The notes under the pieces were generated by a model. That model made no database searches, was not told where the DNA came from, and saw only the letters and a program-made list of their open reading frames with translations. This document shows positions 1-64,000 of a stretch of DNA of 64,000 nucleotides, in pieces. The DNA is taken from NCBI GenBank assembly GCA_050953885.1, contig JBMNNJ010000001.1, forward strand, positions 9,137 through 73,136. The letters are read 5' to 3'. The position numbers were made by a program, and so were the translations under genes. Within the stretch, counting starts at the first letter, position 1. Each line of letters opens with the position of its first letter. Origin of the DNA: Patescibacteria group bacterium. Its GTDB lineage: Bacteria; Patescibacteriota; Microgenomatia; 0-14-0-10-38-17.

Positions 1-151
1 CCTTATTTATCCGATAATTATCCTGTTTCATCCCGTGTGCTTCTTTATTAGTATAAAATTTAACTATTTAATAGTTTGATTTAACACGATGCTTAATACA
101 AATTTTCTTCATTGACAATTTCTTTTCCAAAAGGTTAAAATAGAAAGCAAG

Positions 152-613
152 ATGGGCGGGGAAAATTATTGGTTTTTGGGAATTTTGGCGGCGTGGCTGG
201 CGGCCCTAACGATTCTTTTTATTTTTCTTTACCGCCGCGTGGTGAAAATTTTTTCTACCGAGAAAAACCCCTCCTTTGACAAAATCTTAGATCAGTTAAT
301 CGCCTCGGTGAAAAAAAATGGCGGAGAAATTAAGAAAAATCAGGAGCAAGTTAAAATTTTAGCAAAAGAAGGCCAGTTTCATATCCAAAAAATAGGCCTA
401 GTGCGCTTTAATCCTTTTTCCCAAACCGGCGGGAATCAAAGCTTTTCTTTGGCCTTGCTTGATGGGAATAATGATGGTATTGTGATTAGCAGTCTTCATA
501 ATCGGGAAGAAACAAGGGTTTATGCTAAAATAGTGAAGAAGGGAGAGTCAGAAAAAGAAATGCCCTTTTCCGATGAAGAGAGGGAAGCCATTCGTCAAGC
601 TTTAAAAAAATGA
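152..613 (+). CDS. small membrane protein, DUF4446-like
   Basis: ORF with N-terminal TM helix (WFLGILAAWLAALTILFIFLY) and charged C-terminal domain; resemblance to DUF4446 is from memory. Confidence 0.4.
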   Translation: MGGENYWFLGILAAWLAALTILFIFLYRRVVKIFSTEKNPSFDKILDQLIASVKKNGGEIKKNQEQVKILAKEGQFHIQKIGLVRFNPFSQTGGNQSFSLALLDGNNDGIVISSLHNREETRVYAKIVKKGESEKEMPFSDEEREAIRQALKK

Positions 614-1824
614 AAAAGATATTTAAAAATCCTCGATTAACTTTAGTAAGTGGCGGTTTATTGCTTTATTTAGCGGCCACGGGTATTTCTTACGCGGTTT
701 TTAGCGCCGCCAAAACAAGCGTGGTGGTTTCTCCTCTTTCGGAGGAAAAGGAAACGACGGGAGTGACGACGATTGATACCAGCGGGCCGCGGGATCAAGA
801 GTGTCCTTTAAATGGGGCTTATTTTACTAAAGGCGAACGGGAGGTTTGGGAGAAGCGGCGGCCATTAGCGGTGATGATTGAAAATCATGCGGACAGCCGG
901 CCGCAATCGGGCCTTTCCCGGGCAGATGTGGTTTATGAAGCGGTGGCGGAAGGAGGGATTAGCCGCTTTTTAGCGGTTTTTTATTGCGGGGCGGCGGCGG
1001 GTTCGGCTAAGCCTTATGATGTGGGACCGGTGCGCTCGGCGCGTACTTATTTCTTGGATTGGGCCTCTGAATATGCCGATTATCCTTTATATCTTCATGT
1101 GGGCGGAGCGGGGAAATGCGATGATCCGACGGTGGCTAAAGAGGCAAAGGCGCTTTGTCAGATTGAGCAGTATGGTTGGAAAGATAAAGGCAGTTGGAGC
1201 GACTTGGACCAGTTTTCTCTTCCCTATCAGGCTTGCCATCGGGAAATGACCCGCACCGGTCGCGAAGTGGCCACCGAGCACACGATGTACTGCGATACGG
1301 CTAATGTTTGGAAAATTGCCGAAGAGCGGGGTTTAACGAACGAAACGGCCAAAACAGGAGAAAAATGGGATGAGAATTTTCGGCCTTGGCTTTTTAAAGA
1401 GGAAGCGGCTTTGGAGGAAAGAGGTGAAGCCGCCAGTCCGATTAAAATTTATTTTTGGTCCAACCAGCCTCAATATGAGGTGGCGTGGGAATATAATCGG
1501 GAAGAAAATGTTTATAAACGTTCTAACGGCGGGCAGGAGCATATTGATTTTCTCACCGGTCAGCCGTTGACGGCCAAAGTGGTGGTGGTCCAATTTGCTA
1601 AAGAAACAACCGGCGTTGATGAGCATAAACATCTTCTTTACAAAACCACCGGCGAGGGCGAGGCTTTAATCTTTCAGGATGGTAAGGTGGTTCAGGCGAC
1701 GTGGGAAAAACCAAGTCGGACATCAAGAACGATTTTTAGTGATAAGAGCGGCCGGGAAATTCGTTTTAACCGTGGTCAAATTTGGGTTGAGGTTGTGCCT
1801 GCCGGTAACAAAATTACCTATTAA
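610..1824 (+). CDS. DUF3048 (YerB-like) secreted/lipoprotein
   Basis: N-terminal signal/TM; motif PLAVMIENHADSRPQSGLSRADVVYEAVAEGGISRFLAVF typical of DUF3048; overlaps upstream ORF by 4 nt (operon). Confidence 0.6.
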   Translation: MKKIFKNPRLTLVSGGLLLYLAATGISYAVFSAAKTSVVVSPLSEEKETTGVTTIDTSGPRDQECPLNGAYFTKGEREVWEKRRPLAVMIENHADSRPQSGLSRADVVYEAVAEGGISRFLAVFYCGAAAGSAKPYDVGPVRSARTYFLDWASEYADYPLYLHVGGAGKCDDPTVAKEAKALCQIEQYGWKDKGSWSDLDQFSLPYQACHREMTRTGREVATEHTMYCDTANVWKIAEERGLTNETAKTGEKWDENFRPWLFKEEAALEERGEAASPIKIYFWSNQPQYEVAWEYNREENVYKRSNGGQEHIDFLTGQPLTAKVVVVQFAKETTGVDEHKHLLYKTTGEGEALIFQDGKVVQATWEKPSRTSRTIFSDKSGREIRFNRGQIWVEVVPAGNKITY

Positions 1825-1826
1825 CT

Positions 1827-2408
1827 GTGTCGGGTTTTCTTTTTACTTCCCGTGTTCGGGAGAAAATTTTAGCGGAATTTTTTGCCCATCCCAAAACGAT
1901 GCTTTACGGCCGGCAATTAGGGCGTAATTTAGGTGAGCAGAGTAACGCTGTTCGTCGGGAACTTCTCAATTTAGAAAAAGAAGGAGTTTTGCGGTCCGAG
2001 AAAAGGGGCAATCGCCTTTATTTTTCTCTTAATTCCGAGCATCTCTTTTTCCCCGACCTTGAGGCTATTTTTGCCAAAAAAAATGCCTTGGGGGCGGCAA
2101 TAATTAAAAATAAGGGCCGATTGGGGAAAGTTAAGGCTGTTTTTTTCACGCGGCGTTTCCTTCGCCAATTACCACGACAGGAAAAGGAAGAAGTGGATAT
2201 TTTAGTAGTGGGCGAGGTGATTTTGCCGGAATTAGCGGCCTTGGTGGCCAAAGAGGAAGAAAGACGGGGGGAGGAGATTAATTATACGGTTATGGACGAG
2301 AAAGAATTCCGCTTTCGTCTTTCGGGAAAAGATCCTTTTTTAACCGATTTTCTTATTAAGCCGCGGGTAACAATTTTGGGCGACGAACTTTCTCTTTTGG
2401 CGGCCTGA
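1827..2408 (+). CDS. winged-helix transcriptional regulator-like protein
   Basis: N-terminal wHTH-like segment (GRQLGRNLGEQSNAVRRELLNLEKEGVL); C-terminal domain unknown. Confidence 0.35.
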   Translation: MSGFLFTSRVREKILAEFFAHPKTMLYGRQLGRNLGEQSNAVRRELLNLEKEGVLRSEKRGNRLYFSLNSEHLFFPDLEAIFAKKNALGAAIIKNKGRLGKVKAVFFTRRFLRQLPRQEKEEVDILVVGEVILPELAALVAKEEERRGEEINYTVMDEKEFRFRLSGKDPFLTDFLIKPRVTILGDELSLLAA

Positions 2409-2426
2409 ATCAATTTCCCAAAAATT

Positions 2427-3800
2427 ATGAAAAGAACAAAACGCCTTTTTTGGTTAATTTTACTTTTAAGTTTAATTTGCCTTTATTTAAATCTTCCCGA
2501 AAAGCTGCCTTTGCGTTTTTCTTTTTTAGGACTTTCGGTAGATAAGGAGCTTAGTATCCCCCACCCGACAATTTCTTTTTTGGGAATAAGCATTCCTACC
2601 GCTTATCCCTTGCGTTTGGGAATGGATTTGGCGGGTGGCTCCCACTTGGTTTTTGAAACCGAAGTGGCGGGTCGGCCGGTAGAGGAGGTATCCTCGATTG
2701 AGGAAAGCCTGCGGGAAAATATCAGGCGGCGGGTGGATCTTTATGGGGTGAGCGAGGCAAGGGTAGAAACGGCGCGGGAACAGGATAACTTGCGATTAAT
2801 TGTGGAATTACCGGGAGTGGAGGAAACCGAGGAAGCGGTGGCCTTAATTGGCCAAACTGCCCAACTTGATTTTCGCCGTCAGATTGACGAGGCCAGCCCT
2901 TCGGCAGGTTTTGTTTCCACCGACTTAACCGGGGCAGATCTTAAAAAAGCGGGTATTGACTTTGACCCAACAACGGGCGAGCCTTTAATTACTTTAGAAT
3001 TTAGTCCGGAGGGAAGGGAAAAATTTGCCCGTTTAACCGAGGAAACAGTGGGGCAGATTTTGGCGATTTTTTTAGACGAAATGCCCCTTTCCTTGCCGGT
3101 GGTAGAGGAGCCGATTAAAGAAGGCAATGCGGTGATTAAGGGGGAATTTTCTTTGGAGGAGGCAAGAAAATTAGTGGCCCAGATGAATGCCGGAGCCTTG
3201 CCGGTTTCCTTAAAGCTGGTGGAACAGCGAACGGTAGAGGCGTCTTTAGGACAGGAAGCGGTTCGCCAAAGCCTTTGGGCCGGGGCGGTGGGAATTTTGG
3301 CGGTGATGATTTTTATGTTTGCTTATTATGGTAAATTAGGTTTAATTGCCGATCTTGCCTTACTTATTTACGGTCTTTTAACCTTAACGCTTTATCGGCT
3401 TATTCCGGTAACCCTTACTCTGCCCGGCATTGCCGGTTTAATTTTGTCAATTGGGATGGCGGTGGACGCGAATATTTTAATTTTTGAGCGTTTAAGAGAA
3501 GAACAACGTCAGGGGAAAGAAGGGATGACAGCCTTGGAGCTGGCCTTTGGCCGAGCTTGGGATTCAATTCGCGATGCCAACGCTTGCACCATTATTACCG
3601 CTTTTATTCTGCTTAATCCCTTTGACTGGAGTTTTTTCCCCACCGCGGGGATGATCCGCGGCTTTGCCCTTACCTTAGGACTAGGAGTGGTGCTTTCTTT
3701 GTTTACCGGGGTGGTGGTGAGCCGAACGCTAATAAGAGTTTTAGGGAGAGGCAAAGCACACGGGGTTAAACAGGATAATTACCGGATAAATAAGGCATAA
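2427..3800 (+). CDS. secD: protein translocase subunit SecD
   Basis: N-terminal TM, periplasmic domain, C-terminal 6-TM block with SecD/SecF signature; followed by secF. Confidence 0.85.
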   Translation: MKRTKRLFWLILLLSLICLYLNLPEKLPLRFSFLGLSVDKELSIPHPTISFLGISIPTAYPLRLGMDLAGGSHLVFETEVAGRPVEEVSSIEESLRENIRRRVDLYGVSEARVETAREQDNLRLIVELPGVEETEEAVALIGQTAQLDFRRQIDEASPSAGFVSTDLTGADLKKAGIDFDPTTGEPLITLEFSPEGREKFARLTEETVGQILAIFLDEMPLSLPVVEEPIKEGNAVIKGEFSLEEARKLVAQMNAGALPVSLKLVEQRTVEASLGQEAVRQSLWAGAVGILAVMIFMFAYYGKLGLIADLALLIYGLLTLTLYRLIPVTLTLPGIAGLILSIGMAVDANILIFERLREEQRQGKEGMTALELAFGRAWDSIRDANACTIITAFILLNPFDWSFFPTAGMIRGFALTLGLGVVLSLFTGVVVSRTLIRVLGRGKAHGVKQDNYRINKA

Positions 3801-3950
3801 TGGGTAATAAGAAAGCGCAAAGCGTAAAACGCAAAGATTAGAACCTAATTCAAAATTTAAAAGTCAAAAGTACAAGTTAAAATTAAAAAGTAGAGCAAAA
3901 AAAACTTTTAACTTTGATCCGCCGGCTGGCGGATTGACTTTTACCTTTTG
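3801..3950. repeat. AAAAG-heptamer palindromic element between secD and secF
   Basis: gcgcaaagcgtaaaacgcaaag...caaaatttaaaagtcaaaagtacaagttaaaatt...ccgccggctggcgg...ttttgcgc. Confidence 0.55.
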
Positions 3951-3967
3951 AATTATTTTTGCGCCAG

Positions 3968-4017
3968 TCATTCGCTCATTCGTGTCCATTCGTTTATCAT
4001 TCGTGTTAATTCGTGTC
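3968..4017. repeat. phased ACGAAT tandem repeat block (copy 1, inverted orientation: CATTCG units)
   Basis: tcattcgctcattcgtgtccattcgtttatcattcgtgttaattcgtgtc is the reverse complement of gacacgaatt aacacgaatg ataaacgaatg gacacgaatg agcgaatga. Confidence 0.6.
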
Positions 4018-4915
4018 TTTTAACAATTTAATAATAAAATTTTTTATGAATTTTCTTAAATACCGTTATATCAGTTTTATTATTTCCGGACTTTTGCTGG
4101 GTTTGGCGGTTTTTTCGCTGGCCCGCTTTGGTTTGGTTTTGTCGCTTGATTTTACCGGCGGTTCGCTTTTGGAGGTAAAGCTTGGTCAGGAGGCTTCCAG
4201 CGGCGATCTTTGGACAGCCTTTGAGGAAAATAAAGTGGCTGTTTCTCAAATTCAAGAAACGCAGGAAGGCAGTTTCTTGATTCGCTTTGAGAACGATAAG
4301 AGTCAGGAGGAAATTTTGGCAGTTTTGACAGAAAACTTTGGGTCGGTGGAGAAATTACGCTTTGAAACAGTGAGCCCGACGATGGGGGGAGAATTATTTA
4401 CTAAGGCTTTAACCGCCTTGGTGGTGGCGGTGGCGCTGATTTTGCTTTACCTAAGTTGGCGATTCAAAAGCTATCAATTTGGTGTTTTTGCGATTTTGGC
4501 AATGCTTCATGACGCCCTTATTTTAACTGGTGTTTTTTCTCTTTTGGGAAAAGCCAGGGAAGTGGGAGTGGACGCGCTTTTCATCACCGCTCTTTTAACC
4601 ACCCTTTCCTCGTCGGTTCATGATACGGTGGTTACCTTTGATTACATTCGCAAGCAAACCGGACGCTTTTTTAGCGCGGATAATCTTGAAGAAATTGCCA
4701 ATAAGGCCTTAAACCAAACAATAGTACGCAATATTAACAATTCTCTAACGATTATTTTTATGTTAACGGCGGCGCTTCTTTTAGGCGGGGAGACGATTCG
4801 TTGGTTTGTGGTGGCTTTATTGGTGGGAACAATTTTAGGAACTTATTCTTCTACCTTTTTGGCGGTGCCGCTTTTGGTTACCTTTGAAGAGTGGCGGCGG
4901 AGGAGAAAAAAATAG
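4013..4915 (+). CDS. secF: protein translocase subunit SecF (true start may be M at 4046)
   Basis: SecF-like TM topology and the conserved LDFTGGS motif; located downstream of secD. Confidence 0.85.
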   Translation: MSFNNLIIKFFMNFLKYRYISFIISGLLLGLAVFSLARFGLVLSLDFTGGSLLEVKLGQEASSGDLWTAFEENKVAVSQIQETQEGSFLIRFENDKSQEEILAVLTENFGSVEKLRFETVSPTMGGELFTKALTALVVAVALILLYLSWRFKSYQFGVFAILAMLHDALILTGVFSLLGKAREVGVDALFITALLTTLSSSVHDTVVTFDYIRKQTGRFFSADNLEEIANKALNQTIVRNINNSLTIIFMLTAALLLGGETIRWFVVALLVGTILGTYSSTFLAVPLLVTFEEWRRRRKK

Positions 4916-4938
4916 CCTTTGATTAACAGTAGTTCGTT

Positions 4939-4975
4939 ATCCTGATGAAAATCAGGATCTACTTTTCTGGGTTTT
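4939..4975 (+). terminator. rho-independent terminator after secF (hairpin ATCCTGATgaaaATCAGGAT + U-rich tract)
   Basis: Perfect 8-bp stem 4939-4958 followed by cuacuuuucuggguuuu; lies between convergent secF and cca genes. Confidence 0.6.
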
Positions 4976-5007
4976 AACGATGTTTTTCCCGCCAGTTGAG
5001 TAAGGTC

Positions 5008-6414
5008 TTATTTAGTTTTAATTTTTTCTATTTCCCGCAAGAGAGCGTCGCGATCGTTTTCCAGTTTGCCTTCTTCTACTTGGGCAAAAATTTCCTTAAG
5101 TACTTGGCCTACTTTTGGCCCGGGGGGAATATTTAGGCTTTCCATCACATCGTGTCCGTCTATTTTTAAATCGGTAACGCTAAATGGTTGTTTTTGAACT
5201 TCAATGAGGCGTTTTTTAAATTCTTCGGTGCGCCAGGAAGTTTTTTTCGCCCCGCTGCCCAGCCGGTCGCCGGTGCGCAGGGCCAGCATATCCTCCACAT
5301 TTTCCGGACCTACGCGACGCAGGAAACGCTTTAGGGCCTTATCGGTTTGATTTTCCGAAACCGAGAATTGATGCCAACGAACGAGACGATAAAGACGGTC
5401 TAAATCTTTATTGGAAAGGCGCAAGCGTTGGCCAATTTGGCGGGCCATTTTGGCGCCCACCACCTCGTGGTTATAAAAAGTGCGTTCGCCATTAATTTCG
5501 GCCACTACTTGGGGCTTACCGATATCATGAAGAAGGGTGGCCAGGCGGACAATCGGATCACTTGAGGGGCAGAACTGAACGGCAAGAAGAGAGTGGCGCC
5601 AAACATCCCAAAGATGGTGGCCCTTTTGTGTTAAATTATAGGCAGGAAGAAGTTCCGGAAAAATGTGTTCTAAAAGGCCGGTTTCGCGTAGAAGATTAAA
5701 GCCTTTTTCTACCTGATTGCTGGTTAAAATTTTAAAAATTTCTTCGCGAATTCGTTCCCCGGAGACTTTTTTAATTAGGACGGCGTTTTTTTTAATCGCC
5801 TGAAGGGTTTTCTTCTCGATTTCAAAGTCTAAAACGGTGGCTAAGCGAATTGCCCGTAAAAGCCGTAAAGCGTCTTCGGCAAAGCGTTCGTCGGGATTGC
5901 CGACGGCGCGAATCAGTTTTTTTTCTAAATCTTCTTGACCGCCAAAAGGGTCAATTAATTCCCACCCGGCGCTAAGATCCTGCTTTTTGGTTTGGGGGTT
6001 AATCTTGGGGCCTAAAGCCATGGCGTTAATGGTAAAGTCGCGGCGTGATAAATCTTCTTTAATGGTTTTTCCCCAAAAAATCTGGTCCGGATGGCGAAAA
6101 TCACCATAGCCTTTTTCTGAGCGGTAGGTGGTAATTTCAATGGGAGTAAATTTCGGGTGGGGGATTTTGACCGTGCCGTATTGATTGTCATAAAAACTTT
6201 CTTCAAAAAAACTTTGAACTTTTTCCGGTGGGGCGTTGGTGGCAAAATCCCAGTTGGTAATTTCTTTTTTTCCCAAGAGGATGTCGCGCACCGCGCCGCC
6301 AACCAAATAAATTTCCCCACCCGCGGCAATGAATTTTTCAAAAATAGCGTTGATTTCTTGGGGTAAGGGATAAGAAGACGGTTTATTTTCCCCAATGGTG
6401 TTATTATTTACCAT
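5008..6414 (-). CDS. cca: CCA-adding enzyme / tRNA nucleotidyltransferase with HD domain
   Basis: PolyA-polymerase family head (GGAVRD), HD domain (HDIGK), tRNA-binding C-terminus. Confidence 0.8.
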   Translation of the reverse strand: MVNNNTIGENKPSSYPLPQEINAIFEKFIAAGGEIYLVGGAVRDILLGKKEITNWDFATNAPPEKVQSFFEESFYDNQYGTVKIPHPKFTPIEITTYRSEKGYGDFRHPDQIFWGKTIKEDLSRRDFTINAMALGPKINPQTKKQDLSAGWELIDPFGGQEDLEKKLIRAVGNPDERFAEDALRLLRAIRLATVLDFEIEKKTLQAIKKNAVLIKKVSGERIREEIFKILTSNQVEKGFNLLRETGLLEHIFPELLPAYNLTQKGHHLWDVWRHSLLAVQFCPSSDPIVRLATLLHDIGKPQVVAEINGERTFYNHEVVGAKMARQIGQRLRLSNKDLDRLYRLVRWHQFSVSENQTDKALKRFLRRVGPENVEDMLALRTGDRLGSGAKKTSWRTEEFKKRLIEVQKQPFSVTDLKIDGHDVMESLNIPPGPKVGQVLKEIFAQVEEGKLENDRDALLREIEKIKTK

Positions 6415-6574
6415 GACTTTATTATAGCAAACAGGAAGCGTTGGTTCTTCTTGCCGCTTTTTGATTAGTAAATAACCCTATAGCTTGATAATTTCTCTTC
6501 ATTATCATTTATAACGGGAAAGCGACGCTTTTAAACTTTCGGCTTGGAAAAAATAAAGCACGGGGTAATTATTT

Positions 6575-7423
6575 TTAAGAGAGAAGCGTTTGGGCTTCTT
6601 CAAAAATAGCGGCGGCTTTTTTAGGGGGGATTTTGGCCTTGCGGGTAAAGTTAGGCCATTTTTTAAGCAGGTCTTTAACCAAGATAATTTTTTCCTCAAA
6701 GCACTGGCGGGCAAGATCGTCATCAAGAGAAGGGAGAATGGTTATCGGATAAAGATTTTGGCTTTCAATTAAATACTCCAAGCCGCGTTCTTGGGGATAG
6801 CGCCAGCCTAAAAGTTCAAGATGATAGCATTGGGCAAATTTTTGACTTCGGTGGGTAAATTTAGCATCAGTTACTAAGATAAAACTAATTTCTTTTTGGA
6901 AAAAAGCGGGGGTTTTAAAAAGTTCTCCTTTTTTAAGATCAAGAAATTTAGCGTAATTTTCCAAGATAATTTCGCTGGGGATTTTTTGTTTTGCCAAGGC
7001 GTGACGGAATTTGCACTCGCCGATGAATAATTCTTTTTCTTTCTGAGCCAAAAAATCAATTTCGTAGGTAAGGCAGTAACCTTTAAGATGCTGGTTGAGA
7101 AAAACCTCCCAGCCTTGATTTTCAAAAAGAGCGCCCACGTATTTTTCAAAAGGAAAACCGGTGGGGCCAAGACGCTGGATAGCTTTTTTAAGAGAAAACC
7201 GGATCCCCGCCTTGGGTTCATTTTCGTGAAGACGTTTTAGGACTTCTTCGTGAATGAGGGCGGTGGAGATGCCCGGGTAAACCAAGAGGCTAATCTCGTC
7301 GGCAATTTTTGTGGCTAATTTTTTAGAGGCGCCAGCCCGCCGCGCGCTTGAAAAAACCTTTTTCCAAGAAAAAGGTTCTTTTTGTCCCGCAAGATTAATA
7401 ACATAAAGAGGCTCTTCGACCAT
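6575..7423 (-). CDS. ATP-cone domain protein fused to Mrr-like restriction-endonuclease catalytic domain
   Basis: N-terminal ATP-cone (YVINLAGQKEPFSWKKV...); C-terminal D...E.K motif (EIDFLAQKEKELFIGECKFR) typical of Mrr_cat. Confidence 0.55.
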   Translation of the reverse strand: MVEEPLYVINLAGQKEPFSWKKVFSSARRAGASKKLATKIADEISLLVYPGISTALIHEEVLKRLHENEPKAGIRFSLKKAIQRLGPTGFPFEKYVGALFENQGWEVFLNQHLKGYCLTYEIDFLAQKEKELFIGECKFRHALAKQKIPSEIILENYAKFLDLKKGELFKTPAFFQKEISFILVTDAKFTHRSQKFAQCYHLELLGWRYPQERGLEYLIESQNLYPITILPSLDDDLARQCFEEKIILVKDLLKKWPNFTRKAKIPPKKAAAIFEEAQTLLS

Positions 7424-7488
7424 CTTTTTAAGTATAGCAGGTTTTAAATAATAGTGATTTTTGAAAAAATAGTATAATATCAGTTATT

Positions 7489-8016
7489 ATGGGAAAAGAA
7501 AGAGAGAACTATAGCAGTGAGGATATTGATCGGAAAGGCACTAATTGCTCTTCTTTTTGTGCCTCTTTTTTGAGGTTGGGGGAAAATTATGGTCGGAAGA
7601 TAGAAGTGGAAGAGTGGCTTTCAAGATTAGTGGAGTCGTCAACAGCAATTTATGAAAATCTTGATGAATCTTTGGCGGCGCCAATTAGTGATATTATTTA
7701 TCACTTTGTAGATGAAGGAAAAGAAAAAGAGGCTTTTGCCCAATTCCCCTGCCTCTTATCACCCGAAGAAAGCCAATATTTTGCCGTGGAGTCATTATTT
7801 TTTATAGGCTTTGAAGTCGGTAGCCAAAAATTTAAGAATTTATCGGAGGAGGAGTCTTTTAGAAGAACCTTTACAATTCTTAAAAAGATACGTTTTTTAA
7901 ATGACCAAGGCGAGGAATTTTCGTCAAAAGTATTTAGCGAAGGAGTGTTTTTGGGTAAATTATTTAAGGGCAGGAACACAATATTCTTAAAAACATATCC
8001 CTTTTGTCTCAATTAA
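7489..8016 (+). CDS. hypothetical protein
   Basis: ORF only; no recognisable motif. Confidence 0.3.
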   Translation: MGKERENYSSEDIDRKGTNCSSFCASFLRLGENYGRKIEVEEWLSRLVESSTAIYENLDESLAAPISDIIYHFVDEGKEKEAFAQFPCLLSPEESQYFAVESLFFIGFEVGSQKFKNLSEEESFRRTFTILKKIRFLNDQGEEFSSKVFSEGVFLGKLFKGRNTIFLKTYPFCLN

Positions 8017-8044
8017 ATTAAGTTTTTTCCGAGGTTCGAACCTT
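8014..8044. repeat. short CCGAGGTTCGAACC palindromic hairpin (related to the CCGAGG hairpin family) between convergent genes
   Basis: ccgaggttcgaaccttgg palindrome; shares CCGAGGTTCGAA core with elements at 9261, 27843 and 34973. Confidence 0.5.
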
Positions 8045-8105
8045 GGGAAAAGGAAAGAAGTAAGCTTGGTAAAAAACCAAAAGCTTTGCTAAAATTTTTG
8101 GCTGA

Positions 8106-9236
8106 TTAATTTCCGAGCGCTTTTTCTGCCCGCCAAGAGGCTTGCGATTTTTCCCTGATGGTTAACCCGCTGGTTTGTCTGATGGCTTTTTCAATAATAG
8201 CCAAGCTTTCGTCATAGACTTTTCGGTTTACTGGATAAGGAGTGCCGTCTTTACCGCCGTGAGCAAAAGTGTAGCGAGCCGGGTCTTCATAAGACGGTTT
8301 GGCTGCGTAAATAACTTCGGCCACCAAGCTAATGGCTCTGATTGTTTTGGGGCCAACTCCTTTAGTCATTAAAAGTTTTTCAAAATTGTCCGGTCGGTTA
8401 ATTACCGCCTGATTCAAGGCTTTTTTAAACTGGGGGCTTTCAAAATTAAGAAATTCCCTTTCCACCGGATGATGAGAAAACTCCCCGCCGGGTAGCTTAA
8501 GGATTTTGAATTGCCAATCATCTTGAGTACTTTTTAAGAGCGCTAAATCGCGCCATAAGGTTTTGCTTGATTGCACCAATTCTACTCCCACTTCCCTGTT
8601 TTTTTGGCTTTTAGGCGCGGTTAGATCCAAAACATTTTTAAGAAAAACTTGGGAAGCAATACCGCAATGGGGAGCATCAATAAAGTCTTTTTTTTCATCT
8701 CCCCACCAGTGGTATCGCCTCGCTTTCCCTTTTTCAATATTCATTCCTTGTTGGATAACCGTCCACTGGCCATTTTTAACAAAAATAAAATTATGGTGGT
8801 AAATTTGAAAACTATCTTGCACCAGACTGCTGTCTACTTTGGCCGCCGCTCGCGAGGAATAAATTAATCTTTTTACCTTTTCCTCGTCTAATGATAGCCG
8901 CCAGCCCCAGTTTTTAATTTCGTCAGGAGTTTTTCTTGAAGTTTTTCCCTTGCCGCCGCAGATAAAAATTCCCAGATCTTTTTCCAGGCCTCGAAAAGCA
9001 AATTTCAGTGCCCCCAAGGTGGTGGTCGTTAGGCCGGAGGCGTTCCAATCAAAAGCCAAAACACAGCCCAAAGATTGGAACCAAACCGGATCGGCCAGCC
9101 TTTTTAAAAATTCCTCCGGCCCAAATTCCCTTATTACGGCAATGCCGATCGCTCGGGCTAATCGGACCATGCGGTTAAAAAGCCAGCGAGGACAACGGCC
9201 CCAATCAAGAGTAAAATCAGCCACGCCGGTTCTCAT
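8106..9236 (-). CDS. DUF763 domain protein
   Basis: N-terminus MRTGVADFTLDWGRCPRWLFNRMVRLARAI matches the conserved DUF763 start; length about 376 aa. Confidence 0.6.
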   Translation of the reverse strand: MRTGVADFTLDWGRCPRWLFNRMVRLARAIGIAVIREFGPEEFLKRLADPVWFQSLGCVLAFDWNASGLTTTTLGALKFAFRGLEKDLGIFICGGKGKTSRKTPDEIKNWGWRLSLDEEKVKRLIYSSRAAAKVDSSLVQDSFQIYHHNFIFVKNGQWTVIQQGMNIEKGKARRYHWWGDEKKDFIDAPHCGIASQVFLKNVLDLTAPKSQKNREVGVELVQSSKTLWRDLALLKSTQDDWQFKILKLPGGEFSHHPVEREFLNFESPQFKKALNQAVINRPDNFEKLLMTKGVGPKTIRAISLVAEVIYAAKPSYEDPARYTFAHGGKDGTPYPVNRKVYDESLAIIEKAIRQTSGLTIREKSQASWRAEKALGN

Positions 9237-9260
9237 AAGTTCATTTTAGCAAAAATTGCT

Positions 9261-9320
9261 TTTCCCGAGGTTCGAAGCTAATCAACCCCCGGAGTTAACT
9301 AGCTTCAAACCTCGGGAAAA
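9261..9320. repeat. 60-bp hairpin repeat element (CCGAGG family, copy A1)
   Basis: 20-bp inverted arms tttcccgaggttcgaagcta / tagcttcaaacctcgggaaa around loop atcaacccccggagttaac; sits in the divergent region between DUF763 and recJ. Confidence 0.7.
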
Positions 9321-9369
9321 GAGGCGTTTTGGTTTCTGGTGGTGGCAAGAGAAAGGTTTTTCTTCTATA

Positions 9370-11070
9370 ATGATTCTTATGGAGGAAAAGTGGCAGATTA
9401 AGGGAGAGATTAAAAGTAAAGAAAAAAAAGAACGGCGCGAGGAAATTATTAATCTTTTGCTTTTGAACCGGGGCATTTCCCCCGTTGAAAAGGAGATTTT
9501 TTTTAATCCTCCTTCGCCAAAGTCGCTGACGGCTGAAGAAGTAGGTCTTTCGCCCGCCTCGCTTTCGCAGGCGAGGAGAAAAATTTTGGCGGCCAAGGAG
9601 AAAAGGCAAAAGATTTTAATTTTTGGCGATTATGATGTGGACGGCATTTGCGGGACGGCGGTTTTGTGGGAAGCTCTTTGGCAGAAGGGCTTTGATGTTT
9701 TGCCCTATCTTCCCAAGAGAAGTGAAGGCTATGGCGTTAGCGCTAAAACAATCGCCCGCCTTAAAAAAGAAAATCCCGGTCTAGGCTTGGTAATCACCGT
9801 TGATAATGGCATTGTTGCCCGGGAAGAAATTGAAGGAATTTTAAAGCAGGGTGTTGAGGTGGTGGTGAGCGACCACCATTTAAAGCAGGAAAAGAAAACA
9901 CCTAAGGCAACTTTAGTTTGGAGCCCGAAAATTTGCGGGGCGGCGGTGGCTTATTTTTTAGCGGCCGAATTTAGTGATGACTCCGATGGTCTTGATTTGG
10001 TGGGGCTGGCAACGGCGGCGGACTTGATGCCTCAGACAATGGTTAATCGGATTTTTTTAAAAGCCGGCCTGCGCTCTTTGCGGCAAACTTCTCGGCCGGG
10101 CCTTTTGGCGTTATTTAATGAGGCAGGGATTCAAAAAGATTTGCTTGACTCTTACCACTTGGGTTATATTATCTGCCCGCGTCTTAACGCTACCGGTCGG
10201 CTTGATGACGCGATGGACTCGTTGCGGCTTTTGTGCACCCGCGATACCCAGCGGGCTGCTGGCTTGGCTAAAAGATTAGGGCAAGAGAACCAAGCGCGGC
10301 AAAACCTTACCCAAAAAGCGCTGGCGCAAGCAGAAGCGGAAATTTTAAAAAATCCTGAGGAGCAAAAACTGCTTTTTGTTTATTCTCCCGATTTTCATCC
10401 GGGAATTATTGGTTTGGTGGCGGGAAAATTAGCGGATAAGTTTTGCCGGCCGGCGGTGGTGGCGACGGCGGTGGACGGGATAATTAAGGCCTCTTGCCGT
10501 TCTCCGGAGGGTTTTAATATCTTGTTGGCGCTTAAAAAAATTGAAGACTATTTTTTTGATTTGGGCGGTCATCCCCGCGCCGCCGGCTTAAGTTTTTCTA
10601 AAAAAAATCTTTCCAAGGTTCAAAAAGCTTTAACACAAATTGGGCGGGAAATTAATCCGCGGCTTTTGGTTCCCAAGCTTAACATTGATGCCCAAGTGCG
10701 TTTTTCCGATTTAAATTTTACTCTTTGGGAACTTTTGGAAAAATTTTCTCCCTTTGGTTTGGGTAATCCCCAACCGCTTTTTTCTACCCCGGATGTTATA
10801 ATTGGAGGAGTAAGGAGACTGGGTCAAAACGGGGCGCATTTGCGTTTGATTTTGGATGATTTGTCCACCCGGCGGGAGGAAAAAGCGGTGGCTCTCTGGC
10901 CGGCGCAGGAGTCGGAGGCGGTTTTTGACGGGGTGGGCTTTAATATGGGGAATTTGGACTTAAAAGCCGGCGACCGGGTGGCTGTTGCCTACCACCTCTC
11001 CCTTAATGAATGGCAAGGGCGAAGAAATTTAGAATTAAAATTAGTCTCCCTTAAGAAAAAGAATGATTAA
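9370..11070 (+). CDS. recJ: single-stranded-DNA-specific exonuclease RecJ (start adjusted to internal Met; the 9256 start overlaps the repeat)
   Basis: DHH motifs (ILIFGDYDVDGICG, VSDHH), DHHA1 and C-terminal OB domains. Confidence 0.85.
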   Translation: MILMEEKWQIKGEIKSKEKKERREEIINLLLLNRGISPVEKEIFFNPPSPKSLTAEEVGLSPASLSQARRKILAAKEKRQKILIFGDYDVDGICGTAVLWEALWQKGFDVLPYLPKRSEGYGVSAKTIARLKKENPGLGLVITVDNGIVAREEIEGILKQGVEVVVSDHHLKQEKKTPKATLVWSPKICGAAVAYFLAAEFSDDSDGLDLVGLATAADLMPQTMVNRIFLKAGLRSLRQTSRPGLLALFNEAGIQKDLLDSYHLGYIICPRLNATGRLDDAMDSLRLLCTRDTQRAAGLAKRLGQENQARQNLTQKALAQAEAEILKNPEEQKLLFVYSPDFHPGIIGLVAGKLADKFCRPAVVATAVDGIIKASCRSPEGFNILLALKKIEDYFFDLGGHPRAAGLSFSKKNLSKVQKALTQIGREINPRLLVPKLNIDAQVRFSDLNFTLWELLEKFSPFGLGNPQPLFSTPDVIIGGVRRLGQNGAHLRLILDDLSTRREEKAVALWPAQESEAVFDGVGFNMGNLDLKAGDRVAVAYHLSLNEWQGRRNLELKLVSLKKKND

Positions 11071-12565
11071 GCTTAAAAAAGAAGCGCTCGATTTTTCTAA
11101 TCTTTTAAAAAAGGTTTCTTCTTATCACCCTGCCCCCGATTTTTCCCTACTGGAAAGAAGTTATCAGTTGGCCCAAGAGGCTCATCAGGGGCAAAAGCGA
11201 CTTTCTGGCGAGCCGGTAATTAACCATTGCTTAACAGTGGCCCATTATTTGGCCGATTGGCGTCTGGATTGCGCTTCTCTTGCCGCCGGGTTGCTTCATG
11301 ATGCGGTCGAAGATACCAGCCTTGGCTTGGAAAAGATTAAAAAAGAATTAGGGGAGGATGTGGCTAAATTAGTCGACGGGGTAACTAAAGTAGGCCGCTT
11401 AAGGATGCGAGGTCCGGCCAGCGAGGATTTTATTGAAACCTTGCGGAAGATGTTTTTGGCCATGTCGCGCGATTTGCGGGTGGTGATTATTAAAATTGCC
11501 GACCGCTACCATAATATGAAAACGCTTGAATATCTTCCCCCCGATAAAGCAAGGGGGATTGCCGAGGAAACCTTGGAGGTTTATGCGCCCTTAGCCGAAC
11601 GGTTGGGGATTGGGGAAATTAAAGGCCAGCTTGAAGATCTGGCTTTCCCCTATGTTTATCCCGAAGATTATCAGTGGCTAAAAAAATACGCCGCTCCCTA
11701 TTACCAGAAGGCAGAGAAGCGAATTGAGCGGGTGAGGCGGGAGCTTTTGCATGCTTTGGCGCAGGAAGGCTTGCGGGTGGAAATAAACGGTCGGGCGAAG
11801 CATCTTTATAGTCTTTGGCGCAAGCTTTTACGACCGGAAATTAATAAAGACATTGAAAAGGTTTACGACTTAATGGCTTTGCGTATTCTAACCGAGCGGA
11901 TGGCGGATTGCTACACGGCCCTTGGGGTGGTCCATAAGCTTTATCGGCCGGTTCCTTATTTGGGAGTGCGTGATTGGATTGCCCAACCCAAACCTAATGG
12001 CTACCAGTCGATTCACACCAATGTTTTTTTAGGTGACGGCCGGATTATTGAGGTGCAAATTCGCACCCGCCGAATGCACGAACAGGCTGAGTATGGTATT
12101 GCCGCCCATTGGTATCTGGCCCAACTAAAGTTAAAAAATAAATTAACCTCAAAGATAATCGATGAGGGAAGGTTTTTCTCGCCGGCAGAAAAATTGACTT
12201 GGGTGCGTCAGCTGGCCGATTGGCAAAAAGAAATTATCGATTCCCATGAGTTTATTGACTCGGTTAAATTTGACGCTCTTTCTCACCGGATTTTTGTTTT
12301 TTCTCCCAAGGGGGACGCCTATGATCTTCCTGAAGGAGCCACGCCGGTAGATTTTGCTTATGCAGTTCATAGCCAGTTGGGAGACCAAGCCGTTGGGGCA
12401 AAGGTGAACGGAAAAATGGTTCCTCTTGATTATCATCTTAAAAGTGGGGAAGTAGTGGAAATTTTAGTTAATAAAAACAAGAAAAGCCCATCGGCTGATT
12501 GGCTTGATTTTGTGGTTACCCGTCAGGCAAGGAAGAAAATTAGCCAAAAATTAAGGTATAATTAG
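11063..12565 (+). CDS. relA/spoT: RelA/SpoT-family (p)ppGpp synthetase/hydrolase (short form: HD + synthetase + TGS)
   Basis: HD domain (HD at LLHDAVEDT), synthetase motif (RAKHLYSLWRK), TGS domain; the recJ-relA adjacency is conserved in many bacteria. Confidence 0.85.
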   Translation: MIKLKKEALDFSNLLKKVSSYHPAPDFSLLERSYQLAQEAHQGQKRLSGEPVINHCLTVAHYLADWRLDCASLAAGLLHDAVEDTSLGLEKIKKELGEDVAKLVDGVTKVGRLRMRGPASEDFIETLRKMFLAMSRDLRVVIIKIADRYHNMKTLEYLPPDKARGIAEETLEVYAPLAERLGIGEIKGQLEDLAFPYVYPEDYQWLKKYAAPYYQKAEKRIERVRRELLHALAQEGLRVEINGRAKHLYSLWRKLLRPEINKDIEKVYDLMALRILTERMADCYTALGVVHKLYRPVPYLGVRDWIAQPKPNGYQSIHTNVFLGDGRIIEVQIRTRRMHEQAEYGIAAHWYLAQLKLKNKLTSKIIDEGRFFSPAEKLTWVRQLADWQKEIIDSHEFIDSVKFDALSHRIFVFSPKGDAYDLPEGATPVDFAYAVHSQLGDQAVGAKVNGKMVPLDYHLKSGEVVEILVNKNKKSPSADWLDFVVTRQARKKISQKLRYN

Positions 12566-12576
12566 AAAGATTAAAA

Positions 12577-12626
12577 GACGCGAATGGACACGAATAGGAA
12601 ACGAATAGACGCGAATGAGCGAATAA
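12577..12626. repeat. phased ACGAAT tandem repeat block (copy 2)
   Basis: gacgcgaatg gacacgaatag gaaacgaatag acgcgaatga gcgaata: 10-11-bp units; followed by hairpin ggggcgtaTTGCatacgcccg at 12632-12652. Confidence 0.6.
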
Positions 12627-12674
12627 AATGTAGGGGCGTATTGCATACGCCCGCAACAATTTAGCAATTTAATA

Positions 12675-14045
12675 ATGAAGTCTCTATTTTCCGACCGCAC
12701 TCTTATTGCCGAGACGCCCCAAAAGGTTGGTCAAAAAGTGAGGCTTTTTGGCTGGGTTAACAGCGTTCGTGATCATGGAAAACTGGTTTTTGTGGATCTT
12801 CGCGATCAAAGTGGCGTTGTCCAAATCGTTGGCGTCAAAGAAGTTTTAGGCAGGGTTAAAAATGAATTTGTGGTTTGTCTTGAGGGGGAGGTAAAAAAGC
12901 GGCCGGAAAAGTTAGTTAATCCTAAAATTAGCACTGGCGGGGTGGAAGTGGCGGCCAAAAGTTTGGAAATTTTATCATCAGCCAAAGAATTACCTTTTGA
13001 TATTTACGGTACGGGACGAAAAATAAACGAGGATTTACGCTTAAAATATCGCTATCTTGACCTGCGCCGGCCACGATTACGAAATAATTTATTTCTCCGC
13101 CACCAACTTTTACAAACTTTTCGCCAAACATTGGTGAAGCATGGTTTTTGGGAAGTAGAGACGCCTAATTTAAGCAAATCTACCCCCGAGGGAGCGCGGG
13201 ATTTTTTAGTGCCCTCTCGACTTCAGCCGGGAAAATTTTATGCCCTGCCCCAAAGCCCCCAACAGTACAAGCAACTTTTAATGGTGGCCGGTTTGGAGCG
13301 TTATTTTCAAATTGCCGCCTGTTTTCGTGATGAAGATTTGCGGGCTGATCGCCAGCTTGAGTTTAAGCAAGTTGATTTGGAAATGTCGTTTGTTGATAGG
13401 GAAGCGGTTTTGGCGGAAGTGGAAGAAGTAATGATTGAGGTAATGAAGGCTCTTGGGAAGCCAATTTCAAAAATCCCCTTTCCCCGCTTAACTTATAAAG
13501 AAGCGCTGGAGAAGTATCATTCTGATAAGCCCGATTTACGGTCAAAAAAAGATGAGAAAAAATTTGCCTTTGCCTGGGTGATTGACTTTCCGCTTTTTGA
13601 AAAAACACCCCAGCGGACAATTGCCCCGGTACATCACCCTTTTACCAGCCCTAATCCTGAAGATTTGCCGCTTTTGGAAAAAAGCCCTTTAAAAGTGCGT
13701 TCCTGGCAATATGATTTAGTTTGTAACGGGCAGGAAGTGGGGGGAGGGAGCATCAGGATCACTGATCCCAAGATTCAGGAAAAAGTTTTTACGATTCTGG
13801 GCCACTCTAAAGAAGAAATTAGGCAAAAATTTGGCCATTTACTAACCGCTTTTGAATATGGCGTGCCGCCTGAAGGAGGGATTGCTTTGGGCTTTGATCG
13901 CTTGGCGGCAATTCTTTCCGGTGAGGAGAGCATTCGCGAGGTGATTGCTTTTCCGGTTAATACCGCTGGTAAAACGGCGGTAATGGACGCTCCCTCCACG
14001 GTTGCCGAAGAACAGCTGAAGGAGTTGGGGATAAAAATAAAATAA
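12675..14045 (+). CDS. aspS: aspartyl-tRNA synthetase (short type)
   Basis: N-terminal OB anticodon-binding domain; class II motifs (FRDEDLRADRQLEFKQVDLEMSF; GGGSIRI; GLGFDRL). Confidence 0.9.
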   Translation: MKSLFSDRTLIAETPQKVGQKVRLFGWVNSVRDHGKLVFVDLRDQSGVVQIVGVKEVLGRVKNEFVVCLEGEVKKRPEKLVNPKISTGGVEVAAKSLEILSSAKELPFDIYGTGRKINEDLRLKYRYLDLRRPRLRNNLFLRHQLLQTFRQTLVKHGFWEVETPNLSKSTPEGARDFLVPSRLQPGKFYALPQSPQQYKQLLMVAGLERYFQIAACFRDEDLRADRQLEFKQVDLEMSFVDREAVLAEVEEVMIEVMKALGKPISKIPFPRLTYKEALEKYHSDKPDLRSKKDEKKFAFAWVIDFPLFEKTPQRTIAPVHHPFTSPNPEDLPLLEKSPLKVRSWQYDLVCNGQEVGGGSIRITDPKIQEKVFTILGHSKEEIRQKFGHLLTAFEYGVPPEGGIALGFDRLAAILSGEESIREVIAFPVNTAGKTAVMDAPSTVAEEQLKELGIKIK

Positions 14046-14390
14046 AAGTCAAAATTCAAAATTAAAAATTCAAAAGTCAAAAGGCAAAAGGCAAAAAGTT
14101 AGCAACTCGTAATTATCTCCTGTCGGAAGACAGCGGACTGTCCGTTATTGTCATTCTGACGAAAGTCAGAATCTGCTTTTGGCAGGTATTAAGACAGATC
14201 CTGATTTCCATCAGGATGACGAATTGTACCCATTATACATTACGAGTTACACATTACATATTACGGATTGCTGATTTTTCATTTTGCTCCGCCAGCAGGC
14301 GGACAAGTCAAAAGTTAAAAGTTTCTGTTTTACTTTTAAATTTTAACTTGTACTTTTGACTTTTAAATTTTGAATTTTTACTTTATTTGG
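14046..14390. repeat. long composite palindromic intergenic element built from (A/C/G)AAAAG-type heptamers, with nested hairpin modules
   Basis: Left arm aaaagtcaaaattcaaaa...ggcaaaaag (14046-14098) complementary to right arm cttttgacttttaaattttgaattttt (14330-14385); internal hairpins tctgacgaaagtcaga, gatcctgatttccatcaggatg, ccgccagcaggcgg. Confidence 0.65.
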
Positions 14391-14393
14391 TTT

Positions 14394-15341
14394 ATGCCCT
14401 TTTTCAAGTTTCTTCCTCTTTTCCTACTTTCCCTTACTTTTCTTTTTTTGCCCGGCAATTCTTATTACGAAACTCTTAATTTAACACCGGCGGTTTCTAA
14501 AACAGCGTCTTTCGAGAGTTTTCCCTCGCTCCCACCTTTGCCGCAAAAGCGGCTAAACTTGCCGATTTCTTTAAGTGCTAAGGCCTCACTTTTACTTGAT
14601 TATTCCTCGGGGGTGGTTTTCTGGCGGCAAAATGAAGAAGAAAAACTCCCACCGGCCTCCTTGACCAAACTCATCACTGCTTTAATTGTTTTGGAGGAGA
14701 TGGATAAGGAACAAGTTGTTACCATTAATCGTGTCGAAAATTATGGGCAGGTGATGGGCTTGACAGCTGGCGAGCGAATGAAGGTAGACGATTTGCTTAA
14801 GGCGCTTTTAATTTTTTCCGCTAACGACGCCGCTTATGCTCTGGCGGATGCCTATCCCGGCGGCCGGGAAGCTTTTATTAACCGCGCCAATGCCCGGGTC
14901 CAAGAATTAGGCTTAAAAAATACCCATTTTGTTAACCCTAATGGTGAGGATAATCCTAACCATTATTCTACCGCTTGGGATTTGGCGCGTTTGGCCCAGA
15001 GGCTTTGGCGTTTTGAAGAATTTCGCCAGATTGTTTCTCAAAACCAGACACTTGTTTGCGATGTTAGCGGTTTGGTTTGTCATCCCCTTTATACTACCGA
15101 TGAGCTTTTGGGCGAATTCCCTGGCCTGGTGGGTGGCAAAACCGGCTTTACCGAGCAGGCAGGCGAATGTTTTCTTTCTTTTTGGGAGCTTGACGGGGTA
15201 CGACTTTTAAGCGTGGTTTTGGGAAGCGGTGATCGCTTTGGCGATACCCAAAAATTGCTTCAATGGGGTTTGACTAGTTTTGATTATTCGCCGGTGGAAG
15301 CGGTTTCTTTTATCCAAGAAGATTCGATAGCGGGAAGATAG
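14394..15341 (+). CDS. dacA: D-alanyl-D-alanine carboxypeptidase (peptidase S11, PBP5-like)
   Basis: Signal peptide; SxxK (ASLTK) and SxN (SAND) active-site motifs. Confidence 0.75.
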   Translation: MPFFKFLPLFLLSLTFLFLPGNSYYETLNLTPAVSKTASFESFPSLPPLPQKRLNLPISLSAKASLLLDYSSGVVFWRQNEEEKLPPASLTKLITALIVLEEMDKEQVVTINRVENYGQVMGLTAGERMKVDDLLKALLIFSANDAAYALADAYPGGREAFINRANARVQELGLKNTHFVNPNGEDNPNHYSTAWDLARLAQRLWRFEEFRQIVSQNQTLVCDVSGLVCHPLYTTDELLGEFPGLVGGKTGFTEQAGECFLSFWELDGVRLLSVVLGSGDRFGDTQKLLQWGLTSFDYSPVEAVSFIQEDSIAGR

Positions 15342-16357
15342 GCGATGAAGTCGTTATCCCCTTCAAAAACAAAAATAGGCTGGAGAAAATTTTGCGGCAA
15401 AGAAGGATCAAAATAGGCAAGATAAATACGGCGAATAATGACGGGTTTATCGGGAGTGTTGTTGCCTAAATTGCCCACGTAAGCCTTGCCAGCTTTAAGC
15501 TCTTCCCAGGCAAGGGTGGAATTTTTTAAAGGGTAGGTGGCCACTTGTTCTTGATGTATTGGGAAATGAATGTATTTGCCGGCAATAATTGTGGGTTTAC
15601 CTTCTTTTTGAGCAACAAAGAAAGAGATATTGCTGTCTTGAGGATTGGGAGGAAGAATGGGTAGGCCCTCTAAATCGGCGCGAAATAAATTAACCTTAAC
15701 CACCTCGGCTTCGGAAAGAGAAGGGACTAAAGTAAGCTCCCTTCTTTCCTGATGATATTTAAAAAAAAGATTTTTGGTTTTCTCCTCGTTTAAATCATTG
15801 GGCCAGCTGTTGCCGCGGCTAAGAAAATTTTTAATCTCATTTAAAGCTTGTTGGGGAGTGGGTGAGGCCAGGCCGGTAAAAAAGGGATCAGCCTCAAAGG
15901 GGTAACGAACTTCAAAATTTTCATTAAGCATATCAAGCTTTAGTATGGCATTGGTTTGCGGATTTTTAAAAGTATAGCGATAATAAGGATCACGGGTTAC
16001 TTCATTGGGAAATCCCAAAAGGCGGGCTTTTTCTCTCGTTTTTTCCTCGTCAAAGAATTTTGGCCCCACCGTAAAAACAAAGTAAACTTTGGCTTGGGTG
16101 GGCATGCTAGGTAAAACTCCTTCTATGGTTTGGAGTTGAAATTGGTATTCTCCTTGGGATTGGCTTTGGGGAAAGATAATCGCCGGGATTTGGCCAAAGG
16201 CCACGGTGGGGCCCGGCGGAGGCGCGGGATGGGTTTTTTCCCAATAGTTTTGAAAGGCGTTAAAGGCAGGGACAAGGATGCTAATGCCGATAATGCCGAT
16301 AATAGAGTATTTAATAACCTTGCGGGCAGTAACCGCTGTTTCGGTTAGGGTAGGCAT
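15284..16357 (-). CDS. hypothetical membrane-anchored protein
   Basis: N-terminal TM (YSIIGIIGISILVPAF) followed by extracytoplasmic domain; no known motif recognised. Confidence 0.4.
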   Translation of the reverse strand: MPTLTETAVTARKVIKYSIIGIIGISILVPAFNAFQNYWEKTHPAPPPGPTVAFGQIPAIIFPQSQSQGEYQFQLQTIEGVLPSMPTQAKVYFVFTVGPKFFDEEKTREKARLLGFPNEVTRDPYYRYTFKNPQTNAILKLDMLNENFEVRYPFEADPFFTGLASPTPQQALNEIKNFLSRGNSWPNDLNEEKTKNLFFKYHQERRELTLVPSLSEAEVVKVNLFRADLEGLPILPPNPQDSNISFFVAQKEGKPTIIAGKYIHFPIHQEQVATYPLKNSTLAWEELKAGKAYVGNLGNNTPDKPVIIRRIYLAYFDPSLPQNFLQPIFVFEGDNDFIAYLPAIESSWIKETASTGE

Positions 16358-16359
16358 GA

Positions 16360-16565
16360 AAAAAATTCAAAATTCAAAAGGCAAAAGTCATAAATTAAAA
16401 CTCAAAACGCAAATGGCAAATGGCAAAACTACATGGCAAATGTTAAAACTTTTTAAAACTTAAAGTTGTTTTTTAGTTTTGAGTTTTAACATGTAGTTTT
16501 ACGTTTTGCGTTTTGAGATTTGAGTTTATTTATTATCTTTAAGTTTTGATTTAGGCTTTGATTTT
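16360..16565. repeat. AAAAG-heptamer palindromic intergenic element
   Basis: ctcaaaacgcaaatggcaaa...aaactacatg mirrored by catgtagttttacgttttgcgttttgag; lies between divergent genes. Confidence 0.65.
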
Positions 16566-16622
16566 TGTACTTTGCATTGCCTTCTCTTGAGTATAGCACT
16601 GCCAAATGGTAAAATTCAAACT

Positions 16623-18032
16623 ATGAAAGAAAAGGTGCGTGTTCGTTTTGCTCCCTCGCCAACGGGTATTCCTCATATCGGCAACACCCGTACCGCTCTT
16701 TTTGATTGGCTTTTTGCCCGTCAAAATAGAGGCCAATTTGTTGTCCGGATCGAGGATACTGATAGAAAACGCTACCAACCTGAAGCGGAGGAAAAAATTT
16801 TGGAAATTTTGGAGTTTTTAGGTTTAAATTGGGATGAAGGACCAAAAATCGGCGGTCCTTATGGCCCTTATTTTCAATCCCAGCGCTTAGAACTTTATCG
16901 GCAGACAGCAGAGGAATTGGTGCAAAAAGGAGCGGCCTATTATTGTTTTTGCTCGCCCCAAAGACTTGAGAACTTAAGAAAAGAGCAAAAAGAAAGAGGG
17001 CAAATTCCCCGTTACGATCGCCACTGTCTTTTTTTGTCAAAAAAGGAAATTGAGGAAAAGAAACGCGCCGGCCGTTATGTGATTCGCTTAAAAATGCCCG
17101 ATAATAAAGTTTTTTCCTGGCAGGATTTAATCCAAGGAGAAGTGAGAATTAATGCCAAGGAAGTTGATGATCAGGTGCTTTTAAAATCCGACGGATTTCC
17201 TACTTATCATCTGGCGGTGGTGGTGGACGATCATTTGATGAAGATTTCCCATGTTTTTCGGGGGGTAGAGTGGATTTCCTCGGTTCCAAAACACTTGGCT
17301 TTGTACGAGGCCTTGGGTTGGGATGCGCCAAAAATGGCCCATTTGCCGTTAATTTTGGGGCCCGACCGAACGAAACTTTCCAAACGCCACGGAGCGAAAT
17401 CTGTTTTAGACTATCGTGATGAGGGTTATTTAAAAGAAGCCTTGATTAATTTTATGGCCTATTTGGGATGGTCATATAAAGACAATGCTCAACTTTTGTC
17501 GCTTGAAGAACTGAGGCGGGTTTTTAACCTTAAAAGCGTTCAAAAACAAAACGCGATTTTTGATATTAAAAAACTTGACTGGTTTAATGGCCAGTACATT
17601 AGAATGAAGAGCAATGAAGAACTGGTAAAACTTTTAAAGCCTTTTGCTCCAAAAGAAGCCTCGGAAGAAATTTTGGCAAAAATCATTCCCTTAATTAAAG
17701 AAAGAATTGTCAAGTTATCCGATTTTCAAAGTTTGGCCGGTTTTTTCTTTAAAAGACCAAAACCAACTCCTTCTTTATTTAAAGATAAAAATTATAAAAA
17801 CTATCTGGAAAAAGCCGTTGAGGCACTACAGTCTATTGAAGTATGGAATGAACCGGAAATTACCAACGCTTTAATGGCTTTAATTGAAAAAAACGGCTGG
17901 AAAACCGGCGATTTTTTTATGGCTTTGCGAATTGCCATTACCGGTTCTTCTTTTACCCCCCCGATCAACGATTCAATGGCCATTTTAGGCCGCGAGGAAA
18001 CGCTTTCGCGCCTCAAACTGGCGGCGAAATAA
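16623..18032 (+). CDS. gltX: glutamyl-tRNA synthetase (start adjusted to MKEKVRVRF)
   Basis: HIGH motif (PSPTGIPHIGN), KMSKS (KLSKR); class I catalytic core. Confidence 0.9.
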   Translation: MKEKVRVRFAPSPTGIPHIGNTRTALFDWLFARQNRGQFVVRIEDTDRKRYQPEAEEKILEILEFLGLNWDEGPKIGGPYGPYFQSQRLELYRQTAEELVQKGAAYYCFCSPQRLENLRKEQKERGQIPRYDRHCLFLSKKEIEEKKRAGRYVIRLKMPDNKVFSWQDLIQGEVRINAKEVDDQVLLKSDGFPTYHLAVVVDDHLMKISHVFRGVEWISSVPKHLALYEALGWDAPKMAHLPLILGPDRTKLSKRHGAKSVLDYRDEGYLKEALINFMAYLGWSYKDNAQLLSLEELRRVFNLKSVQKQNAIFDIKKLDWFNGQYIRMKSNEELVKLLKPFAPKEASEEILAKIIPLIKERIVKLSDFQSLAGFFFKRPKPTPSLFKDKNYKNYLEKAVEALQSIEVWNEPEITNALMALIEKNGWKTGDFFMALRIAITGSSFTPPINDSMAILGREETLSRLKLAAK

Positions 18033-18073
18033 CTTCATTTATTAATTCTTCTTTATGAGGCAACAGCGCCTTT

Positions 18074-19420
18074 TTATTTCCTTTTTAATTTTTCGACGAA
18101 GGGGTAGATTTCCGAAAGAAGATAAAGGGAGCCGGTAACCACCAATGGTTGGTAATTTTTTTTGCCGATTACTTTTTGCGGGTCGGGAGCAATTTCAAAA
18201 TTTTCAAATTTTAATTTTTTTAAAACTTTTTTAATTTTTTCCGGTCCTTCGGAAAGAGCCAGCCAATCTTGGTGACCTTGAAAAAAACGAGTCAAATAAA
18301 TTTTTTCGGCCAAGGGAATAATTTTTGGTAAGGCTTTGGCAAAATCTTTTTTCTTCTTGAAAGCAATTAAAAAATTAAATTTTTGGCCCGGGAAAAACTT
18401 TTTCAGATTTTTTGCGAGGGTGGCGATTTTTTGGGGGTTATGAGCGCCGTCTAAAATGATCATCTGTCCGTTTACTTTTAATATTTCTAAACGGCCGGCA
18501 AAGTGGGCTTTCTTAAGCGTTTGACGGATCTTTTTTTCGTCAAAAGGAAAAAAGTCTTTTTGGGAAAAAAAGGAAACAGCGGAAAGGGCGAGGCTGCAAT
18601 TTTCTGCCTGATGAGCGCCCAAAAGAGCCAGTTCTAAATTTTTGAACTCATAAGGCGGTTGGAAGAAATCAAAAATTGTTTTTTCAGGTGTGGCTTTAAT
18701 ATTTTTAAAATTAATCCCCTTTTTAATAAAAAAAAGCTTGGCTTTTTCTTCGCGGGCAATTTTTTCAAAAATTTTGTTGGCGGCGGGTTTTTGCTTTAGG
18801 GCAAAAACCGTGTTGCCCGGGTGGATAATTTTGGCTTTTTGAAGAGCGATTTCGCCGATGGTTTTGCCAAGCACCTGGGTGTGGTCGAGACCGATTCGGG
18901 TAAGAATGGCCACTTTTTGAGAGTTTTTAATCACGTTAGTGGCGTCATACCAACCACCTAAACCAGTTTCCACTACCGCATAGTCAACTTTCTCCTGATA
19001 AAAAGCTTGGAAGGCGAGAGCGATAAGAATTTCAAAGTAAGTAGGGGAGCCGTAAGGTGATTGGGCCATTTTTTTAATTGCTCCCAGAAGCTGATTAAGA
19101 TAAAAAACAAACTTTTTTTCGCTAATTAATTGGTTGTTAATTTGGACTCTTTCGCGAATATCCACTAAATGAGGCGAAAGGGTGAGGCCGGTTTTAAAAC
19201 CAAAATCGGTAAGGATTTGGCTGGTAAGATAGGCGGTGGAACCTTTGCCGGAAGTGCCGGCGATGTGGATAACTTTAATTTTTTCCTGGGGATTGCCGAT
19301 TAGCTTGAGAAGCAATTTCGTCCGATCCAAGCCCCGCTGGCCGGGGAAAGTATTTTTCTTGCCTTGGGGAATTTGCCGGTAAAGGAAATTTTGCGCTTCG
19401 GAAAAAGTTTTAATTTTCAT
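18074..19420 (-). CDS. folC: folylpolyglutamate synthase / dihydrofolate synthase (Mur ligase family)
   Basis: P-loop HIAGTSGKGST; Mur-ligase middle and C-terminal domains. Confidence 0.8.
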   Translation of the reverse strand: MKIKTFSEAQNFLYRQIPQGKKNTFPGQRGLDRTKLLLKLIGNPQEKIKVIHIAGTSGKGSTAYLTSQILTDFGFKTGLTLSPHLVDIRERVQINNQLISEKKFVFYLNQLLGAIKKMAQSPYGSPTYFEILIALAFQAFYQEKVDYAVVETGLGGWYDATNVIKNSQKVAILTRIGLDHTQVLGKTIGEIALQKAKIIHPGNTVFALKQKPAANKIFEKIAREEKAKLFFIKKGINFKNIKATPEKTIFDFFQPPYEFKNLELALLGAHQAENCSLALSAVSFFSQKDFFPFDEKKIRQTLKKAHFAGRLEILKVNGQMIILDGAHNPQKIATLAKNLKKFFPGQKFNFLIAFKKKKDFAKALPKIIPLAEKIYLTRFFQGHQDWLALSEGPEKIKKVLKKLKFENFEIAPDPQKVIGKKNYQPLVVTGSLYLLSEIYPFVEKLKRK

Positions 19421-19643
19421 TTCTTTTTGAGATTATAGCGTATTTAAAAATAAATGGCTAAATTGTCCAATTGTTAGGCTGTTAAGTTATTACCTTGCCT
19501 CCCTCGGCGGGACAATTCAACAAGAGAACAATTTACCAAGAGGTTTTTTGTCTTTTATCCTTGACTCTTAATACAAAATGCTTGATACATTTTTGGCTTT
19601 TGGGCCGTTTTTTTGCTAAAATAGGAACTGGTTTTTAACCTTT

Positions 19644-19717
19644 TGCCCGGTCGTCTAACGGTAGGACAGGCGGCTCTGAACCGTCTAATCCAGGTTCGAA
19701 TCCTGGCTGGGCAACCA
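19644..19717 (+). tRNA. tRNA-Gln (anticodon CTG)
   Basis: Cloverleaf: acceptor TGCCCGG/CTGGGCA, anticodon stem GGCGG/CCGTC with loop CTCTGAA, T-arm CCAGGTTCGAATCCTGG, 3' ACCA encoded; U1-A72 start is typical of tRNA-Gln. Confidence 0.8.
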
Positions 19718-20296
19718 TTCGACTCGCTACGCTTGCTCATGGCTATAGCCGGAAGGGAATCAGTTCTCAAAGAATTTGACATAACGATTATTTCCTATTA
19801 TTTCCCAGAATTTAAAGAAGAATTGATTGAGAAATTAAGAAAACAAAAGGAGCCAAAAGGGAGGCAGAATTTCTAAAATTAAAAAAGTGTGTTTATCTTG
19901 ATATCTTTCAACACATCAAGAACGTCATCATGTAAATAGTTAACTTTATTTTTCGTTTCTCTTGAATAATCTGCAATATCTGCTACCCAATTCCAAACAT
20001 CCTCAAAATTAGATCGCATATTTCTAATTTGAATAGAAATATAAATTAAAAAGATAAAGAAAATCAACCATCTATTATTTTCAATAAATCTATTAATTTT
20101 TTTATCATAATATTACTATAACATTTTGATATTTTTTAAGATTATACTAATTTAGCTTCCAGAAATGACTCCTCTAGAAGCTAAAACCATAAAGCTAATA
20201 GTCTGTTAGAATATTTATAGAAAAACATTCAAGTAGAATCTCTGACACTGATTGTGAATTTTACGGGCGTAGAAAATTAATTCAATCATTTGAAAA

Positions 20297-21691
20297 ATGA
20301 ATGACCAAATATTAAAAATAATCCGGGGAAAAAAGAATAGTTCTTGGTGGTTAAAATCAGAAAAAAAGGTTATTGACAGATACGGTTATATTTTCCAACC
20401 AGGCAATTTGGGCAATCTGACAAAAGAAGACTTCTTATCATTTTTGCTTGTTAAAAACAATCTTCATTGGGAAGGAATCCATCGCCACCAGGAGTCTATT
20501 ATTTTGGATATGGAGAAACTAAAACGAACATTAACTTTTTTATTGAATGAATCAAAGAGTCTTACTGATCGCCTAAATAGTCTTTCGCCTAAAAATGGAG
20601 AATATTATATTAAGGGTCTTGGAAAAGCTATTATCACCCCAATATTGCTTGTTGTTTATCCTGATAAATACGGGGTTTGGAATCAAAAAAGCGAAGATGC
20701 TTTAAAGAAATTAGAATTATTTCCTGAATTTCAAAGAGGAAATTCTTTTGGGGAAAAATATGCCAAGGTGAACAATGTTTTAAACAATTTAAAAGAAAAA
20801 TATGCGATTAGTCTTTGGCAGCTTGATGGTGTGTTAGGAGAAATTGCTGGCAATGGCCCGTTTGAAATAATTGTTGACGAAGAAAATAAAGAAAAGGAAA
20901 TAGAAAAGAAAGATAAACAACTAATAAGATTTTGTAAATATTGTGGTGAAAGAATTGATGCCGACTCGATATATTGTTGTTTTTGTGGCAGAAAGATAGT
21001 CTCAAAAATAAATGAAAGAAAAAGTTACAAAAGATTGAGCTTTTATTCTCGAGAAGAATTATTAGAATATGCCGAATTTGTTAATAAAAATTATCGTTTG
21101 GGTGATAAAGGACTTTTGTATTACAAAAAAGTAATCGGTTTTCATAAAAAATACGGTGATATCAAAGGGCTTTTGAGAGATGAAGATTTTTTAAAAACTA
21201 TTTATGAGACCCTTAAGGCTTGGAATATGAATCAAAGAGGTGCTAGGTTAAAAAGTCTACCTGAAATTAAAAAATCGATCTTAAATTTAGAGGATGACAT
21301 ATCTTGGCTATCTAATTATGAATTAGACTCTTTAAAAGAAGCCGAACTTGAAGAAGTTCTTAATAAACTTAAAAAGGTTTTTATCAATTTAAAACCAATG
21401 AAATCGAGGACTCAAATCGTAGGTACCTCAAAATTAATGCATTTTTTATTGCCAAATTTAGTGATGCCGATGGATAGAAAATACACCTTAAGTTTTCTTT
21501 CTCTAGGTCATAATTATTGGAAGGATATTAGAGCAGAATTTGATGAATTTAAAAGAGTTTTTATAATATTTTATAGATATGCTGAAAAATTTAGTTTGAC
21601 CGTTGACGATACAGATGATCAAGCCTGGAATCTATCAGTACCAAAAATTATTGACAATGCGATTATTGGTGTTCAGAAATCTAATAATTAA
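20297..21691 (+). CDS. hypothetical protein with central Zn-ribbon (CKYCGERIDADSIYCCFCGRKI), in AT-rich island
   Basis: Long ORF in a visibly AT-rich tRNA-adjacent segment; only the CxxC...CxxC ribbon is recognisable. Confidence 0.4.
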   Translation: MNDQILKIIRGKKNSSWWLKSEKKVIDRYGYIFQPGNLGNLTKEDFLSFLLVKNNLHWEGIHRHQESIILDMEKLKRTLTFLLNESKSLTDRLNSLSPKNGEYYIKGLGKAIITPILLVVYPDKYGVWNQKSEDALKKLELFPEFQRGNSFGEKYAKVNNVLNNLKEKYAISLWQLDGVLGEIAGNGPFEIIVDEENKEKEIEKKDKQLIRFCKYCGERIDADSIYCCFCGRKIVSKINERKSYKRLSFYSREELLEYAEFVNKNYRLGDKGLLYYKKVIGFHKKYGDIKGLLRDEDFLKTIYETLKAWNMNQRGARLKSLPEIKKSILNLEDDISWLSNYELDSLKEAELEEVLNKLKKVFINLKPMKSRTQIVGTSKLMHFLLPNLVMPMDRKYTLSFLSLGHNYWKDIRAEFDEFKRVFIIFYRYAEKFSLTVDDTDDQAWNLSVPKIIDNAIIGVQKSNN

Positions 21692-21712
21692 AAATGACAA
21701 GCATACTATACA

Positions 21713-21752
21713 CTACTACACACCCGATGTGATTTACCCTTTGCACATCGGG
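21713..21752. repeat. CACCCGATGTG hairpin repeat (copy 1, includes 19-bp half-site ctactacacacccgatgtg)
   Basis: cccgatgtg-atttaccctttg-cacatcggg; 21713-21731 is the exact reverse complement of 26421-26439. Confidence 0.65.
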
Positions 21753-21856
21753 ATAAATAGGAGAATCATTTTTTAACCAGAGATTTATTTTTAACTAAGC
21801 CAATTATCAGAAAGAGCTGGAGAAGATTAAACATTTAACCTGGGAAAACTGATTTT

Positions 21857-21890
21857 GCCGATGTGCCATATCTGTTGCATATCGGGTGCG
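21857..21890. repeat. CACCCGATGTG hairpin repeat (degenerate copy 2)
   Basis: gccgatgtgcc-atatctgtt-gcatatcgggtgcg. Confidence 0.5.
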
Positions 21891-21963
21891 CAAGTCCTAG
21901 TTGTTTATTATTACAATGGGTAACGCAAAAGAGGTACTAAGTCAAGCAAGGGAATGGGTAATT

Positions 21964-23037
21964 TTAGATTTTTGTTAGTTCTCTTAAAAATCCTTCGAAT
22001 TGATCAGTTTGAAGGTCTTTGAGTTGTATTCGTGCAATTTTTCCGAATTGCTCGCCTCTGAAGGATACTCTTTCAAATTTGAAGGGCACCTTACTTAATA
22101 CCTTTTCAACGCCTTCTTTGTTTTTACTTGTTACCCAAATTTGAAAACCTCCACCTTCTGCGTCAGGATTTAACGGCAAGTTAATTGAAACTTTGTCATT
22201 AAAGGAAGTAACTGCATAAAAGTTAAGATACTTGGGAGATTTTGCAGATGAAATATTTGGGTAATTAGTCTGGTTACTGTTAATCTTATTCATTAAATCT
22301 AATAATTCAATAACTCGTTTTTCTTCAGGTCTTCCTCTGTAATAACTTAAAAATTCGTCGTCGGTTGGAACTATTTTTGAAGGTGTTGACTTACCGATGT
22401 CTTTTTTAATTTCGGCTCCATATAGCTTAGGAATTAGGATTTCAAAATTCTGATGTTTGTAAAATTCCAATTCAACTGCATAAATTGTAAACTCGCTATT
22501 ATTATTTAAAAAAACAATTAAATCTTTTAATTGAAGAGGGAGATGATCCATTAGGACCACAAACTTAAAGTTACCGTCATTCAAATTTCTTCTGATATTT
22601 TCCAAAAGAATATCGATTTCTTCTTCTGGAATATTAAAAAATTCATTTAGCCTTTGATTTAAAGTTTTGTTAAAATCCTTATTGATGTGTATATTAATTT
22701 GTTCAATAAAATCGGCAAAATCTCGATAGTTTGACCATAACGAAGCACCATAATCCAAAACTTGAGCAACCACAGTTCTTTTATCCGGGTTTTTATAAAG
22801 TTTGGTTTCAACAAGATAAATTTCGCCTTCTTTATCGACCCCTAGGGCATCAATCGGCCCACTGGCTGTATTAAATTCTCGAGCCAGAATCAAAAGCCGA
22901 ATATCTTCTTTAATATCATAAAGAGGAATACTTTCCGGATTATTGTAGATATATTGTTGAAGATGATCTTCTAGCTCGAAGTTACTTTTGTCTATTTTGA
23001 CTGCGTTTTTGCCGTTTCTTGAGATGATAATTGCCAT
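21964..23037 (-). CDS. PD-(D/E)xK nuclease-family protein (NucS/DUF91-like N-terminal domain) with unknown C-terminal domain
   Basis: Motif GPIDALGVDKEGEIYLVETK (D-x(n)-E-x-K) near the N-terminus; AT-rich island; flanked by hairpin repeats on both sides. Confidence 0.45.
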   Translation of the reverse strand: MAIIISRNGKNAVKIDKSNFELEDHLQQYIYNNPESIPLYDIKEDIRLLILAREFNTASGPIDALGVDKEGEIYLVETKLYKNPDKRTVVAQVLDYGASLWSNYRDFADFIEQINIHINKDFNKTLNQRLNEFFNIPEEEIDILLENIRRNLNDGNFKFVVLMDHLPLQLKDLIVFLNNNSEFTIYAVELEFYKHQNFEILIPKLYGAEIKKDIGKSTPSKIVPTDDEFLSYYRGRPEEKRVIELLDLMNKINSNQTNYPNISSAKSPKYLNFYAVTSFNDKVSINLPLNPDAEGGGFQIWVTSKNKEGVEKVLSKVPFKFERVSFRGEQFGKIARIQLKDLQTDQFEGFLRELTKI

Positions 23038-23301
23038 TTTCCCTCCAATTTTTTAATTGCCGGAGGGGATTAACTACAAAAGCTCCCCGTCAGCTGATGG
23101 TTCTTACGGAATCCACCCGCCAATCTTTCGATTGGTAACCTGCAGAAGATAACACTGGCGAAAAGCTTTCGCCTCTTCTGCAGGATTTTCTTGCCATGCC
23201 CAAAGGCTTGCGCCTCTGAGTTTAGACAATATTATTGTTAAGGTGATTATATAAAATTAGGGGTAGCTTTTCAAGTCTTCGTAATGTTCAGTTAACAGTA
23301 A

Positions 23302-23345
23302 TTACGCACCCGATGTGATTTACCCCTTGCACATCGGGTGCGTAA
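23302..23345. repeat. CACCCGATGTG hairpin repeat (copy 3, perfect 16-bp stem)
   Basis: ttacgcacccgatgtg-atttaccccttg-cacatcgggtgcgtaa. Confidence 0.7.
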
Positions 23346-23544
23346 TAGGTGACTCGGAATTTGCTAAGAAAATCGCCTCCGACCTTCCCAGAACAGCCAA
23401 TTTTTTGCTTTTATTATTTTTCTTGACATAAGGCTTTGCTGTTTTGGCATCGGAGAATTGTTTTAATGAGGCTAAAATAAGGCTTTTTGAAAGAAAAAGT
23501 CCTGCTTTTGCGTATAACAATTAGATACCAGTCAGTAAAAGGAG

Positions 23545-23931
23545 GTGAGAAAGATGACAAACAAAAAACTTTTAATAATGGTTTTATTGGCCTTAGGTGT
23601 TGGGATGCTATTTAAAACAACATCCTCTGTTTTTGCCTACCGGGGAGATTCCAATGCTCAGGGTCCGAATTGCACCCAAGAAAGGCATGAGGCGATGACC
23701 AAGGCGTTTGAAAATAATGATTATAACGCCTGGAAAAACTTGAAGCGGGGCAATGGCAGGATAACCCAAGTTATTAACGAGGGGAATTTTGCCAGATTTG
23801 CCGAAATGCGCCGGCTAATGCTTGACGGGAAAACCGAGGAAGCCAATCAAATCAGGGCGGAATTGGGTTTAGGCTTGGGTAATGGTTCAGGCAATGCTCA
23901 GGGAAAGGGTTACGGGAGAAAGAGCCGATAA
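23545..23931 (+). CDS. small secreted protein (signal peptide, Gly-rich C-terminus)
   Basis: Strong SD (aaaggaggtgag) upstream; N-terminal signal-like hydrophobic segment LLIMVLLALGVGMLF. Confidence 0.4.
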   Translation: MRKMTNKKLLIMVLLALGVGMLFKTTSSVFAYRGDSNAQGPNCTQERHEAMTKAFENNDYNAWKNLKRGNGRITQVINEGNFARFAEMRRLMLDGKTEEANQIRAELGLGLGNGSGNAQGKGYGRKSR

Positions 23932-24041
23932 ACTTTTTTTCCAAAAAAAGCTAACGCTCCGCTTTAAAAAAGCGGGGCGTTAGCGGTTGGTAAAAGTCAA
24001 AGAAGATTGTTTTTAGGCAATTTTAGCTATAATAATAAAAG

Positions 24042-24590
24042 ATGGTTAAAATATTAAAATTATCGGACGAACAATTGGTTGATTATATACGGGAAAAAGA
24101 TAAAGAAGCTTATGTTGAAATTGTTAACCGTTACAAGGATAGGCTGGTAAGATATGCGACATATTTAACGGGGGACAGCAACAACGCTTCCGATGCGGTT
24201 CAGGAAGCTTTCATTAAAGCTTACATAAATTTAAACGGCTTTAACACGAAAAAAAAGTTTTCAAGCTGGATTTACCGGATTGTTCATAACGAGGCCATGA
24301 ACTTATTGCGAAGGGATAATAAGGAATTGCCAATATTTAAAGATGTTGATTTTAAAAGCGGTGTTAACTTGGAAGAAGAATTGATTAAAAAAGAGTTGCA
24401 GGCGCATGCCCATCATTGTTTGAGCCAGATGCCGCTTATTTATCGGGAAGTGCTTTCTTTATATTTTCTCGAAGAAAGGTCATATGAAGAAATTAGTGAT
24501 ATTTTAAGAATTCCCATCGGCACGGTTGGAACCAGAATTAACAGGGCTAAAGTTTTGATGAAAAAAATATGCCAAAAAACAAAAAAATAA
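24042..24590 (+). CDS. RNA polymerase sigma-70 family ECF sigma factor
   Basis: Region 2 (YLTGDSNNASDAVQEAFIKAY...FSSWIYRIVHNEAMNLLRR) and region 4 HTH (SYEEISDILRIPIGTVGTRINRAK). Confidence 0.8.
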   Translation: MVKILKLSDEQLVDYIREKDKEAYVEIVNRYKDRLVRYATYLTGDSNNASDAVQEAFIKAYINLNGFNTKKKFSSWIYRIVHNEAMNLLRRDNKELPIFKDVDFKSGVNLEEELIKKELQAHAHHCLSQMPLIYREVLSLYFLEERSYEEISDILRIPIGTVGTRINRAKVLMKKICQKTKK

Positions 24591-25102
24591 CGAGATCATC
24601 GGCTGATAAAGCAGACTTGGGAGAAAAAGTTATGGCTAAAATTAGGTCGGGGCAGGTGAAGATGAAGCCGAAGTGGCTTTTTATCACCGGTTCGGTCCTG
24701 AGTTTGGCGGGCTTGATTGGTTTAAGCGTCAGCGCCGTATTTTTAATAAATATTGTTTTTTTCTTATTAAGAAAACATGGCTCGATGGGTCATTGGCGTT
24801 TGGAATTAATGCTTAATTCTCTCCCTTTTTGGGTACCGCTGGCGGCGATTATTTGCCTTGTGGGTGGTATTTGGCTTTTGAAAAAGTACGATTTTTCTTA
24901 TAAGAAAAATTTCACCCTAATCATTCTTGGTTTTATTTTTTCAGTTATTATCGCCGCCTGGCTGGTGGATGCCATTGGTTTAAATGAAAGATTACTGAAA
25001 GGGGGCCGAATGAGAAGGTTTTATCAACAGCTGGAAAAACAGGAGGAGACATTACCACGCGGGAAGGGAAACGGATTATATAGAAAAAATATCCAAAAAT
25101 AA
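24569..25102 (+). CDS. membrane protein, putative anti-sigma factor
   Basis: Overlaps the sigma gene stop by 22 nt; three predicted TM helices. Confidence 0.45.
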   Translation: MPKNKKITRSSADKADLGEKVMAKIRSGQVKMKPKWLFITGSVLSLAGLIGLSVSAVFLINIVFFLLRKHGSMGHWRLELMLNSLPFWVPLAAIICLVGGIWLLKKYDFSYKKNFTLIILGFIFSVIIAAWLVDAIGLNERLLKGGRMRRFYQQLEKQEETLPRGKGNGLYRKNIQK

Positions 25103-25189
25103 TTTTTTATTTCGGAATTTAAAATTATTACCCCCAGCGGTGAATCATTAAGGCAATGAAGCGTGAGAAGTAATTAAAAAGGAGAAAGA

Positions 25190-26176
25190 TTAGTGCTTTT
25201 TTATTTCAATTACGCTGGAATTTTTTTTCGCTTTTATCCTTATCGTTCCGCCAACAGGGAAAGTGATTTTGGGGTCAGTATGGCCAAAATCAACTCCTGC
25301 CAAAACCGGTAAAGAAGACAGTTCTTTTTTGGTTTTGATAATTTGCCGAAGCATTTTATTGTTTATCCTGCTTTTCTTTTGAAAACGGCCAATCACCAAG
25401 CCTTTAACTTTTGAGAATTCCGGCAAGTGAATGATTGATTGTAAGTCTCGGTCAAAGTGGTAAGGATTTGATTCCTCATCGTCTTCAAGAAAGAGGATTG
25501 CTTTTGAGAGAGAGGGGAAAAACGGTGTTCCCTGAAGGAGATTAAAAGAGCAAAGATTGCCTCCTAAAATTGTTCCCTCTGCCCTGCCTTCGTTTAAAAC
25601 TAACCAGCCTTGGTTGGGAATAAGTTTTCTTTTTTCTTGGTTTTTATACCAAGGGTCATCGCTCCAAAATTGGCTGGGTTCAATCCTAAAAGGCTTTTTG
25701 GAAAAAAGACATTTTTTAAAGTAATTAAGGGTATAATCAAAATAAAGCTTTTGGCCGAAGGTAGAGTAATGAGGGCCGGAGTAGGTTATCAGACCGGTTT
25801 TGGCTAAAATAGCATTACTCAAAACGCTAATATCAGAAAATCCGCAAAGAATTTTAGGATTATTTTTGATTAACTGCCAGTCAATGTAGTCGAGTAATTG
25901 ATTGGAATTAAAACCGCCGATAACGGTTAATATTGCCTTAACGTTCTTGTCACGAAAGGCTTCGTGCAAATCCTCAATTCTTGAGCTAATTGAAGAGGAA
26001 GAAAAATCATCGCTTTCTTCAACGTGTTTGCCAAAAGAAAGTTTAAAGCCTAATTCTTTAAGCCTTTGGTTGGCAATTTGGCGAGATTCTGCCGAGATTA
26101 TTGACAATGAGCGCGCCGGGGCAATCACTCTTATTTCGTCACCCGCCCTTAGTTTTTCAGGAAAAATTTTCTTCAT
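25190..26176 (-). CDS. ldcA: LD-carboxypeptidase (peptidase S66, LdcA/MccF-like)
   Basis: Motifs GDEIRVIAPA, nucleophile Ser in GFSDISVLS, catalytic His in VDFGHTDP. Confidence 0.75.
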   Translation of the reverse strand: MKKIFPEKLRAGDEIRVIAPARSLSIISAESRQIANQRLKELGFKLSFGKHVEESDDFSSSSISSRIEDLHEAFRDKNVKAILTVIGGFNSNQLLDYIDWQLIKNNPKILCGFSDISVLSNAILAKTGLITYSGPHYSTFGQKLYFDYTLNYFKKCLFSKKPFRIEPSQFWSDDPWYKNQEKRKLIPNQGWLVLNEGRAEGTILGGNLCSFNLLQGTPFFPSLSKAILFLEDDEESNPYHFDRDLQSIIHLPEFSKVKGLVIGRFQKKSRINNKMLRQIIKTKKELSSLPVLAGVDFGHTDPKITFPVGGTIRIKAKKNSSVIEIKKH

Positions 26177-26420
26177 TGAAAAGATTATAGCAAAAATCGC
26201 CGGCAGTGGTTACGGAAATACTATGTAGTATTTCCGTAACCAGGCGTAAATTAGGGGATAGTTCCTCTGATGTGTCTATTTAACCCACACCAGTGTGTTT
26301 ATCTCTGCTGCCGCCAAATTTCGTTTTTTGCTTCGCAAAAAGCGCCGCAAGAAAAGGTGTTGCCCTTGTCCCAGCTCTCCCTTGCGCGGGTAACGATAAA
26401 GAACTCTCTAATTTAGTAAA

Positions 26421-26439
26421 CCACATCGGGTGTGTAGTA
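26421..26439. repeat. half-site cacatcgggtgtgtagtag (inverted partner of 21713-21731)
   Basis: Exact 19-bp reverse complement of 21713-21731; immediately adjacent to IS copy 1. Confidence 0.6.
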
Positions 26440-26479
26440 GCAGGGGGTACTACTTAGTCCACACTATGCGGAGATTAGA

Positions 26480-27592
26480 TTAATTTTGGTGATGTGCCAA
26501 GACATTGTATCCACTCCAAGGGCCTAGTTTTACCGAGACATCATCAAGGATAATCGGTTGTACATAACGTATGTTATCATCAATCTCTGGTAATTGCATT
26601 TTCAGATATTGGTAGGGTATTTGATAGTCTAAGGATGAGTGTTCCCGGACATTGTTGTAGTAATAAATGTAACCCAGGGCCTCATTCAAGAGATCTTTTT
26701 TGCTCTTAATCTGTAGGACCCTGGGAATGTAGAACTCTTCGTCATCGGTTCTATGGCTTCTTTCCAAATGAGCATTCTCCTCAGGATGACCTTTGTGGTT
26801 CTGGATTAATCTACAGCCAAAACCCCTGATCAGTTTTCTTAACTCTTTGACCTTCAACCAGGATCTACCCCCAAATTCCTCACCATTATCAACAGTAAAG
26901 GCAATCTCTGATTTAACCCCATGAGACCTTAACCAGGAAATAGTCCAAAGGTAAAAACACAAACCATTAGTCCAAGATTTTTCCTTGGAATAAGCAATTA
27001 GTTTAAACCTAGAGTTAACATCCAGGGCTCCCCATTGATAGTTGGGAATATCATATTGGTTAAGATGAATAATTTGCTTTTTAGTCAGGGCTTTCTGATC
27101 CCTAATGAATTTGATATCCATTTGGACAATCTCAAAAGGTTTGGCTGAATACCAGTCAACAAACTCCCTTGGTTGTTTTCTTCTCTTGTTTGATTTTAGT
27201 TTGTAAGTAAGCCTGTCTTTATTCCTCCTTAGAATGTGCCTGATTGTTCCTGGAGGAACAAGAATCCCTTCATGTTTCTCAAGGTAGCGTGATAATCTTT
27301 TTGGCCCCAGGTGGGTTTTGTTCTTGGCCTTAATGACTTTACCTTCTGTCTTGGCTGGTGTCTTGTTGGGCTGGTGTTTTGGTATCTTGGGTCTGTCTTT
27401 AAGATTGCCCTCTTTGCTTTTTGCCAAGATGTCATAAACCACTGTCCTGTTGACCCTAAAAACCCTGGCGGTATCAGCAATGTTGTGGCCATTAGTCTTT
27501 AGATACTCAATCACTGTTTGTCTGGCTGCTTCTGGATTAATCTTTCTTAATTCCTTGTAGTCTATCCGGATTCCATGGATTCCAGGACTCAT
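26480..27592 (-). CDS. DDE transposase (N-terminal HTH + rve integrase core), IS481-like
   Basis: HTH (NIADTARVFRVNRTVVYDIL); DDE residues in QMDIKFI, FTVDNGEEFGG, HPEENAHLERSHRTDDEEFY; 100% identical to the first about 367 aa of the ORF at 42099. Confidence 0.8.
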   Translation of the reverse strand: MSPGIHGIRIDYKELRKINPEAARQTVIEYLKTNGHNIADTARVFRVNRTVVYDILAKSKEGNLKDRPKIPKHQPNKTPAKTEGKVIKAKNKTHLGPKRLSRYLEKHEGILVPPGTIRHILRRNKDRLTYKLKSNKRRKQPREFVDWYSAKPFEIVQMDIKFIRDQKALTKKQIIHLNQYDIPNYQWGALDVNSRFKLIAYSKEKSWTNGLCFYLWTISWLRSHGVKSEIAFTVDNGEEFGGRSWLKVKELRKLIRGFGCRLIQNHKGHPEENAHLERSHRTDDEEFYIPRVLQIKSKKDLLNEALGYIYYYNNVREHSSLDYQIPYQYLKMQLPEIDDNIRYVQPIILDDVSVKLGPWSGYNVLAHHQN

Positions 27593-27716
27593 GCTTTTTC
27601 ACCCCCTTTACTACACTCTCAAAATTAACACCCACCAATTTTAACACTCTTCTTACATATTCCTCATACCCAAACCTCATGAAGTGTATAGCATGTCCTG
27701 GACACCGCACATTTTT
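26483..27716 (-). mobile_element. IS element copy 1 (about 1.23 kb, IS481-like, single transposase ORF); boundaries approximate
   Basis: Sequence essentially identical to 41975-43203 in inverted orientation; identity decays at about 26489 and about 27714. Confidence 0.8.
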
Positions 27717-27756
27717 CCCTTGAGGGGAAAGAGGACTTGGAGTAAGATAAAAGCTA

Positions 27757-27867
27757 ATGCCTATTTATAAGCTTAAGGATATTCCCAAGTTGGAAAGGCC
27801 AAGAGAAAAACTAGTCAAGTATGGTCCCCAGTTTTTGGTAAACTCCGAGCTTTTAGAGAGCTTCTAA
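27757..27867 (+). pseudogene. RadC/UPF0758 N-terminal fragment (36 codons then stop)
   Basis: MPIYKLKDIPKLERPREKLVKYGPQFLVNSELLESF* matches the conserved RadC N-terminus (ERPREKL..G...LSD.ELLAI); truncated where the CCGAGG hairpin repeat begins. Confidence 0.45.
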
Positions 27868-27944
27868 CCCCCGGCGTTAAATAGCTTCAAGCCTCGGAAG
27901 AAAATATTATCTTGGCCATATATGGTGTTAAAATTAGTTTATGG
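27843..27944. repeat. CCGAGG hairpin repeat copy A2 (degenerate left arm) plus conserved 40-bp tail with promoter-like TGTTAAAAT
   Basis: cttctaacccccggcgttaaatagcttcaagcctcggaag followed by aaaatattatcttggccatatatggtgttaaaattagtt; the tail is about 85% identical to 35031-35073. Confidence 0.6.
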
Positions 27945-28471
27945 AAGAAAATGGGCAAAAGTTGAGAATTGCTCTTGGGAGCGCCTCTTCGCAAAAAGTT
28001 GGCTATCTTCGGGAAGTTTTGGCCGAAATTGGCATTAAGGCAGAGATTATTCCCAAAGAGGTGAAAAGCGGCGTTTCCGAACAGCCTCTTTGCGAAGCGG
28101 AAACCAAGAAAGGAGCGATTAACAGAGCCAAAGAGGCCCTGCGGCAAATTCCGGAAGCGGATTTTGGTTTGGGGATAGAAGTAGGATATCATCTTAATAA
28201 AGAAGGAAAGTACGAAATGTTTTGTTGCGCTTCAATTGTTGATAAAAATAGCTTTGTCCGATCTTGTTTCTCAAGCCGATTTTTGCTGCCCCCTTTTCAT
28301 CAGAGAATTCTTCGGCAAGGAAAATATTTGGGTGAATTCGTGAGGGAGTATAAGAGAGAAATAAATGAGCCGGTAACCAACTGTGTTCGGGAATTAATAA
28401 GGGGAAGAAAGCCGTTAATAAGTGAAGCCACCAGAAACGTTCTTTTGGTTTATTTGGAAGAAAGAAACTGA
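27941..28471 (+). CDS. YjjX/DUF84-like non-canonical purine NTP phosphatase (inosine/xanthosine triphosphatase)
   Basis: N-terminal LRIALGSASSQKVGYL and SGVSEQPL...ETKKGAINRAKEA resemble the Maf/Ham1-like YjjX family; size about 176 aa. Confidence 0.5.
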   Translation: MEENGQKLRIALGSASSQKVGYLREVLAEIGIKAEIIPKEVKSGVSEQPLCEAETKKGAINRAKEALRQIPEADFGLGIEVGYHLNKEGKYEMFCCASIVDKNSFVRSCFSSRFLLPPFHQRILRQGKYLGEFVREYKREINEPVTNCVRELIRGRKPLISEATRNVLLVYLEERN

Positions 28472-28613
28472 ACAAAAACCCACCCCGGTGTGTCAAGCTA
28501 ATGTTGCTTTTAAATACTATTTCAGATTCTGAACCAGGACTTTTGTTATTAGAAAGCATGCTTAAATAGTCTTAAGAACGAAAAGGAAAATAAAAATGAA
28601 TAATTTGTGAATA

Positions 28614-29150
28614 TTGAGTATGAATGAATATAGCCCTGAAGATAATGTTCAAATTGAGAAAGCCATTAAGTTTCTTGTTGAGAGGATAAGTCATCACGGG
28701 AAAAATCCTAAACCAGTTATTTTGCATAGTATAAGAGTTGCCTTTAGCCTAGATGTGCTTGGATACGGTAGGGACGTGGTTATTGCCGCTCTTCTTCATG
28801 ACATTATCGAAGATTCAGAGACGACTGCTGAAGAAATAAAAGAGCTTTTCGGTAAAAAGATAAGTAAGCTTGTTGTCAGTTGTACCTTTGATAAAACAAT
28901 AGATGATGAAACAGAAATGTATAAAAAAAATTTTGAGAAAGCGGCAAAAACCAGCAAAGAAGCACTTGCTATAAGAGCAGCTGATTTACTAGATAATAGT
29001 AATTATTATCATTTAGTAAAAGATAAGCAACTATATCGAAGGCTTTTAAATAAGTTAGACTTTTTTTTGGTAGTTGCCAAGAAGATGATCTTTGGTGAAA
29101 AAATATACAAAGCCCTACTTAAGAAGAGAGGTGAGCTAGCCAATTTCTAA
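28614..29150 (+). CDS. standalone HD-domain protein, small alarmone hydrolase (SAH)/RelA-SpoT N-terminal HD-like
   Basis: H...HD motif (HSIRVAF...AALLHDIIEDS...KLVVSCT) aligns with the HD region of the relA/spoT product at 11063 (LLHDAVEDT...KLVDGVTK). Confidence 0.55.
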   Translation: MSMNEYSPEDNVQIEKAIKFLVERISHHGKNPKPVILHSIRVAFSLDVLGYGRDVVIAALLHDIIEDSETTAEEIKELFGKKISKLVVSCTFDKTIDDETEMYKKNFEKAAKTSKEALAIRAADLLDNSNYYHLVKDKQLYRRLLNKLDFFLVVAKKMIFGEKIYKALLKKRGELANF

Positions 29151-29212
29151 TTGTTTGATACATCTGGTGTGTACTGAGTTGACGTATCGGGAAAATTGTC
29201 GCTTGCCTGCTC

Positions 29213-29734
29213 TCATGTCGGGGTGGTAATTTTTCTTGCCAAAGTTATTTGGTGCTTTTCGCCCCCTGAAGTATCGATTTTATCAAAAATAATTTCAAAA
29301 CCCGCTTCCTCTATAATTTTTCTGTTTTTTTCAGGTCCATAGTGGCTCCAATACATTTGGGTTTTATAAAAATCTCCTGTTCCTTCCCAGTCGCTTGTGC
29401 CCATAGTGATCAAGAGCAAGCCACCTGCCCGCAGGAAAGAGTTAATTATCTTAAAGAGTTTTTGGTGTTTTTTTCTGGGAAGATGAAAGATGGTGTAGAA
29501 AGAAACCACCGCTTCCACCTCAAATTCTTTCTCTTTTAAGCTGGCAATATCCTTTATCTTAAATGAACCGGCGGGGATATTTTTCTTTGCCAGCTTAACT
29601 TGTTCTGAAGAAATATCAATCCCGACAATTTTATGACCGTGGTTGATGAAAAATTCGTCTATTGGTTTACCGGCGCCACACCCTAGGTCTAAAATTCTGG
29701 AATTTGGTTTAAGCAAAGAGTTTAATTTTTCCAA
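29213..29734 (-). CDS. class I SAM-dependent methyltransferase
   Basis: Motif I ILDLGCGAGK, motif post-I VGIDIS. Confidence 0.7.
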   Translation of the reverse strand: MEKLNSLLKPNSRILDLGCGAGKPIDEFFINHGHKIVGIDISSEQVKLAKKNIPAGSFKIKDIASLKEKEFEVEAVVSFYTIFHLPRKKHQKLFKIINSFLRAGGLLLITMGTSDWEGTGDFYKTQMYWSHYGPEKNRKIIEEAGFEIIFDKIDTSGGEKHQITLARKITTPT

Positions 29735-29852
29735 ATATTTCAGATTTTCGAATTGGTTTCTATTTAAAGAATAGCGTCTTGCTATTTTGTTGTATCCCTT
29801 GCTGACTAAGCGCTTGCTTATTTTACCCCAGGGTTTCTTTTTATGCTAACAT

Positions 29853-30161
29853 ATGCTTATGAGAGTAGTGGTTGGCTCTGAAAACGCCGCTAAAATAGTG
29901 GCGATAAAGAACGCCTTTGCCGAATATCTAAAAATTTACGGAAATCTTGGCTATAGAAGAAAGTCGTCGGCCCTTATTTTTGGTAAAGACGGTGATTTCC
30001 TGATTGTTCAGCTTATTGGCTACGGCGCAAACGATTGGAATTTTCCCGGAGGAGGGGTGGAAAATGGAGAGACGGAAGAAGAGGTGATCTTGAAGGATTA
30101 TTTTTGCTTTCCTGGCCAATTAGCAATGGCAAAAAGAATCATTAAAGAATTTACTATTTAA
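29853..30161 (+). CDS. Nudix-like protein, probably truncated/degenerate
   Basis: NDWNFPGGGVENGETEEE resembles the start of the Nudix box but the REx2EExGU portion is missing and the ORF is only 102 aa. Confidence 0.3.
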   Translation: MLMRVVVGSENAAKIVAIKNAFAEYLKIYGNLGYRRKSSALIFGKDGDFLIVQLIGYGANDWNFPGGGVENGETEEEVILKDYFCFPGQLAMAKRIIKEFTI

Positions 30162-30189
30162 AAAACTAAGAATAATTTTTAAATTTAAA

Positions 30190-30465
30190 ATGAAAGCTAG
30201 GGAAAGTAAGACCAAAAAGGTAATCATCCAAGACAGCGCTGATATTAAAAATGTGCTTTTACAGCTTGATTTTAAATCGGGCAGAGTAATGGTTTACAGT
30301 AATTTCCCCGCCTGGGATAATTTAGCCTATTTACTTGAAGGAGTGGGGATGATGGCCCAGGAGTGTTATCGGGAAGGGAGAAGCAAGGAAGAGGTTTTGG
30401 AGGAAATTGATGATTATTTGGGAAAAGTTCTTCAAGATTACGAACAGAAAGAGAGGGCTAACTAG
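30190..30465 (+). CDS. hypothetical protein
   Basis: ORF only. Confidence 0.25.
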   Translation: MKARESKTKKVIIQDSADIKNVLLQLDFKSGRVMVYSNFPAWDNLAYLLEGVGMMAQECYREGRSKEEVLEEIDDYLGKVLQDYEQKERAN

Positions 30466-30555
30466 GCTGTTATAGAAAGAGGAGAAAAAAGGTTTAAAAT
30501 TAAGGGAGAGGAATTTAAAAGTTTATTTTCTAACGAAATGCTTTAGAGCGTTTCA

Positions 30556-30861
30556 GTGAGCCTAAAAAAGACGGAATTATTTACCACCGCAATAATGAAA
30601 ATTGAGGAAAAAGTTTGGCCGGAATATTTTGAAGCGATTCTTAAGGGTGAGAAAACCTTTGAACTAAGGCTGGCGGATTTTAAATGCCAAAAGGGAGACA
30701 TTCTTGTTCTTCGTGAGTGGGATCCCAAGAAGAAAGACTATACCGGTCGTGTTATTAAGAAAAAAATTACCTATGTTTTGAGGACCAAAGATTTACCTTT
30801 TTGGGGTAAAAACGAAGTTGATAAGTTTGGGTATCAGATAATCGGCTTTAGGGAAGATTAA
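30556..30861 (+). CDS. ASCH/DUF3850-like small protein
   Basis: KIWPEYFEAILKGEKTFELRLADFKCQKGDILVLREW pattern resembles the ASCH-like DUF3850 family (recalled from memory). Confidence 0.4.
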   Translation: MSLKKTELFTTAIMKIEEKVWPEYFEAILKGEKTFELRLADFKCQKGDILVLREWDPKKKDYTGRVIKKKITYVLRTKDLPFWGKNEVDKFGYQIIGFRED

Positions 30862-31227
30862 GCCCTGGTTCTATTGAGTTTTGGGCAATTAATTTTATAA
30901 TCTAAAGCTAAAAGCAGGAAGAAGATCGGGAAGATCAAAACGACATTTGGCTTGACTCTGAAGTTTCTGCGTTTTTGATTGTTAATGGCCTTTGGCGGAT
31001 TGGCAAAGCTTTAATTAATCTTGCCCGGTACAAGCCCTTAAGACCTTTGAATAAACAAAATTTCTCGGCAGATGGCGGAAACGGCAAAGGCGGAGTTCAG
31101 CCTTAAGGGAGTATGGCAGACCGGCGGACAAGCCGAAGCGCAACTAAGGTAATCAGGTGCCAATGTGTCAGGATGAACCATTTTGTTTGGAAATAAGAGG
31201 GTTTTTCAGGTACAATGAATATATTTT

Positions 31228-32526
31228 ATGACCCAGCTAACCGAATCATTATGGGGCGATGAATGTTTTTCCGCCTTGGCAGTGCAAAGGCCCTTTGGGG
31301 AAATGATTAAAGTGGTAATGAATGATACCGCCCCGCCTCTTTTTTATGTGTTAGGAGCAATTTGGGGAAGAATTTTTGGCTTTTCGGAAATTTCTTTGCG
31401 TTTTCTTTCTTTCCTTTTAATGTTTGGCGCCGCTATTTTTTCCGGTTTGATCATTTATCATCTTCAAAAAAATAAAAAGCTGGCGATTTTAGCGGGTTTG
31501 CTTTCTTTAACGGTTCCTTTTCTTGAGCCCTTTGCTTTTGAGTGGCGCATGTATGCGCTTCTAACTTTCACCATCATGGGCTCTGTTTATTTTTTTATCA
31601 AAAGAAGCTGGACCCCTTACATTATTTTTACGACCGCTGCTTTATACACTCATCACTTTGCTCTTTTTACGCTTTTTAGCCAGGGGGTGTGGTTTTTAAT
31701 TGCCGATTTTAATTGGAAAAACCCCAAAACCTATCTTTCTCAACTTAAACCTTTTTTAATGATCGGTCTTCTTTATCTGCCTTGGCTTTACCCAATGTAT
31801 CGGCAGACCAGGATGGTTCAAGGGGGAGGTTTTTGGTTAAAAGCTCCCACATTTGAAGAATTGGGCCGCTTGTTATATAAATTTTTTACCGGTGGAGTAG
31901 AAAAAAAGTTTAGCCTACCGGTTGCGGTGATTGTTGTTTTTCTGCTAATTTTTAAAGATTGGAAAAAAGTTGGCAAGAGCTTTTGCGAATTATTATTTAT
32001 CTTTTTAGGTCCGGTTTTTCTCTCTTTTGTCGTTTCCTACCTCGTTACCCCAATTTTTTACGATCGTTATTTGTTAGCAACTACTATGGGAATTGCCGTC
32101 CTTATTGGCTTGGGGGTTAAGAAGCATTTTCAAGTTTTACTTTTACCTTTAGTAATTCTTTACGGGGTTATTAGTTTTAACCAATTTACCCATCCTCAAA
32201 AGCCGCCTTTCAGGGATTTGGCTAAAGTGGTTAAGGCGCAAATGTCGTCAGAAGACGCTCTTATTAACTACAACGGCAAAGCTCATCATCTTTGGGAAAG
32301 TAAATATTATGGGATTCCTGCCCCAATTTATAACCCAGACGGTCCATTGCCTTTTTACGTTGGCACGGCCCAAATGACTGATGAGGATACGATTAAGGTT
32401 TTACCGGAGGGTAAAAGAATTGGGGTGATTAGCGATTTTGGCGAGGAGATAAATTTGCCAAATTACCGCAAAGCAACTTCGGAAAAATTTGGCAGTTTAG
32501 AGTTTTCTTGGTGGGAGAAAAACTAG
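31228..32526 (+). CDS. membrane glycosyltransferase, GT39/GT83 (ArnT/PMT-like)
   Basis: About 10 TM helices; N-terminal loop with D-E pattern (WGDECFSALAV) typical of GT-C mannosyltransferase-like enzymes. Confidence 0.55.
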   Translation: MTQLTESLWGDECFSALAVQRPFGEMIKVVMNDTAPPLFYVLGAIWGRIFGFSEISLRFLSFLLMFGAAIFSGLIIYHLQKNKKLAILAGLLSLTVPFLEPFAFEWRMYALLTFTIMGSVYFFIKRSWTPYIIFTTAALYTHHFALFTLFSQGVWFLIADFNWKNPKTYLSQLKPFLMIGLLYLPWLYPMYRQTRMVQGGGFWLKAPTFEELGRLLYKFFTGGVEKKFSLPVAVIVVFLLIFKDWKKVGKSFCELLFIFLGPVFLSFVVSYLVTPIFYDRYLLATTMGIAVLIGLGVKKHFQVLLLPLVILYGVISFNQFTHPQKPPFRDLAKVVKAQMSSEDALINYNGKAHHLWESKYYGIPAPIYNPDGPLPFYVGTAQMTDEDTIKVLPEGKRIGVISDFGEEINLPNYRKATSEKFGSLEFSWWEKN

Positions 32527-32547
32527 AAAATGGTGAGGGCCTTTCAG

Positions 32548-33204
32548 CTATTGGGAATTTTTATTTTTAAAAATTATTTTTTCTCCCTTACCGACGATTT
32601 CCCACTTTTCTCCAATTATTTTAACTGCCTGGAAATCGTTAATGGCCACGATCGGATAGTTAACTGTTTTTGATTTTTTCTCCAAGAGCAGTTTATCGGC
32701 GTTGGTATAGTGAGGAGAAACGGCAAACGGGACAAGTTTTAGCCCTTCCAAATTTCTTAAGCGGGAGACATTTTTATCCCAATCGTTTTTCCAGCCGGCA
32801 ATGGCAATGCTGGGGCCGGCAAGAATGCTGCCGGCGCTTATTCCTAAATAAATTTTCCCTTGATCAAGGAGCTCTCCCAAATATTTATCTAAACCACATT
32901 TTCTTACCCAATATAAGAGAAAAAAGGTATTGCCGCCACCAATATTAATAATGTCAGTCTTTTTTAGTTTGTTTTTAATTGTTCTCGGATTTTCCCGCTT
33001 TAAATCAACGATTTCTATTTGAAAGCCAAAATTTTCCAGGCTTTCTTTTGCTTCTTTAAGATGAATGGGGTTAATTTTTGGGTAGCCGGCGGTGGGGATG
33101 ATGGCTGCTTTTAAACCGGAAGGATTTTTATCCAAAAGTTTGCCGAAATATGATGATATTTCTGGCTTTAGACCGGTAGAGGTTAAAAAAAGTTTCCTGT
33201 CCAT
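32548..33204 (-). CDS. peptidase S51 (dipeptidase E/cyanophycinase-like)
   Basis: IINIGGGNTFFLL and nucleophile Ser in GISAGSILAG. Confidence 0.65.
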   Translation of the reverse strand: MDRKLFLTSTGLKPEISSYFGKLLDKNPSGLKAAIIPTAGYPKINPIHLKEAKESLENFGFQIEIVDLKRENPRTIKNKLKKTDIINIGGGNTFFLLYWVRKCGLDKYLGELLDQGKIYLGISAGSILAGPSIAIAGWKNDWDKNVSRLRNLEGLKLVPFAVSPHYTNADKLLLEKKSKTVNYPIVAINDFQAVKIIGEKWEIVGKGEKIIFKNKNSQ

Positions 33205-33330
33205 TTTTTGCTTTTGTTATCTTTTTGGGTAACTTAGCTTAATTATTATACAATGATTCCTATGGTGCCAATCCTTTTATGATGTTATAATTTTTGCTAT
33301 GGATGAGCATATTTTAAATGTCCAGTTGCG

Positions 33331-33392
33331 GCGATTCCTTTTCTCTAAACCTCTTTTCCTCGTCGCCTCCGCCTTTTGTTTTTAGCAGATCC
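33331..33392. repeat. left copy of an inverted-repeat pair of about 60 bp flanking gene 33441-34565
   Basis: tttctctaaacctcttttcctcgtcgcctccgcc...tttgtttttagcaga is the near reverse complement of 34625-34690. Confidence 0.6.
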
Positions 33393-33440
33393 GCCGCTGA
33401 AAAGCGGCGGGTTAAAAAATAAAAAAATATATAAAAATTT

Positions 33441-34565
33441 TTATTCAAAACAAATATCTGGTTTATTTTCCATACGAATATATTGTTTGCTACCTCGTCT
33501 AACTTTATCAATATATAAATTACAATTTTCGTAAGTGCGATCTTCTTCTATACACTCACAAATTAATTTATCGTTGGTTTTATATGCAATTCGTTCAAAA
33601 CAAATATCTTTACTTGCTAATTTTGGGCGATATTTAGTTTCTGAAATATTTTGACAAATCGAGGGTTGACCCTTGTTATATGCAACGTGTGTGAAACAAA
33701 AATCTTTTGAATCTTTATCACTTATTTCATTACAATAAGATTGGTTTTGAGATGTAATTGCAATTTTTTTAATACACCAATCCGTCATATCCCGATCTTC
33801 TAAAGCCTTACACTGATTTATATCAGATTTGCCCATGGCAAAACATGCTGCCTTTAATAATGAATCTGAAATCTCTTGGCAAAATTTTTCATCTTGGCTA
33901 GACAAAGCTTTATTCGCAAGATCTATTTGTTTTGAATAAGAGCCGACCTGACTTGCTTTATTATTTTCCTCCCAAACTGGTCTTAACAGTAAAACCCCTG
34001 AAAGCAAGATATTAACAAGAAATGGCGAAATGACAGCGGCAATTATAACAAATAAAACCTTCTTCTTGTCGTATTTTTTTAGTTTCTTTAAAACCAGAAG
34101 TCCAATTAAGAAAATTATCACTAAAAAAATGAAAAGAGGTATTAAAGAAGTCCTATATTCTTCGTGGACGGTTCTTCCTTTAACTATGATATTTTTATCT
34201 CCCAATTTTCCGTTTAAAGTCCAGTTAATTTGTTCAACTTCTTCACCATTAACTGGTTCTCCGTGCCAAGGCCAAGAAACTTTTTTGTAAAAATAGGTTG
34301 TGTTGTGGTCTAATTCATAGCCGTCATCATTAAGTATTTTTTCTCCTTCTAAATAAAAAATTTGGGGGCATTCATTAGTAATTTCTAACGAACCACCACA
34401 AGCACCATATGTCTTGATTTTTAAACAATCAATATTATTTGGTTCTATAGAATCTATATAAGAAAAATATGGTGGGCAATATGCAAAAACTAAATTGGAA
34501 TTTCCCAGAAGAAATGTTACAAAAACTAGACTAAAAATTGGCAAAATTTTTTTGAGTGTCATCAT
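33441..34565 (-). CDS. secreted/membrane Cys-rich repeat protein
   Basis: Signal peptide, mid-protein TM; repeated C-x2-ISD/E-x-n-C-F modules (KFCQEISDSLLKAACF, YCNEISDKDSKDFCF, ICQNISETKY...ICF, ICECIEEDRTYENC). Confidence 0.4.
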   Translation of the reverse strand: MMTLKKILPIFSLVFVTFLLGNSNLVFAYCPPYFSYIDSIEPNNIDCLKIKTYGACGGSLEITNECPQIFYLEGEKILNDDGYELDHNTTYFYKKVSWPWHGEPVNGEEVEQINWTLNGKLGDKNIIVKGRTVHEEYRTSLIPLFIFLVIIFLIGLLVLKKLKKYDKKKVLFVIIAAVISPFLVNILLSGVLLLRPVWEENNKASQVGSYSKQIDLANKALSSQDEKFCQEISDSLLKAACFAMGKSDINQCKALEDRDMTDWCIKKIAITSQNQSYCNEISDKDSKDFCFTHVAYNKGQPSICQNISETKYRPKLASKDICFERIAYKTNDKLICECIEEDRTYENCNLYIDKVRRGSKQYIRMENKPDICFE

Positions 34566-34624
34566 ATTAATATAAAATTAAAAGTTTATTAATTATGTTA
34601 TATCAAATTAAAAAGCTTTTTCAA

Positions 34625-34690
34625 CTCTGCTAAAAACAGAAAGCGGAGGTGGAGGCGGTGAGGAAAAGGGGTTTAGAAAAAAAGAATCGT
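34625..34690. repeat. right copy of the inverted-repeat pair flanking gene 33441-34565
   Basis: Reverse complement reads tttttctaaaccccttttcctcaccgcctccacctccgctttctgtttttagcaga. Confidence 0.6.
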
Positions 34691-34972
34691 CGTAGCCGCC
34701 GACGCCGTTATATTCTCCTTAAATATGAGACAGTCTTCTCTTTTCAAGCTCATCATATTAAGTGATAAAGAGGCTCTCTTAGCATGATAATAATTAATCT
34801 CTTACTTCTTTTTTCTACCATTGGCAAGTCTTTAGTCCTGTATTTAACCCATCCGGACACACTCTTTTCCTAAAACCGATTAAGGCTTTCAATATAACTT
34901 TCCTCATTTTTCCGGTATGGCCTGGCCACTCGGTGTCTTTTGGTAAATTCTAAAACAAAGCTATAGTGGTGC

Positions 34973-35073
34973 TTTCCCGAGGTTTGAAGCTATTTAACTC
35001 CGGGGGTTGATTAGCTTCAAACCTCGGGAAAAACATATCTTGGTCTTATATGGTGTTAAAATTAAGTTAAGTG
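34973..35073. repeat. CCGAGG hairpin repeat copy A3 (inverted orientation relative to A1) plus conserved promoter-like tail
   Basis: tttcccgaggtttgaagcta-tttaactccgggggttgat-tagcttcaaacctcgggaaa; the loop is the reverse complement of the A1 loop; the tail atatcttggtcttatatggtgttaaaattaagtt sits immediately upstream of xseA. Confidence 0.7.
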
Positions 35074-35101
35074 ATGGGATACAAATATAATATGGGACAA
35101 A

Positions 35102-36664
35102 ATGAGCCACGATAAAATTCTTTACGAGCGGCTGCGGGAAAAAAGAAATGAAATCGCCCAAAAAGAGGGAGTGAAGCCCTATATGGTTTTTCAAAATGAG
35201 GTTTTGGCGCAAATTTCCGAAAAAAAACCGGCGACGCGGGAGGAGTTGGCGCAGGTTAAGGGCATGGGGCCGAAAAAAATGGCCCGTTATGGTCAGCTGG
35301 TTTTGGAAATGGTCAACCGCCAGGGTGACGAGGAGGAGGAGAAAGAGGCGGCGGGGGAAAAAATCTATACCGTAGCTGAGTTTTTGGATCAAGTTAACCA
35401 GCTCTTGTCTCCCCAAAGGGCGCTAATACAGGGCGAGATTGGTCAAGTAAAGATAATGGATAGCTATGCCTTTTTTACGCTGGCGGACAAGAATGAAGAG
35501 GCGGTGCTAAATTGTTTTGTTTGGAAAAATAAACTTGAGAGCTTTGGGGTGGAGCTTAAGGAGGGGCTGGAGTTAAGAGTGGAGGGGTTTGCTCAAGTCT
35601 TTAAAAGAAACGGTCGTTTTAACTTTGAGGTAGAGAGAATAGGATTGGTAGGCGAAGGGGCGCTAAAGCAGGCTTTTGAAAATTTAAAGAAAAAACTGGC
35701 CGAGGCGGGTTTTTTCCTGCCTCAACGGAAAAAGCCGCTGCCGGCTTATGTTGAAAAAATTGGGTTAATCACCTCTTCTTATGGGGACGCCAAAAACGAT
35801 TTTCTCACTCATTTGGGGAAATTTGGCTTTAAGGTTTATTTTTATAATGTCCGCGTTGAAGGGCTTTATGCCGTTGAGGAGATAACGGAGGCTATTCGCT
35901 ACTTTAACGAGAACGAAACCGGCGTTGATGTTTTGGTGTTAACGCGGGGAGGGGGAAGCCTGGAAAGCCTTCAGCCTTTTAACTCCGAAGAGTTGGCTAA
36001 GGCGATTTTTGCTTCCAAAATTCCCATTATTACCGCTATTGGCCATGAGAACAACCGGACCATTGCTGATTTGGTGGCCGATCTTTATGCTTCCACCCCC
36101 ACCGCCGCGGCAAGAATTCTTTCCGACCCCTGGCGGCAGGCAGGGCCTCTTTTAACTTCTTTTGAAGACAATATGACCGCGATTATTCGGCAAAAATGCT
36201 CTGCCATTGGCGAAAAACTCTCTTTTGAGGAGGAAAGTTTTTCTTTGCTATTTAAAAAAGCCATTGATTCTCAAAAAAGTCAGTTGGAAAATCGGCAAAA
36301 AGAGTTATTTTTTTCCTTTGAGCGAATTATTAATAAATTTAAGACATTGGAGAGAAGTTTTAGCGCTTCTTGGGGGAAATTGGAAAGCCAAGTTTTTTTC
36401 TTAAGGCAGAAAATAGCCCTTCAGGAAGCCGGGATTTTTCAAGAATCAGGCCGCTGGCTTGGCAATCTTAGAGAGCGTTTGGAAAATGTTAATAGCAGAC
36501 TATCGCTTAGCGATCCTAAGGCGCGGTTAAAGCAGGGTTATAGTATAATATTGGATAAGGAAAGAAAAATAGTTAAAAGCAGCCGACAAGTAGAAATAGG
36601 CGATGAGCTTTGGCTTAAGTTTTATGAGGGTGAAGCCACCGGCCGGATAGAAAAGAAAAAATGA
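35102..36664 (+). CDS. xseA: exodeoxyribonuclease VII large subunit with N-terminal HRDC domain
   Basis: Residues 1-75 match the HRDC consensus (LYERLREKRNEIAQKEGVKPYMVFQNEVLAQISEKKPATREELAQVKGMGPKKMARYGQLVLEMV); the remainder is OB-fold + ExoVII_L core. Confidence 0.8.
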   Translation: MSHDKILYERLREKRNEIAQKEGVKPYMVFQNEVLAQISEKKPATREELAQVKGMGPKKMARYGQLVLEMVNRQGDEEEEKEAAGEKIYTVAEFLDQVNQLLSPQRALIQGEIGQVKIMDSYAFFTLADKNEEAVLNCFVWKNKLESFGVELKEGLELRVEGFAQVFKRNGRFNFEVERIGLVGEGALKQAFENLKKKLAEAGFFLPQRKKPLPAYVEKIGLITSSYGDAKNDFLTHLGKFGFKVYFYNVRVEGLYAVEEITEAIRYFNENETGVDVLVLTRGGGSLESLQPFNSEELAKAIFASKIPIITAIGHENNRTIADLVADLYASTPTAAARILSDPWRQAGPLLTSFEDNMTAIIRQKCSAIGEKLSFEEESFSLLFKKAIDSQKSQLENRQKELFFSFERIINKFKTLERSFSASWGKLESQVFFLRQKIALQEAGIFQESGRWLGNLRERLENVNSRLSLSDPKARLKQGYSIILDKERKIVKSSRQVEIGDELWLKFYEGEATGRIEKKK

Positions 36665-36906
36665 TGAATAATAACGATAACCACCAAAAAGAAGAAGCCT
36701 TTGACTTTGCCAAGGCAATGGCAGAGCTTGAAGAAATTAATCGCTGGTTTCAAAGCCAGGAAATTGATTTAGATGAGGGCTTAGCCAAGTTTCGCCGGGG
36801 TTTGGCGCTTATTAAAAAAAGCCGCCAAAAACTGGCGGAGGTGGAAAACGAATTTGAGGAGATTAAGAAAGAATTTGGCGGAGAATCAAGCTTAGATGAT
36901 AAATAA
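36661..36906 (+). CDS. xseB: exodeoxyribonuclease VII small subunit
   Basis: FDFAKAMAELEEINRWFQSQEIDLDEGLAKFRRGLALIKKSRQKLAEVENEF matches the XseB helical hairpin; overlaps the xseA stop. Confidence 0.7.
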   Translation: MMNNNDNHQKEEAFDFAKAMAELEEINRWFQSQEIDLDEGLAKFRRGLALIKKSRQKLAEVENEFEEIKKEFGGESSLDDK

Positions 36907-37172
36907 TGGGAGAAAGAATTTTTTCCGACGAGAACAGAATTTTTTTCTGCCAATGGTTTTTCCCGGCTCCTCTTAAAAATGAGAAAGGGAAAATGTTACC
37001 AGCTCCCAAAGAGGCAGTTTTAAAAAAAGAGGAACTGAAAAAAAATTGGCTGGGAGAAAAGGTTTTCTCGCAGGGAGTTCCCTGTGTTTCTCTTTCGCCG
37101 GCAATTATTAACGGCCAAACGGGTTATCAAGTCCGGGCGGAAATATTTATTAGCGGGGAAGAGAAAAATTGA
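36906..37172 (+). CDS. hypothetical small protein
   Basis: ORF only; start codon overlaps the xseB stop. Confidence 0.25.
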   Translation: MGERIFSDENRIFFCQWFFPAPLKNEKGKMLPAPKEAVLKKEELKKNWLGEKVFSQGVPCVSLSPAIINGQTGYQVRAEIFISGEEKN

Positions 37173-37197
37173 CCGATAATCAAATTATTAAGTATTT

Positions 37198-37437
37198 ATG
37201 TTTAAGGAATCAAGACCAGAGAGTCCCGAACTTGACAAGTTGCAAATGGCCGATTTACGGGATTTTTTTTCGAAGCGATCTTGGGAAGAGATAGAAAAAG
37301 ATTTTCAGCAATTAACTAACGATTGTGGAACTGACAAGGGGCCTTACAGTGCGGGGGGAATACCGGCTAATGCGGCTAAAGCCTATATTTTAATTCAGGA
37401 TATTCTTGCCGAAAGGGAAAATAAGGGCATGGTTTAG
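37198..37437 (+). CDS. hypothetical small protein
   Basis: ORF only. Confidence 0.25.
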   Translation: MFKESRPESPELDKLQMADLRDFFSKRSWEEIEKDFQQLTNDCGTDKGPYSAGGIPANAAKAYILIQDILAERENKGMV

Positions 37438-37476
37438 AAAAAGTTTAATCACATAATAACCGGTAATTTGTAAAAA

Positions 37477-37689
37477 ATGAATAACAGCGAAGAGGAAAGA
37501 AATATTAATCTTGCTCAAAAATTAACTCAAGCATGGCAAGAAATGATCGAATCCGGTCAGCTTTCTATTTATATGGCCATGAGCCACGAGGAGGTAAAGA
37601 AATTACAGGAAACCGATGAAGAAGAAATAGGCAAAAACGAGCACATTGTTGCTTATCTTCGCGCTGTTAGGAAAATGTGCCAAAAGTGA
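37477..37689 (+). CDS. hypothetical small protein
   Basis: ORF only. Confidence 0.25.
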   Translation: MNNSEEERNINLAQKLTQAWQEMIESGQLSIYMAMSHEEVKKLQETDEEEIGKNEHIVAYLRAVRKMCQK

Positions 37690-37690
37690 T

Positions 37691-38569
37691 TTAACCCTCG
37701 CAATTGGCTTCACATTGATAAGTGCGCGTCCAATCTCCATTAAGATCCACTTGCCACCGGCAGCCACAGGGCGCTTCAAGCTCATAGCCAAAACCCAACT
37801 TTGTTTGGCCAAGAGTATTGAGAGGAAAAGTTGTTTTTCGAAGCGCGTTTTTAATCATCTCGTCATTGGTAACCCAATAGCCATCTTTTTCATATTGACT
37901 TCTATTCCTTTTCAATAAGTCCTGAATCTGGCCTCTTCGCCAATAAGGGCCTTCTTCGAGAAGATTAACCGGTTTTCTTGGTTGCCACTCCTTAGGCATC
38001 CGTGCTCGCCAAACTAAAAAATTATTGATCTTATCGGTTTTCTTAGAAGAAGGCCGAGTTAAAATTTTTGCTTCCGCTAAACCTAAATCTTGTAAGATCC
38101 TCTTTCTTTTTTGGCTTTCCTTGGCTAATTCTTCGCGATTAAGACTTTCTTTGCGGGGAAAATTTTCAAAAATAAAAACCGGTGTATTTTCGGTTAGAAA
38201 GAGGTTCGCTGTTTCTAAGGTTTCTTTTTCTTGTTTTCCCCAAGAAGAACAAATCAACAGCGCCCCGCTTGTGCTTTCTGGTAGGGGGTCGTGTAAGGAA
38301 AATTGCGTTTCTTTCTGCCAGTTTTGGGGGTTAAAGGCAAAAGCGGTATTTTTTTGAAAATCCAAAAGAAGAGCGGGGATAGCGTTTTTTTGGCTTTTTT
38401 GAAGGCAGTTTTTCCACAAACGCTGGCTCTTCAAATAACAAGCTAAATCGGGATAATCTTCTTCTAAATTGCGGGGAATTTCAAATTGACCTTTTTGATC
38501 AATAAAATGAAACTGCTCTGGGGAAGAAAATTCGGAACGATTTTGCGGTAAACCTTTTTCTTTATTCAT
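37691..38569 (-). CDS. hypothetical protein (Cys-rich C-terminus CGCRWQVDLNGDWTRTYQCEANCEG)
   Basis: ORF only. Confidence 0.35.
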   Translation of the reverse strand: MNKEKGLPQNRSEFSSPEQFHFIDQKGQFEIPRNLEEDYPDLACYLKSQRLWKNCLQKSQKNAIPALLLDFQKNTAFAFNPQNWQKETQFSLHDPLPESTSGALLICSSWGKQEKETLETANLFLTENTPVFIFENFPRKESLNREELAKESQKRKRILQDLGLAEAKILTRPSSKKTDKINNFLVWRARMPKEWQPRKPVNLLEEGPYWRRGQIQDLLKRNRSQYEKDGYWVTNDEMIKNALRKTTFPLNTLGQTKLGFGYELEAPCGCRWQVDLNGDWTRTYQCEANCEG

Positions 38570-38573
38570 TTTT

Positions 38574-39071
38574 TTAACTGAAAACTTTTTCCGGCGGGAA
38601 AAGATTGGTTTTATCCGTTAATGATTGCCAACGGCCCCATAATTGCAAATGGAGGGCGGTTAATTCTTCATCGGGAAAATCGTACTTTCCCTCTTTAAGG
38701 ATGCCAATTGTTTCTCCCAAGTCAGGATTTTCGGCGGTTAGAAGCAAAGGCGCTTTTTGGGTTTTTAAAAACAAATCGGCCCGGCCATCGCGCAAGCCTT
38801 GAATGAGGCCATAAAGAAAAGAATAAGCCTCCCTTTGTTGAGAGATATTACCAAAAAGTTTAATCGTTGCCATCTCGTTTTCTACGGCAACGCCCAAAAC
38901 CTGCCCCCTTTCTTCCAAGCCTGCCAAAACCCTTTTGGGGATTCTTAAAGTTAAGGCCGCTTCGCTTAAGGGAAAAGTTACTTGTTTTTCCGGCCTTCCT
39001 TCTTCAACAATTTTTCTTATTTTTCCTAAATTTTCGCCTGCACGGCGCATCCTCTCCAGCCTGTTGGCCAT
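38574..39071 (-). CDS. hypothetical protein
   Basis: ORF only; 5 bp downstream-adjacent to 37691-38569 (operon). Confidence 0.35.
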   Translation of the reverse strand: MANRLERMRRAGENLGKIRKIVEEGRPEKQVTFPLSEAALTLRIPKRVLAGLEERGQVLGVAVENEMATIKLFGNISQQREAYSFLYGLIQGLRDGRADLFLKTQKAPLLLTAENPDLGETIGILKEGKYDFPDEELTALHLQLWGRWQSLTDKTNLFPPEKVFS

Positions 39072-39142
39072 ATAACTTATATTTTACCACAGGTATTAAG
39101 GTCTTGACAAAAAAATTGTAATTTGTTACAGTTTTTTTAGTT

Positions 39143-39964
39143 ATGAAAAATAGATTAATTTTTGTCTTGTTAGCGACGGGGTTGCTTTTAAGCGCGGGTA
39201 AAGTGGTGGCGCAGAACAAAATAGAAGCGGGGGATAATAAAGCGGCGGTCGAAACAATAAGGCAGGAAGAAAGAGAGGAGATAAGACAAGAAGTAGGAAC
39301 AGCGGTAGAAACGGGGGAAAAGACAAGAGAGGAAGCAAGGGAAGAAATAAGAATGGAGGAAAGGGAGAATTTAAAAGAGGCAAGAGTGGAGTCAGTAAGG
39401 CAGGTGAGACAGACCCGTCAGGAAACGCGGGAAAATATCGAGAGAATTCGTGAGGAAAATAGAGGTTTAATTGAGCAAAGGAAATTAACACTAAAAGAAC
39501 AGTTAGGGGTTTTGCAAGACCAAAGAAAAGCTCCGATAGTAGAAAGAATTTATGATAATTTAAACCGGCTTAATGACCAAATCGTTACTCAGCTTTTGGC
39601 AAAAATTGACCAAATAGAAGAGGTTTTGGAAAGGGTGAAAAGCCGCACTGATAAGGCGCAAGAGGCGGGTTTGGACGTAAGCGGGGTAAGAGAAGCAATT
39701 GTTGTTGCCGAGGAGGCGATTGAGAACGCGCGCGCTGCTGCCGAAACGCAGGCAGGAAATGTTTATGAAATAACTATCGGTGATGAGGCAAGCTTAAGAA
39801 CGGATATCAAACCGGTGCGAGACCAGTTGCAAAGTGATTTAGAGGCCTTGCGGCAGAAAGTGGTTTTGGCAAGGGAAGCGGTGCGGGAGGCGGTTACCGC
39901 TTTGGCTCAAGTCCGCGGGATAGAAGGCTTAGAAATTTCTCCTTCAGCAGAAGAAACCGAATAA
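39143..39964 (+). CDS. secreted coiled-coil repeat protein (E/R-rich)
   Basis: Signal peptide; repeated EEREEIRQE / REEAREEIRME / RQETRENIERIREE heptad-like repeats. Confidence 0.45.
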   Translation: MKNRLIFVLLATGLLLSAGKVVAQNKIEAGDNKAAVETIRQEEREEIRQEVGTAVETGEKTREEAREEIRMEERENLKEARVESVRQVRQTRQETRENIERIREENRGLIEQRKLTLKEQLGVLQDQRKAPIVERIYDNLNRLNDQIVTQLLAKIDQIEEVLERVKSRTDKAQEAGLDVSGVREAIVVAEEAIENARAAAETQAGNVYEITIGDEASLRTDIKPVRDQLQSDLEALRQKVVLAREAVREAVTALAQVRGIEGLEISPSAEETE

Positions 39965-39967
39965 AAA

Positions 39968-40219
39968 ATGAAAAATAAAAAAACACTCATTATTATTTTG
40001 GTAGCGCTGATTCTTTTTTTGGCCGGCGGTTTTGTCCGTTTAAAGAACCAGAAACAATTATTAGTTGAAGAGGAAGAAAGGAAGAGTTTAGAACAAGAAG
40101 CCCAACAAATAGAAGCGACTGACAGCGTGGCAGAAGCAGAAGCTCTTTTAGACCAAATTGAAATTGAAGGCTTGGATGATGATTTTGAAGTGATTGACAA
40201 AGATTTAGACCAACTTTAA
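39968..40219 (+). CDS. small membrane-anchored acidic protein
   Basis: N-terminal TM LIIILVALILFLAGGF; acidic tail. Confidence 0.3.
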   Translation: MKNKKTLIIILVALILFLAGGFVRLKNQKQLLVEEEERKSLEQEAQQIEATDSVAEAEALLDQIEIEGLDDDFEVIDKDLDQL

Positions 40220-40650
40220 GCTTCTTCGTTTTTCTTCGAAGTGTGTTTTTGGGATAAAAGTTTTTCGCCCGCTAATTTTTTAAGCCTTTTGTCAAAAGAA
40301 TATAATTTTCTCTTTTGGTTAAAAGACAATGATAAAAGATAAGCGTCGACAAAAGAAATATTTTCGTTTCGCCAAAGATCAATTGCTTGCCGCAACACTT
40401 TGCGATGCAAAGAAAATTTGTCAAAAGCCAACATTGCTTCTAGTTTTTCAATCACCGTTTTTTTATCTAATTGGTAAAAGGAAAGGAGCACCCAAACAAT
40501 TTCGGTTAAGACAAAATCGGGAATAACCAACTCATTTTCTTGAGCTTCAAGAAAGATTCTTTTTGCCTTTTGAGCAAGAAGGGGATTATCTTCAGCAAGA
40601 AAGCGGACTACCACATTAGTGTCTAGAAGCTTTTTTTTCTTTTTCTCCAT
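40216..40650 (-). CDS. vapC: PIN-domain toxin (VapC-like)
   Basis: LLDTNVVVRFL N-terminal acidic PIN motif, internal DFVLTEIVWVL, later D in DAYLLS. Confidence 0.7.
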   Translation of the reverse strand: MEKKKKKLLDTNVVVRFLAEDNPLLAQKAKRIFLEAQENELVIPDFVLTEIVWVLLSFYQLDKKTVIEKLEAMLAFDKFSLHRKVLRQAIDLWRNENISFVDAYLLSLSFNQKRKLYSFDKRLKKLAGEKLLSQKHTSKKNEEA

Positions 40651-40897
40651 ATTCTTTAGCCAAATATTGTCCTACTGCTTTATCCACTTTTTTATCGGTA
40701 TATTTCTGGCCTTTAATAGAGCCTTGCATGGCCATAAAGCTAGGCGCTGGTTTTAAAACAATTTCTTGTTTTTTTCTTAGGATAATAACCTTATCCTTTG
40801 GCAAAAGACCTAAAAATTCTCTCACCGGTTGGGGAAGAGTTATTTGTCCTTTTTGGGTAATCGTGGTGATATAAGACATGGTAATTATAATATACAC
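40616..40897 (-). CDS. vapB: AbrB/SpoVT/MazE-type antitoxin (VapB-like)
   Basis: ITTITQKGQITLPQPVREFLGL swapped-hairpin motif; overlaps the vapC start. Confidence 0.6.
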   Translation of the reverse strand: MYIIITMSYITTITQKGQITLPQPVREFLGLLPKDKVIILRKKQEIVLKPAPSFMAMQGSIKGQKYTDKKVDKAVGQYLAKEYGEKEKKASRH

Positions 40898-41321
40898 GAT
40901 TTCCTACTTTATTTCAATAAGTAAGGAATAAATTTTATATGATTAATGGAACATCCTAAAGCATTTTTAAGTTGAAGACAAAGATAATTTTCAATTTCCG
41001 CAAGTTAAAATATGATGTAACGCTTGTTGCGCAATAGCCTCTGTTAAGACAAAGAGGCTCTGGAAATGTCTTTTGTTTGTCATGATTTTCCCCCTTTGCT
41101 TTTATTTTTACTCTTGTATCCCTGATATAGTCCACTGATAAAGAAAATTAATTATAAATATAAATAAAATTAGTCCCTGCTAAGAAAAAGAACTAAAACT
41201 GCTTTTAACCAACTCAAGCTAAAATTCAATTAAGTTTTAATTATAAACGCTTACGACTTGTGGAAAGCCTGGGCTATCCCCGGCGTGTCTATTCGGTTCA
41301 CACCCACGTCGCTTTGCCAAA

Positions 41322-41370
41322 ATAAAGGCGGGCAAAAAATTCTTCTTTTGAAAGAATTTTACCCGCCTTT
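41322..41370 (-). terminator. rho-independent terminator downstream of the RRM-protein gene
   Basis: Stem ggcgggcaaaaaattctt / aagaattttacccgcc; on the minus strand it is followed by uuuauuuugg. Confidence 0.6.
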
Positions 41371-41455
41371 CTCGGATATCCTTGTTACTCTAAATTAAAA
41401 CAAACTTGGTTTCTTAATAGAGACAGGAATTTATCCTTAAAGATTGCCGAAGATT

Positions 41456-41746
41456 TTATCTTCGGTTGTTTTGGTAACCTCGGTCTTGACCTCTGGTTTC
41501 CTCTTGAGGACGAGCATCGTTAACCGAAATCGCCCGGCCATCAAGTTCCTTACCATTAAGCTCTTTTTTGGCTCTTTCCGCATCAGCGTCTTCCATCTCG
41601 ACAAAACCGAAACCGCGAGAGCGACCGGACATGCGATCGGTAATAACACTTGCGGAAATTACATTGCCAACCTGAGAGAAAAAATCTCTTAAGGAGTCAT
41701 TAGTGGTGTTCCAGGAAAGGTTACCAACAAAAAGTTTCTTTGCCAT
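41456..41746 (-). CDS. RRM-type RNA-binding protein
   Basis: RNP2 LFVGNL and RNP1 RGFGFVEM motifs. Confidence 0.8.
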   Translation of the reverse strand: MAKKLFVGNLSWNTTNDSLRDFFSQVGNVISASVITDRMSGRSRGFGFVEMEDADAERAKKELNGKELDGRAISVNDARPQEETRGQDRGYQNNRR

Positions 41747-41974
41747 TATTTTTCACCTCCTTTTGGGATAAACAGAAAGTTTGAAGATTGCACTAATTTG
41801 GTAAACCTTTATTTGGGCCAAAGCCTAAGAGAATTCCTAAAATGAAGAGTTAAAACCGGCGATTGAATTTTTGGGCATGGTTAGCAAGCGGTTGGGTTGT
41901 AGGGAGAAACGAAGTTTTCCTACTTGTGCGCTTCTTTAAATAAATTATAACTTAATTATTTTGAAAATCAAGAG

Positions 41975-43203
41975 GGAAATGTGCGGTGTCCAGGACATGC
42001 TATACACTTCATGAGGTTTGGGTATGAGGAATATGTAAGAAGAGTGTTAAAATTGGTGGGTGTTAATTTTGAGAGTGTAGTAAAGGGGGTGAAAAAGCAT
42101 GAGTCCTGGAATCCATGGAATCCGGATAGACTACAAGGAATTAAGAAAGATTAATCCAGAAGCAGCCAGACAAACAGTGATTGAGTATCTAAAGACTAAT
42201 GGCCACAACATTGCTGATACCGCCAGGGTTTTTAGGGTCAACAGGACAGTGGTTTATGACATCTTGGCAAAAAGCAAAGAGGGCAATCTTAAAGACAGAC
42301 CCAAGATACCAAAACACCAGCCCAACAAGACACCAGCCAAGACAGAAGGTAAAGTCATTAAGGCCAAGAACAAAACCCACCTGGGGCCAAAAAGATTATC
42401 ACGCTACCTTGAGAAACATGAAGGGATTCTTGTTCCTCCAGGAACAATCAGGCACATTCTAAGGAGGAATAAAGACAGGCTTACTTACAAACTAAAATCA
42501 AACAAGAGAAGAAAACAACCAAGGGAGTTTGTTGACTGGTATTCAGCTAAACCTTTTGAGATTGTCCAAATGGATATCAAATTCATTAGGGATCAGAAAG
42601 CCCTGACTAAAAAGCAAATTATTCATCTTAACCAATATGATATTCCCAACTATCAATGGGGAGCCCTGGATGTTAACTCTAGGTTTAAACTAATTGCTTA
42701 TTCCAAGGAAAAATCTTGGACTAATGGTTTGTGTTTTTACCTTTGGACTATTTCCTGGTTAAGGTCTCATGGGGTTAAATCAGAGATTGCCTTTACTGTT
42801 GATAATGGTGAGGAATTTGGGGGTAGATCCTGGTTGAAGGTCAAAGAGTTAAGAAAACTGATCAGGGGTTTTGGCTGTAGATTAATCCAGAACCACAAAG
42901 GTCATCCTGAGGAGAATGCTCATTTGGAAAGAAGCCATAGAACCGATGACGAAGAGTTCTACATTCCCAGGGTCCTACAGATTAAGAGCAAAAAAGATCT
43001 CTTGAATGAGGCCCTGGGTTACATTTATTACTACAACAATGTCCGGGAACACTCATCCTTAGACTATCAAATACCCTACCAATATCTGAAAATGCAATTA
43101 CCAGAGATTGATGATAACATACGTTATGTACAACCGATTATCCTTGATGATGTCTCGGTAAAACTAGGCCCTTGGAGTGGATACAATGTCTTGGCACATC
43201 ACC
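41975..43203 (+). mobile_element. IS element copy 2 (identical to copy 1, opposite orientation)
   Basis: Identity with 26483-27716 reverse complement begins at about 41975 (gggaaatgtgcgg) and ends at about 43203 (cacatcacc). Confidence 0.8.
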
Positions 43204-43322
43204 GAAATTGTTTTCCCGTCCAATCATGGTATTTTTCCTCAACCATTTGGCGTTCTTTTTCAACTCGTTGGTGGCGTTTTTCTAATTCGGCAGGAATAAC
43301 TTTTTTATTTTTCTTTAAATAA
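42099..43322 (+). CDS. DDE transposase, copy 2 (the ORF reads through the IS end; the in-element protein ends near 43205)
   Basis: Identical to the 26480-27592 product for about 367 aa; the last about 40 codons lie outside the IS and overlap iscU. Confidence 0.75.
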   Translation: MSPGIHGIRIDYKELRKINPEAARQTVIEYLKTNGHNIADTARVFRVNRTVVYDILAKSKEGNLKDRPKIPKHQPNKTPAKTEGKVIKAKNKTHLGPKRLSRYLEKHEGILVPPGTIRHILRRNKDRLTYKLKSNKRRKQPREFVDWYSAKPFEIVQMDIKFIRDQKALTKKQIIHLNQYDIPNYQWGALDVNSRFKLIAYSKEKSWTNGLCFYLWTISWLRSHGVKSEIAFTVDNGEEFGGRSWLKVKELRKLIRGFGCRLIQNHKGHPEENAHLERSHRTDDEEFYIPRVLQIKSKKDLLNEALGYIYYYNNVREHSSLDYQIPYQYLKMQLPEIDDNIRYVQPIILDDVSVKLGPWSGYNVLAHHRNCFPVQSWYFSSTIWRSFSTRWWRFSNSAGITFLFFFK

Positions 43323-44755
43323 TTATAAATTGCTTCGCTTAAGGCATCGGCGGCCAAAACCGAGCAGTGAATTTTTACCGGCGGCAAGCCTCCCAAGGAA
43401 TCAACGATTTCTTTTTGGCTAATTTTAAGAGCTTCGTCAAGGGTTTTGCCTTTGGCCATTTCGGTAATTTTTACGCTGGTGGCAATGGCGGCCACACAAT
43501 TATGGACAACATAGCCTCTTACTAAATAAGATTCAGAATGATTACTCATTTCAAGATTTGCTACTAAGCCCTGGTATTTTTTTAGTTTTATTTCTTTTAT
43601 CGGGACAAGAAAATGGTTATCAATATAATGGAAAAAGTGTTTTTTCCGTTTTAATCGGAAAGATATCTCATAAATAGGTTTAGCATTTATTTTCCTTCCT
43701 TCAATGTAATTTCTATTAGAGTAATTGCCTTCCTTGATAGACGAGAAAATTCCCCCCCTTGACAATATTTCTTGGATTTGGATGGCTAACTTCCTGGAGG
43801 CAGTTGCTACCCTATAGGTTTTAAAATCTTGAGGACGACGATGATATTCGTTGCCATCACCATTAAGGTATCCCGTAATCATTTGCCATTGTTTAGAAAA
43901 AGGGAGGAGAAGAATTTCTTCAGAAAGCCTCTTTTTATAGGCATACTTGCCGACGACAGAATTAAAGAACTTAGCCCATTTTCTAGAACAAAAATATATT
44001 TCACAAACATTTTTTCTTATCCTGAAGCTAGCATTCTTACCAGTAATATTTTTAATTAACTGTCTAACTTCATTGATAAGTTTTTTTTCTTTTTTGTTGA
44101 AGGCGAACGCAACAGCTCCATCATTGGCGATAAGATAGCCCTCGGCAAGATAATAACCCAAAAGCAGAAGCAACTCTTTAGAGTAAAATTTTGAATCCTT
44201 TATGGTTGTATTTGGCTGGTAAATGATATAGTCTCCCGGTTTCAGCTTGAATGCAGGGATAAATTCTGGCGATTGTTGTTTAAGTTTTTCGTGGTCTATT
44301 CTTAGCCAAGCGCTACCGCTTTTTCTGCTCAAGGGAATTTTATCTCTTTTAATAGCTAGCACAGGATGATCGGGTGTTATTGAAAATTTATTTAAGCGTG
44401 AGACAAAAGGAATAATCTCTAATATTTGGCCGTCATATTTACGGATAGATTTTCTTTTAACCTTGGTCTTAATTCCTCTTCCGTCTAAAACAAAGTCAAA
44501 ATTTTTGAAATTACCAATTTTTTCCCAATCTCCTTCATTAGCTAAAATTTCTTCTTCAAGTGGCAGACAGCCAAAAGTCTCAAATTTGATATCTTTAATA
44601 ATTTCCTCACCTTTGGCGTTTTTGCCTATTTTAAGATAAAGTTGCATCACATCGCCACAGACAATATTGCCCACTTTGCCCACGCCGTCCGGGTTTTTAA
44701 TTCGGCCGTAGTTTTTAACATTACGGAAGGCTTTTAAAACTTGTTGATTGTACAT
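43199..44755 (-). CDS. iscU: Fe-S cluster assembly scaffold IscU/NifU containing a large intein
   Basis: Exteins: MYNQQVLKAFRNVKNYGRIKNPDGVGKVGNIVCGDVMQLYLKI...IKFETFG + CVAAIATSVKITEMAKGKTLDEALK...VKIHCSVLAADAL reconstruct a canonical IscU (conserved Cys x3); downstream of iscS. Confidence 0.8.
   Translation of the reverse strand: MYNQQVLKAFRNVKNYGRIKNPDGVGKVGNIVCGDVMQLYLKIGKNAKGEEIIKDIKFETFGCLPLEEEILANEGDWEKIGNFKNFDFVLDGRGIKTKVKRKSIRKYDGQILEIIPFVSRLNKFSITPDHPVLAIKRDKIPLSRKSGSAWLRIDHEKLKQQSPEFIPAFKLKPGDYIIYQPNTTIKDSKFYSKELLLLLGYYLAEGYLIANDGAVAFAFNKKEKKLINEVRQLIKNITGKNASFRIRKNVCEIYFCSRKWAKFFNSVVGKYAYKKRLSEEILLLPFSKQWQMITGYLNGDGNEYHRRPQDFKTYRVATASRKLAIQIQEILSRGGIFSSIKEGNYSNRNYIEGRKINAKPIYEISFRLKRKKHFFHYIDNHFLVPIKEIKLKKYQGLVANLEMSNHSESYLVRGYVVHNCVAAIATSVKITEMAKGKTLDEALKISQKEIVDSLGGLPPVKIHCSVLAADALSEAIYNYLKKNKKVIPAELEKRHQRVEKERQMVEEKYHDWTGKQFR
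43499..44569 (-). other. intein of 357 aa with LAGLIDADG homing-endonuclease domain, inserted before the conserved IscU active-site Cys
   Basis: Starts CLPLEE (Cys1), block B TPDHPV, two LAGLIDADG-like motifs (LLLGYYLAEGYL; GYLNGDGNE), ends VVHN followed by +1 Cys. Confidence 0.75.
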
Positions 44756-44756
44756 G

Positions 44757-44885
44757 AAAAAAATTCAAAATTCAAAAGTCAAAATTCAAAAGTGCAAGTA
44801 AAAATTTAAAATTAAAACAAAAAACTTTTGACTTTTAACTTTTACATTTTGAATTTGTTTGCGATTTATCCGATAGTTAGCCTCG
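44757..44885. repeat. AAAAG-heptamer palindromic intergenic element (between iscS and iscU)
   Basis: aaaattcaaaagtcaaaattcaaaagtgcaagtaaaaatt mirrored by aacttttgacttttaacttttacattttgaattt. Confidence 0.65.
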
Positions 44886-44917
44886 CCCTATACGATGCGG
44901 GATTTTAATCTTTGTTT

Positions 44918-46084
44918 TTATTTCCCTTTTCCAAAAGGCGAAAGGCGCCTTAGTTTGGCGATCACTTTAGGTAAAACTTCTAACACTTTATCAATTTCTC
45001 CCTCCGTTGTCCAGCGGCCTAAGGAAAGCCTTAAAGAGCCGTGGGCTTCCTGCGGCGCTAAACCGCAAGCTAAAAGAACATGGCTTGGTTCCAGTTTTGG
45101 CGAGGAGCAGGCCGAAGCGGTGGAGGCGGCAATACCGTAACGGTCTAGTTCAAAAATAATCGCCTCGCCCTCCACAAATTCAAACCAGAAATTAACATTA
45201 TTGGCTAGCCTTTTTTGAGGATGGCCGTTAAGATGAGCGCCGGGGATGGTTTCCAAGACGCCTTCAATTAGCTTATCGCGCAAATGGGTAATTTTTTTGT
45301 TTTCCTCATTCATATTCTCCAAGGCAATGCTCACCGCCTTGGCAAAACCCACAATGGCGGGAATATTGACGGTAGAAGAGCGTTTACCAAATTCCTGGCC
45401 GCCGCCATGAAGAAGCGGCTCGATAGCCACGCCCTGCCTTAAATAAAGGCAGGCGGCGCCTTTGGGGCCGTAAATTTTATGAGAAGAAGCGGTAAGAAGA
45501 TCAATATTGTCTTTTTTAACATCAAGGGGGATTTTCCCTAAGGTTTGGGCGGCGTCGGTATGAAAATAAGCGCCGTGTTTTTGGCAAATTTTGCCAATTT
45601 CGGCAATGGGTTCAATGGTGCCGATTTCGTTGTTAGCATGCATAATGGAAACAAGAATGGTGTCTTTTTTGATTTTTGCCCCTACCTCCTGAGGAGAAAC
45701 TAAACCATCGCGATCAACGTTAACTTTTTCCACGATAAAGCCTTGGCTTTCAAGCCAGCGGGCACTTTCCAAAACACAGGGATGTTCAATGGCGGAAACT
45801 AAAAGATGGCGGCCACGTTGGCGGTTGGCAAAAGCAATTCCTTTCAGGGCGAAATTATTGCTCTCGGTGGCGGAACCGGTGAAGATGATTTCCTCCGGGT
45901 TGGCGTTGATGGCCTGAGCAAGAGTTTGCCGGCTTTTTTCTAAAGCTTTCTGGGCTTCTTGGCCAAAAAAGTGGAGAGAGGTGGAATTGCCAAATTTTTG
46001 CCGCCAGAAAGGCCGCATCGCCGTTAAAACTCGTTTATCCACCGGCGTCGTTGCGGCGTAGTCAAGATAAATGCGGTGTTTCAT
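44918..46084 (-). CDS. iscS: cysteine desulfurase (IscS/NifS, class V aminotransferase)
   Basis: IYLDYAATTP start, PLP-lysine region SSHKIYGPKG, C-terminal active Cys loop (ASTASACSS). Confidence 0.85.
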   Translation of the reverse strand: MKHRIYLDYAATTPVDKRVLTAMRPFWRQKFGNSTSLHFFGQEAQKALEKSRQTLAQAINANPEEIIFTGSATESNNFALKGIAFANRQRGRHLLVSAIEHPCVLESARWLESQGFIVEKVNVDRDGLVSPQEVGAKIKKDTILVSIMHANNEIGTIEPIAEIGKICQKHGAYFHTDAAQTLGKIPLDVKKDNIDLLTASSHKIYGPKGAACLYLRQGVAIEPLLHGGGQEFGKRSSTVNIPAIVGFAKAVSIALENMNEENKKITHLRDKLIEGVLETIPGAHLNGHPQKRLANNVNFWFEFVEGEAIIFELDRYGIAASTASACSSPKLEPSHVLLACGLAPQEAHGSLRLSLGRWTTEGEIDKVLEVLPKVIAKLRRLSPFGKGK

Positions 46085-46140
46085 GATAATGAGCTTTTTT
46101 GGTCTTATTTTACTTATTATTATAAGCTTGAGTTATAGAG

Positions 46141-46275
46141 CTAATTAATGCAAAATGCAAAAATCAAAGATCAAAACCTAGATTAAAATTTAAAAATATT
46201 TTTAAATTCTTGTTATTAATTTTTGGTATTTGATCTAGGCTTTGCGTTTTGCGTTTTGAGTTTTGCACTTAAGCT
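46141..46275. repeat. AAAAG-heptamer palindromic intergenic element (divergent iscS/tatD region)
   Basis: tgcaaaatgcaaaaatcaaagatcaaaacctagat mirrored by atctaggctttgcgttttgcgttttgagttttgca. Confidence 0.65.
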
Positions 46276-46326
46276 ATTATACCATTTTCCTCTCTCTTAT
46301 GATAAGCTAACAAGACGGTTTACTTC

Positions 46327-47148
46327 TTGCCTATGATTGATGTTCACGCCCATCTTAACTTTCAGGATTTTGCCAAGGATTATTGGCAGGTAGCCAAAGA
46401 AAGCTTTTCTTTAGGAGTAAAGGCGATTATTAATGTGGGCGCAAATTTTGAAACTTCCGAAAAAGCGGTTTTAGTTGCCCAAGAAATTCCTTTTTGTTTT
46501 GCCAGCGTGGGCATTCACCCGATACACTATAGTGAAGAGGAATTTAGTGAGCAAAAGTTTACTAATATTATAAATAATAGCGGCAAGGAAGTGGTGGCGA
46601 TAGGAGAAACAGGCTTTGATTATTACCGTTTACCGGTCAACGTTACCTTGAGTAAAGCAAGAAAATCGCAAAAGGAATTGTTGATAAGCCATTTAGAATT
46701 GGCTAAAAAATTTGCCCTGCCTCTTATTTTTCATTGTCGAGGGGCGCAAAATGGTCCTTTTGGGGCCTATTATGACTTGCTGGCGGTTTTAGAAGAAAGA
46801 AAATGGCGTGGTAAAATACAGGGCGAGGTTCATTGCTTTGTTGGCAATTGGTTTTTGGCCCAGAAGTTTTTAAGTTTAGGCTTTTATTTAGGTTTTACCG
46901 GTAATATTACTTTTAAAAATGCCGGCAAGAATTTGCTTGAAGTCGTGTTTCGCTGCCCGCGGGAGAGGATTTTGGCCGAAACGGATTGTCCGTATCTTGC
47001 CCCAGAGCCCTTTCGAGGAAAACGTAATTTGCCCCATTATCTAATTTATACGCTTGAAAAAATTGCCCAAGTAAAGAAAGAGCCGGTGGAAGAGGTGGAA
47101 GCGTTGCTTGAGGAAAATAGCCGAGAGCTGTTTAGGTTAAACTGCTAA
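46327..47148 (+). CDS. tatD: TatD-family metal-dependent hydrolase/DNase
   Basis: MIDVHAHLNF N-terminal HxH; typical TatD length. Confidence 0.8.
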   Translation: MPMIDVHAHLNFQDFAKDYWQVAKESFSLGVKAIINVGANFETSEKAVLVAQEIPFCFASVGIHPIHYSEEEFSEQKFTNIINNSGKEVVAIGETGFDYYRLPVNVTLSKARKSQKELLISHLELAKKFALPLIFHCRGAQNGPFGAYYDLLAVLEERKWRGKIQGEVHCFVGNWFLAQKFLSLGFYLGFTGNITFKNAGKNLLEVVFRCPRERILAETDCPYLAPEPFRGKRNLPHYLIYTLEKIAQVKKEPVEEVEALLEENSRELFRLNC

Positions 47149-47157
47149 AAAACGCGA

Positions 47158-47210
47158 ATCAACACGAATAAAAAACGAATAAACACGAATGAGCGAATGA
47201 TTAGCGCGAA
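47158..47210. repeat. phased ACGAAT tandem repeat block (copy 3)
   Basis: aacgcgaatcaacacgaataaaaaacgaataaacacgaatgagcgaatga. Confidence 0.6.
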
Positions 47211-47237
47211 CTACCTGCATAGTAATTAAGTAAAGTA

Positions 47238-48968
47238 ATGAAGGATTTTAAAAAAGTTATCTCTTTTGCCAGACCCTACCGTGGCCAAATTGTTTTGGCG
47301 ATGGTGATGCTGGCGCTGGTGGTGGCGGCTGATTTAGCCCTGCCGCGCCTTATCCAGAAGCTAATCGATGAAGGGGTGGCGGTGGGTAATTTAGCGATGG
47401 TTTGGCGGCAGGCGGCGATTATTGTTGGCCTTTCTTTTTTGGCGGCCTTCTTTTCTTTTTTAAATACTATTTTTTCTGTCCGTTCTTCCTATTTTTTTGG
47501 CCGTGATCTTCGCTTGGCTCTTTTTAAGAAAGTGCAAAAGCTTTCTTTTGCCAATTTTGATAATTGGGATTTATCAAAGATTTTAGTGCGTTTAACGGCC
47601 GATGTGGAAACCCTGCAGCAGGCATTGCGAATGACGATGAGAATTATTCTCCGTTCTCCTTTAATGGTTTTGGGAAGCAGTATGATGCTTTTGGGAACAA
47701 GCCTGGAACTTTCTTTGATTGCTCTTTTCCTCTTGCCTATTTTGGGAGTTTTGATAGGGATTTTTCTTTTTAAAGTTCGGCCCCTTTTTCGGCAAATTCA
47801 AAAGAAGTTGGAAGCCTTAAACCAAGTTTTAGCGGAAAATTTAAATGGGGTGCGGGTGGTTAAAGCTTTCGGAGGCGAAAAACGGGAAATTAACCGGTTT
47901 TTTCTGGCCAATCAAGATTTTGCCGGGCAAAATATTCGGGTAATGCAAATTCTGGCCATTTTAGCCCCGACGCTTTTACTGGTAATTAATTTTGGGGGCG
48001 CGGTGGTGGTTTGGTTTGGGGGTCAAAAAGTGGTTGCCGGCGTTTTCAGCGCCGGGCAGTTAGTGGCTTTTCTTAACTATCTTTTTTTAACGATTTTTCC
48101 CTTGGTGATGTTGGGAATGGTGATTGCCCGTTTGGCGGCGGCGCGTGTTTCTGCCCAACGGGTAGGGGAAATTTTCTCTCTTTCTCCTCAAGTAAAGGAA
48201 AAAAAGAATGCCTTAAATTTTAAAAAAATTAGGGGAGAAATTATTTTTGACAAGGTTGAATTTCGTTACCAAAAAGAAGCACCACCGGTTTTACGGCAAA
48301 TTAATTTAAAAATTAATCCTGGGGAGAGAGTGGCAATTTTAGGCGCCACCGGGGCGGGAAAATCAACCTTAATTTATCTTGTGCCTCGTTTTTATGACCC
48401 TACGGCAGGGAGAGTTTTAATTGATGGCGTTGATCTTCGCCGGGTTTCCCTTTCTTCCCTTCGCTCTCAAATTGGTGTTTGTTTCCAACAGCCTTTGCTT
48501 TTTTCCGGAACAGTGGAGGAAAATATCAAATATGGGCCAAAAGATATCAGCGATGAGGCGATGATTAAGGCGGCCAAAATTGCCCAAATTCACCGCTTTA
48601 TTATGGACCTGCCCCAGGGCTACCAAACGCCGGTTTTACAGGGAGGAGCTAATTTTTCCGGCGGCCAAAAGCAGCGTTTTGCTTTGGCTCGCGCTTTGGC
48701 TTTGCGGCCCAAAATTTTGCTTTTGGATGATGCCACCAGCGCTTTGGACGCCCAGACAGAAGTGAAAGTGCAGGAAAATTTAAAAAAATTAGCGCAAAAA
48801 AAAGAAAGCACTATTTTAATGGTGGCTCAAAGAGTGAGTTCGGTTTTAAGCTTCGACCGGATCGTGATTTTAGACAATGGCACGATTAGCGCGGTAGGAA
48901 ACCATCGAGAGCTTTTAAAAAAGAGCTCTTTGTATCGGGAAATTTATCAATCGCAATTAGGAGAGTAA
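47238..48968 (+). CDS. ABC transporter permease/ATPase (type I exporter, MsbA-like) subunit A
   Basis: 6-TM domain + NBD with Walker A GATGAGKST, signature FSGGQKQR, Walker B LLLDDATSALD. Confidence 0.85.
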   Translation: MKDFKKVISFARPYRGQIVLAMVMLALVVAADLALPRLIQKLIDEGVAVGNLAMVWRQAAIIVGLSFLAAFFSFLNTIFSVRSSYFFGRDLRLALFKKVQKLSFANFDNWDLSKILVRLTADVETLQQALRMTMRIILRSPLMVLGSSMMLLGTSLELSLIALFLLPILGVLIGIFLFKVRPLFRQIQKKLEALNQVLAENLNGVRVVKAFGGEKREINRFFLANQDFAGQNIRVMQILAILAPTLLLVINFGGAVVVWFGGQKVVAGVFSAGQLVAFLNYLFLTIFPLVMLGMVIARLAAARVSAQRVGEIFSLSPQVKEKKNALNFKKIRGEIIFDKVEFRYQKEAPPVLRQINLKINPGERVAILGATGAGKSTLIYLVPRFYDPTAGRVLIDGVDLRRVSLSSLRSQIGVCFQQPLLFSGTVEENIKYGPKDISDEAMIKAAKIAQIHRFIMDLPQGYQTPVLQGGANFSGGQKQRFALARALALRPKILLLDDATSALDAQTEVKVQENLKKLAQKKESTILMVAQRVSSVLSFDRIVILDNGTISAVGNHRELLKKSSLYREIYQSQLGE

Positions 48969-48971
48969 AAA

Positions 48972-50732
48972 ATGGCCACTAAAAATAATTCTCGCAAACT
49001 TCATTTAGGCAAAAGGCTTTTGGCTTATTTTAAGCCTTTTTGGCCAAGATTAATTTTGGTCGGTTTACTTCTTCTTTTAGGGATTGGTTTTAATCTTCTG
49101 GAGCCTTATTTTTTAGGTAAGATTATTGACGAAAAACTATTGGTTGGCGATTGGGAAGGGGCCCGGAAAATGATTTTTCTCCTGCTGGGGATTTATGGGG
49201 GCGCTTGGCTGACGCGGCTTCTTCAGGCAAGACTAATGGCCAAGATTTCCCAGGAAGCTTTATTTTCTCTGCGGCAGGATCTTTTTGTTCACCTGCAGGG
49301 GCTTTCGATCCGCTTTTTTGACCAAAGAGCTCATGGAGATTTAATGAGCCGGCTTACTAACGATATTGAGGCGATTAATCGCGCCCTAGGCCAAAACCTG
49401 CTTCAACTGGCAAGCAACTTTTTATCGTTAGTAGGCGTTTTGGTTTTCATCTTTTTTCTTAATCTTCCCTTAGCTTTAACGGTGGCTGTCAGTTTCCCTT
49501 TTGTGGTGGGGGTGACGATTTTAGTGACCAAAAGAACCAGGAAGGGTTTTCAGGCTTTGCAAAAAGAAATCGGCTCTCTTAATGGGGTTTTGGAAGAGCA
49601 AATTGGGGGGGTGCGAACCGTTCAAGCTTTTTCCCAACAAGAGAAAAGCTTGGTTTTATTTTCCCAAAAAAACGAAGCGGTTTGCCAGCGGGGTATTTAT
49701 GCTTCTACCTTTGCCTTTCTCCTTCCCCCTTTAATTAATATTTTTGCCAATGCCGATATTGGTTTGGTAGCGGGCGTGGGGGGATTTTTGGCCTTGCAGG
49801 GAAAGGTGGGCATTGGTTTGGTGGTGGCATTTATTAACTATTCCCGCCAGGTTTCCCAGCCGGTGCGTGAGCTGGCGGATATTTATAATTCTTTTCAGGA
49901 GGCCATATCTGGGGCGGGGCGGGTTTTTGAAATTATTGACTACCAACCGGAAATCAAAGATGCTCCTAATGCCCAAGATGTCAAGCTTCGGGGGAGAGTT
50001 ATTTTTGATAAGGTAAGTTTCTCTTACGATGAGGAAAAACCAGTTTTAAAAGAGATCAGTTTTACGGTTGAGCTGGGGCAGACATTGGCCTTGGTTGGTC
50101 CAACCGGGGCGGGAAAAACCACCATTGCCAATCTTCTTTTCCGTTTTTACGAGCCCGGGCGGGGAAAAATTTTTCTCGACGAGTGGGAAATAAGGGAGAT
50201 TAAAATTACTTCTCTTAGGCGACAATTGGGCTTGGTGCTCCAGGATCCCTTTCTTTTTTCGACGACTATTTTGGAAAATATTCGTTATGGCCGGCCAGAG
50301 GCAAGCCAAGAAGAAGTGATCGCGGCGGCCAAAATTGCCGGCGCTCATCAATTTATTAAGCGCCTGCCAAAGGGGTATCAAACAGAACTTTCTTGGGGGG
50401 GAACGGATTTAAGCCAAGGTCAGCGTCAGCTTTTAACCATTGCCCGGGCGGTTTTAGTAAATCCGGTGATTTTGCTTTTGGATGAGGCCACCAGCAGCGT
50501 CGACACTCGTACCGAAATAGAAATTCAGAAAGCTTTAGATCGGTTGCGCCAAAACCGAACCAGCATCGTTATTGCTCACCGGCTTTCAACAATTAGAAAC
50601 GCTGACCAGATTTTGTTTATTAAAAATGGCCGGATAAAGGAGCGGGGCACTCATCGGGAGCTTTTGGCCAAAAAAGGCTTTTACGCTCGTTTTTACCAAG
50701 CGCAGTTTGGAGGGCTAAAGTCTAGAGAATAA
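48972..50732 (+). CDS. ABC transporter permease/ATPase (type I exporter) subunit B
   Basis: TMD + NBD with GPTGAGKTT, LSQGQRQL, LLLDEATSSVD; adjacent to its paralogue, so likely a heterodimeric exporter. Confidence 0.85.
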   Translation: MATKNNSRKLHLGKRLLAYFKPFWPRLILVGLLLLLGIGFNLLEPYFLGKIIDEKLLVGDWEGARKMIFLLLGIYGGAWLTRLLQARLMAKISQEALFSLRQDLFVHLQGLSIRFFDQRAHGDLMSRLTNDIEAINRALGQNLLQLASNFLSLVGVLVFIFFLNLPLALTVAVSFPFVVGVTILVTKRTRKGFQALQKEIGSLNGVLEEQIGGVRTVQAFSQQEKSLVLFSQKNEAVCQRGIYASTFAFLLPPLINIFANADIGLVAGVGGFLALQGKVGIGLVVAFINYSRQVSQPVRELADIYNSFQEAISGAGRVFEIIDYQPEIKDAPNAQDVKLRGRVIFDKVSFSYDEEKPVLKEISFTVELGQTLALVGPTGAGKTTIANLLFRFYEPGRGKIFLDEWEIREIKITSLRRQLGLVLQDPFLFSTTILENIRYGRPEASQEEVIAAAKIAGAHQFIKRLPKGYQTELSWGGTDLSQGQRQLLTIARAVLVNPVILLLDEATSSVDTRTEIEIQKALDRLRQNRTSIVIAHRLSTIRNADQILFIKNGRIKERGTHRELLAKKGFYARFYQAQFGGLKSRE

Positions 50733-50753
50733 AAAATTTTCAAAAGCAGAACG

Positions 50754-50876
50754 GAGTAGCGCAGTTTACTGCGCGCTGATCTTGGCGCGAACTAAAGTTC
50801 GCTACTCCATTTTGTTGTGAATTAGCGCAATTTATTGCGCGCCAATTCCCGCGCGAACTAAAGTTCGCTACTCCAA
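50754..50876. repeat. tandem 66-68-bp structured repeats (x2) downstream of the ABC operon
   Basis: Unit 1 ggagtagcgcagtttactgcgcgctgatcttggcgcgaactaaagttcgctactcc (large hairpin + U tract); unit 2 shares gcgc..ttta..gcgcg..cgcgcgaactaaagttcgctactcc. Confidence 0.6.
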
Positions 50877-50891
50877 AAAAAAGAATGGAAT

Positions 50892-50918
50892 AGCGCGCTT
50901 CAGCGCGCGCTTATTTTT
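50892..50918 (+). terminator. rho-independent terminator (agcgcgcTTCAgcgcgcgct + uuauuuuu)
   Basis: GC-rich 8-bp stem followed by a T-run. Confidence 0.6.
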
Positions 50919-50986
50919 GGCGCATCCCATCTGTTTGCCCTTTGGCGAAAAGTTTGCTATCCGGTTTATGTCCCAGCGATATAATA

Positions 50987-51062
50987 TTTTTGCATCAGTA
51001 GACTATATTACGAATACAAGGGTAAAAAGTAAAGGAGAAAATTATCAAAATTAAAACCAATC
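50987..51062. repeat. left direct repeat (about 75 bp) flanking the AT-rich island
   Basis: ttttgcatcagtagactatattacgaatacaagggtaaaaagtaaaggagaaaattatcaaaattaaaaccaat is about 85% identical to 55749-55822. Confidence 0.7.
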
Positions 51063-51248
51063 AAGGATAAAAAAGCGTTTTTAGAGCCTCTGCGAAACAA
51101 ATCTTAAAACTGGCGGCTTCATTCGCCTTAATAACAGCCCTGTCGTTTTTTTAGTTTTAAAATTTTTTAAAAAAGTGAAACTATTGTACTATACAACAAG
51201 TGTATAATTGTATTTTAATTAAAATACCTACCATTAAGCACTATCGCT

Positions 51249-51758
51249 ATGAATACTCCCGAAAAAATTGGTATAACTAGAAAAAACTTGATGACACGTG
51301 AGACTGAGAAAAGACTAAAAATAGCCTTAGCCGAAGTTGAAGAAAAAGCAAAAATGGCATTAAAAGCTGTTGGTGAAAGTGCGGGACCAAGTAGTGATTG
51401 GCACGATAATTTCCCTTTCGAACAGGCTAATCGTGATTTCGAACTTTATTCTTCAGAAGTAACAATGATTAAAAAGCAATTAGAAAATCGAGAAATTATA
51501 AAACCAAGGGGAGAAATAGCGGAGGTAGGTGTAGGTAATGAGGTTGTTATTATCCTTAATAATGAAGAAAAGCCTGAAGTTTTTACGTTGCTAGGTAGTG
51601 CAGACTCATTTACGAAAACTGGCTGGCTTTCATGTGAATCGCCACTAGGGTCAAGCCTTATAGGCAAAAAAGTTGGGGAAATGATAATATTTTCCGTAGG
51701 GGAAAAGGTCATAAAAGGAAAGATTCTTGAAATTCGTCCCGGGAAATTTGATTTTTAG
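51249..51758 (+). CDS. GreA/GreB-family protein (Rnk-like, regulator-of-NDK type)
   Basis: C-terminal FKBP-like Gre domain: EVFTLLGSADSFTKTGWLSCESPLGSSLIGKKVGEMIIFSVGEKVIKGKILEIRP; N-terminal coiled coil lacks the acidic GreA tip. Confidence 0.65.
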   Translation: MNTPEKIGITRKNLMTRETEKRLKIALAEVEEKAKMALKAVGESAGPSSDWHDNFPFEQANRDFELYSSEVTMIKKQLENREIIKPRGEIAEVGVGNEVVIILNNEEKPEVFTLLGSADSFTKTGWLSCESPLGSSLIGKKVGEMIIFSVGEKVIKGKILEIRPGKFDF

Positions 51759-51795
51759 AAAAAATATGATAATATTGTAGAAAATAACAAAAGTA

Positions 51796-52329
51796 ATGAT
51801 TTCTATGTCTAACGCCCCTGTTTTCGAGTTTGAAAGAAAATTTATCGTTAAGAAAATAAGCTCGCTTCCTTTTGATCTAGCTAAGGCGCAAAAGGCCGAT
51901 ATTAAACAAGGTTTTTATTCAGGTTTGCCTTCTCCTTTGCGAATTAGAGCGATAAATGACGAATATACCCTGACGAAAAAATTTGTGTTAGGAGAAAATA
52001 AGGGCCAATTAGAAGAAGTAACTCTTCCTCTTAAAAAATCAGAATTTAAGGTTCTTTTCCCTCGCGCTTATAAGAAAATTTTCAAAACCCGTTATTCTTT
52101 TTGTTGGCATGGTTATAAGGTCGATCTTGATGTGTTTAGGGGGAAGCTTAAGGGCTTAATTATTGCCGAATTTGAATTTGCCAGCAAAGAGGAGATGGAA
52201 CAATTTCTTCCTCCCTCATTTTTAGGGGCGGAAATAACCCAACAAGAATGGGCCACTAATTCTCGTCTTGCCCTTTTAACTTTTAGCCGGCTCCAAAAAA
52301 TTCTTGTCCGTTATGAAAAAACTATCTGA
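51796..52329 (+). CDS. CYTH-domain protein (triphosphate tunnel metalloenzyme / CyaB-like)
   Basis: N-terminal ExExK signature FEFERKFIV; size about 177 aa fits CYTH. Confidence 0.6.
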   Translation: MISMSNAPVFEFERKFIVKKISSLPFDLAKAQKADIKQGFYSGLPSPLRIRAINDEYTLTKKFVLGENKGQLEEVTLPLKKSEFKVLFPRAYKKIFKTRYSFCWHGYKVDLDVFRGKLKGLIIAEFEFASKEEMEQFLPPSFLGAEITQQEWATNSRLALLTFSRLQKILVRYEKTI

Positions 52330-53569
52330 AGATAAGATAATTGATTTAAAGTTGGATTTACTAATGCAAGGGGTTGATTGTGATTTTAATAATTTGAAAA
52401 CAAAAAGGGATATTGATTCTTATCGTGTAAATAAAATTAGAGTGTCTGATAGACACTTTATTAACCCTAAAAGTAAAAAAAGAAAATATATTCCGGATGA
52501 AATTCTTATTGGGAACCATAATTTTTACCAAACAATTGCTAAAGTTTACTATAATCGAAACTCTAATTTTATTCTCACTTATCAAAAAACGGTCGATAAG
52601 TTTTTAATAAAAGATAAGAAAAAGAATTGCTATTTAGAGACAGAGGTAAACTTTATTCCTTTAAAAAGCTTTTCGAAGAGAATTTTTACCACCAAAGAAG
52701 GTAAAAAAATACCGGAGAATGAAATTGTCACGCCAATTTCGATTGATAGATTGACAATAAATCCCTTTGATGGGTGTTCTATGTGGTTAAATGGAAATGA
52801 GTGTAGTTTTTGTGGGGCTAGTCCGAAGAGAGTGATTGGGCCGCAGCAAATAAAGCCATCAATAACAACTATTTCCCAATACCAAAGCATTGGGGCATGG
52901 TGGAATAGCCAAAAGGAAACAGTCTTGGAGGTTATTTGTGATTCATTCCAACATATTAAAATATCGGACTTTAAACCGCATTTACACTTTGTAATCACAA
53001 CGGGTTTTCTATATGGTTTTGAATGGGACATAGTTATAGAAATTTTGAGCGTGATTAAAGAGTATTTTAAGGTAGGCGAAACTGATTCACATTTGTCTTT
53101 AATGCCGCCAAAGAATATTGACAAGCTTGAAACAGTAAAAAAACTTGGCATAAAAAACGTTGCTTTTAATCTTGAATGTTTTGATCAAAAAGTTTTTGAG
53201 GCTATTTGTAAAGGGAAAAACTTTTTTATTGGTTATAATAATTTTAGGGAAAAGCTAAGGGAGGCTGTAAAAATATTTGGACGTGGTCACGTAAGGACAA
53301 ATTTTGTTTTAGGATTAGAAGACTTAAAAAACCTTATAAAAGGTTGTGAAATTTTAGCTGAAGAAGGTATAGTTTCTGATTATACTATCTTCTTTCCCAG
53401 ACCAGCCTCTGGTATACAAAAAAAGACTAAGGATATATTGACTAAAGCGGAAGTTATCGATTTTACCAAAAATTTGGTAAAAATTTATCAACTCTATGAC
53501 TATAGACCTTTTACGTGTAATTTAAGTTCAAGGACTAGTATTGCCAACGATATTTATAATTTGCTTTGA
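52304..53569 (+). CDS. hypothetical 421-aa protein with CX8CX2C cluster (possible variant radical-SAM or metal-binding enzyme)
   Basis: DGCSMWLNGNECSFCGAS motif plus NVAFNLECFD; not a canonical CxxxCxxC, so the family is not asserted. Confidence 0.35.
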   Translation: MSVMKKLSEDKIIDLKLDLLMQGVDCDFNNLKTKRDIDSYRVNKIRVSDRHFINPKSKKRKYIPDEILIGNHNFYQTIAKVYYNRNSNFILTYQKTVDKFLIKDKKKNCYLETEVNFIPLKSFSKRIFTTKEGKKIPENEIVTPISIDRLTINPFDGCSMWLNGNECSFCGASPKRVIGPQQIKPSITTISQYQSIGAWWNSQKETVLEVICDSFQHIKISDFKPHLHFVITTGFLYGFEWDIVIEILSVIKEYFKVGETDSHLSLMPPKNIDKLETVKKLGIKNVAFNLECFDQKVFEAICKGKNFFIGYNNFREKLREAVKIFGRGHVRTNFVLGLEDLKNLIKGCEILAEEGIVSDYTIFFPRPASGIQKKTKDILTKAEVIDFTKNLVKIYQLYDYRPFTCNLSSRTSIANDIYNLL

Positions 53570-53765
53570 GAAAAATATTTTGCCTATGGATCCCGATTAT
53601 TTAAGGTACGAATCGTTTGAAAACCTATATGTCGAGACGCCACTTAAATGGGGTTTATTGTGTTTCAATCAAGCTCACCAGAAGCGAGAAGTTTTAAAAC
53701 TAACGACAGATATTGATGAAATACTATCATTGTTAAAAAAAAGGCTGGGAAAAGCATGCTGGTAG
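53541..53765 (+). CDS. small ORF (possibly the 5' part of a frameshifted gene continuing at 53797)
   Basis: ORF only; overlaps the upstream gene end; separated by 31 bp and a frame change from the next ORF. Confidence 0.2.
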   Translation: MPTIFIICFEKNILPMDPDYLRYESFENLYVETPLKWGLLCFNQAHQKREVLKLTTDIDEILSLLKKRLGKACW

Positions 53766-53796
53766 GAATCAATATATTTTACGTTCTCCTGAGAAA

Positions 53797-54630
53797 GTGC
53801 TTTGTGACCTTTCAGAGAGAGAAATTAACCCTACAGATAATTTAGATCTGTTGGTAGATTACTATACTTTTTTAAAAAATATAAATCTGGCGTCTTTAAT
53901 AAGAGAAATAAAAAGAGAAAATAAACACATTAAAGACCTAGAAATTATTCCCCTAACAAATCATATTTTTACAAGCGAGGTTAGAGTAGCAGCATCAGAT
54001 CAAAGAATAGACGTTGTGCCGGGTTTGATTTTTGAGTATTATCTGAAAACAAAGGGAATCAAAAATGTTGTTACTAATAAAAAATTGCCTAATAAATTAA
54101 GTGCGATGGATATTTTTGTAAAAAATTTTTATCAAGAAATCAGAAGATATTATCGTAAAATAGGTTATGAGTTGGTCCAAAATCCTGAAATTCCAGAAAT
54201 GGATTTTTGGGATAAATTTAGAGGAGAATATGATATTTATGTTTTTATCCCCAAATCGGCGATTAGATATTGCCTTAGTTTCTTAAATCGGGTTGGAATA
54301 GAATACCTTAATAAGGTTTGCCTTTGGGAATATCATACGGGTAACGATACAAATAAAGAGCTAGTTATATTTAAAAAAAATATATGCGGCAAAAGAGTCT
54401 TGGTGGTTGATCGCTCCTTTTCTAGCTACACGTTAACACATTTATCTCAAAAAATTAAAGAGAATGGCGCAGAAATAGTGGATAGACTCGCTATATTTCC
54501 AAAATCGCAAGCAGCGATCTTAAATAGTGAATATTGCTTTTTTTGGCATTCATTACTTAAGAGCCAGAAAGTTGATTTGAGTGGAGAATGGGCTCTCAGG
54601 CTTTTTAAGAAGGTGAATCATTCAATTTAA
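53797..54630 (+). CDS. hypothetical protein with degenerate type-I PRTase-like PRPP loop
   Basis: GKRVLVVDRSFSSYTLTHL resembles the hydrophobic-strand-DD-x-TGxT PRPP-binding motif, but degenerate. Confidence 0.3.
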   Translation: MLCDLSEREINPTDNLDLLVDYYTFLKNINLASLIREIKRENKHIKDLEIIPLTNHIFTSEVRVAASDQRIDVVPGLIFEYYLKTKGIKNVVTNKKLPNKLSAMDIFVKNFYQEIRRYYRKIGYELVQNPEIPEMDFWDKFRGEYDIYVFIPKSAIRYCLSFLNRVGIEYLNKVCLWEYHTGNDTNKELVIFKKNICGKRVLVVDRSFSSYTLTHLSQKIKENGAEIVDRLAIFPKSQAAILNSEYCFFWHSLLKSQKVDLSGEWALRLFKKVNHSI

Positions 54631-54635
54631 CGCCG

Positions 54636-55304
54636 TTAGTTTTCAAACAGAAGTTTTAAATAATTATTCATAATATTTATTTCTCTTTTTACCGATTCTA
54701 TACTGTCACTTCCATGAACTATACCGTTGTAATTATTTAGAGCAAATTGACCGCGGATAGTATTAGGATTTCTTCTTTCTTCAACATTCCAGTCCCCCAT
54801 TTGTGTTCTCCAAAAAGAAACAGCGTCGCCTTTGTTAGACCAGAGCAATAAAACAGTAGTTGGGCCCGACATCATTAAATTAGCAAATTCTTCCCAACGA
54901 TTTTGAAATTTATTTTTATAAACGTATGGTAATAGTTCTTGCTGTTTTCTCTTAGGCTCTCCATCATAAAATTCGTTTATTGTTTTTTCATCAAAAATAA
55001 GAGATAATTCAAAAATTATTTCGAGCGGAGGTTGTATAGCTTTTTTAATAGCATGGGCCAATTCGACATCACTTAGACCGGGTAAGTTAAGTTCCGCAGG
55101 TTTTATCATCGCTAACGTAATAAAGCCTTGTTCTATAGCTTCTGCAAAGGAGGGACTTTCTATCACTTGGATGATATTTTTTAATTTTAGTTTTTCTGTC
55201 TCTTCTAGAGAAAGTTCTTTATATTTATTAACAATTAGGTTTTCTCTTTGTAAAACAGGAGGAGTTTCTGCCTGTTTTAATGTATAAATTAAATTTTCGT
55301 GCAT
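54636..55304 (-). CDS. atypical nucleoside diphosphate kinase-like protein (222 aa, N-terminal extension + insertion)
   Basis: TLAMIKPAEL (NDK IIKP motif), MSGPTTVLLLW..., catalytic-His motif NGIVHGSDSIESVKREI. Confidence 0.65.
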   Translation of the reverse strand: MHENLIYTLKQAETPPVLQRENLIVNKYKELSLEETEKLKLKNIIQVIESPSFAEAIEQGFITLAMIKPAELNLPGLSDVELAHAIKKAIQPPLEIIFELSLIFDEKTINEFYDGEPKRKQQELLPYVYKNKFQNRWEEFANLMMSGPTTVLLLWSNKGDAVSFWRTQMGDWNVEERRNPNTIRGQFALNNYNGIVHGSDSIESVKREINIMNNYLKLLFEN

Positions 55305-55345
55305 TTTTAATTCCTCCTTTTTCTAACTTTACAAGAGATAATTTT

Positions 55346-55570
55346 TTAGAGTTTAAGTTGTCTTGCTAAGTTTTTATTTTTTAAAGTATTAAGGGACCCT
55401 ACATAGACTACTCGAAACTTATAGCCCTTAGATTCACGGTCATTTCCGATAAACTTTCTAATCTTCTTTTTTATTTTACCACGACTATTAAAATGTTTGT
55501 GCTGACAAGGGTCATTGGTAATACCTGAAGGAATACCAACAACCATACCCGATAGGTGTTTGGTAGTCAA
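55346..55570 (-). CDS. small ORF, possible transposase C-terminal remnant
   Basis: Weak resemblance (N..G.IKKKIRKF..G....F) to ISL3-type transposase C-termini; very uncertain. Confidence 0.2.
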   Translation of the reverse strand: MTTKHLSGMVVGIPSGITNDPCQHKHFNSRGKIKKKIRKFIGNDRESKGYKFRVVYVGSLNTLKNKNLARQLKL

Positions 55571-55748
55571 AAGCTTGGTGGGATTTCTTAGTGCTTGTAG
55601 AGTGCCTGGTATCCATCCTGTTAGGTTAAGATAACTTAATATTCGAAAACATTTGAAAGCCTAATAAAGGAGGAAAAATAACCCGGGGGTTGTTTTAAGC
55701 AGCAGCAATTTTTTCTTAGTAGGCGCTGACTTTATTTATATTTTAAAC

Positions 55749-55822
55749 CTTTTGTATCAGTAGACTATATTACGAATGCAAGAACAAAAGTAAAAGAGAA
55801 ATTATCGTATTAAAATCAATTC
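55749..55822. repeat. right direct repeat (about 75 bp) flanking the AT-rich island
   Basis: cttttgtatcagtagactatattacgaatgcaagaacaaaagtaaaagagaaattatcgtattaaaatcaat. Confidence 0.7.
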
Positions 55823-55842
55823 CGGCTGTTTGGGAGCATAAA

Positions 55843-56862
55843 CTAGAGCCGACGGACTTTTTTTCTGATGGTTTCCAAAATATAGACAGGAAAATATTTT
55901 AAGGGATCGATAATAAGGTCGTGGGCGGGAACATATTTTACCTCTTCTCCCCCAAATCCTCTTTTAAAAACAGAAACGCCGTAGAAGCGGTGTTTGGTTT
56001 GATTTTTGTCAACAATCCCCCAAAAATTGAATCGGGGGATTTCTAACTTTTGGGCGTCATTAATTGCTTGCCAAAGGATAGCCGGGGCGGCTGGTAAGCG
56101 CCTCCCCGCCTCGGTACTGGCGCCAAAATGGTAGCTTGATTCGGTGGGGTAATGAATAATCAGGGCATAAGCGAGCGGCTTTCCTTCTAAGACTGCTTTG
56201 TAAAGAAGCGCCTGATGGTGCTTAGCAAAGGAGGAAAATTCGGCGCGAATTAAAGGAAGAGAAAAAGGGACAAATTTCTGCCTTTTGGCAGTTTGGACCT
56301 GAACGTGGTAGAACTCATCAACAGATTTAATATCGGTGGTAGAAACGATCTTAATCCCTAATTTTTTTGCCTTTTTAATTTCGTATCGGGTGGTTTTGCG
56401 CATTTGCGCCAGTATCGCTTCCGGGTTTTGTTTGAGATTAAGCTGGAGGGTATGCTCTGCGGTCAGGTGCATGGGCGAAGGTCTTAATTGGTTTTCTTTA
56501 AGTATTTGGCGGATTTCTTCGCTGTCTTTAATTTGGGGGCGAATCCTGACAAAAGCGCACTTCTCTTTCTTGACAATTTCAAAAATTTGCGCAAAGAAGA
56601 ATTTTATTAGGTTTTTCTCTTTCCAATTGACAAGCGGGCCGCCGGCAATGGTTAAATACCGGCCTCTTTTGGCGTTTTCCACCACCCCTAAGGAAACGCC
56701 GATGATTTTCTTTCTTTCAAAAATTCCCCAATAATAAACTTTTTTACCTAAACTTTCGTGCGTTTGGCCATAAGAAAAAGACTGCAAAAAATTGCTTTCG
56801 GGGCAAGAAGTAACAAACTCTTCCCATTTTTGGCGATCGTTAACTTCTTTTATGCTGGCCAT
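55843..56862 (-). CDS. FemAB-family peptidoglycan bridge-forming aminoacyltransferase
   Basis: FLQSFSYGQTHESLG N-terminal FemAB signature; length about 339 aa. Confidence 0.7.
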   Translation of the reverse strand: MASIKEVNDRQKWEEFVTSCPESNFLQSFSYGQTHESLGKKVYYWGIFERKKIIGVSLGVVENAKRGRYLTIAGGPLVNWKEKNLIKFFFAQIFEIVKKEKCAFVRIRPQIKDSEEIRQILKENQLRPSPMHLTAEHTLQLNLKQNPEAILAQMRKTTRYEIKKAKKLGIKIVSTTDIKSVDEFYHVQVQTAKRQKFVPFSLPLIRAEFSSFAKHHQALLYKAVLEGKPLAYALIIHYPTESSYHFGASTEAGRRLPAAPAILWQAINDAQKLEIPRFNFWGIVDKNQTKHRFYGVSVFKRGFGGEEVKYVPAHDLIIDPLKYFPVYILETIRKKVRRL

Positions 56863-58073
56863 TGGTTAATTAATTTGGTAATATATTTTACTTCTTTGGT
56901 GGCGATCGTCGGTTGGGTAGGTAGGTTGAGGCATTGCTGGCAAGTTTCTTCGGTAATGGGGCATTGGCCCTTTTGATAGTTTAAAAAAGAGAGATTATTG
57001 GCAGGAGTAATCGGCTGGGGATACCAGTGCTTGCCAATAATAACGCCGTGTTTTTTAAGATATAATTTTAACTTTTCGGGTTTTTCTAAAAGAATGGGGT
57101 AGCGAAGATATATTCCCTCCTGATTCCAAGGAGGTTTGGTAATTTTTGGCTGATGAAGATTTTCTTGGTAATAAAGAGCATTTTTTTGCCGTTGCCGATT
57201 AAAGCGGGTTAGTTTTTTAAGCTGATGATTGGCCAGAGAAGCCAATGGTTCCGGCAGGCGGCGGGGGAAGAAAGGGGGAGTTTGTTGGTCGCGTTCCTTA
57301 GGATAAATTGCTTTAGAAATTAGTTTTGTTTTTTGTGATAAAAAAAGGATAAGTTTGCCTAAATAAAGAGAATAGGTTTTTTTTGATAAAAAACTAATCG
57401 GAGGATGAAGAAGCTGTTGCGCGGTCCAAAAAAAAGAAGGATAGGGCAGGGATTGGTAAAGATTTTCTACCGGTTTAACTAAATTTTTGTTGTTTACCAG
57501 CAGGGCTCCGCCAAAAACGGAGGAGATAATCTTATCGCGGCCAAAACTTAACATGGTAATGTCGCCAAAACTGCCAATTTTTTTCTCCCGATAAGTTGCT
57601 CCTAGGCTGTGGGCGCCATCTTCGATCAAGTAAAGCTTCTTTTTTTGGCAATAGGTGGTGATTTTTTCCATGTTTGCCGGCTGCCCAAAAGTATGCTGAA
57701 CAATTAAGGCTTTGGCGACTGGATTTTGGGGAAGAATATCAGGGTTGAGGTTAAAATCTTCTTTTTGGATGTCAAGATATTCCGGTGTTAGGTTGTTCCA
57801 AAGAATGGCGTTAGGAACGGTGCTACAGGTAAAAGCTTGTAAAAGAATTTTTGAGCCCGGCGGCAGATTAAGCGCTTTTAAGCCCAACATTAAAGCGGAA
57901 CGGCCGGCATTAAAAAGAAAAATCGCCTGTGTTTGCGGAAATAACTGCTGCAGACTTTCTTTAAGTTTTTCTTGGTTTTTTTTGCCGGTCCACGAGAAGG
58001 GAGAGGAAAGCCATCTTAAAGCCAGAAAGACATCATCGGACTCAAGGTTGGGAGATAAAGAAATATGGATCAT
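56850..58073 (-). CDS. DegT/DnrJ/EryC1/StrS-family PLP-dependent sugar aminotransferase
   Basis: DGAHSLGATY...SFGRDKIIS (PLP Lys) motifs. Confidence 0.75.
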   Translation of the reverse strand: MIHISLSPNLESDDVFLALRWLSSPFSWTGKKNQEKLKESLQQLFPQTQAIFLFNAGRSALMLGLKALNLPPGSKILLQAFTCSTVPNAILWNNLTPEYLDIQKEDFNLNPDILPQNPVAKALIVQHTFGQPANMEKITTYCQKKKLYLIEDGAHSLGATYREKKIGSFGDITMLSFGRDKIISSVFGGALLVNNKNLVKPVENLYQSLPYPSFFWTAQQLLHPPISFLSKKTYSLYLGKLILFLSQKTKLISKAIYPKERDQQTPPFFPRRLPEPLASLANHQLKKLTRFNRQRQKNALYYQENLHQPKITKPPWNQEGIYLRYPILLEKPEKLKLYLKKHGVIIGKHWYPQPITPANNLSFLNYQKGQCPITEETCQQCLNLPTQPTIATKEVKYITKLINQWPA

Positions 58074-59635
58074 TAGTTTAATCTGCTAATTGTTTTAACC
58101 AGGCTTGAGGGTAAGCGGCCTTCCAAAAGAATTGTCGCCGGCGTTTTAATTAATTCTTTTAGCTCTTCAAACTTAATGTTTGGTTTGACAAGATGAATTT
58201 TCTCTTTGTCTTTTCCTAAACCGGCCTGAAATGATTTTAGCAAAGAGGGAGAAGTAGTTAAAATTAAATCAGTAAACCTTGATTTCTTGCCTAAATTTTT
58301 ATGAATGGCAAACCCGTTTTTTCCTAACTCCTTAATGCCATCGCTAACAAGAATTTTAAACCCCTTTGATTTGGCAAGAATACCCAGCGCCGCCTCAAAT
58401 CCAACAGGGTTGCTATTGTAGGAATCATCAAGCAGGGTGATGTGAGGGGAAATGATTTTGATTTTTATCCCCGAATCGATTTCCGGCAGGTTGGCAACTG
58501 CTTTTTTAAGGTGCTTTTGGGGGACTCCCAAAGTTAGGGCAACGGCTAAGGCGCCAGTTAGATTTTCTAAATCTTGGGGGAAAATTTTATTGGTAGTAAA
58601 TTTAATTTGGCCCTGACGGCTGTTTATCTTGAAAACAGTTTTATTTTCGCTTTTTTTGATAATTAATCCCAGAAAATCGGCTTTTTGCTGATTATTCTTT
58701 AAGGCATAGGTAATAATTTTTAAGTTATCTTTTTGGGCGCGTTGGATAATAGGTTTGGTGGAGGAATGGGTGGCGTTGACAAAAAGTACCCCTTTGAGTT
58801 TTAAACTTTGGGCGATTTCATATTTGGTTTTGAGAAGATTTTCTTTGTTTCCGAATAAGGCCAGGTGCTGGGGGGCGATACCGGTTATGAGGGCAAAATC
58901 GGGCTTAATAAGTTGGCAAAGAGCCTTGATTTCTCCTTTTTTGTAAGCGCCCATTTCGCAAAGAAAATATTTTGTTTGGCGATTAAGTGATTTAATCGCT
59001 TCCATTATTCCCAATTCGGTGTTATAGCTTGCCGGTGTTTTTACTGTTGGCGCATAGTCTTTCAAAAGTTCAAAAAGAAGATGTTTGGTTGATGATTTTC
59101 CGTAGCTGCCGGTAATGGCGATAACTTGAGGATGATATTGGCTCAAGGTTGAAACTATCCGGCGACGTTTAAATCTTAAGACGATTTTTAATAGTAGGCT
59201 GGTTAAAAAAGCGCTTGCCGGAAGGATAAAAAACCCCAGAAGATCAAACAAAATCAGAAGACTTAAATTTAGCTTTTTCCATTGAGAAATAAGAATAACG
59301 GTAAGCAAAAAAGAGTTGAAAAGAAAAATTAAACTTCTGAAGGTAATTTTAGGCCGTTTTAGCTGGCGGGAAAGTAATTCATAAGAAAGTTTTGCGGTCT
59401 CTGCCAATAAGATAGCCGGATAAAAAGAAGAGAGTGGTTTGAAAAAAATAACCGCCGCCAGCAGAAGCAATTTTGCCAACATCAAAAAAATTTCTGTTTT
59501 CCTTTGTCCTTCTTTTGTTTTCAAAAAAACCCAAAAGCGATCAAGACGGTATTCTTTTATTTGCCACCAAGAGGTTAGTAATAATTGGCGTCGGCAGAAG
59601 GCGATTGCCCAAATAAAGAGTAAAAATTTATTCAT
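58073..59635 (-). CDS. murF: MurF-type Mur ligase (UDP-MurNAc-tripeptide--D-Ala-D-Ala ligase) with N-terminal multi-TM extension of about 160 aa
   Basis: P-loop ITGSYGKSSTK; MurF signature LLDDSYNSNP; 4-5 TM helices precede the ligase core. Confidence 0.65.
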   Translation of the reverse strand: MNKFLLFIWAIAFCRRQLLLTSWWQIKEYRLDRFWVFLKTKEGQRKTEIFLMLAKLLLLAAVIFFKPLSSFYPAILLAETAKLSYELLSRQLKRPKITFRSLIFLFNSFLLTVILISQWKKLNLSLLILFDLLGFFILPASAFLTSLLLKIVLRFKRRRIVSTLSQYHPQVIAITGSYGKSSTKHLLFELLKDYAPTVKTPASYNTELGIMEAIKSLNRQTKYFLCEMGAYKKGEIKALCQLIKPDFALITGIAPQHLALFGNKENLLKTKYEIAQSLKLKGVLFVNATHSSTKPIIQRAQKDNLKIITYALKNNQQKADFLGLIIKKSENKTVFKINSRQGQIKFTTNKIFPQDLENLTGALAVALTLGVPQKHLKKAVANLPEIDSGIKIKIISPHITLLDDSYNSNPVGFEAALGILAKSKGFKILVSDGIKELGKNGFAIHKNLGKKSRFTDLILTTSPSLLKSFQAGLGKDKEKIHLVKPNIKFEELKELIKTPATILLEGRLPSSLVKTISRLN

Positions 59636-60357
59636 AAACTAAGAAACCAGCGATCAATTTCTTGAGCGAGGTTTTTGGGTTGGTTATAAGGGAGACAGTG
59701 GTCTTCGTTGGGAAAAACCTTAAGAGTTGAGCCAACAATGGTTTTTTTTAAAAAATAAGCGTCAGCAACAGGGGTGGTTTTGTCTTTTTTGCCCCAAAGA
59801 ATGAGGGTGGGAATTTTAATTTGTTTTGCTTTTGGTTTTAAGCTTTCCTCGACAATATTCTTAAAGGTTTCTCTTTTTGTTACGGAAACAATTTGTTTAT
59901 AGTCGCCGGCGCCGGCCAAACGGTAACCAACCTTTTCTAAAAGGCGATAGGCGTCGGGAGATAAATTCTTCAGCGGGCTAAGGCTTTTGGCCGTGGTTTT
60001 AAAAAAGAATCTTTTGAGGGGATTATTGCGGGAAATACCGGCGGCGGCGCAAAGAACAAGAGAATTTAGTTTTGCTTGATTTTTATTTTCCAAGGCCATT
60101 TTCAGGCCAATTCGTCCTCCAAAAGAATGGCCAAAAAGAGAATAAGGCTTGTTTTTAAAAAACTCTCTTGCCTTATCGTCAAGGTAACGGCAGAAATCCT
60201 CTAGCTGCCAAGGAGTTTTTGGTTCAGGAAGGTCAAAAAAAGGCAGTTTGGGTAAAAAGATTTCCCAGCCGAGTTTTTGTAGTTCTTCTTGTAAGGGTTC
60301 AAGTTTTTGGCTGCCCGCTCCCCAGCCGTGGACAAGACAAAGACGCTTAGCGTTCAC
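59632..60357 (-). CDS. alpha/beta-fold hydrolase
   Basis: HGWGAGS oxyanion region and nucleophile elbow GHSFGG. Confidence 0.65.
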   Translation of the reverse strand: MNAKRLCLVHGWGAGSQKLEPLQEELQKLGWEIFLPKLPFFDLPEPKTPWQLEDFCRYLDDKAREFFKNKPYSLFGHSFGGRIGLKMALENKNQAKLNSLVLCAAAGISRNNPLKRFFFKTTAKSLSPLKNLSPDAYRLLEKVGYRLAGAGDYKQIVSVTKRETFKNIVEESLKPKAKQIKIPTLILWGKKDKTTPVADAYFLKKTIVGSTLKVFPNEDHCLPYNQPKNLAQEIDRWFLSL

Positions 60358-60536
60358 AATAACTAATTATATCACCTATAAAGATGTTTTGTATAAAACA
60401 AGAATGCTTATAGGGCATATGGTATTCACTCTGCGTGGAAAATCGGGGCGGGCGATTCTTGAATATGGCGTAAATTTGGAGTATTGAAAAAGCAATTTGG
60501 GAAAAGCGTCGGTTTTTTGCTATACTTATAATCAGG

Positions 60537-60998
60537 ATGATTTTAGGAATTGATCCGGGCGTGGCTTCCACCGGCTGGGCGGTTTTGGATAAAAATAAAT
60601 TAATCGCCTCGGGATGTATTAAAACGAGCAAAAAAGATGATTTTTCTTGCCGCTTAAGCCAAATTTATCAGGAAGTGGCGGAAATTTGTTCCCGCTGGCC
60701 GGTGGCAGACTTGGCGATTGAGGAGATTTTTTTTGCCAAGAATGCCAAAACAGCCTTGAAAGTGGCCCAGGTGATGGGGGCGATTAAAACTGCGGCGCAA
60801 AACAGCGGCGTGCAGGTTTTTGGTTACACTCCTTTGCAAATTAAAATTGCCGTGGTGGGTTATGGCCGGGCGGAGAAAAAACAGGTGGAGTTAATGGTAG
60901 AACAAATGGTAGTTTTGAATGAAAAAATTAATTCTCACCATGCCGTTGACGCCTTGGCGGCGGCGCTTACTCATCAAGTAATTTTTAAAAATGATTAG
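60537..60998 (+). CDS. ruvC: Holliday junction resolvase RuvC
   Basis: MILGIDPGVASTGWAVLD RNase-H-fold start; ruvCAB gene order. Confidence 0.85.
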   Translation: MILGIDPGVASTGWAVLDKNKLIASGCIKTSKKDDFSCRLSQIYQEVAEICSRWPVADLAIEEIFFAKNAKTALKVAQVMGAIKTAAQNSGVQVFGYTPLQIKIAVVGYGRAEKKQVELMVEQMVVLNEKINSHHAVDALAAALTHQVIFKND

Positions 60999-61587
60999 CG
61001 GCATTATCGGCCAAATTACCAATTTAGACGGCCAACGGGCGGATATTCTTTCTGGCGCGCTTATTTTCTCGGTTTTTTTGCCCAAATTAGTGGCGCAAGA
61101 AGTAAAAGTGGGCGAGGAAAGAACTTTTTACACCTATCTTTCCCTCACCGACAAAGGGGTGGAGCTTTTTGGTTTTGCCTTTCCCGAGGATGTGGCTACT
61201 TTCAGACTGCTTTTAACCGTTTCTGGGGTAGGACCGAAGATGGCTTTACGGATTTTTGATAACCAAAAAGGAGAGGAAATTCAGGCGGCCATCGATCGGG
61301 CGGACGTGGATTTTTTTACCCAAATTAAGGGTTTAGGGAAAAAGACCGCCCAAAGAATTGTGGTGGATTTAAAAGCGGTTTTTGAAAGGAAAAGGGAAGA
61401 GGAGGAAAAAACTTTTTGGGAAAAAGAATCTCTTCTTGCCAATGCCTTAAAGCAACTGGGCTTTGACAGGAAGGAGATTAAGGAGGTTTTAGCCTCTTTG
61501 CCAGCCGGGTTTGAAACCGATGAGGAAAAAGTGGCCTGGGCGCTTAATTTTTTATTAAAAAGCAATCATGGAGAAAGAACAGAATAA
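60991..61587 (+). CDS. ruvA: Holliday junction branch-migration protein RuvA
   Basis: Characteristic MISGIIGQI start and HhH motifs ([13 protein letters not shown]; [13 protein letters not shown]). Confidence 0.85.
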
Positions 61588-62560
61588 TAGTTACCAAGGA
61601 TTACGGCCCCAAACGCTGGCGGATTTTATCGGCCAGCAAAAACTTAAAGAGCAGTTGAAAATTTTTATTGACGCGGCGAAGGGGCGGCAGGAGCCATTGG
61701 ATCACGTCCTTTTTTACGGCCCGCCGGGACTGGGAAAAACCACTCTGGCTTCTCTTTTGGCCAAAGAAATGGGAACGGCTTTTCACCCCACCTCGGGGCC
61801 GGTTTTAACCCGCTCCGGCGACTTGGCGTCAATTTTAACTTCTCTTGATGAAGGCGATATTCTTTTTATTGATGAGATTCACCGTTTAACCAAACCGGTA
61901 GAGGAAACGCTTTATCCGGCGATGGAGGATTATGTTTTAGATATTGTCGTTGGTAAGGGTCCTTCGGCGCGCACGCTGCGGTTAAAATTGAAAAAATTTA
62001 CCGTGGTGGGGGCGACGACGCGAATCGGTTTAATTTCCTCGCCCATGCGGGAACGATTTGGTTTTGTCCACCAGATTGATTATTATGATGAGGAGAGCCT
62101 CCAGCAAATTGTCCTAAATTCGGCTAAGGTTTTGGGGGTGAAAATCGAGGAAAAAGCGGCGCGGGAAATTGCCCAGCGCTCGCGTGGCACTCCTCGCACC
62201 GCCAACTGGCTTTTAAAAAGAGTGCGTGATTTTTCCCAAATAAAAAATAGGAGTAAAATTGATTTTAGCTCTGCCAAAGAAGCCTTGGCAAAATTGGAGG
62301 TGGATCAATTAGGGCTCACCCGTAGCGATCGCCGCCTTTTGGAGCTGATTATTACCCAATATGGCGGCGGCCCGGTAGGGTTGGAGAATTTAGCCGCTGG
62401 TTTAGCGGAGGATGTGCGAACGATTACCGATTTTTATGAACCCTATTTGATGAAGCTGGGTTTTTTGGAAAGAACACCACGCGGAAGGGTGGTGACCTCA
62501 GAAGCCAAAAAATATTTAAAAATTGGGGATGGTATTTTTCAGGAAAAACTGGTAGAGTAA
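61568..62560 (+). CDS. ruvB: Holliday junction ATP-dependent DNA helicase RuvB
   Basis: [12 protein letters not shown], Walker [10 protein letters not shown], Walker [10 protein letters not shown]. Confidence 0.9.
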
Positions 62561-62624
62561 AAAACTTAGGCAACGGATTGGCGTTTTTTTAGTTTCGGTT
62601 TATTATAAGTAGATAGTTTATAAT

Positions 62625-62762
62625 TACAAAGATAAGATTAGATATCAAATATCAATCCGCCAGCTGGCGGAGCAAAGTCAAAATCAAAGACCAAAATTAA
62701 AGATAGATAATGTTTTTAAACTTTAATCTTGGTTTTGCTCTTTGCTCTTTGCGTTTTACATT
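62625..62762. repeat. AAAAG-heptamer palindromic intergenic element (ruvB-efp)
   Basis: atccgccagctggcggagcaaagtcaaaatcaaagaccaaaattaaag mirrored by ctttaatcttggttttgctctttgctctttgcgtttt. Confidence 0.6.
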
Positions 62763-62779
62763 TATTTTTCTATTTTTAT

Positions 62780-63391
62780 ATGTCTGAAATTTCCGTCGGT
62801 AAACTAGTCAAGGGGGATACTTTTTACTTTAACAACCGGCCTTTTGTGGTTTTGGAGGTGCGGTCAAAGCATTTGGGCCGGGGAGGAGCCATTTATCGGG
62901 TAAAAATGCGCGATTTAAAGCAGGGAACAATTTTGACTAAGGCCTTTCGGCCCACCGAAAAATTTGAGGAGGTAGCAAGCGAAATTCTGGGAGTCAATTT
63001 TCTTTATGCCGATGGGGAAGAAGCCTATTTTATCAACCCCCGGACTTTTGAGCAATTAAGCCTTTCGTTGGATAAAATTGGCGAGGGAGCGCCTTTGCTT
63101 AAAGAGGGCGAAAATTATCGCCTAAGGTTGGTTGATGGCGAGCCGGTAGACTTGATGATGCCGCCAAAGATAAGAAGACGGGTGATTGAGGCGCCGGAAG
63201 CGGTGCGTGGCAATACGGCGACAGCGGCCACTAAATGGGTGACAGTTGAGGGGAATGTTAAGGTAGAAACGCCTCTTTTTATTAAAAAAAATGATGTGAT
63301 TATTATTGACACCCGAACACTTACTTATGAGGCCAAAGATACTGGCGAGAATAAAGGAGGTGAGGATAATGAACCAAAAGAATCAAGATAA
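62780..63391 (+). CDS. efp: elongation factor P (start adjusted to MSEISVG; acidic C-terminal extension)
   Basis: KOW-like N-domain VKGDTFYF...LGRGGAIYRVKMRDLKQG and OB domains. Confidence 0.8.
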   Translation: MSEISVGKLVKGDTFYFNNRPFVVLEVRSKHLGRGGAIYRVKMRDLKQGTILTKAFRPTEKFEEVASEILGVNFLYADGEEAYFINPRTFEQLSLSLDKIGEGAPLLKEGENYRLRLVDGEPVDLMMPPKIRRRVIEAPEAVRGNTATAATKWVTVEGNVKVETPLFIKKNDVIIIDTRTLTYEAKDTGENKGGEDNEPKESR

Positions 63392-63713
63392 AGGGGTAAA
63401 AAAGAATGTTTTGGCAGCGGCCTTAGGCGCTTTGGCGGGAGGCATTGCCGGTATTCTTTTTGCGCCTAAATCAGGCAAGGAAACTCGGGGGGACATCAAG
63501 AAAGCGGTGGAAAGAGCCGCGGCGGAGATTAAAGAGAAAGCAGAGGAAGCGCGCGATCTGACGGTGGAAAAATATCAGGCGATTGTTGACGAGGTAACCG
63601 AAGAGTATCAGGAGTTAAGAGAGTTGAGCGCCGAAAAATTAGGAGAAATAAGAGAAAACCTCTACAAGAATTACCAGAAAGTAAAGAAAGGAGGGAAGAA
63701 AACTTCTGCTTAA
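63369..63713 (+). CDS. YtxH-domain protein (start adjusted to ATG preceded by aaaggaggtgag SD)
   Basis: VLAAALGALAGGIAGILFAPKSGKETRGDIKK YtxH signature; coiled-coil tail. Confidence 0.55.
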   Translation: MNQKNQDKGVKKNVLAAALGALAGGIAGILFAPKSGKETRGDIKKAVERAAAEIKEKAEEARDLTVEKYQAIVDEVTEEYQELRELSAEKLGEIRENLYKNYQKVKKGGKKTSA

Positions 63714-63814
63714 GAACTACCCCCTTGCGATTTAGCAGATTTTGTGGTAGACTGCTAAAAGTAATAAAGATGCCTATTTTACTAAAACCGGAAACACGAG
63801 GAGAGGGGAAAGAA

Positions 63815-64000
63815 ATGGCGGTGGTGGCCCTAAGGGACACGGTGATTTTTCCCGATAATGAACTGCCAATTACTTTTGGCCGGCCAGAATCCGTTAAGGC
63901 AGTTTTGGAGGCTTACCAAGAAAACAAAGAGGTTTTTTTGGTGGCCCAGAGAAATCCCCGCCTTAACAAGCCGGGCTGGAAAGGAATTTATGAAGTGGGG
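63815..64000 (+). CDS. lon: Lon protease, N-terminal part (continues beyond window)
   Basis: LALRDTVIFPDNELPITFGRPESVKAVLEA matches the Lon N-domain (LPLLPLRDVVVFP...VGR.KS..AL). Confidence 0.55.
   Translation, partial: MAVVALRDTVIFPDNELPITFGRPESVKAVLEAYQENKEVFLVAQRNPRLNKPGWKGIYEVG

Follow-up and report, generated by a model that had tools for sequence, protein, structure and literature searches.

We find that the iscU gene of this Patescibacteria group bacterium very likely contains a canonical class-1 intein with a double-motif LAGLIDADG endonuclease, inserted in frame between Gly62 and the second ligand Cys of the encoded Fe-S scaffold, and that this intein is probably live and still mobile, because near-identical alleles that lack it exist and its own dN/dS is 0.12. 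The gene lies in what we call the window, the whole stretch of 64,000 nucleotides that was analysed. An earlier note on this DNA had proposed an insert of about 357 aa placed immediately before the conserved active-site Cys of IscU, and translation reproduced its boundaries (43499-44569) exactly, with the N-extein at aa 1-62 and the +1 Cys at aa 420. The precursor gene, its partner and a neighbouring insertion sequence (IS) are arranged as follows.

43199..44755, minus strand: iscU (NifU_N / MisU-type scaffold) precursor ORF, 518 aa plus stop (ORF call, Pfam, TIGR03419)
44570..44755, minus strand: N-extein, aa 1-62, ending ...KFETFG, with the first ligand Cys33 (44657-44659) and Asp35
43202..43498, minus strand: C-extein, aa 420-518, whose first residue is a ligand Cys (spliced Cys63), with His-Cys at 43364-43369 (spliced H106/C107) and a helical tail at the C-terminus
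44918..46084, minus strand: class-V aminotransferase (NifS/IscS/MisS-like cysteine desulfurase), the IscU partner, directly upstream of iscU (Aminotran_5, E 6e-78)
41981..43203, plus strand: 1223-bp IS with an rve-type transposase, inserted in the last two iscU codons and separate from the intein

On the 518-aa ORF, Pfam recognizes NifU_N in two pieces (E 8e-35), and removal of the insert leaves 161 aa that give a single contiguous match to TIGR03419 NifU_clost (residues 2-126 against model positions 1-120/121, E 1e-47), the alignment to IscU/NifU HMMs that the earlier note had suggested as a check. The spliced protein carries the ligand set C33, D35, C63, H106 and C107 (spliced numbering), in a Cys-x-Asp...Cys...His-Cys pattern that lines up with the Cys-Gly-Asp, Cys and His-Cys residues conserved in its closest solved relatives, both intein-free: A. 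fulgidus IscU/NifU-1 (4eb5, E 3e-42) and the 7c8m IscU, whose record name is 'Nitrogen-fixing NifU domain protein' (E 2e-41). The Cys+1 of the precursor corresponds to Cys58 in A. fulgidus IscU (counted across a 5-residue alignment gap), which we take from the 4EB5 structure to be a cluster ligand. A two-gene IscS-IscU ('MIS'-type) system has a cysteine desulfurase next to iscU and lacks HscAB, Fdx and IscA in the vicinity. Here the aminotransferase and iscU pair recurs in a syntenic contig (L082), and its neighbours in the 64 kb of genome viewed include TatD, an RRM protein and ABC transporters. Neither a second iscU copy nor further inteins of this family were found within the 64-kb window. 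The IS is flanked by a 5-bp duplication, GAAAT (41976-41980 and 43204-43208), and its end supplies the last codon and stop of iscU (43199-43203), altering the 3' end of the gene; a second copy, 99.9% identical, lies at 26488-27710.

Within the precursor, the intein has the following parts, with residue counts taken over the aligned same-site sequences.

43499..44569, minus strand: intein, 357 aa, precursor aa 63-419 (stretch missing from the intein-free alleles L082, L084 and L085; same-site homologues)
44531..44569, minus strand: block A CLPLEEEILANEG, with the Cys1 nucleophile at aa 63 (Cys in 120/121 aligned sequences)
44366..44377, minus strand: block B TPDH, aa 127-130 (T127, H130; H130 in 121/121)
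43721..44188, minus strand: LAGLIDADG homing-endonuclease domain, about aa 190-345 (Pfam, AF2 secondary structure, Foldseek)
44135..44164, minus strand: LAGLIDADG motif 1 LLGYYLAEGY, aa 198-207, with presumed catalytic Glu205 (E in 118/121)
43853..43882, minus strand: LAGLIDADG motif 2 MITGYLNGDG, aa 292-301, with presumed catalytic Asp300 (D in 120/121)
43520..43570, minus strand: block F GLVANLEMSNHSESYLV, with Asn400 at the canonical Asp position (N400 in 120/121)
43496..43519, minus strand: block G and Cys+1, RGYVVHN|C (His418, Asn419 and Cys420, each in 120/121)

The TxxH block B, the two LAGLIDADG motifs and the terminal VVHN that the earlier note had read from the letters were all found by translation, as was a block A that starts with CLPLEEE. 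Cys1, the block B TxxH, the penultimate His, the terminal Asn and Cys+1, by which class 1 is recognized, are all present, and T127 and H130 are invariant in a 114-sequence alignment (A2). The insert matches the Pfam model LAGLIDADG_3 (E 3.6e-11, 43.6 bits vs. a cutoff of 22.5). On the window intein TIGR01445 reaches 17.2 bits, below its cutoff of 24.5; PF14890 is unreported for this copy at E <= 0.1, yet recorded for many homologues; and the 518-aa protein drew no hit to an IscU intein 'exception' model in NCBIfam. GC content is 34.3% in the intein vs. 40.3% in the extein.

The block F Asp is a commonly conserved helper residue of inteins (PMC10663303). Here Asn400 takes its place, opposite the D in the VYDL of PI-PkoII, and where block F usually has His the window copy has Glu, as PI-PkoII apparently also does by our reading of the alignment. 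Other active inteins are likewise missing the block F Asp, and Asn400 is a deviation inside class 1 and not a disqualifier. Two other assignments were considered and rejected: a class 3 intein, which needs no Cys1 and bears a Trp-Cys-Thr motif with a block F Cys, is ruled out by the Cys1 and the block F Asn found here; and a BIL domain, which has no endonuclease, sits in variable or secreted hosts and usually lacks a +1 nucleophile, is ruled out by the endonuclease, by Cys+1 and by the nature of the host, a conserved protein with a housekeeping role.

Structure prediction gave a similar picture. The AF2 model of the intein (pLDDT 87.3, pTM 0.77) has a HINT fold that Foldseek matches to whole intein structures, with E down to 2.4e-19, the best PDB match being the TliVMA intein 7qsu, joined by PI-SceI, PI-PkoII and PI-PfuI; after the inteins come endonucleases of the I-DmoI type, with target-normalised TM-scores of 0.62-0.69 for I-DmoI and I-Tsp061I, and then IscU. 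DSSP on the same model resolves two alpha-beta-beta-alpha-beta-beta-alpha repeats in the endonuclease domain, from H193 to E343. As a group the VMA inteins (TliVMA 7qsu/7qss, PhoVMA 7qst, PI-SceI 1vde/1ef0) match the structure best (E 2.4e-19 to 1e-12, target-normalised TM-score up to 0.68) and resemble the IscU intein in having a double-motif LAGLIDADG endonuclease within the HINT domain, a Cys1, and a final His-Asn ahead of Cys+1; they differ in host (V-ATPase subunit A) and in keeping the block F Asp, and have only 12-20% sequence identity to it. By sequence, the closest solved structure is PI-PkoII, the Pol-2 intein of Thermococcus kodakarensis (2cw7, E 1e-10), which has a like motif 1 (LLGYYxSEGY), motif 2 (GDGD) and block F/G layout, but resides in DNA polymerase B, is 537 aa long and has a canonical VYDL block F.

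From this anatomy we infer both a splicing chemistry and an active endonuclease. The 518-aa precursor, once translated, would be unable to serve as a scaffold, because 357 residues part the ligand Cys from the N-terminal half. Cys63 (Cys1), aided by T127 and H130 of block B, would undergo an N-to-S acyl shift, the N-extein would pass to Cys420 (+1) via trans-thioesterification, cyclisation of Asn419 aided by His418 would free the intein, and an S-to-N shift would restore the peptide bond FETFG-CVAAIATS, yielding a 161-aa IscU with the predicted spliced-junction peptide ...FETFGCVAAIATS... and a free 41-kDa intein. The latter probably cuts empty iscU genes at GGC|TGY and would then be copied in by recombinational repair (homing), which would explain its spread over CPR bacteria, Omnitrophota and many archaeal phyla.

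Syntenic alleles from other contigs delimit the insertion to the base. Three intein-free alleles (L082, L084 and L085) lack precisely the 1071 intein bases, and intein-free IscU proteins with 94-98% identity to the spliced extein contain the same FETFG-CVAAIATS sequence that the earlier note had predicted as the splicing product. One of them, L082, shows 77-87% nucleotide synteny with the window and encodes a protein labelled Candidatus Shapirobacteria by NCBI, suggesting a Shapirobacteria-like host with a small genome. A further contig, L081, is 88-90% identical to the window and has the same iscU-intein structure. Between L081 and the empty L084 (site ...AAATTTGAGACATTTGGCTGCGTGGCGGCAATTGCCACCAGC...), the flanks are equal at 420/420 and 908/910 bases, and without the intein the two coding sequences are equal except at the third position of the Cys+1 codon. 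The pairs L081/L084 and window/L085 represent a natural before and after in uncultured CPR bacteria and fix the presumed homing site to the exact base. Presence of the intein is a strain-level polymorphism, for which gain and loss are both possible as direction. We also looked for an 'immune' codon signature in the empty alleles, which proved inconsistent, as GGT|TGC, GGC|TGC and GGT|TGT all occur.

The same insertion is widespread. A related intein occupies the same iscU site in at least 120 protein clusters, with 43-90% intein identity, the hosts being CPR bacteria, Omnitrophota and further bacteria together with many archaea, and is carried by at least 36 GTDB species genomes, the closest intein in the GTDB species set being 52% identical to that of the window. 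The insertion site is identical in all aligned homologues, and no shortened mini-intein was found among 121 sequences. Extein and intein similarity are loosely coupled (r = 0.47), with some homologue pairs sharing 54% intein identity vs. only 32-35% extein identity. Public annotation calls the intein-bearing proteins "NifU-like" and leaves the intein unmentioned. Full-text searches pairing intein with IscU or NifU returned no relevant paper, a supplementary-table entry in the main prokaryotic intein survey being possible. The earlier remark that no IscU intein allele is well known holds for the literature searched, in which we found no paper describing one, but the allele is not rare: it is common in public metagenomes, without any description that we could find.

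In other genomes we observed a second IscU intein site ("site a", the window intein being at "site b"), which lies before the first ligand Cys, and some IscU genes hold inteins at both. A sister intein was also seen inside a TPP-enzyme subunit (2-oxoacid:ferredoxin oxidoreductase beta-like).

We weighed against a mobile intein an alternative in which the intein splices but its endonuclease is dead, inheritance is vertical, and presence or absence comes from ordinary homologous recombination between strains. Consistent with this, the window and L081 differ to a similar extent in the intein and the extein (89.4% vs. 88.3% nucleotide identity), and the intein dS between them (0.43, vs. 0.76 for the extein) falls within the 0.29-1.6 spanned by neighbouring genes, as co-divergence would predict; because of this overlap, the dS clock that we tried lends no support to a recent transfer between the two. 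Several observations nonetheless argue against this alternative: the two acidic residues of the endonuclease persist in 118-120 of the 121 homologues, its coding part is under purifying selection (dN/dS 0.144, against 0.118 over the intein in full and 0.031 in the extein), and mini-inteins are absent at the iscU site. In addition, one site is occupied in bacteria and archaea that are only very distantly related, with the decoupled intein and extein similarity noted above, and the L081/L084 difference abuts the insertion point as expected of a short co-conversion tract. We consider this alternative unlikely, and a mobile intein remains our preferred reading.

A second possibility, of about the same low probability and compatible with mobility, is that the intein is kept as a regulator, with splicing gated by redox or metal via the cluster-binding thiols (Cys1, Cys+1, Cys33 and Cys107). 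Cys+1 is itself a cluster ligand, and the second intein site precedes the other N-terminal ligand Cys, with some genes holding both. One precedent is the M. tuberculosis SufB intein, a class 1 intein with Cys nucleophiles whose splicing reportedly responds to oxidative and nitrosative stress. Like the IscU intein, it sits within an Fe-S cluster assembly scaffold component, albeit of another machinery (SUF and not the IscS-IscU/MIS type), in another host protein and another phylum, and it is not known to be inserted at a residue that binds the cluster. Another precedent is the P. abyssi MoaA intein, located in an oxygen-sensitive Fe-S enzyme, whose Cys1 can form a disulfide with an extein Cys that blocks splicing until reducing conditions (PMC10663303); its host protein differs from IscU, and the disulfide trap is a feature of the MoaA intein. 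On the other hand, selfish inteins insert before conserved active-site nucleophiles anyway, and very close strains do without this one. Because the splice nucleophiles are cluster-binding cysteines, thiol oxidation, persulfidation or metal binding could hold the precursor unspliced, and we regard it as a long shot, marginally less probable again, that the IscU inteins at both sites are conditional switches as well as parasites.

Far less probable is that the insert is a non-splicing or separate endonuclease gene that has disrupted iscU and left a pseudogene. The Asn-for-Asp change in block F would fit such a history, but the frame is open over 518 codons with no internal stop, the splice-junction residues (the terminal Asn and +1 Cys, whose absence the earlier note had named as grounds for doubt, among them) are all intact and conserved, dN/dS is 0.03 in the extein and 0.12 in the intein, and more than 120 independent clusters repeat this architecture. 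A chimeric or otherwise artefactual assembly, conceivable for a window of metagenomic type, is practically excluded by the identical 518-aa protein on 3 contigs from two sources (JGI, Logan), by the same structure in the 88-90% identical L081, and by junctions that are in frame and codon-exact.

The probably mobile class-1 intein described here adds a new host to those of inteins, the central Fe-S scaffold IscU (MisU type), with the splice junction on a cluster-ligand Cys. The ~500-aa proteins labelled as plain NifU-like or scaffold proteins mean that length- and domain-based Fe-S surveys of small-genome lineages misread them, and the distribution of the allele across bacterial and archaeal candidate phyla makes it a possible marker of gene flow between them. 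The IscU intein is also an obvious candidate for tests of redox- or metal-conditional splicing; were it to act as a switch, production of the scaffold, which may be the sole Fe-S scaffold in CPR/DPANN-type cells, would be tied to redox and iron status.

The iscU gene of the window encodes a precursor in which the Pfam NifU_N match falls into two separate parts (E 8e-35) and LAGLIDADG_3 scores above its gathering threshold (E 3.6e-11). When residues 63-419 are removed in silico, the remaining 161 aa give one unbroken match to TIGR03419 (model positions 1-120 of 121, E 1e-47), and because this match is continuous, the intein is assigned to window positions 43499-44569 on the minus strand. The features of the locus are as follows:

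43199..44755, minus strand: iscU precursor ORF, 518 aa
43499-44569, minus strand: intein, exactly 357 codons, residues 63-419
43568-43570: region of the Asn400 codon, block F helper position
directly upstream of iscU: class-V aminotransferase (cysteine desulfurase type)
41981-43203, plus strand: 1223-bp IS with an rve-type (IS481/IS3-like) transposase, copy at iscU
26488-27710, minus strand: second IS copy, 99.9% identical

An earlier note had proposed that a LAGLIDADG intein of about 357 aa lies right before the conserved active-site Cys of IscU. The ORF is as described there, and translation places all of the motifs named (CLPLEEE, TPDH, LLGYYLAEGY, MITGYLNGDG and VVHN|C) where that note had put them, with terminal Asn and Cys+1 both present; together with the extein-only alignment it had suggested, these results confirm the observation and support the intein reading. 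The intein has a GC content of 34.3% vs. 40.3% for the host gene (30.5% vs. 40.1% at third codon positions). Among solved structures, the spliced extein is closest to A. fulgidus IscU (4eb5, E 3e-42), in which Cys+1 falls opposite Cys58 by our count across a 5-residue alignment gap; in that structure Cys58 is a [2Fe-2S] ligand. Given 114 homologues, AF2 modelled the full precursor with confidence (pLDDT 87.3, pTM 0.77), and the top PDB matches of the model are complete endonuclease-bearing inteins, led by TliVMA (7qsu, E 2.4e-19) and followed by PI-SceI, PI-PkoII (the closest solved relative of the intein by sequence) and PI-PfuI, with the free LAGLIDADG enzymes I-DmoI and I-Tsp061I and IscU itself lower down.

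Searching with the intein alone, as had also been suggested, returned 127 proteins, the best 120 of which all carry NifU_N as well, share 43-90% identity with the query intein and, except for two truncated entries, cover it in full. Across these 120 and the query (121 sequences) the insertion point is the same throughout, and 118-121 of the 121 have each of these residues: Gly-1, Cys1, the His of block B, the acidic ends of the two LAGLIDADG motifs (E205 and D300), the penultimate His, the terminal Asn and Cys+1. The Thr of block B (T127) does not vary in a 114-sequence alignment of homologues. Truncated entries aside, family inteins measure 357 ± about 10 aa, and no mini-intein was seen among the 121. 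In block F, where an Asp is usual, 120/121 have Asn (Asn400), and the one exception is a truncated entry that is gapped at this position; in PI-PkoII the aligned residue is the D of VYDL. Where block F usually has His, the window's copy has Glu, apparently as in PI-PkoII. Separately, a two-residue "K-C" before Trp150 (intein aa 148-150) occurs in 109/121 homologues and is missing from the window's subgroup (the query, P0001, P0002 and P0008).

Among GTDB species genomes, this site before the second ligand Cys (site b) is occupied in the CPR (Gribaldobacteria, Nealsonbacteria, Saccharibacteria), in other bacteria (Omnitrophota, Caldiserica, Aerophobetes, Armatimonadota) and in archaea (Nano-, Woese-, Pace-, Aenigm-, Micr- and Iainarchaeota, as well as Hadarchaeota, Thermoplasmatales and Methanobacteriota). 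Intein and extein similarity are loosely coupled across the family (r = 0.47), with some pairs sharing inteins 54% identical and exteins only 32-35% identical. Other genomes carry an intein at a second IscU site (site a, VGNPV|C...HN|CGDxM), right before the first ligand Cys, either alone (L052, L056, L068, L071, L073 and L077) or together with site b (three loci, L009, L016 and L019); the window's iscU has no intein at site a (aa 32|33). The closest non-IscU relatives, 37-39% identical to the window's intein (L035-L039, match ~5001-6074 in each), reside in a TPP_enzyme_C protein (2-oxoacid:ferredoxin oxidoreductase beta-like, TPP-binding) of DPANN archaea at ...VSGIG|C...HN|CGSKTPHF, again a Gly|Cys-Gly junction, and more distant ones are found at PAH|CWTPWF and in a 4Fe-4S protein.

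Intein-free IscU proteins 94-98% identical to the spliced extein also exist, one labelled Candidatus Shapirobacteria, and the syntenic contig L082 is missing exactly the 1071 intein bases. The syntenic locus L081 carries an intein with 89% nucleotide identity to the window's, while L084, from a different assembly, is an empty allele whose flanks match those of L081 at 420/420 bases upstream and 908/910 downstream; this pair, a strain-level presence/absence of the intein, gives the strongest result on whether the element is live and mobile. Once spliced, the two coding sequences are the same but for a single base, at the third position of the Cys+1 codon, abutting the insertion point. Homing with a very short co-conversion tract would leave such a change; alternatively, the intein may have been lost precisely, by recombination with an empty allele. 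When the window is compared with L081, dN/dS comes to 0.118 over the intein, 0.144 over its endonuclease part and 0.031 over the exteins; this is purifying selection, comparable in magnitude to that on ordinary neighbouring genes.

The aminotransferase and iscU form the two-gene IscS-IscU arrangement termed MIS in recent reviews (PMC13066941). The nifS-iscU spacer holds a long A/U-rich hairpin (window ~44762-44857, minus strand; MFE -26.8 kcal/mol, z -3.9 vs. shuffles) whose end lies immediately ahead of the iscU start codon, where no obvious Shine-Dalgarno sequence is visible; its AAAAGTYAAAAG / CTTTTGAMTTTT repeats are kept in L081, L082, L084 and the intein-free L085, and it could be a terminator, attenuator or operator. 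At the other end of the gene, the IS lies in the last two iscU codons, changing ...KQFPS* to ...KQFR*, with a 5-bp target duplication (GAAAT) on both sides; neither copy's transposase ORF meets a stop within the element, each running out into flanking DNA, and L081, L082 and L085 are without the IS. Elsewhere, ~9.8 kb (window ~50720-60510) encoding GreA-like, NDK, FemAB, DegT aminotransferase, Mur-ligase-like and alpha/beta-hydrolase proteins and three ORFs without a Pfam match is missing between RuvC and ABC transporters in the Shapirobacteria contig L082, and Rfam matches a LOOT RNA (RF03000) at 23096-23228, minus strand (65.5 bits vs. a gathering score of 46.4).

The window's element is a regular intein and no new kind; what is new is its host and site. 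We found no link between inteins and IscU or NifU in the library of papers searched: the text of the main prokaryotic intein survey does not mention an IscU intein, and inteins do not come up in a 2026 review of Fe-S biogenesis. NCBIfam "exception" models cover inteins in some other hosts, none for IscU matched the precursor, and in public records such proteins go under "NifU-like" or "iron-sulfur cluster assembly scaffold protein" and no other name. Biologically, the closest precedent is the mycobacterial SufB intein, whose machinery and host differ from those of IscU.

We assign the window's intein to the standard class-1 pathway, with steps as in PMC10663303. Cys63 would form a thioester, aided by T127 and H130, and the N-extein would be taken over by Cys420; Asn419 would then cyclise with help from His418, releasing the intein, and the ester would rearrange to a peptide bond, giving FETFG-CVAAIATS. 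Once free, the intein would serve as a homing endonuclease that targets empty alleles. Gating of splicing by redox or metal through the ligand cysteines seems rather improbable. The unspliced precursor is without a contiguous ligand set, and scaffold activity should therefore depend on splicing.

What the first reader, a model, noticed from the sequence alone, without database searches (positions are those of the whole stretch)
51045..55745. AT-rich island of about 4.7 kb flanked by ~75-bp direct repeats, carrying a nucleotide-centric gene set (Rnk/GreA-like, CYTH, CX8CX2C protein, PRTase-like, atypical NDK)
Seen in sequence: ~75-bp direct repeats (50987-51062 and 55749-55822, about 85% identical) bracket a markedly AT-rich block. 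The block is inserted between two convergent host genes, the ABC exporter and femAB. Inside it are a GreA/GreB C-terminal-domain protein lacking the acidic tip, an ExExK CYTH protein, a 421-aa CX8CX2C protein, a protein with a degenerate PRPP-loop, and on the opposite strand an NDK homologue with extension and insertion, plus a possible transposase remnant. Established knowledge: Rnk, a Gre-family protein, is named as a regulator of nucleoside diphosphate kinase, so the co-occurrence of an Rnk-like gene and an NDK-like gene is unlikely to be chance. CYTH enzymes hydrolyse or cyclise nucleoside triphosphates, and PRTase-like and nucleotide-processing domains recur in phage-defence and nucleotide-signalling systems. 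Inference: this is a horizontally acquired module acting on nucleotides, which could be a signalling, depletion or modification system or a novel defence island. I cannot assign it to any named system.
Basis: partly seen in the sequence, partly recalled or inferred. Interest (0 to 1): 0.85.

Follow-up and report, generated by a model that had tools for sequence, protein, structure and literature searches.

The report
Mobile radical-SAM nucleotide module with Gre paralogue
This AT-rich insert in an uncultured ultra-small (Patescibacteria) bacterium is one copy of a rare, uncharacterised operon found in about 44 loci from tiny bacteria and archaea: an unusual radical-SAM enzyme, an unknown partner protein and a triphosphatase, travelling with nucleotide kinases and a spare copy of the factor that rescues stalled RNA polymerase, so it probably makes a modified nucleotide that affects transcription.

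Summary
A 4.7-kb block (GC 0.33 against about 0.41 in the flanks, the lowest 4.7-kb stretch in the window) lies between convergent ABC-exporter and FemAB genes. It is bracketed by ~75-nt direct repeats (82% identical, exact 22-nt core).

Some details need correcting:
- The 74-aa and 277-aa ORFs are one 347-aa gene ("X"), split here by an A8/A7 homopolymer.
- The Gre protein is a full-length GreA paralogue with a WHD[NE] tip, not Rnk-like.
- Nothing supports a transposase remnant.

Across 44 non-redundant loci from CPR bacteria, DPANN archaea and one virus-like contig:
- The invariant core is the variant radical-SAM enzyme (CX8CX2C, NCBIfam NF045502) followed directly by X (new N-domain plus PRTase-like domain), usually with a triphosphate-tunnel (CYTH) enzyme, once fused to the rSAM.
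- Recurrent accessories are Gre paralogues or TFS-type cleavage factors, divergent TMK-family kinases, NUDIX, MazG and HD. NDK occurs only in this lineage.
- The module sits in different contexts, is usually AT-richer than its flanks, has flanking repeats at several loci, and is often frameshifted.

Best reading (confidence about 0.4): a mobile operon that makes a modified nucleotide by dephosphorylation, modification and rephosphorylation, with a dedicated cleavage factor handling RNA polymerase. No named system matches.

The parts
50747..50930 (+). Host flank: two tandem long GC-rich hairpins plus a terminator-like hairpin after the ABC exporter stop codon. Not part of the island.
   Evidence: Repeat families D1, I1 and I2; terminator-like site at 50892-50911; fold energy z = -5.4.
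50988..51062 (.). Left direct repeat at the island boundary
   Evidence: 82% identical to the right copy over about 75 nt, with an exact 22-nt core at 50994-51015.
51249..51758 (+). GreA paralogue (169 aa). It has a coiled-coil N-domain and a Gre C-domain. The tip motif DWHDN replaces the canonical DLxEN.
   Evidence: Pfam GreA_GreB 1.4e-14. NCBIfam GreA models align over the full length but score below cut-off. Tip alignments. Paralogues occur next to the module in 19 loci.
51796..52329 (+). CYTH / triphosphate tunnel metalloenzyme (177 aa) of the NeuTTM subtype, with an ExExK motif (FEFERK)
   Evidence: A profile of this subtype hits PDB 3typ/2fbl at 4.4e-15. It also matches phrog_6660 at 1.5e-15. 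It is fused to the rSAM in L031.
52313..53569 (+). Variant radical-SAM enzyme (418 aa from the ATG at 52313; the ORF opens at a TTG at 52304). It carries CX8CX2C and an N-terminal beta-rich domain.
53586..54630 (+). Gene X (347 aa when intact): a novel N-terminal alpha/beta domain plus a PRTase / PRPP-synthetase-like C-domain. In this window it is split by a +1 frameshift into the 74-aa ORF and the 277-aa ORF.
53735..53742 (+). A8 homopolymer that breaks gene X. It is polymorphic (A7 or A8) among assemblies of the same strain cluster.
   Evidence: the window and L012 have A8; L013, L014 and L016 have A7. Gene calls and 100% matches to the window add L011, L015 and L017 (split) and L018 (fused). 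Sequence.
54636..55304 (-). Atypical NDK homologue (222 aa). It has an N-terminal extension of about 60 aa, a divergent N-half, and a retained HGSDS catalytic motif. It is specific to this lineage.
   Evidence: Pfam NDK at 61.1 bits against a cut-off of 27. NCBIfam equivalogs all score below cut-off. PDB alignments. Absent from the other 43 loci.
55346..55570 (-). ORF of 74 aa with unknown function, possibly not a gene
   Evidence: No family match. No similarity to the neighbours of other modules.
55750..55822 (.). Right direct repeat at the island boundary, 20 nt beyond the FemAB stop codon

Best explanation
The island is one copy of a rare, horizontally mobile operon found only in genome-reduced CPR bacteria and DPANN archaea, plus one rSAM homologue on a virus-like contig.

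Shown:
- The core is a variant radical-SAM enzyme and protein X, which always sit together, usually with a triphosphate-tunnel (CYTH) enzyme.
- The accessories are nucleotide kinases, NTP pyrophosphatases and a paralogue of the transcript-cleavage factor (Gre in most bacterial loci, TFS type in archaeal and some bacterial loci).

Inferred mechanism:
1. The operon makes a modified nucleotide, most likely a pyrimidine or thymidylate-like one, using the same dephosphorylate, modify, rephosphorylate logic as phage nucleotide-modification pathways and viperin-kinase pairs.
2. CYTH, NUDIX, MazG or HD remove or process the triphosphate.
3. The rSAM enzyme, working with X (whose PRTase-like loop would hold a ribose-5-phosphate group), performs the radical modification.
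4. The TMK-like kinase, and here the NDK-like kinase, restore the triphosphate.
5. The product reaches the multisubunit RNA polymerase. The dedicated Gre or TFS paralogue enters the secondary channel to cleave or rescue transcripts that end in the analogue, acting as self-protection or proofreading. Polymerases without such a factor (for example single-subunit viral ones) would stay blocked.

The A7/A8 tract in X may switch the system off, or may mark decay.
For: Conservation and linkage:
- rSAM is found in 44 non-redundant loci, with X directly downstream in 42.
- The CYTH and rSAM genes are fused in L031.
- Two different TTM subfamilies fill the same slot: NeuTTM-like and SaTTM-like.

Accessories:
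- Gre paralogues in 19 loci and TFS type in 6.
- TMK family in 12 loci. These score below the dTMP-kinase equivalog cut-off, while a canonical tmk lies nearby in L060.
- NUDIX in 7 loci, MazG in 4, HD in 1, and P-loop or dNMP-kinase-like and dCTP-deaminase-like genes in L037 and L038.

The cleavage factors look catalytically competent:
- The TFS-type proteins keep the acidic DE(D) loop.
- The Gre paralogues keep an Asp in a shared WHD[NE] tip.
- L031 also has a canonical GreA about 4 kb away, so the module copy is an extra one.

Folds:
- The rSAM is a full-barrel BioB/LipA/HydG/ThiH-type small-molecule enzyme.
- The X C-domain is PRTase / PRPP-synthetase-like, with a Ser/Thr-rich phosphate loop, DRSxSxxTL.

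Precedents:
- Viperins are linked to CMPK2/TMK-superfamily kinases, and some are fused to a 'triphosphatase or cyclase domain' (10.1101/2023.09.13.557418).
- A nucleoside-analogue triphosphate arrests multisubunit RNAP by backtracking, and GreA relieves the arrest (PMC6821320).

Mobility:
- Related modules (about 45-59% identical proteins) sit in three different contexts: ABC|FemAB, YceG|MreB and Fpg|NTP-transferase.
- Module GC is lower than the flanks in 17 of 22 loci.
- Flanking direct repeats also occur at L045 (49 nt), L050 (32 nt), L052/L053 (38 nt) and L031 (16 nt).
Against: - No substrate, product or activity is known for any member. The chemistry is entirely inferred.
- The rSAM is structurally closer to sulfur-insertion and amino-acid-lyase enzymes than to viperin or MoaA. 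The PADLOC viperin models do not hit it.
- The X PRPP loop is degenerate (D-R or D-N instead of D-D), so X may only bind a ligand.
- Gre or TFS factors are missing from about 19 of the 44 loci, though several of those contigs are truncated.
- TFS-type factors occur in bacterial contigs, where their target polymerase is unclear.
- Known defence genes are not clearly enriched nearby.
- No recombinase lies inside any module, and no empty site was found.
- X is broken in this window, so this copy may be inactive.
Confidence: 0.4

Rival explanations
1. Signalling system. The rSAM, X and CYTH proteins synthesise a new nucleotide second messenger or alarmone. The Gre or TFS paralogue is its effector and binds the RNA polymerase secondary channel to reprogramme or shut down transcription, like ppGpp with DksA or the virus-induced inhibitor TFS4. 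NUDIX, MazG and HD enzymes degrade the signal.
For: - Secondary-channel factor paralogues are linked to the module across both domains of life.
- The Gre tip is remodelled to WHD[NE] rather than the canonical DLxEN.
- TFS4 shows that a cleavage-factor paralogue can become an RNAP inhibitor in an antiviral response (PMC5715097).
- MazG, NUDIX and HD enzymes could act as signal hydrolases.
Against: - TFS4 inhibits through a KKK tip that has lost the acidic pair. Here the TFS-type proteins keep DE(D) and the Gre proteins keep an Asp, which points to cleavage rather than inhibition.
- NMP and NDP kinases as the commonest partners fit bulk nucleotide conversion better than signalling.
- No sensor or cyclase-type synthetase is evident.
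Confidence: 0.2
2. Nucleic-acid hypermodification pathway of viral origin. The module makes a modified (deoxy)nucleotide that is incorporated into the DNA or RNA of the cell or a virus, for self-marking or to evade restriction. The island would be a domesticated or leftover viral cassette.
For: - The gene set mirrors phage pathways: NTP pyrophosphatase, a modifying enzyme, a dNMP kinase and NDK. This comparison rests on established knowledge of T4 gp56, gp42 and gp1.
- TMK-like, dCTP-deaminase-like and dNMP-kinase-like neighbours are present.
- An rSAM homologue with CX8CX2C sits next to terminase and portal genes on L064.
- CYTH matches a phage family, phrog_6660.
Against: - No relatives of the rSAM or X were found in 2.9 million IMG/VR viral contigs, and only a weak partial hit in GenBank phages.
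- There are no polymerase, glycosylase/transferase (DpdA-like) or structural genes in the cellular modules.
- The link to transcript-cleavage factors is not explained by DNA modification.
Confidence: 0.15
3. Ordinary metabolism. The module is a salvage or cofactor pathway, for example nucleotide salvage or a biotin-, lipoate- or thiamine-type radical-SAM step, needed by auxotrophic symbionts. Gre and the kinases would be neighbours only by operon packing.
For: - The rSAM is closest in fold to LipA, BioB, ThiH and HydG.
- In L001 and L049 the module lies inside an acetyl-CoA-carboxylase / biotin-ligase gene cluster.
- CYTH enzymes include thiamine triphosphatase (established knowledge).
- PRTases, TMK, NDK and NUDIX are classic salvage enzymes.
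Against: - The families are extremely rare: 25 rSAM clusters among 5.8 billion proteins and 130 X representatives among 1.84 billion. This is far too sparse for a required pathway in CPR and DPANN organisms.
- Contexts vary and GC is low.
- Frameshifts and deletions are frequent.
- The module kinases are divergent paralogues sitting beside a canonical tmk.
- The auxiliary-cluster cysteines of LipA and BioB are absent; only C302 and C405 are conserved in addition.
Confidence: 0.1
4. No system at all. Unrelated genes lie together by chance in an AT-rich intergenic expansion, and the repeats are a local duplication with no role in mobility.
For: - There is no recombinase and no empty site.
- The repeats at different loci share no sequence, and some look promoter-like.
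Against: - The rSAM-X adjacency recurs in 42 of 44 loci across two domains of life, with the same accessory families recurring and one gene fusion.
- The 22-nt exact repeat core is expected 0 times by chance.
Confidence: 0.03

Closest known systems
Prokaryotic and eukaryotic viperin (pVip / RSAD2) with linked NMP kinase (CMPK2 / TMK superfamily)
   Same: - A radical-SAM enzyme is genetically linked to TMK-superfamily kinases.
- Some viperins are fused to a triphosphatase or cyclase domain, which parallels the CYTH-rSAM fusion here.
- Both have an accessory, patchy distribution.
- The viperin product is a nucleotide analogue that blocks polymerases.
   Different: - The PADLOC pVip models do not hit it.
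- It needs an obligatory partner, X, which is unknown in viperin loci.
- It is linked to Gre or TFS paralogues.
Phage nucleotide-modification pathways (T4 dCTPase / dCMP hydroxymethylase / dNMP kinase; thymidine hypermodification; the PurZ-MazZ-DatZ 2-aminoadenine set)
   Same: The logic of NTP pyrophosphatase (NUDIX, MazG, HD, CYTH), then a modifying enzyme, then an NMP kinase, then NDK. This rests on established knowledge, compared with the gene sets.
   Different: - The modifying enzyme is a variant rSAM plus X.
- The loci are cellular in CPR and DPANN genomes.
- No relatives were found in IMG/VR.
- Transcript-cleavage factors are not part of the phage sets.
Secondary-channel regulators: GreA/GreB, Gfh1, Rnk, DksA-ppGpp, archaeal TFS1/TFS4
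   Same: - The module carries a two-domain Gre homologue or a two-zinc-ribbon TFS homologue.
- TFS4 is a precedent for a paralogue specialised in virus-host conflict.
   Different: - The tip motif WHD[NE] was not found described anywhere.
- It is not Rnk: the coiled coil is full length and the NCBIfam Rnk models score far below their cut-offs.
- It is not TFS4-like, because the acidic loop is kept rather than replaced by KKK.
- A link to a biosynthetic operon is not reported for any of these factors.
[quoted passage not shown]
   Same: - The same motif spacing, and the same structural neighbourhood of BioB, ThiH and HydG.
- It passes the NF045502 cut-off.
   Different: - These are uncharacterised bins with no assigned function.
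- Membership in Megacluster-4-6 is inferred from the motif and the fold. It was not tested directly.
7-deazapurine nucleoside pathways (QueD releases triphosphate, QueE is an rSAM, then a PRTase such as TubE/ToyH)
   Same: A combination of triphosphate handling, a radical-SAM step and a PRTase-type enzyme (established knowledge; PMC6112128 is listed).
   Different: - No GTP cyclohydrolase, QueD or QueC is present.
- The rSAM is not QueE-like in fold ranking.

Membership tests
Radical SAM superfamily | Three-Cys motif binding the SAM-cleaving [4Fe-4S] cluster (canonical CX3CX2C), on a (beta/alpha) barrel | tested here: met
   [not shown]
Viperin (pVip / RSAD2) | Match to viperin-specific models; CX3CX2C; an NTP-binding partial barrel with viperin as nearest structural neighbour | tested here: not met
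   [not shown]
CYTH / triphosphate tunnel metalloenzyme | N-terminal ExExK motif and homology to solved TTM enzymes | tested here: met
   FEFERK lies at residues 10-15. The subtype profile hits NeuTTM (2fbl/3typ) at 4.4e-15. Pfam CYTH does not hit the window protein, but it does hit the equivalent gene in L001, L004, L005, L008 and L010. The L001 subtype matches SaTTM (7ns8) at 3.7e-18.
Type I phosphoribosyltransferase / PRPP synthetase fold (X C-domain) | PRT fold with a PRPP/ribose-5-phosphate loop: acidic pair followed by xxTGxT | tested here: inconclusive
   [not shown]
GreA/GreB transcript cleavage factors | N-terminal coiled coil with two acidic tip residues (D41 and E44 in E. coli GreA), plus a C-terminal globular domain | tested here: inconclusive
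   The C-domain passes Pfam (54 bits against a cut-off of 26.9). The protein aligns over the full length of the GreA models but scores below the equivalog cut-offs (71.6 against 145). The tip is DWHDN. In the other loci only the Asp of WHD is constant.
Rnk (regulator of nucleoside diphosphate kinase) | Short N-terminal domain (about 136 aa in total) and a match to the Rnk equivalog models | tested here: not met
   NF004548 scores 22.2 bits against a cut-off of 126, and NF004396 scores 14 bits against 109. The protein is 169 aa with a full coiled coil. The NDK partner is absent from the other 43 loci.
Nucleoside diphosphate kinase | NDK fold with the catalytic His in an NxxHGSD motif | tested here: met
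   Pfam NDK scores 61.1 bits against a cut-off of 27. The sequence NGIVHGSDS aligns with NDK active sites. The protein is atypical: all NCBIfam equivalogs score below cut-off, and it has an N-terminal extension of about 60 aa.
Known anti-phage defence systems (PADLOC-DB v2) | Match of any component to a defence-system model; location among known defence genes | tested here: not met
   The seven island proteins gave 0 hits at E <= 1. The 134 neighbours gave only generic hits: methyltransferase, ThiF-like E1, and SPASM rSAMs matching the pVip model. This does not exclude a new defence function.
Integrative genomic island | Deviant composition, flanking direct repeats, variable occupancy (an empty site), and a recombinase or tRNA target | tested here: inconclusive
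   Composition and repeats are met. Repeats also flank the module at L031, L045, L050 and L052/L053. Context varies across lineages. There is no recombinase and no tRNA at the site, and no empty site among contigs with identical flanking proteins.

The most novel reading that the evidence does not exclude
A previously unrecognised class of mobile system, shared between CPR bacteria and DPANN archaea, in which a radical-SAM-made nucleotide acts on the multisubunit RNA polymerase through its secondary channel together with a dedicated cleavage-factor paralogue (Gre with a WHD tip, or TFS type). It would work either as a toxin-and-immunity pair built on a polymerase-arresting nucleotide analogue, or as a new alarmone-and-effector pair. 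Archaeal-type TFS factors occur in bacterial modules, so the factor could even be matched to the polymerase of the partner or host cell of these episymbionts rather than to their own.
Probability: 0.25. Interest if true: 0.9.

Novelty: new variant of a known kind. Interest (0 to 1): 0.72.

Why it matters
- It defines a conserved, cross-domain gene module built on two protein families with no known function: the CX8CX2C rSAM family NF045502 and protein X.
- It gives both families a testable context of nucleotide chemistry coupled to RNA polymerase proofreading factors.
- If the product is a polymerase-arresting nucleotide, this would be a second, independent invention of viperin-like chemistry. 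It would also be the first case I could find of a biosynthetic operon carrying its own Gre or TFS factor as a resistance or effector component.
- It points to gene flow between CPR bacteria and DPANN archaea, whose biology is almost unexplored experimentally.
- It gives a concrete set of small proteins that can be expressed in E. coli.

Tried and rejected
- **Rnk-NDK link:** rejected. NDK occurs only in this lineage and the Rnk models fail.
- **Transposase remnant at 55346-55570:** no family hit in four libraries, and no similarity to any neighbour protein elsewhere.
- **RNA elements:** Rfam found nothing meaningful in 50600-56000; the only hit was rli40 at E 0.86. No tRNA lies at the insertion site.
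- **Empty site:** exact-protein look-ups for FemAB and for the ABC exporter returned only island-bearing or too-short contigs.
- **Viral origin:** two IMG/VR scans, with the rSAM and with X, found nothing. GenBank phages gave one weak partial rSAM hit. NDK hits in phage records are ordinary NDK.
- **Viperin membership:** rejected.
- **Defence-island context:** PADLOC on 134 neighbours gave only generic hits.
- **Profile-profile comparison of the two CYTH subtypes:** inconclusive because the alignment was too shallow. Resolved instead through PDB matches.
- **AFDB fold search for X:** the library was unavailable. BFVD gave only weak PRPP-synthetase matches.
- **Literature:** searches for CYTH + radical SAM, TTM + radical SAM, and Gre + viperin-type systems found no description of this module.

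Full report
**1. The observation**

The block is real and is not a chance feature.
- Ungapped, 50988-51034 and 55750-55796 are 83% identical over 47 nt.
- The 22-nt core ATCAGTAGACTATATTACGAAT occurs exactly twice in 64 kb, with none expected in shuffles.
- Between the repeats GC is 0.330, against 0.40-0.42 on either side. This is the lowest 4.7-kb stretch in the window. Third-codon-position GC is 0.23-0.32, against 0.38-0.46 in flanking genes.
- The flanks are convergent: an ABC exporter ending at 50732, followed by strong hairpins and a terminator-like site, and FemAB ending at 55843.

**2. What the genes are**

- **51249-51758: a two-domain GreA paralogue.** The Pfam C-domain scores 1.4e-14. 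NCBIfam GreA models align end to end but score below cut-off, and the Rnk models score far below cut-off.
- **51796-52329: a triphosphate-tunnel (CYTH) enzyme.** It has the ExExK motif. A profile of this subtype hits the Nitrosomonas triphosphatase NeuTTM at 4e-15.
- **52313-53569: a radical-SAM enzyme.**
  - It has an invariant CX8CX2C motif and passes NCBIfam NF045502 'variant_rSAM' (176 bits against 125).
  - This fits the uncharacterised CX8CX2C subclusters of the 'biotin and thiazole synthase' megacluster in PMC9477430.
- **The 74-aa and 277-aa ORFs: one gene, X.**
  - Four other assemblies of the same strain cluster have A7 where the window has A8 (53735-53742), and they encode a single 347-362-aa product.
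  - Its N-domain has no convincing relative.
  - Its PRPP-type loop is DRSxSxxTL, with one acidic residue lost.
- **54636-55304 (minus strand): an NDK homologue.** It keeps the HGSDS histidine motif but has an N-terminal extension and a divergent N-half.
- **55346-55570:** matches nothing.

**3. Related loci**

The rSAM family is tiny: 25 clusters among 5.8 billion proteins. X has 130 representatives among 1.84 billion.

I collected 44 non-redundant loci from contig look-ups, GTDB genomes and JGI metagenomes. Clustering their neighbours gave these counts:

| Component | Loci (of 44) | Notes |
|---|---|---|
| rSAM | 44 | |
| X | 42 | Always immediately after the rSAM |
| CYTH | most | Upstream of the rSAM or downstream of X; fused to the rSAM in L031 |
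| Gre paralogue | 19 | |
| TFS/TFIIS-type two-zinc-ribbon protein | 6 | |
| Thymidylate-kinase-family protein | 12 | |
| NUDIX | 7 | |
| MazG | 4 | |
| Unknown 109-aa protein | 6 | |
| NDK | 1 | This strain cluster only |

- Other accessories are an HD hydrolase, P-loop kinases, a dCTP-deaminase-like gene and methyltransferases.
- CYTH comes in two subtypes, NeuTTM-like and SaTTM-like.
- The module-linked TMK-like kinases score below the dTMP-kinase equivalog cut-off, while L060 also has a canonical tmk nearby. They are therefore dedicated paralogues.
- L031 likewise has a canonical GreA about 4 kb from the module's Gre.
- All module Gre proteins share a WHD[NE] tip where GreA has DLxEN. The TFS-type proteins keep an acidic DE(D) loop.
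- Carriers named in records are Patescibacteria (including Saccharibacteria), Nanoarchaeota, Nanohalarchaeota, and one 'Methanosarcinales' MAG whose rSAM is 74% identical to a Nanoarchaeota one.
- One contig (L064) carries a homologous CX8CX2C rSAM next to terminase and portal genes. IMG/VR holds no relative of the rSAM or of X.

**4. Mobility and decay**

- Modules whose proteins are about 45-59% identical to the window's lie between different housekeeping genes: ABC|FemAB here, YceG|MreB in L031, and Fpg|NTP-transferase in L029.
- Module GC is below flank GC in 17 of 22 loci with enough flank.
- Flanking direct repeats, unrelated in sequence, also occur at L045 (49 nt, 100%), L050 (32 nt), L052/L053 (38 nt) and L031 (16 nt).
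- No module contains a recombinase.
- I found no empty site among contigs with identical FemAB or ABC proteins.
- Inactivation is common:
  - X is split in the window, L001-3, L043, L049, L052 and L071.
  - The rSAM is split in L063 and L036/L057.
  - L029 has a deletion spanning the rSAM C-terminus and the X N-terminus.
- The two best-studied breaks in X both fall at homopolymers in the inter-domain linker.

**5. How it most likely works**

Shown: a conserved, mobile, accessory operon whose parts all bind or process nucleotides or triphosphates, linked to paralogues of the factors that reach the RNA polymerase active site through the secondary channel.

Inferred: a modified nucleotide is made by dephosphorylation, modification and rephosphorylation.
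- CYTH, NUDIX, MazG or HD process the triphosphate.
- The rSAM and X carry out the radical step on a ribose-5-phosphate-bearing substrate.
- The TMK-like kinase, and here the NDK-like kinase, rebuild the triphosphate.
- The Gre or TFS paralogue, which still carries acidic tip residues, cleaves or rescues transcripts that stall on the product.

Support for the inference:
- The same partnership logic occurs in viperins, which are linked to NMP kinases and sometimes fused to a triphosphatase or cyclase domain (10.1101/2023.09.13.557418).
- A nucleoside-analogue triphosphate arrests multisubunit RNAP by backtracking, and GreA relieves the arrest (PMC6821320).

I put this at about 0.4, because no activity is known. 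In addition, the rSAM fold is nearer to sulfur-insertion and amino-acid-lyase enzymes than to known nucleotide-modifying rSAMs.

**6. Rivals**

- **Alarmone with the Gre or TFS paralogue as effector (about 0.2).** This is attractive because of DksA-ppGpp and TFS4 (PMC5715097). However, TFS4 works through a KKK tip that has lost its acids, whereas these factors keep theirs.
- **DNA or RNA hypermodification cassette of viral origin (about 0.15).** It fits the kinase, pyrophosphatase and deaminase set and the contig L064. It does not explain the cleavage factors or the absence from viral collections.
- **Housekeeping salvage or cofactor synthesis (about 0.1).** It fits the fold and the biotin/ACC context of L001 and L049. 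It does not fit the rarity, patchiness, low GC and frequent decay.
- **Chance juxtaposition.** Excluded by the conserved synteny.

**7. Comparison with known systems, and novelty**

- The module works most like viperin-kinase loci and phage nucleotide-modification sets, but it is not a member of either. The viperin models and fold ranking fail, and X has no described relative.
- The Gre paralogue is not Rnk.
- PADLOC has no model for any component.
- Full-text searches found no description of the module.
- I class it as a new variant of a known kind, namely accessory radical-SAM nucleotide modules. There is a real chance (about 0.25) that it is something categorically new: a nucleotide and secondary-channel-factor pair acting on RNA polymerase.
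- The unexplained presence of archaeal-type TFS factors in bacterial modules is the oddest single feature.

**8. Verdict**

- Its interpretation is partly supported. A horizontally acquired nucleotide module is supported. The Rnk-NDK link, the five-gene unit and the transposase remnant are not.
- Interest is 0.72. The finding gives a concrete, experimentally tractable handle on two function-less protein families and on an unexpected link between radical-SAM nucleotide chemistry and transcript cleavage factors in CPR and DPANN organisms.

Noticed in passing
window 23096-23228 (-): LOOT RNA (Rfam RF03000) at 65.5 bits against a gathering score of 46.4. It is the only non-tRNA Rfam hit in the window.
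   Followed up: no
window 50747-50930 (+): Two tandem copies of a long GC-rich hairpin of about 57 nt (GGAGTAGCG...CGCTACTCC), followed by a terminator-like hairpin, directly after the ABC exporter stop codon. The fold energy has z = -5.4. Among the fetched loci the element is present only in contigs of the same strain cluster.
   Followed up: partly
window 43081-43209 and 26482-26610: A 129-nt inverted repeat at 99% identity, seen as a secondary BLAST match of L011 to the window.
   Followed up: no
window about 43199-44755 (-) (= L011 119-1675): A NifU_N gene interrupted by a LAGLIDADG_3 domain, which suggests an intein or homing endonuclease insertion according to precomputed Pfam hits.
   Followed up: no
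window 53735-53742, and L002 9446-9452: Gene X is broken at homopolymers in the same inter-domain linker in two unrelated lineages. In the window cluster an A8 run alternates with A7 across nine assemblies. In L001-L003 the break is at a T7 run. This could be phase variation, transcriptional slippage or decay.
   Followed up: partly
L064 238-5688: A virus-like contig in which a CX8CX2C rSAM homologue (about 28% identical) lies directly upstream of small-terminase-like, large-terminase and portal genes.
   Followed up: partly
L004 2430-4522: A second CYTH gene lies next to a B12-binding radical-SAM gene, about 3 kb upstream of the X-CYTH-rSAM-HD module and beside IMPDH and adenylosuccinate synthetase genes.
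   Followed up: no
L001 10419-10739, L040 4348-4713, L050 4005-4340: Archaeal-type TFS/TFIIS two-zinc-ribbon proteins with an intact acidic loop are encoded directly after X in bacterial contigs. L001 carries bacterial NusA, RNase Y and PlsY. The L010/L050 lineage carries UvrB and the pol III delta subunit.
   Followed up: partly
L045 761-809 and 3958-4006: A perfect 49-nt direct repeat brackets the module. A diverged second copy of the upstream gene's last ~40 nt lies just inside the left repeat, which suggests a recent insertion at a gene's 3' end.
   Followed up: no
L005 10373-10702 and five other loci: A conserved 109-aa protein with no family match follows X in six loci.
   Followed up: no
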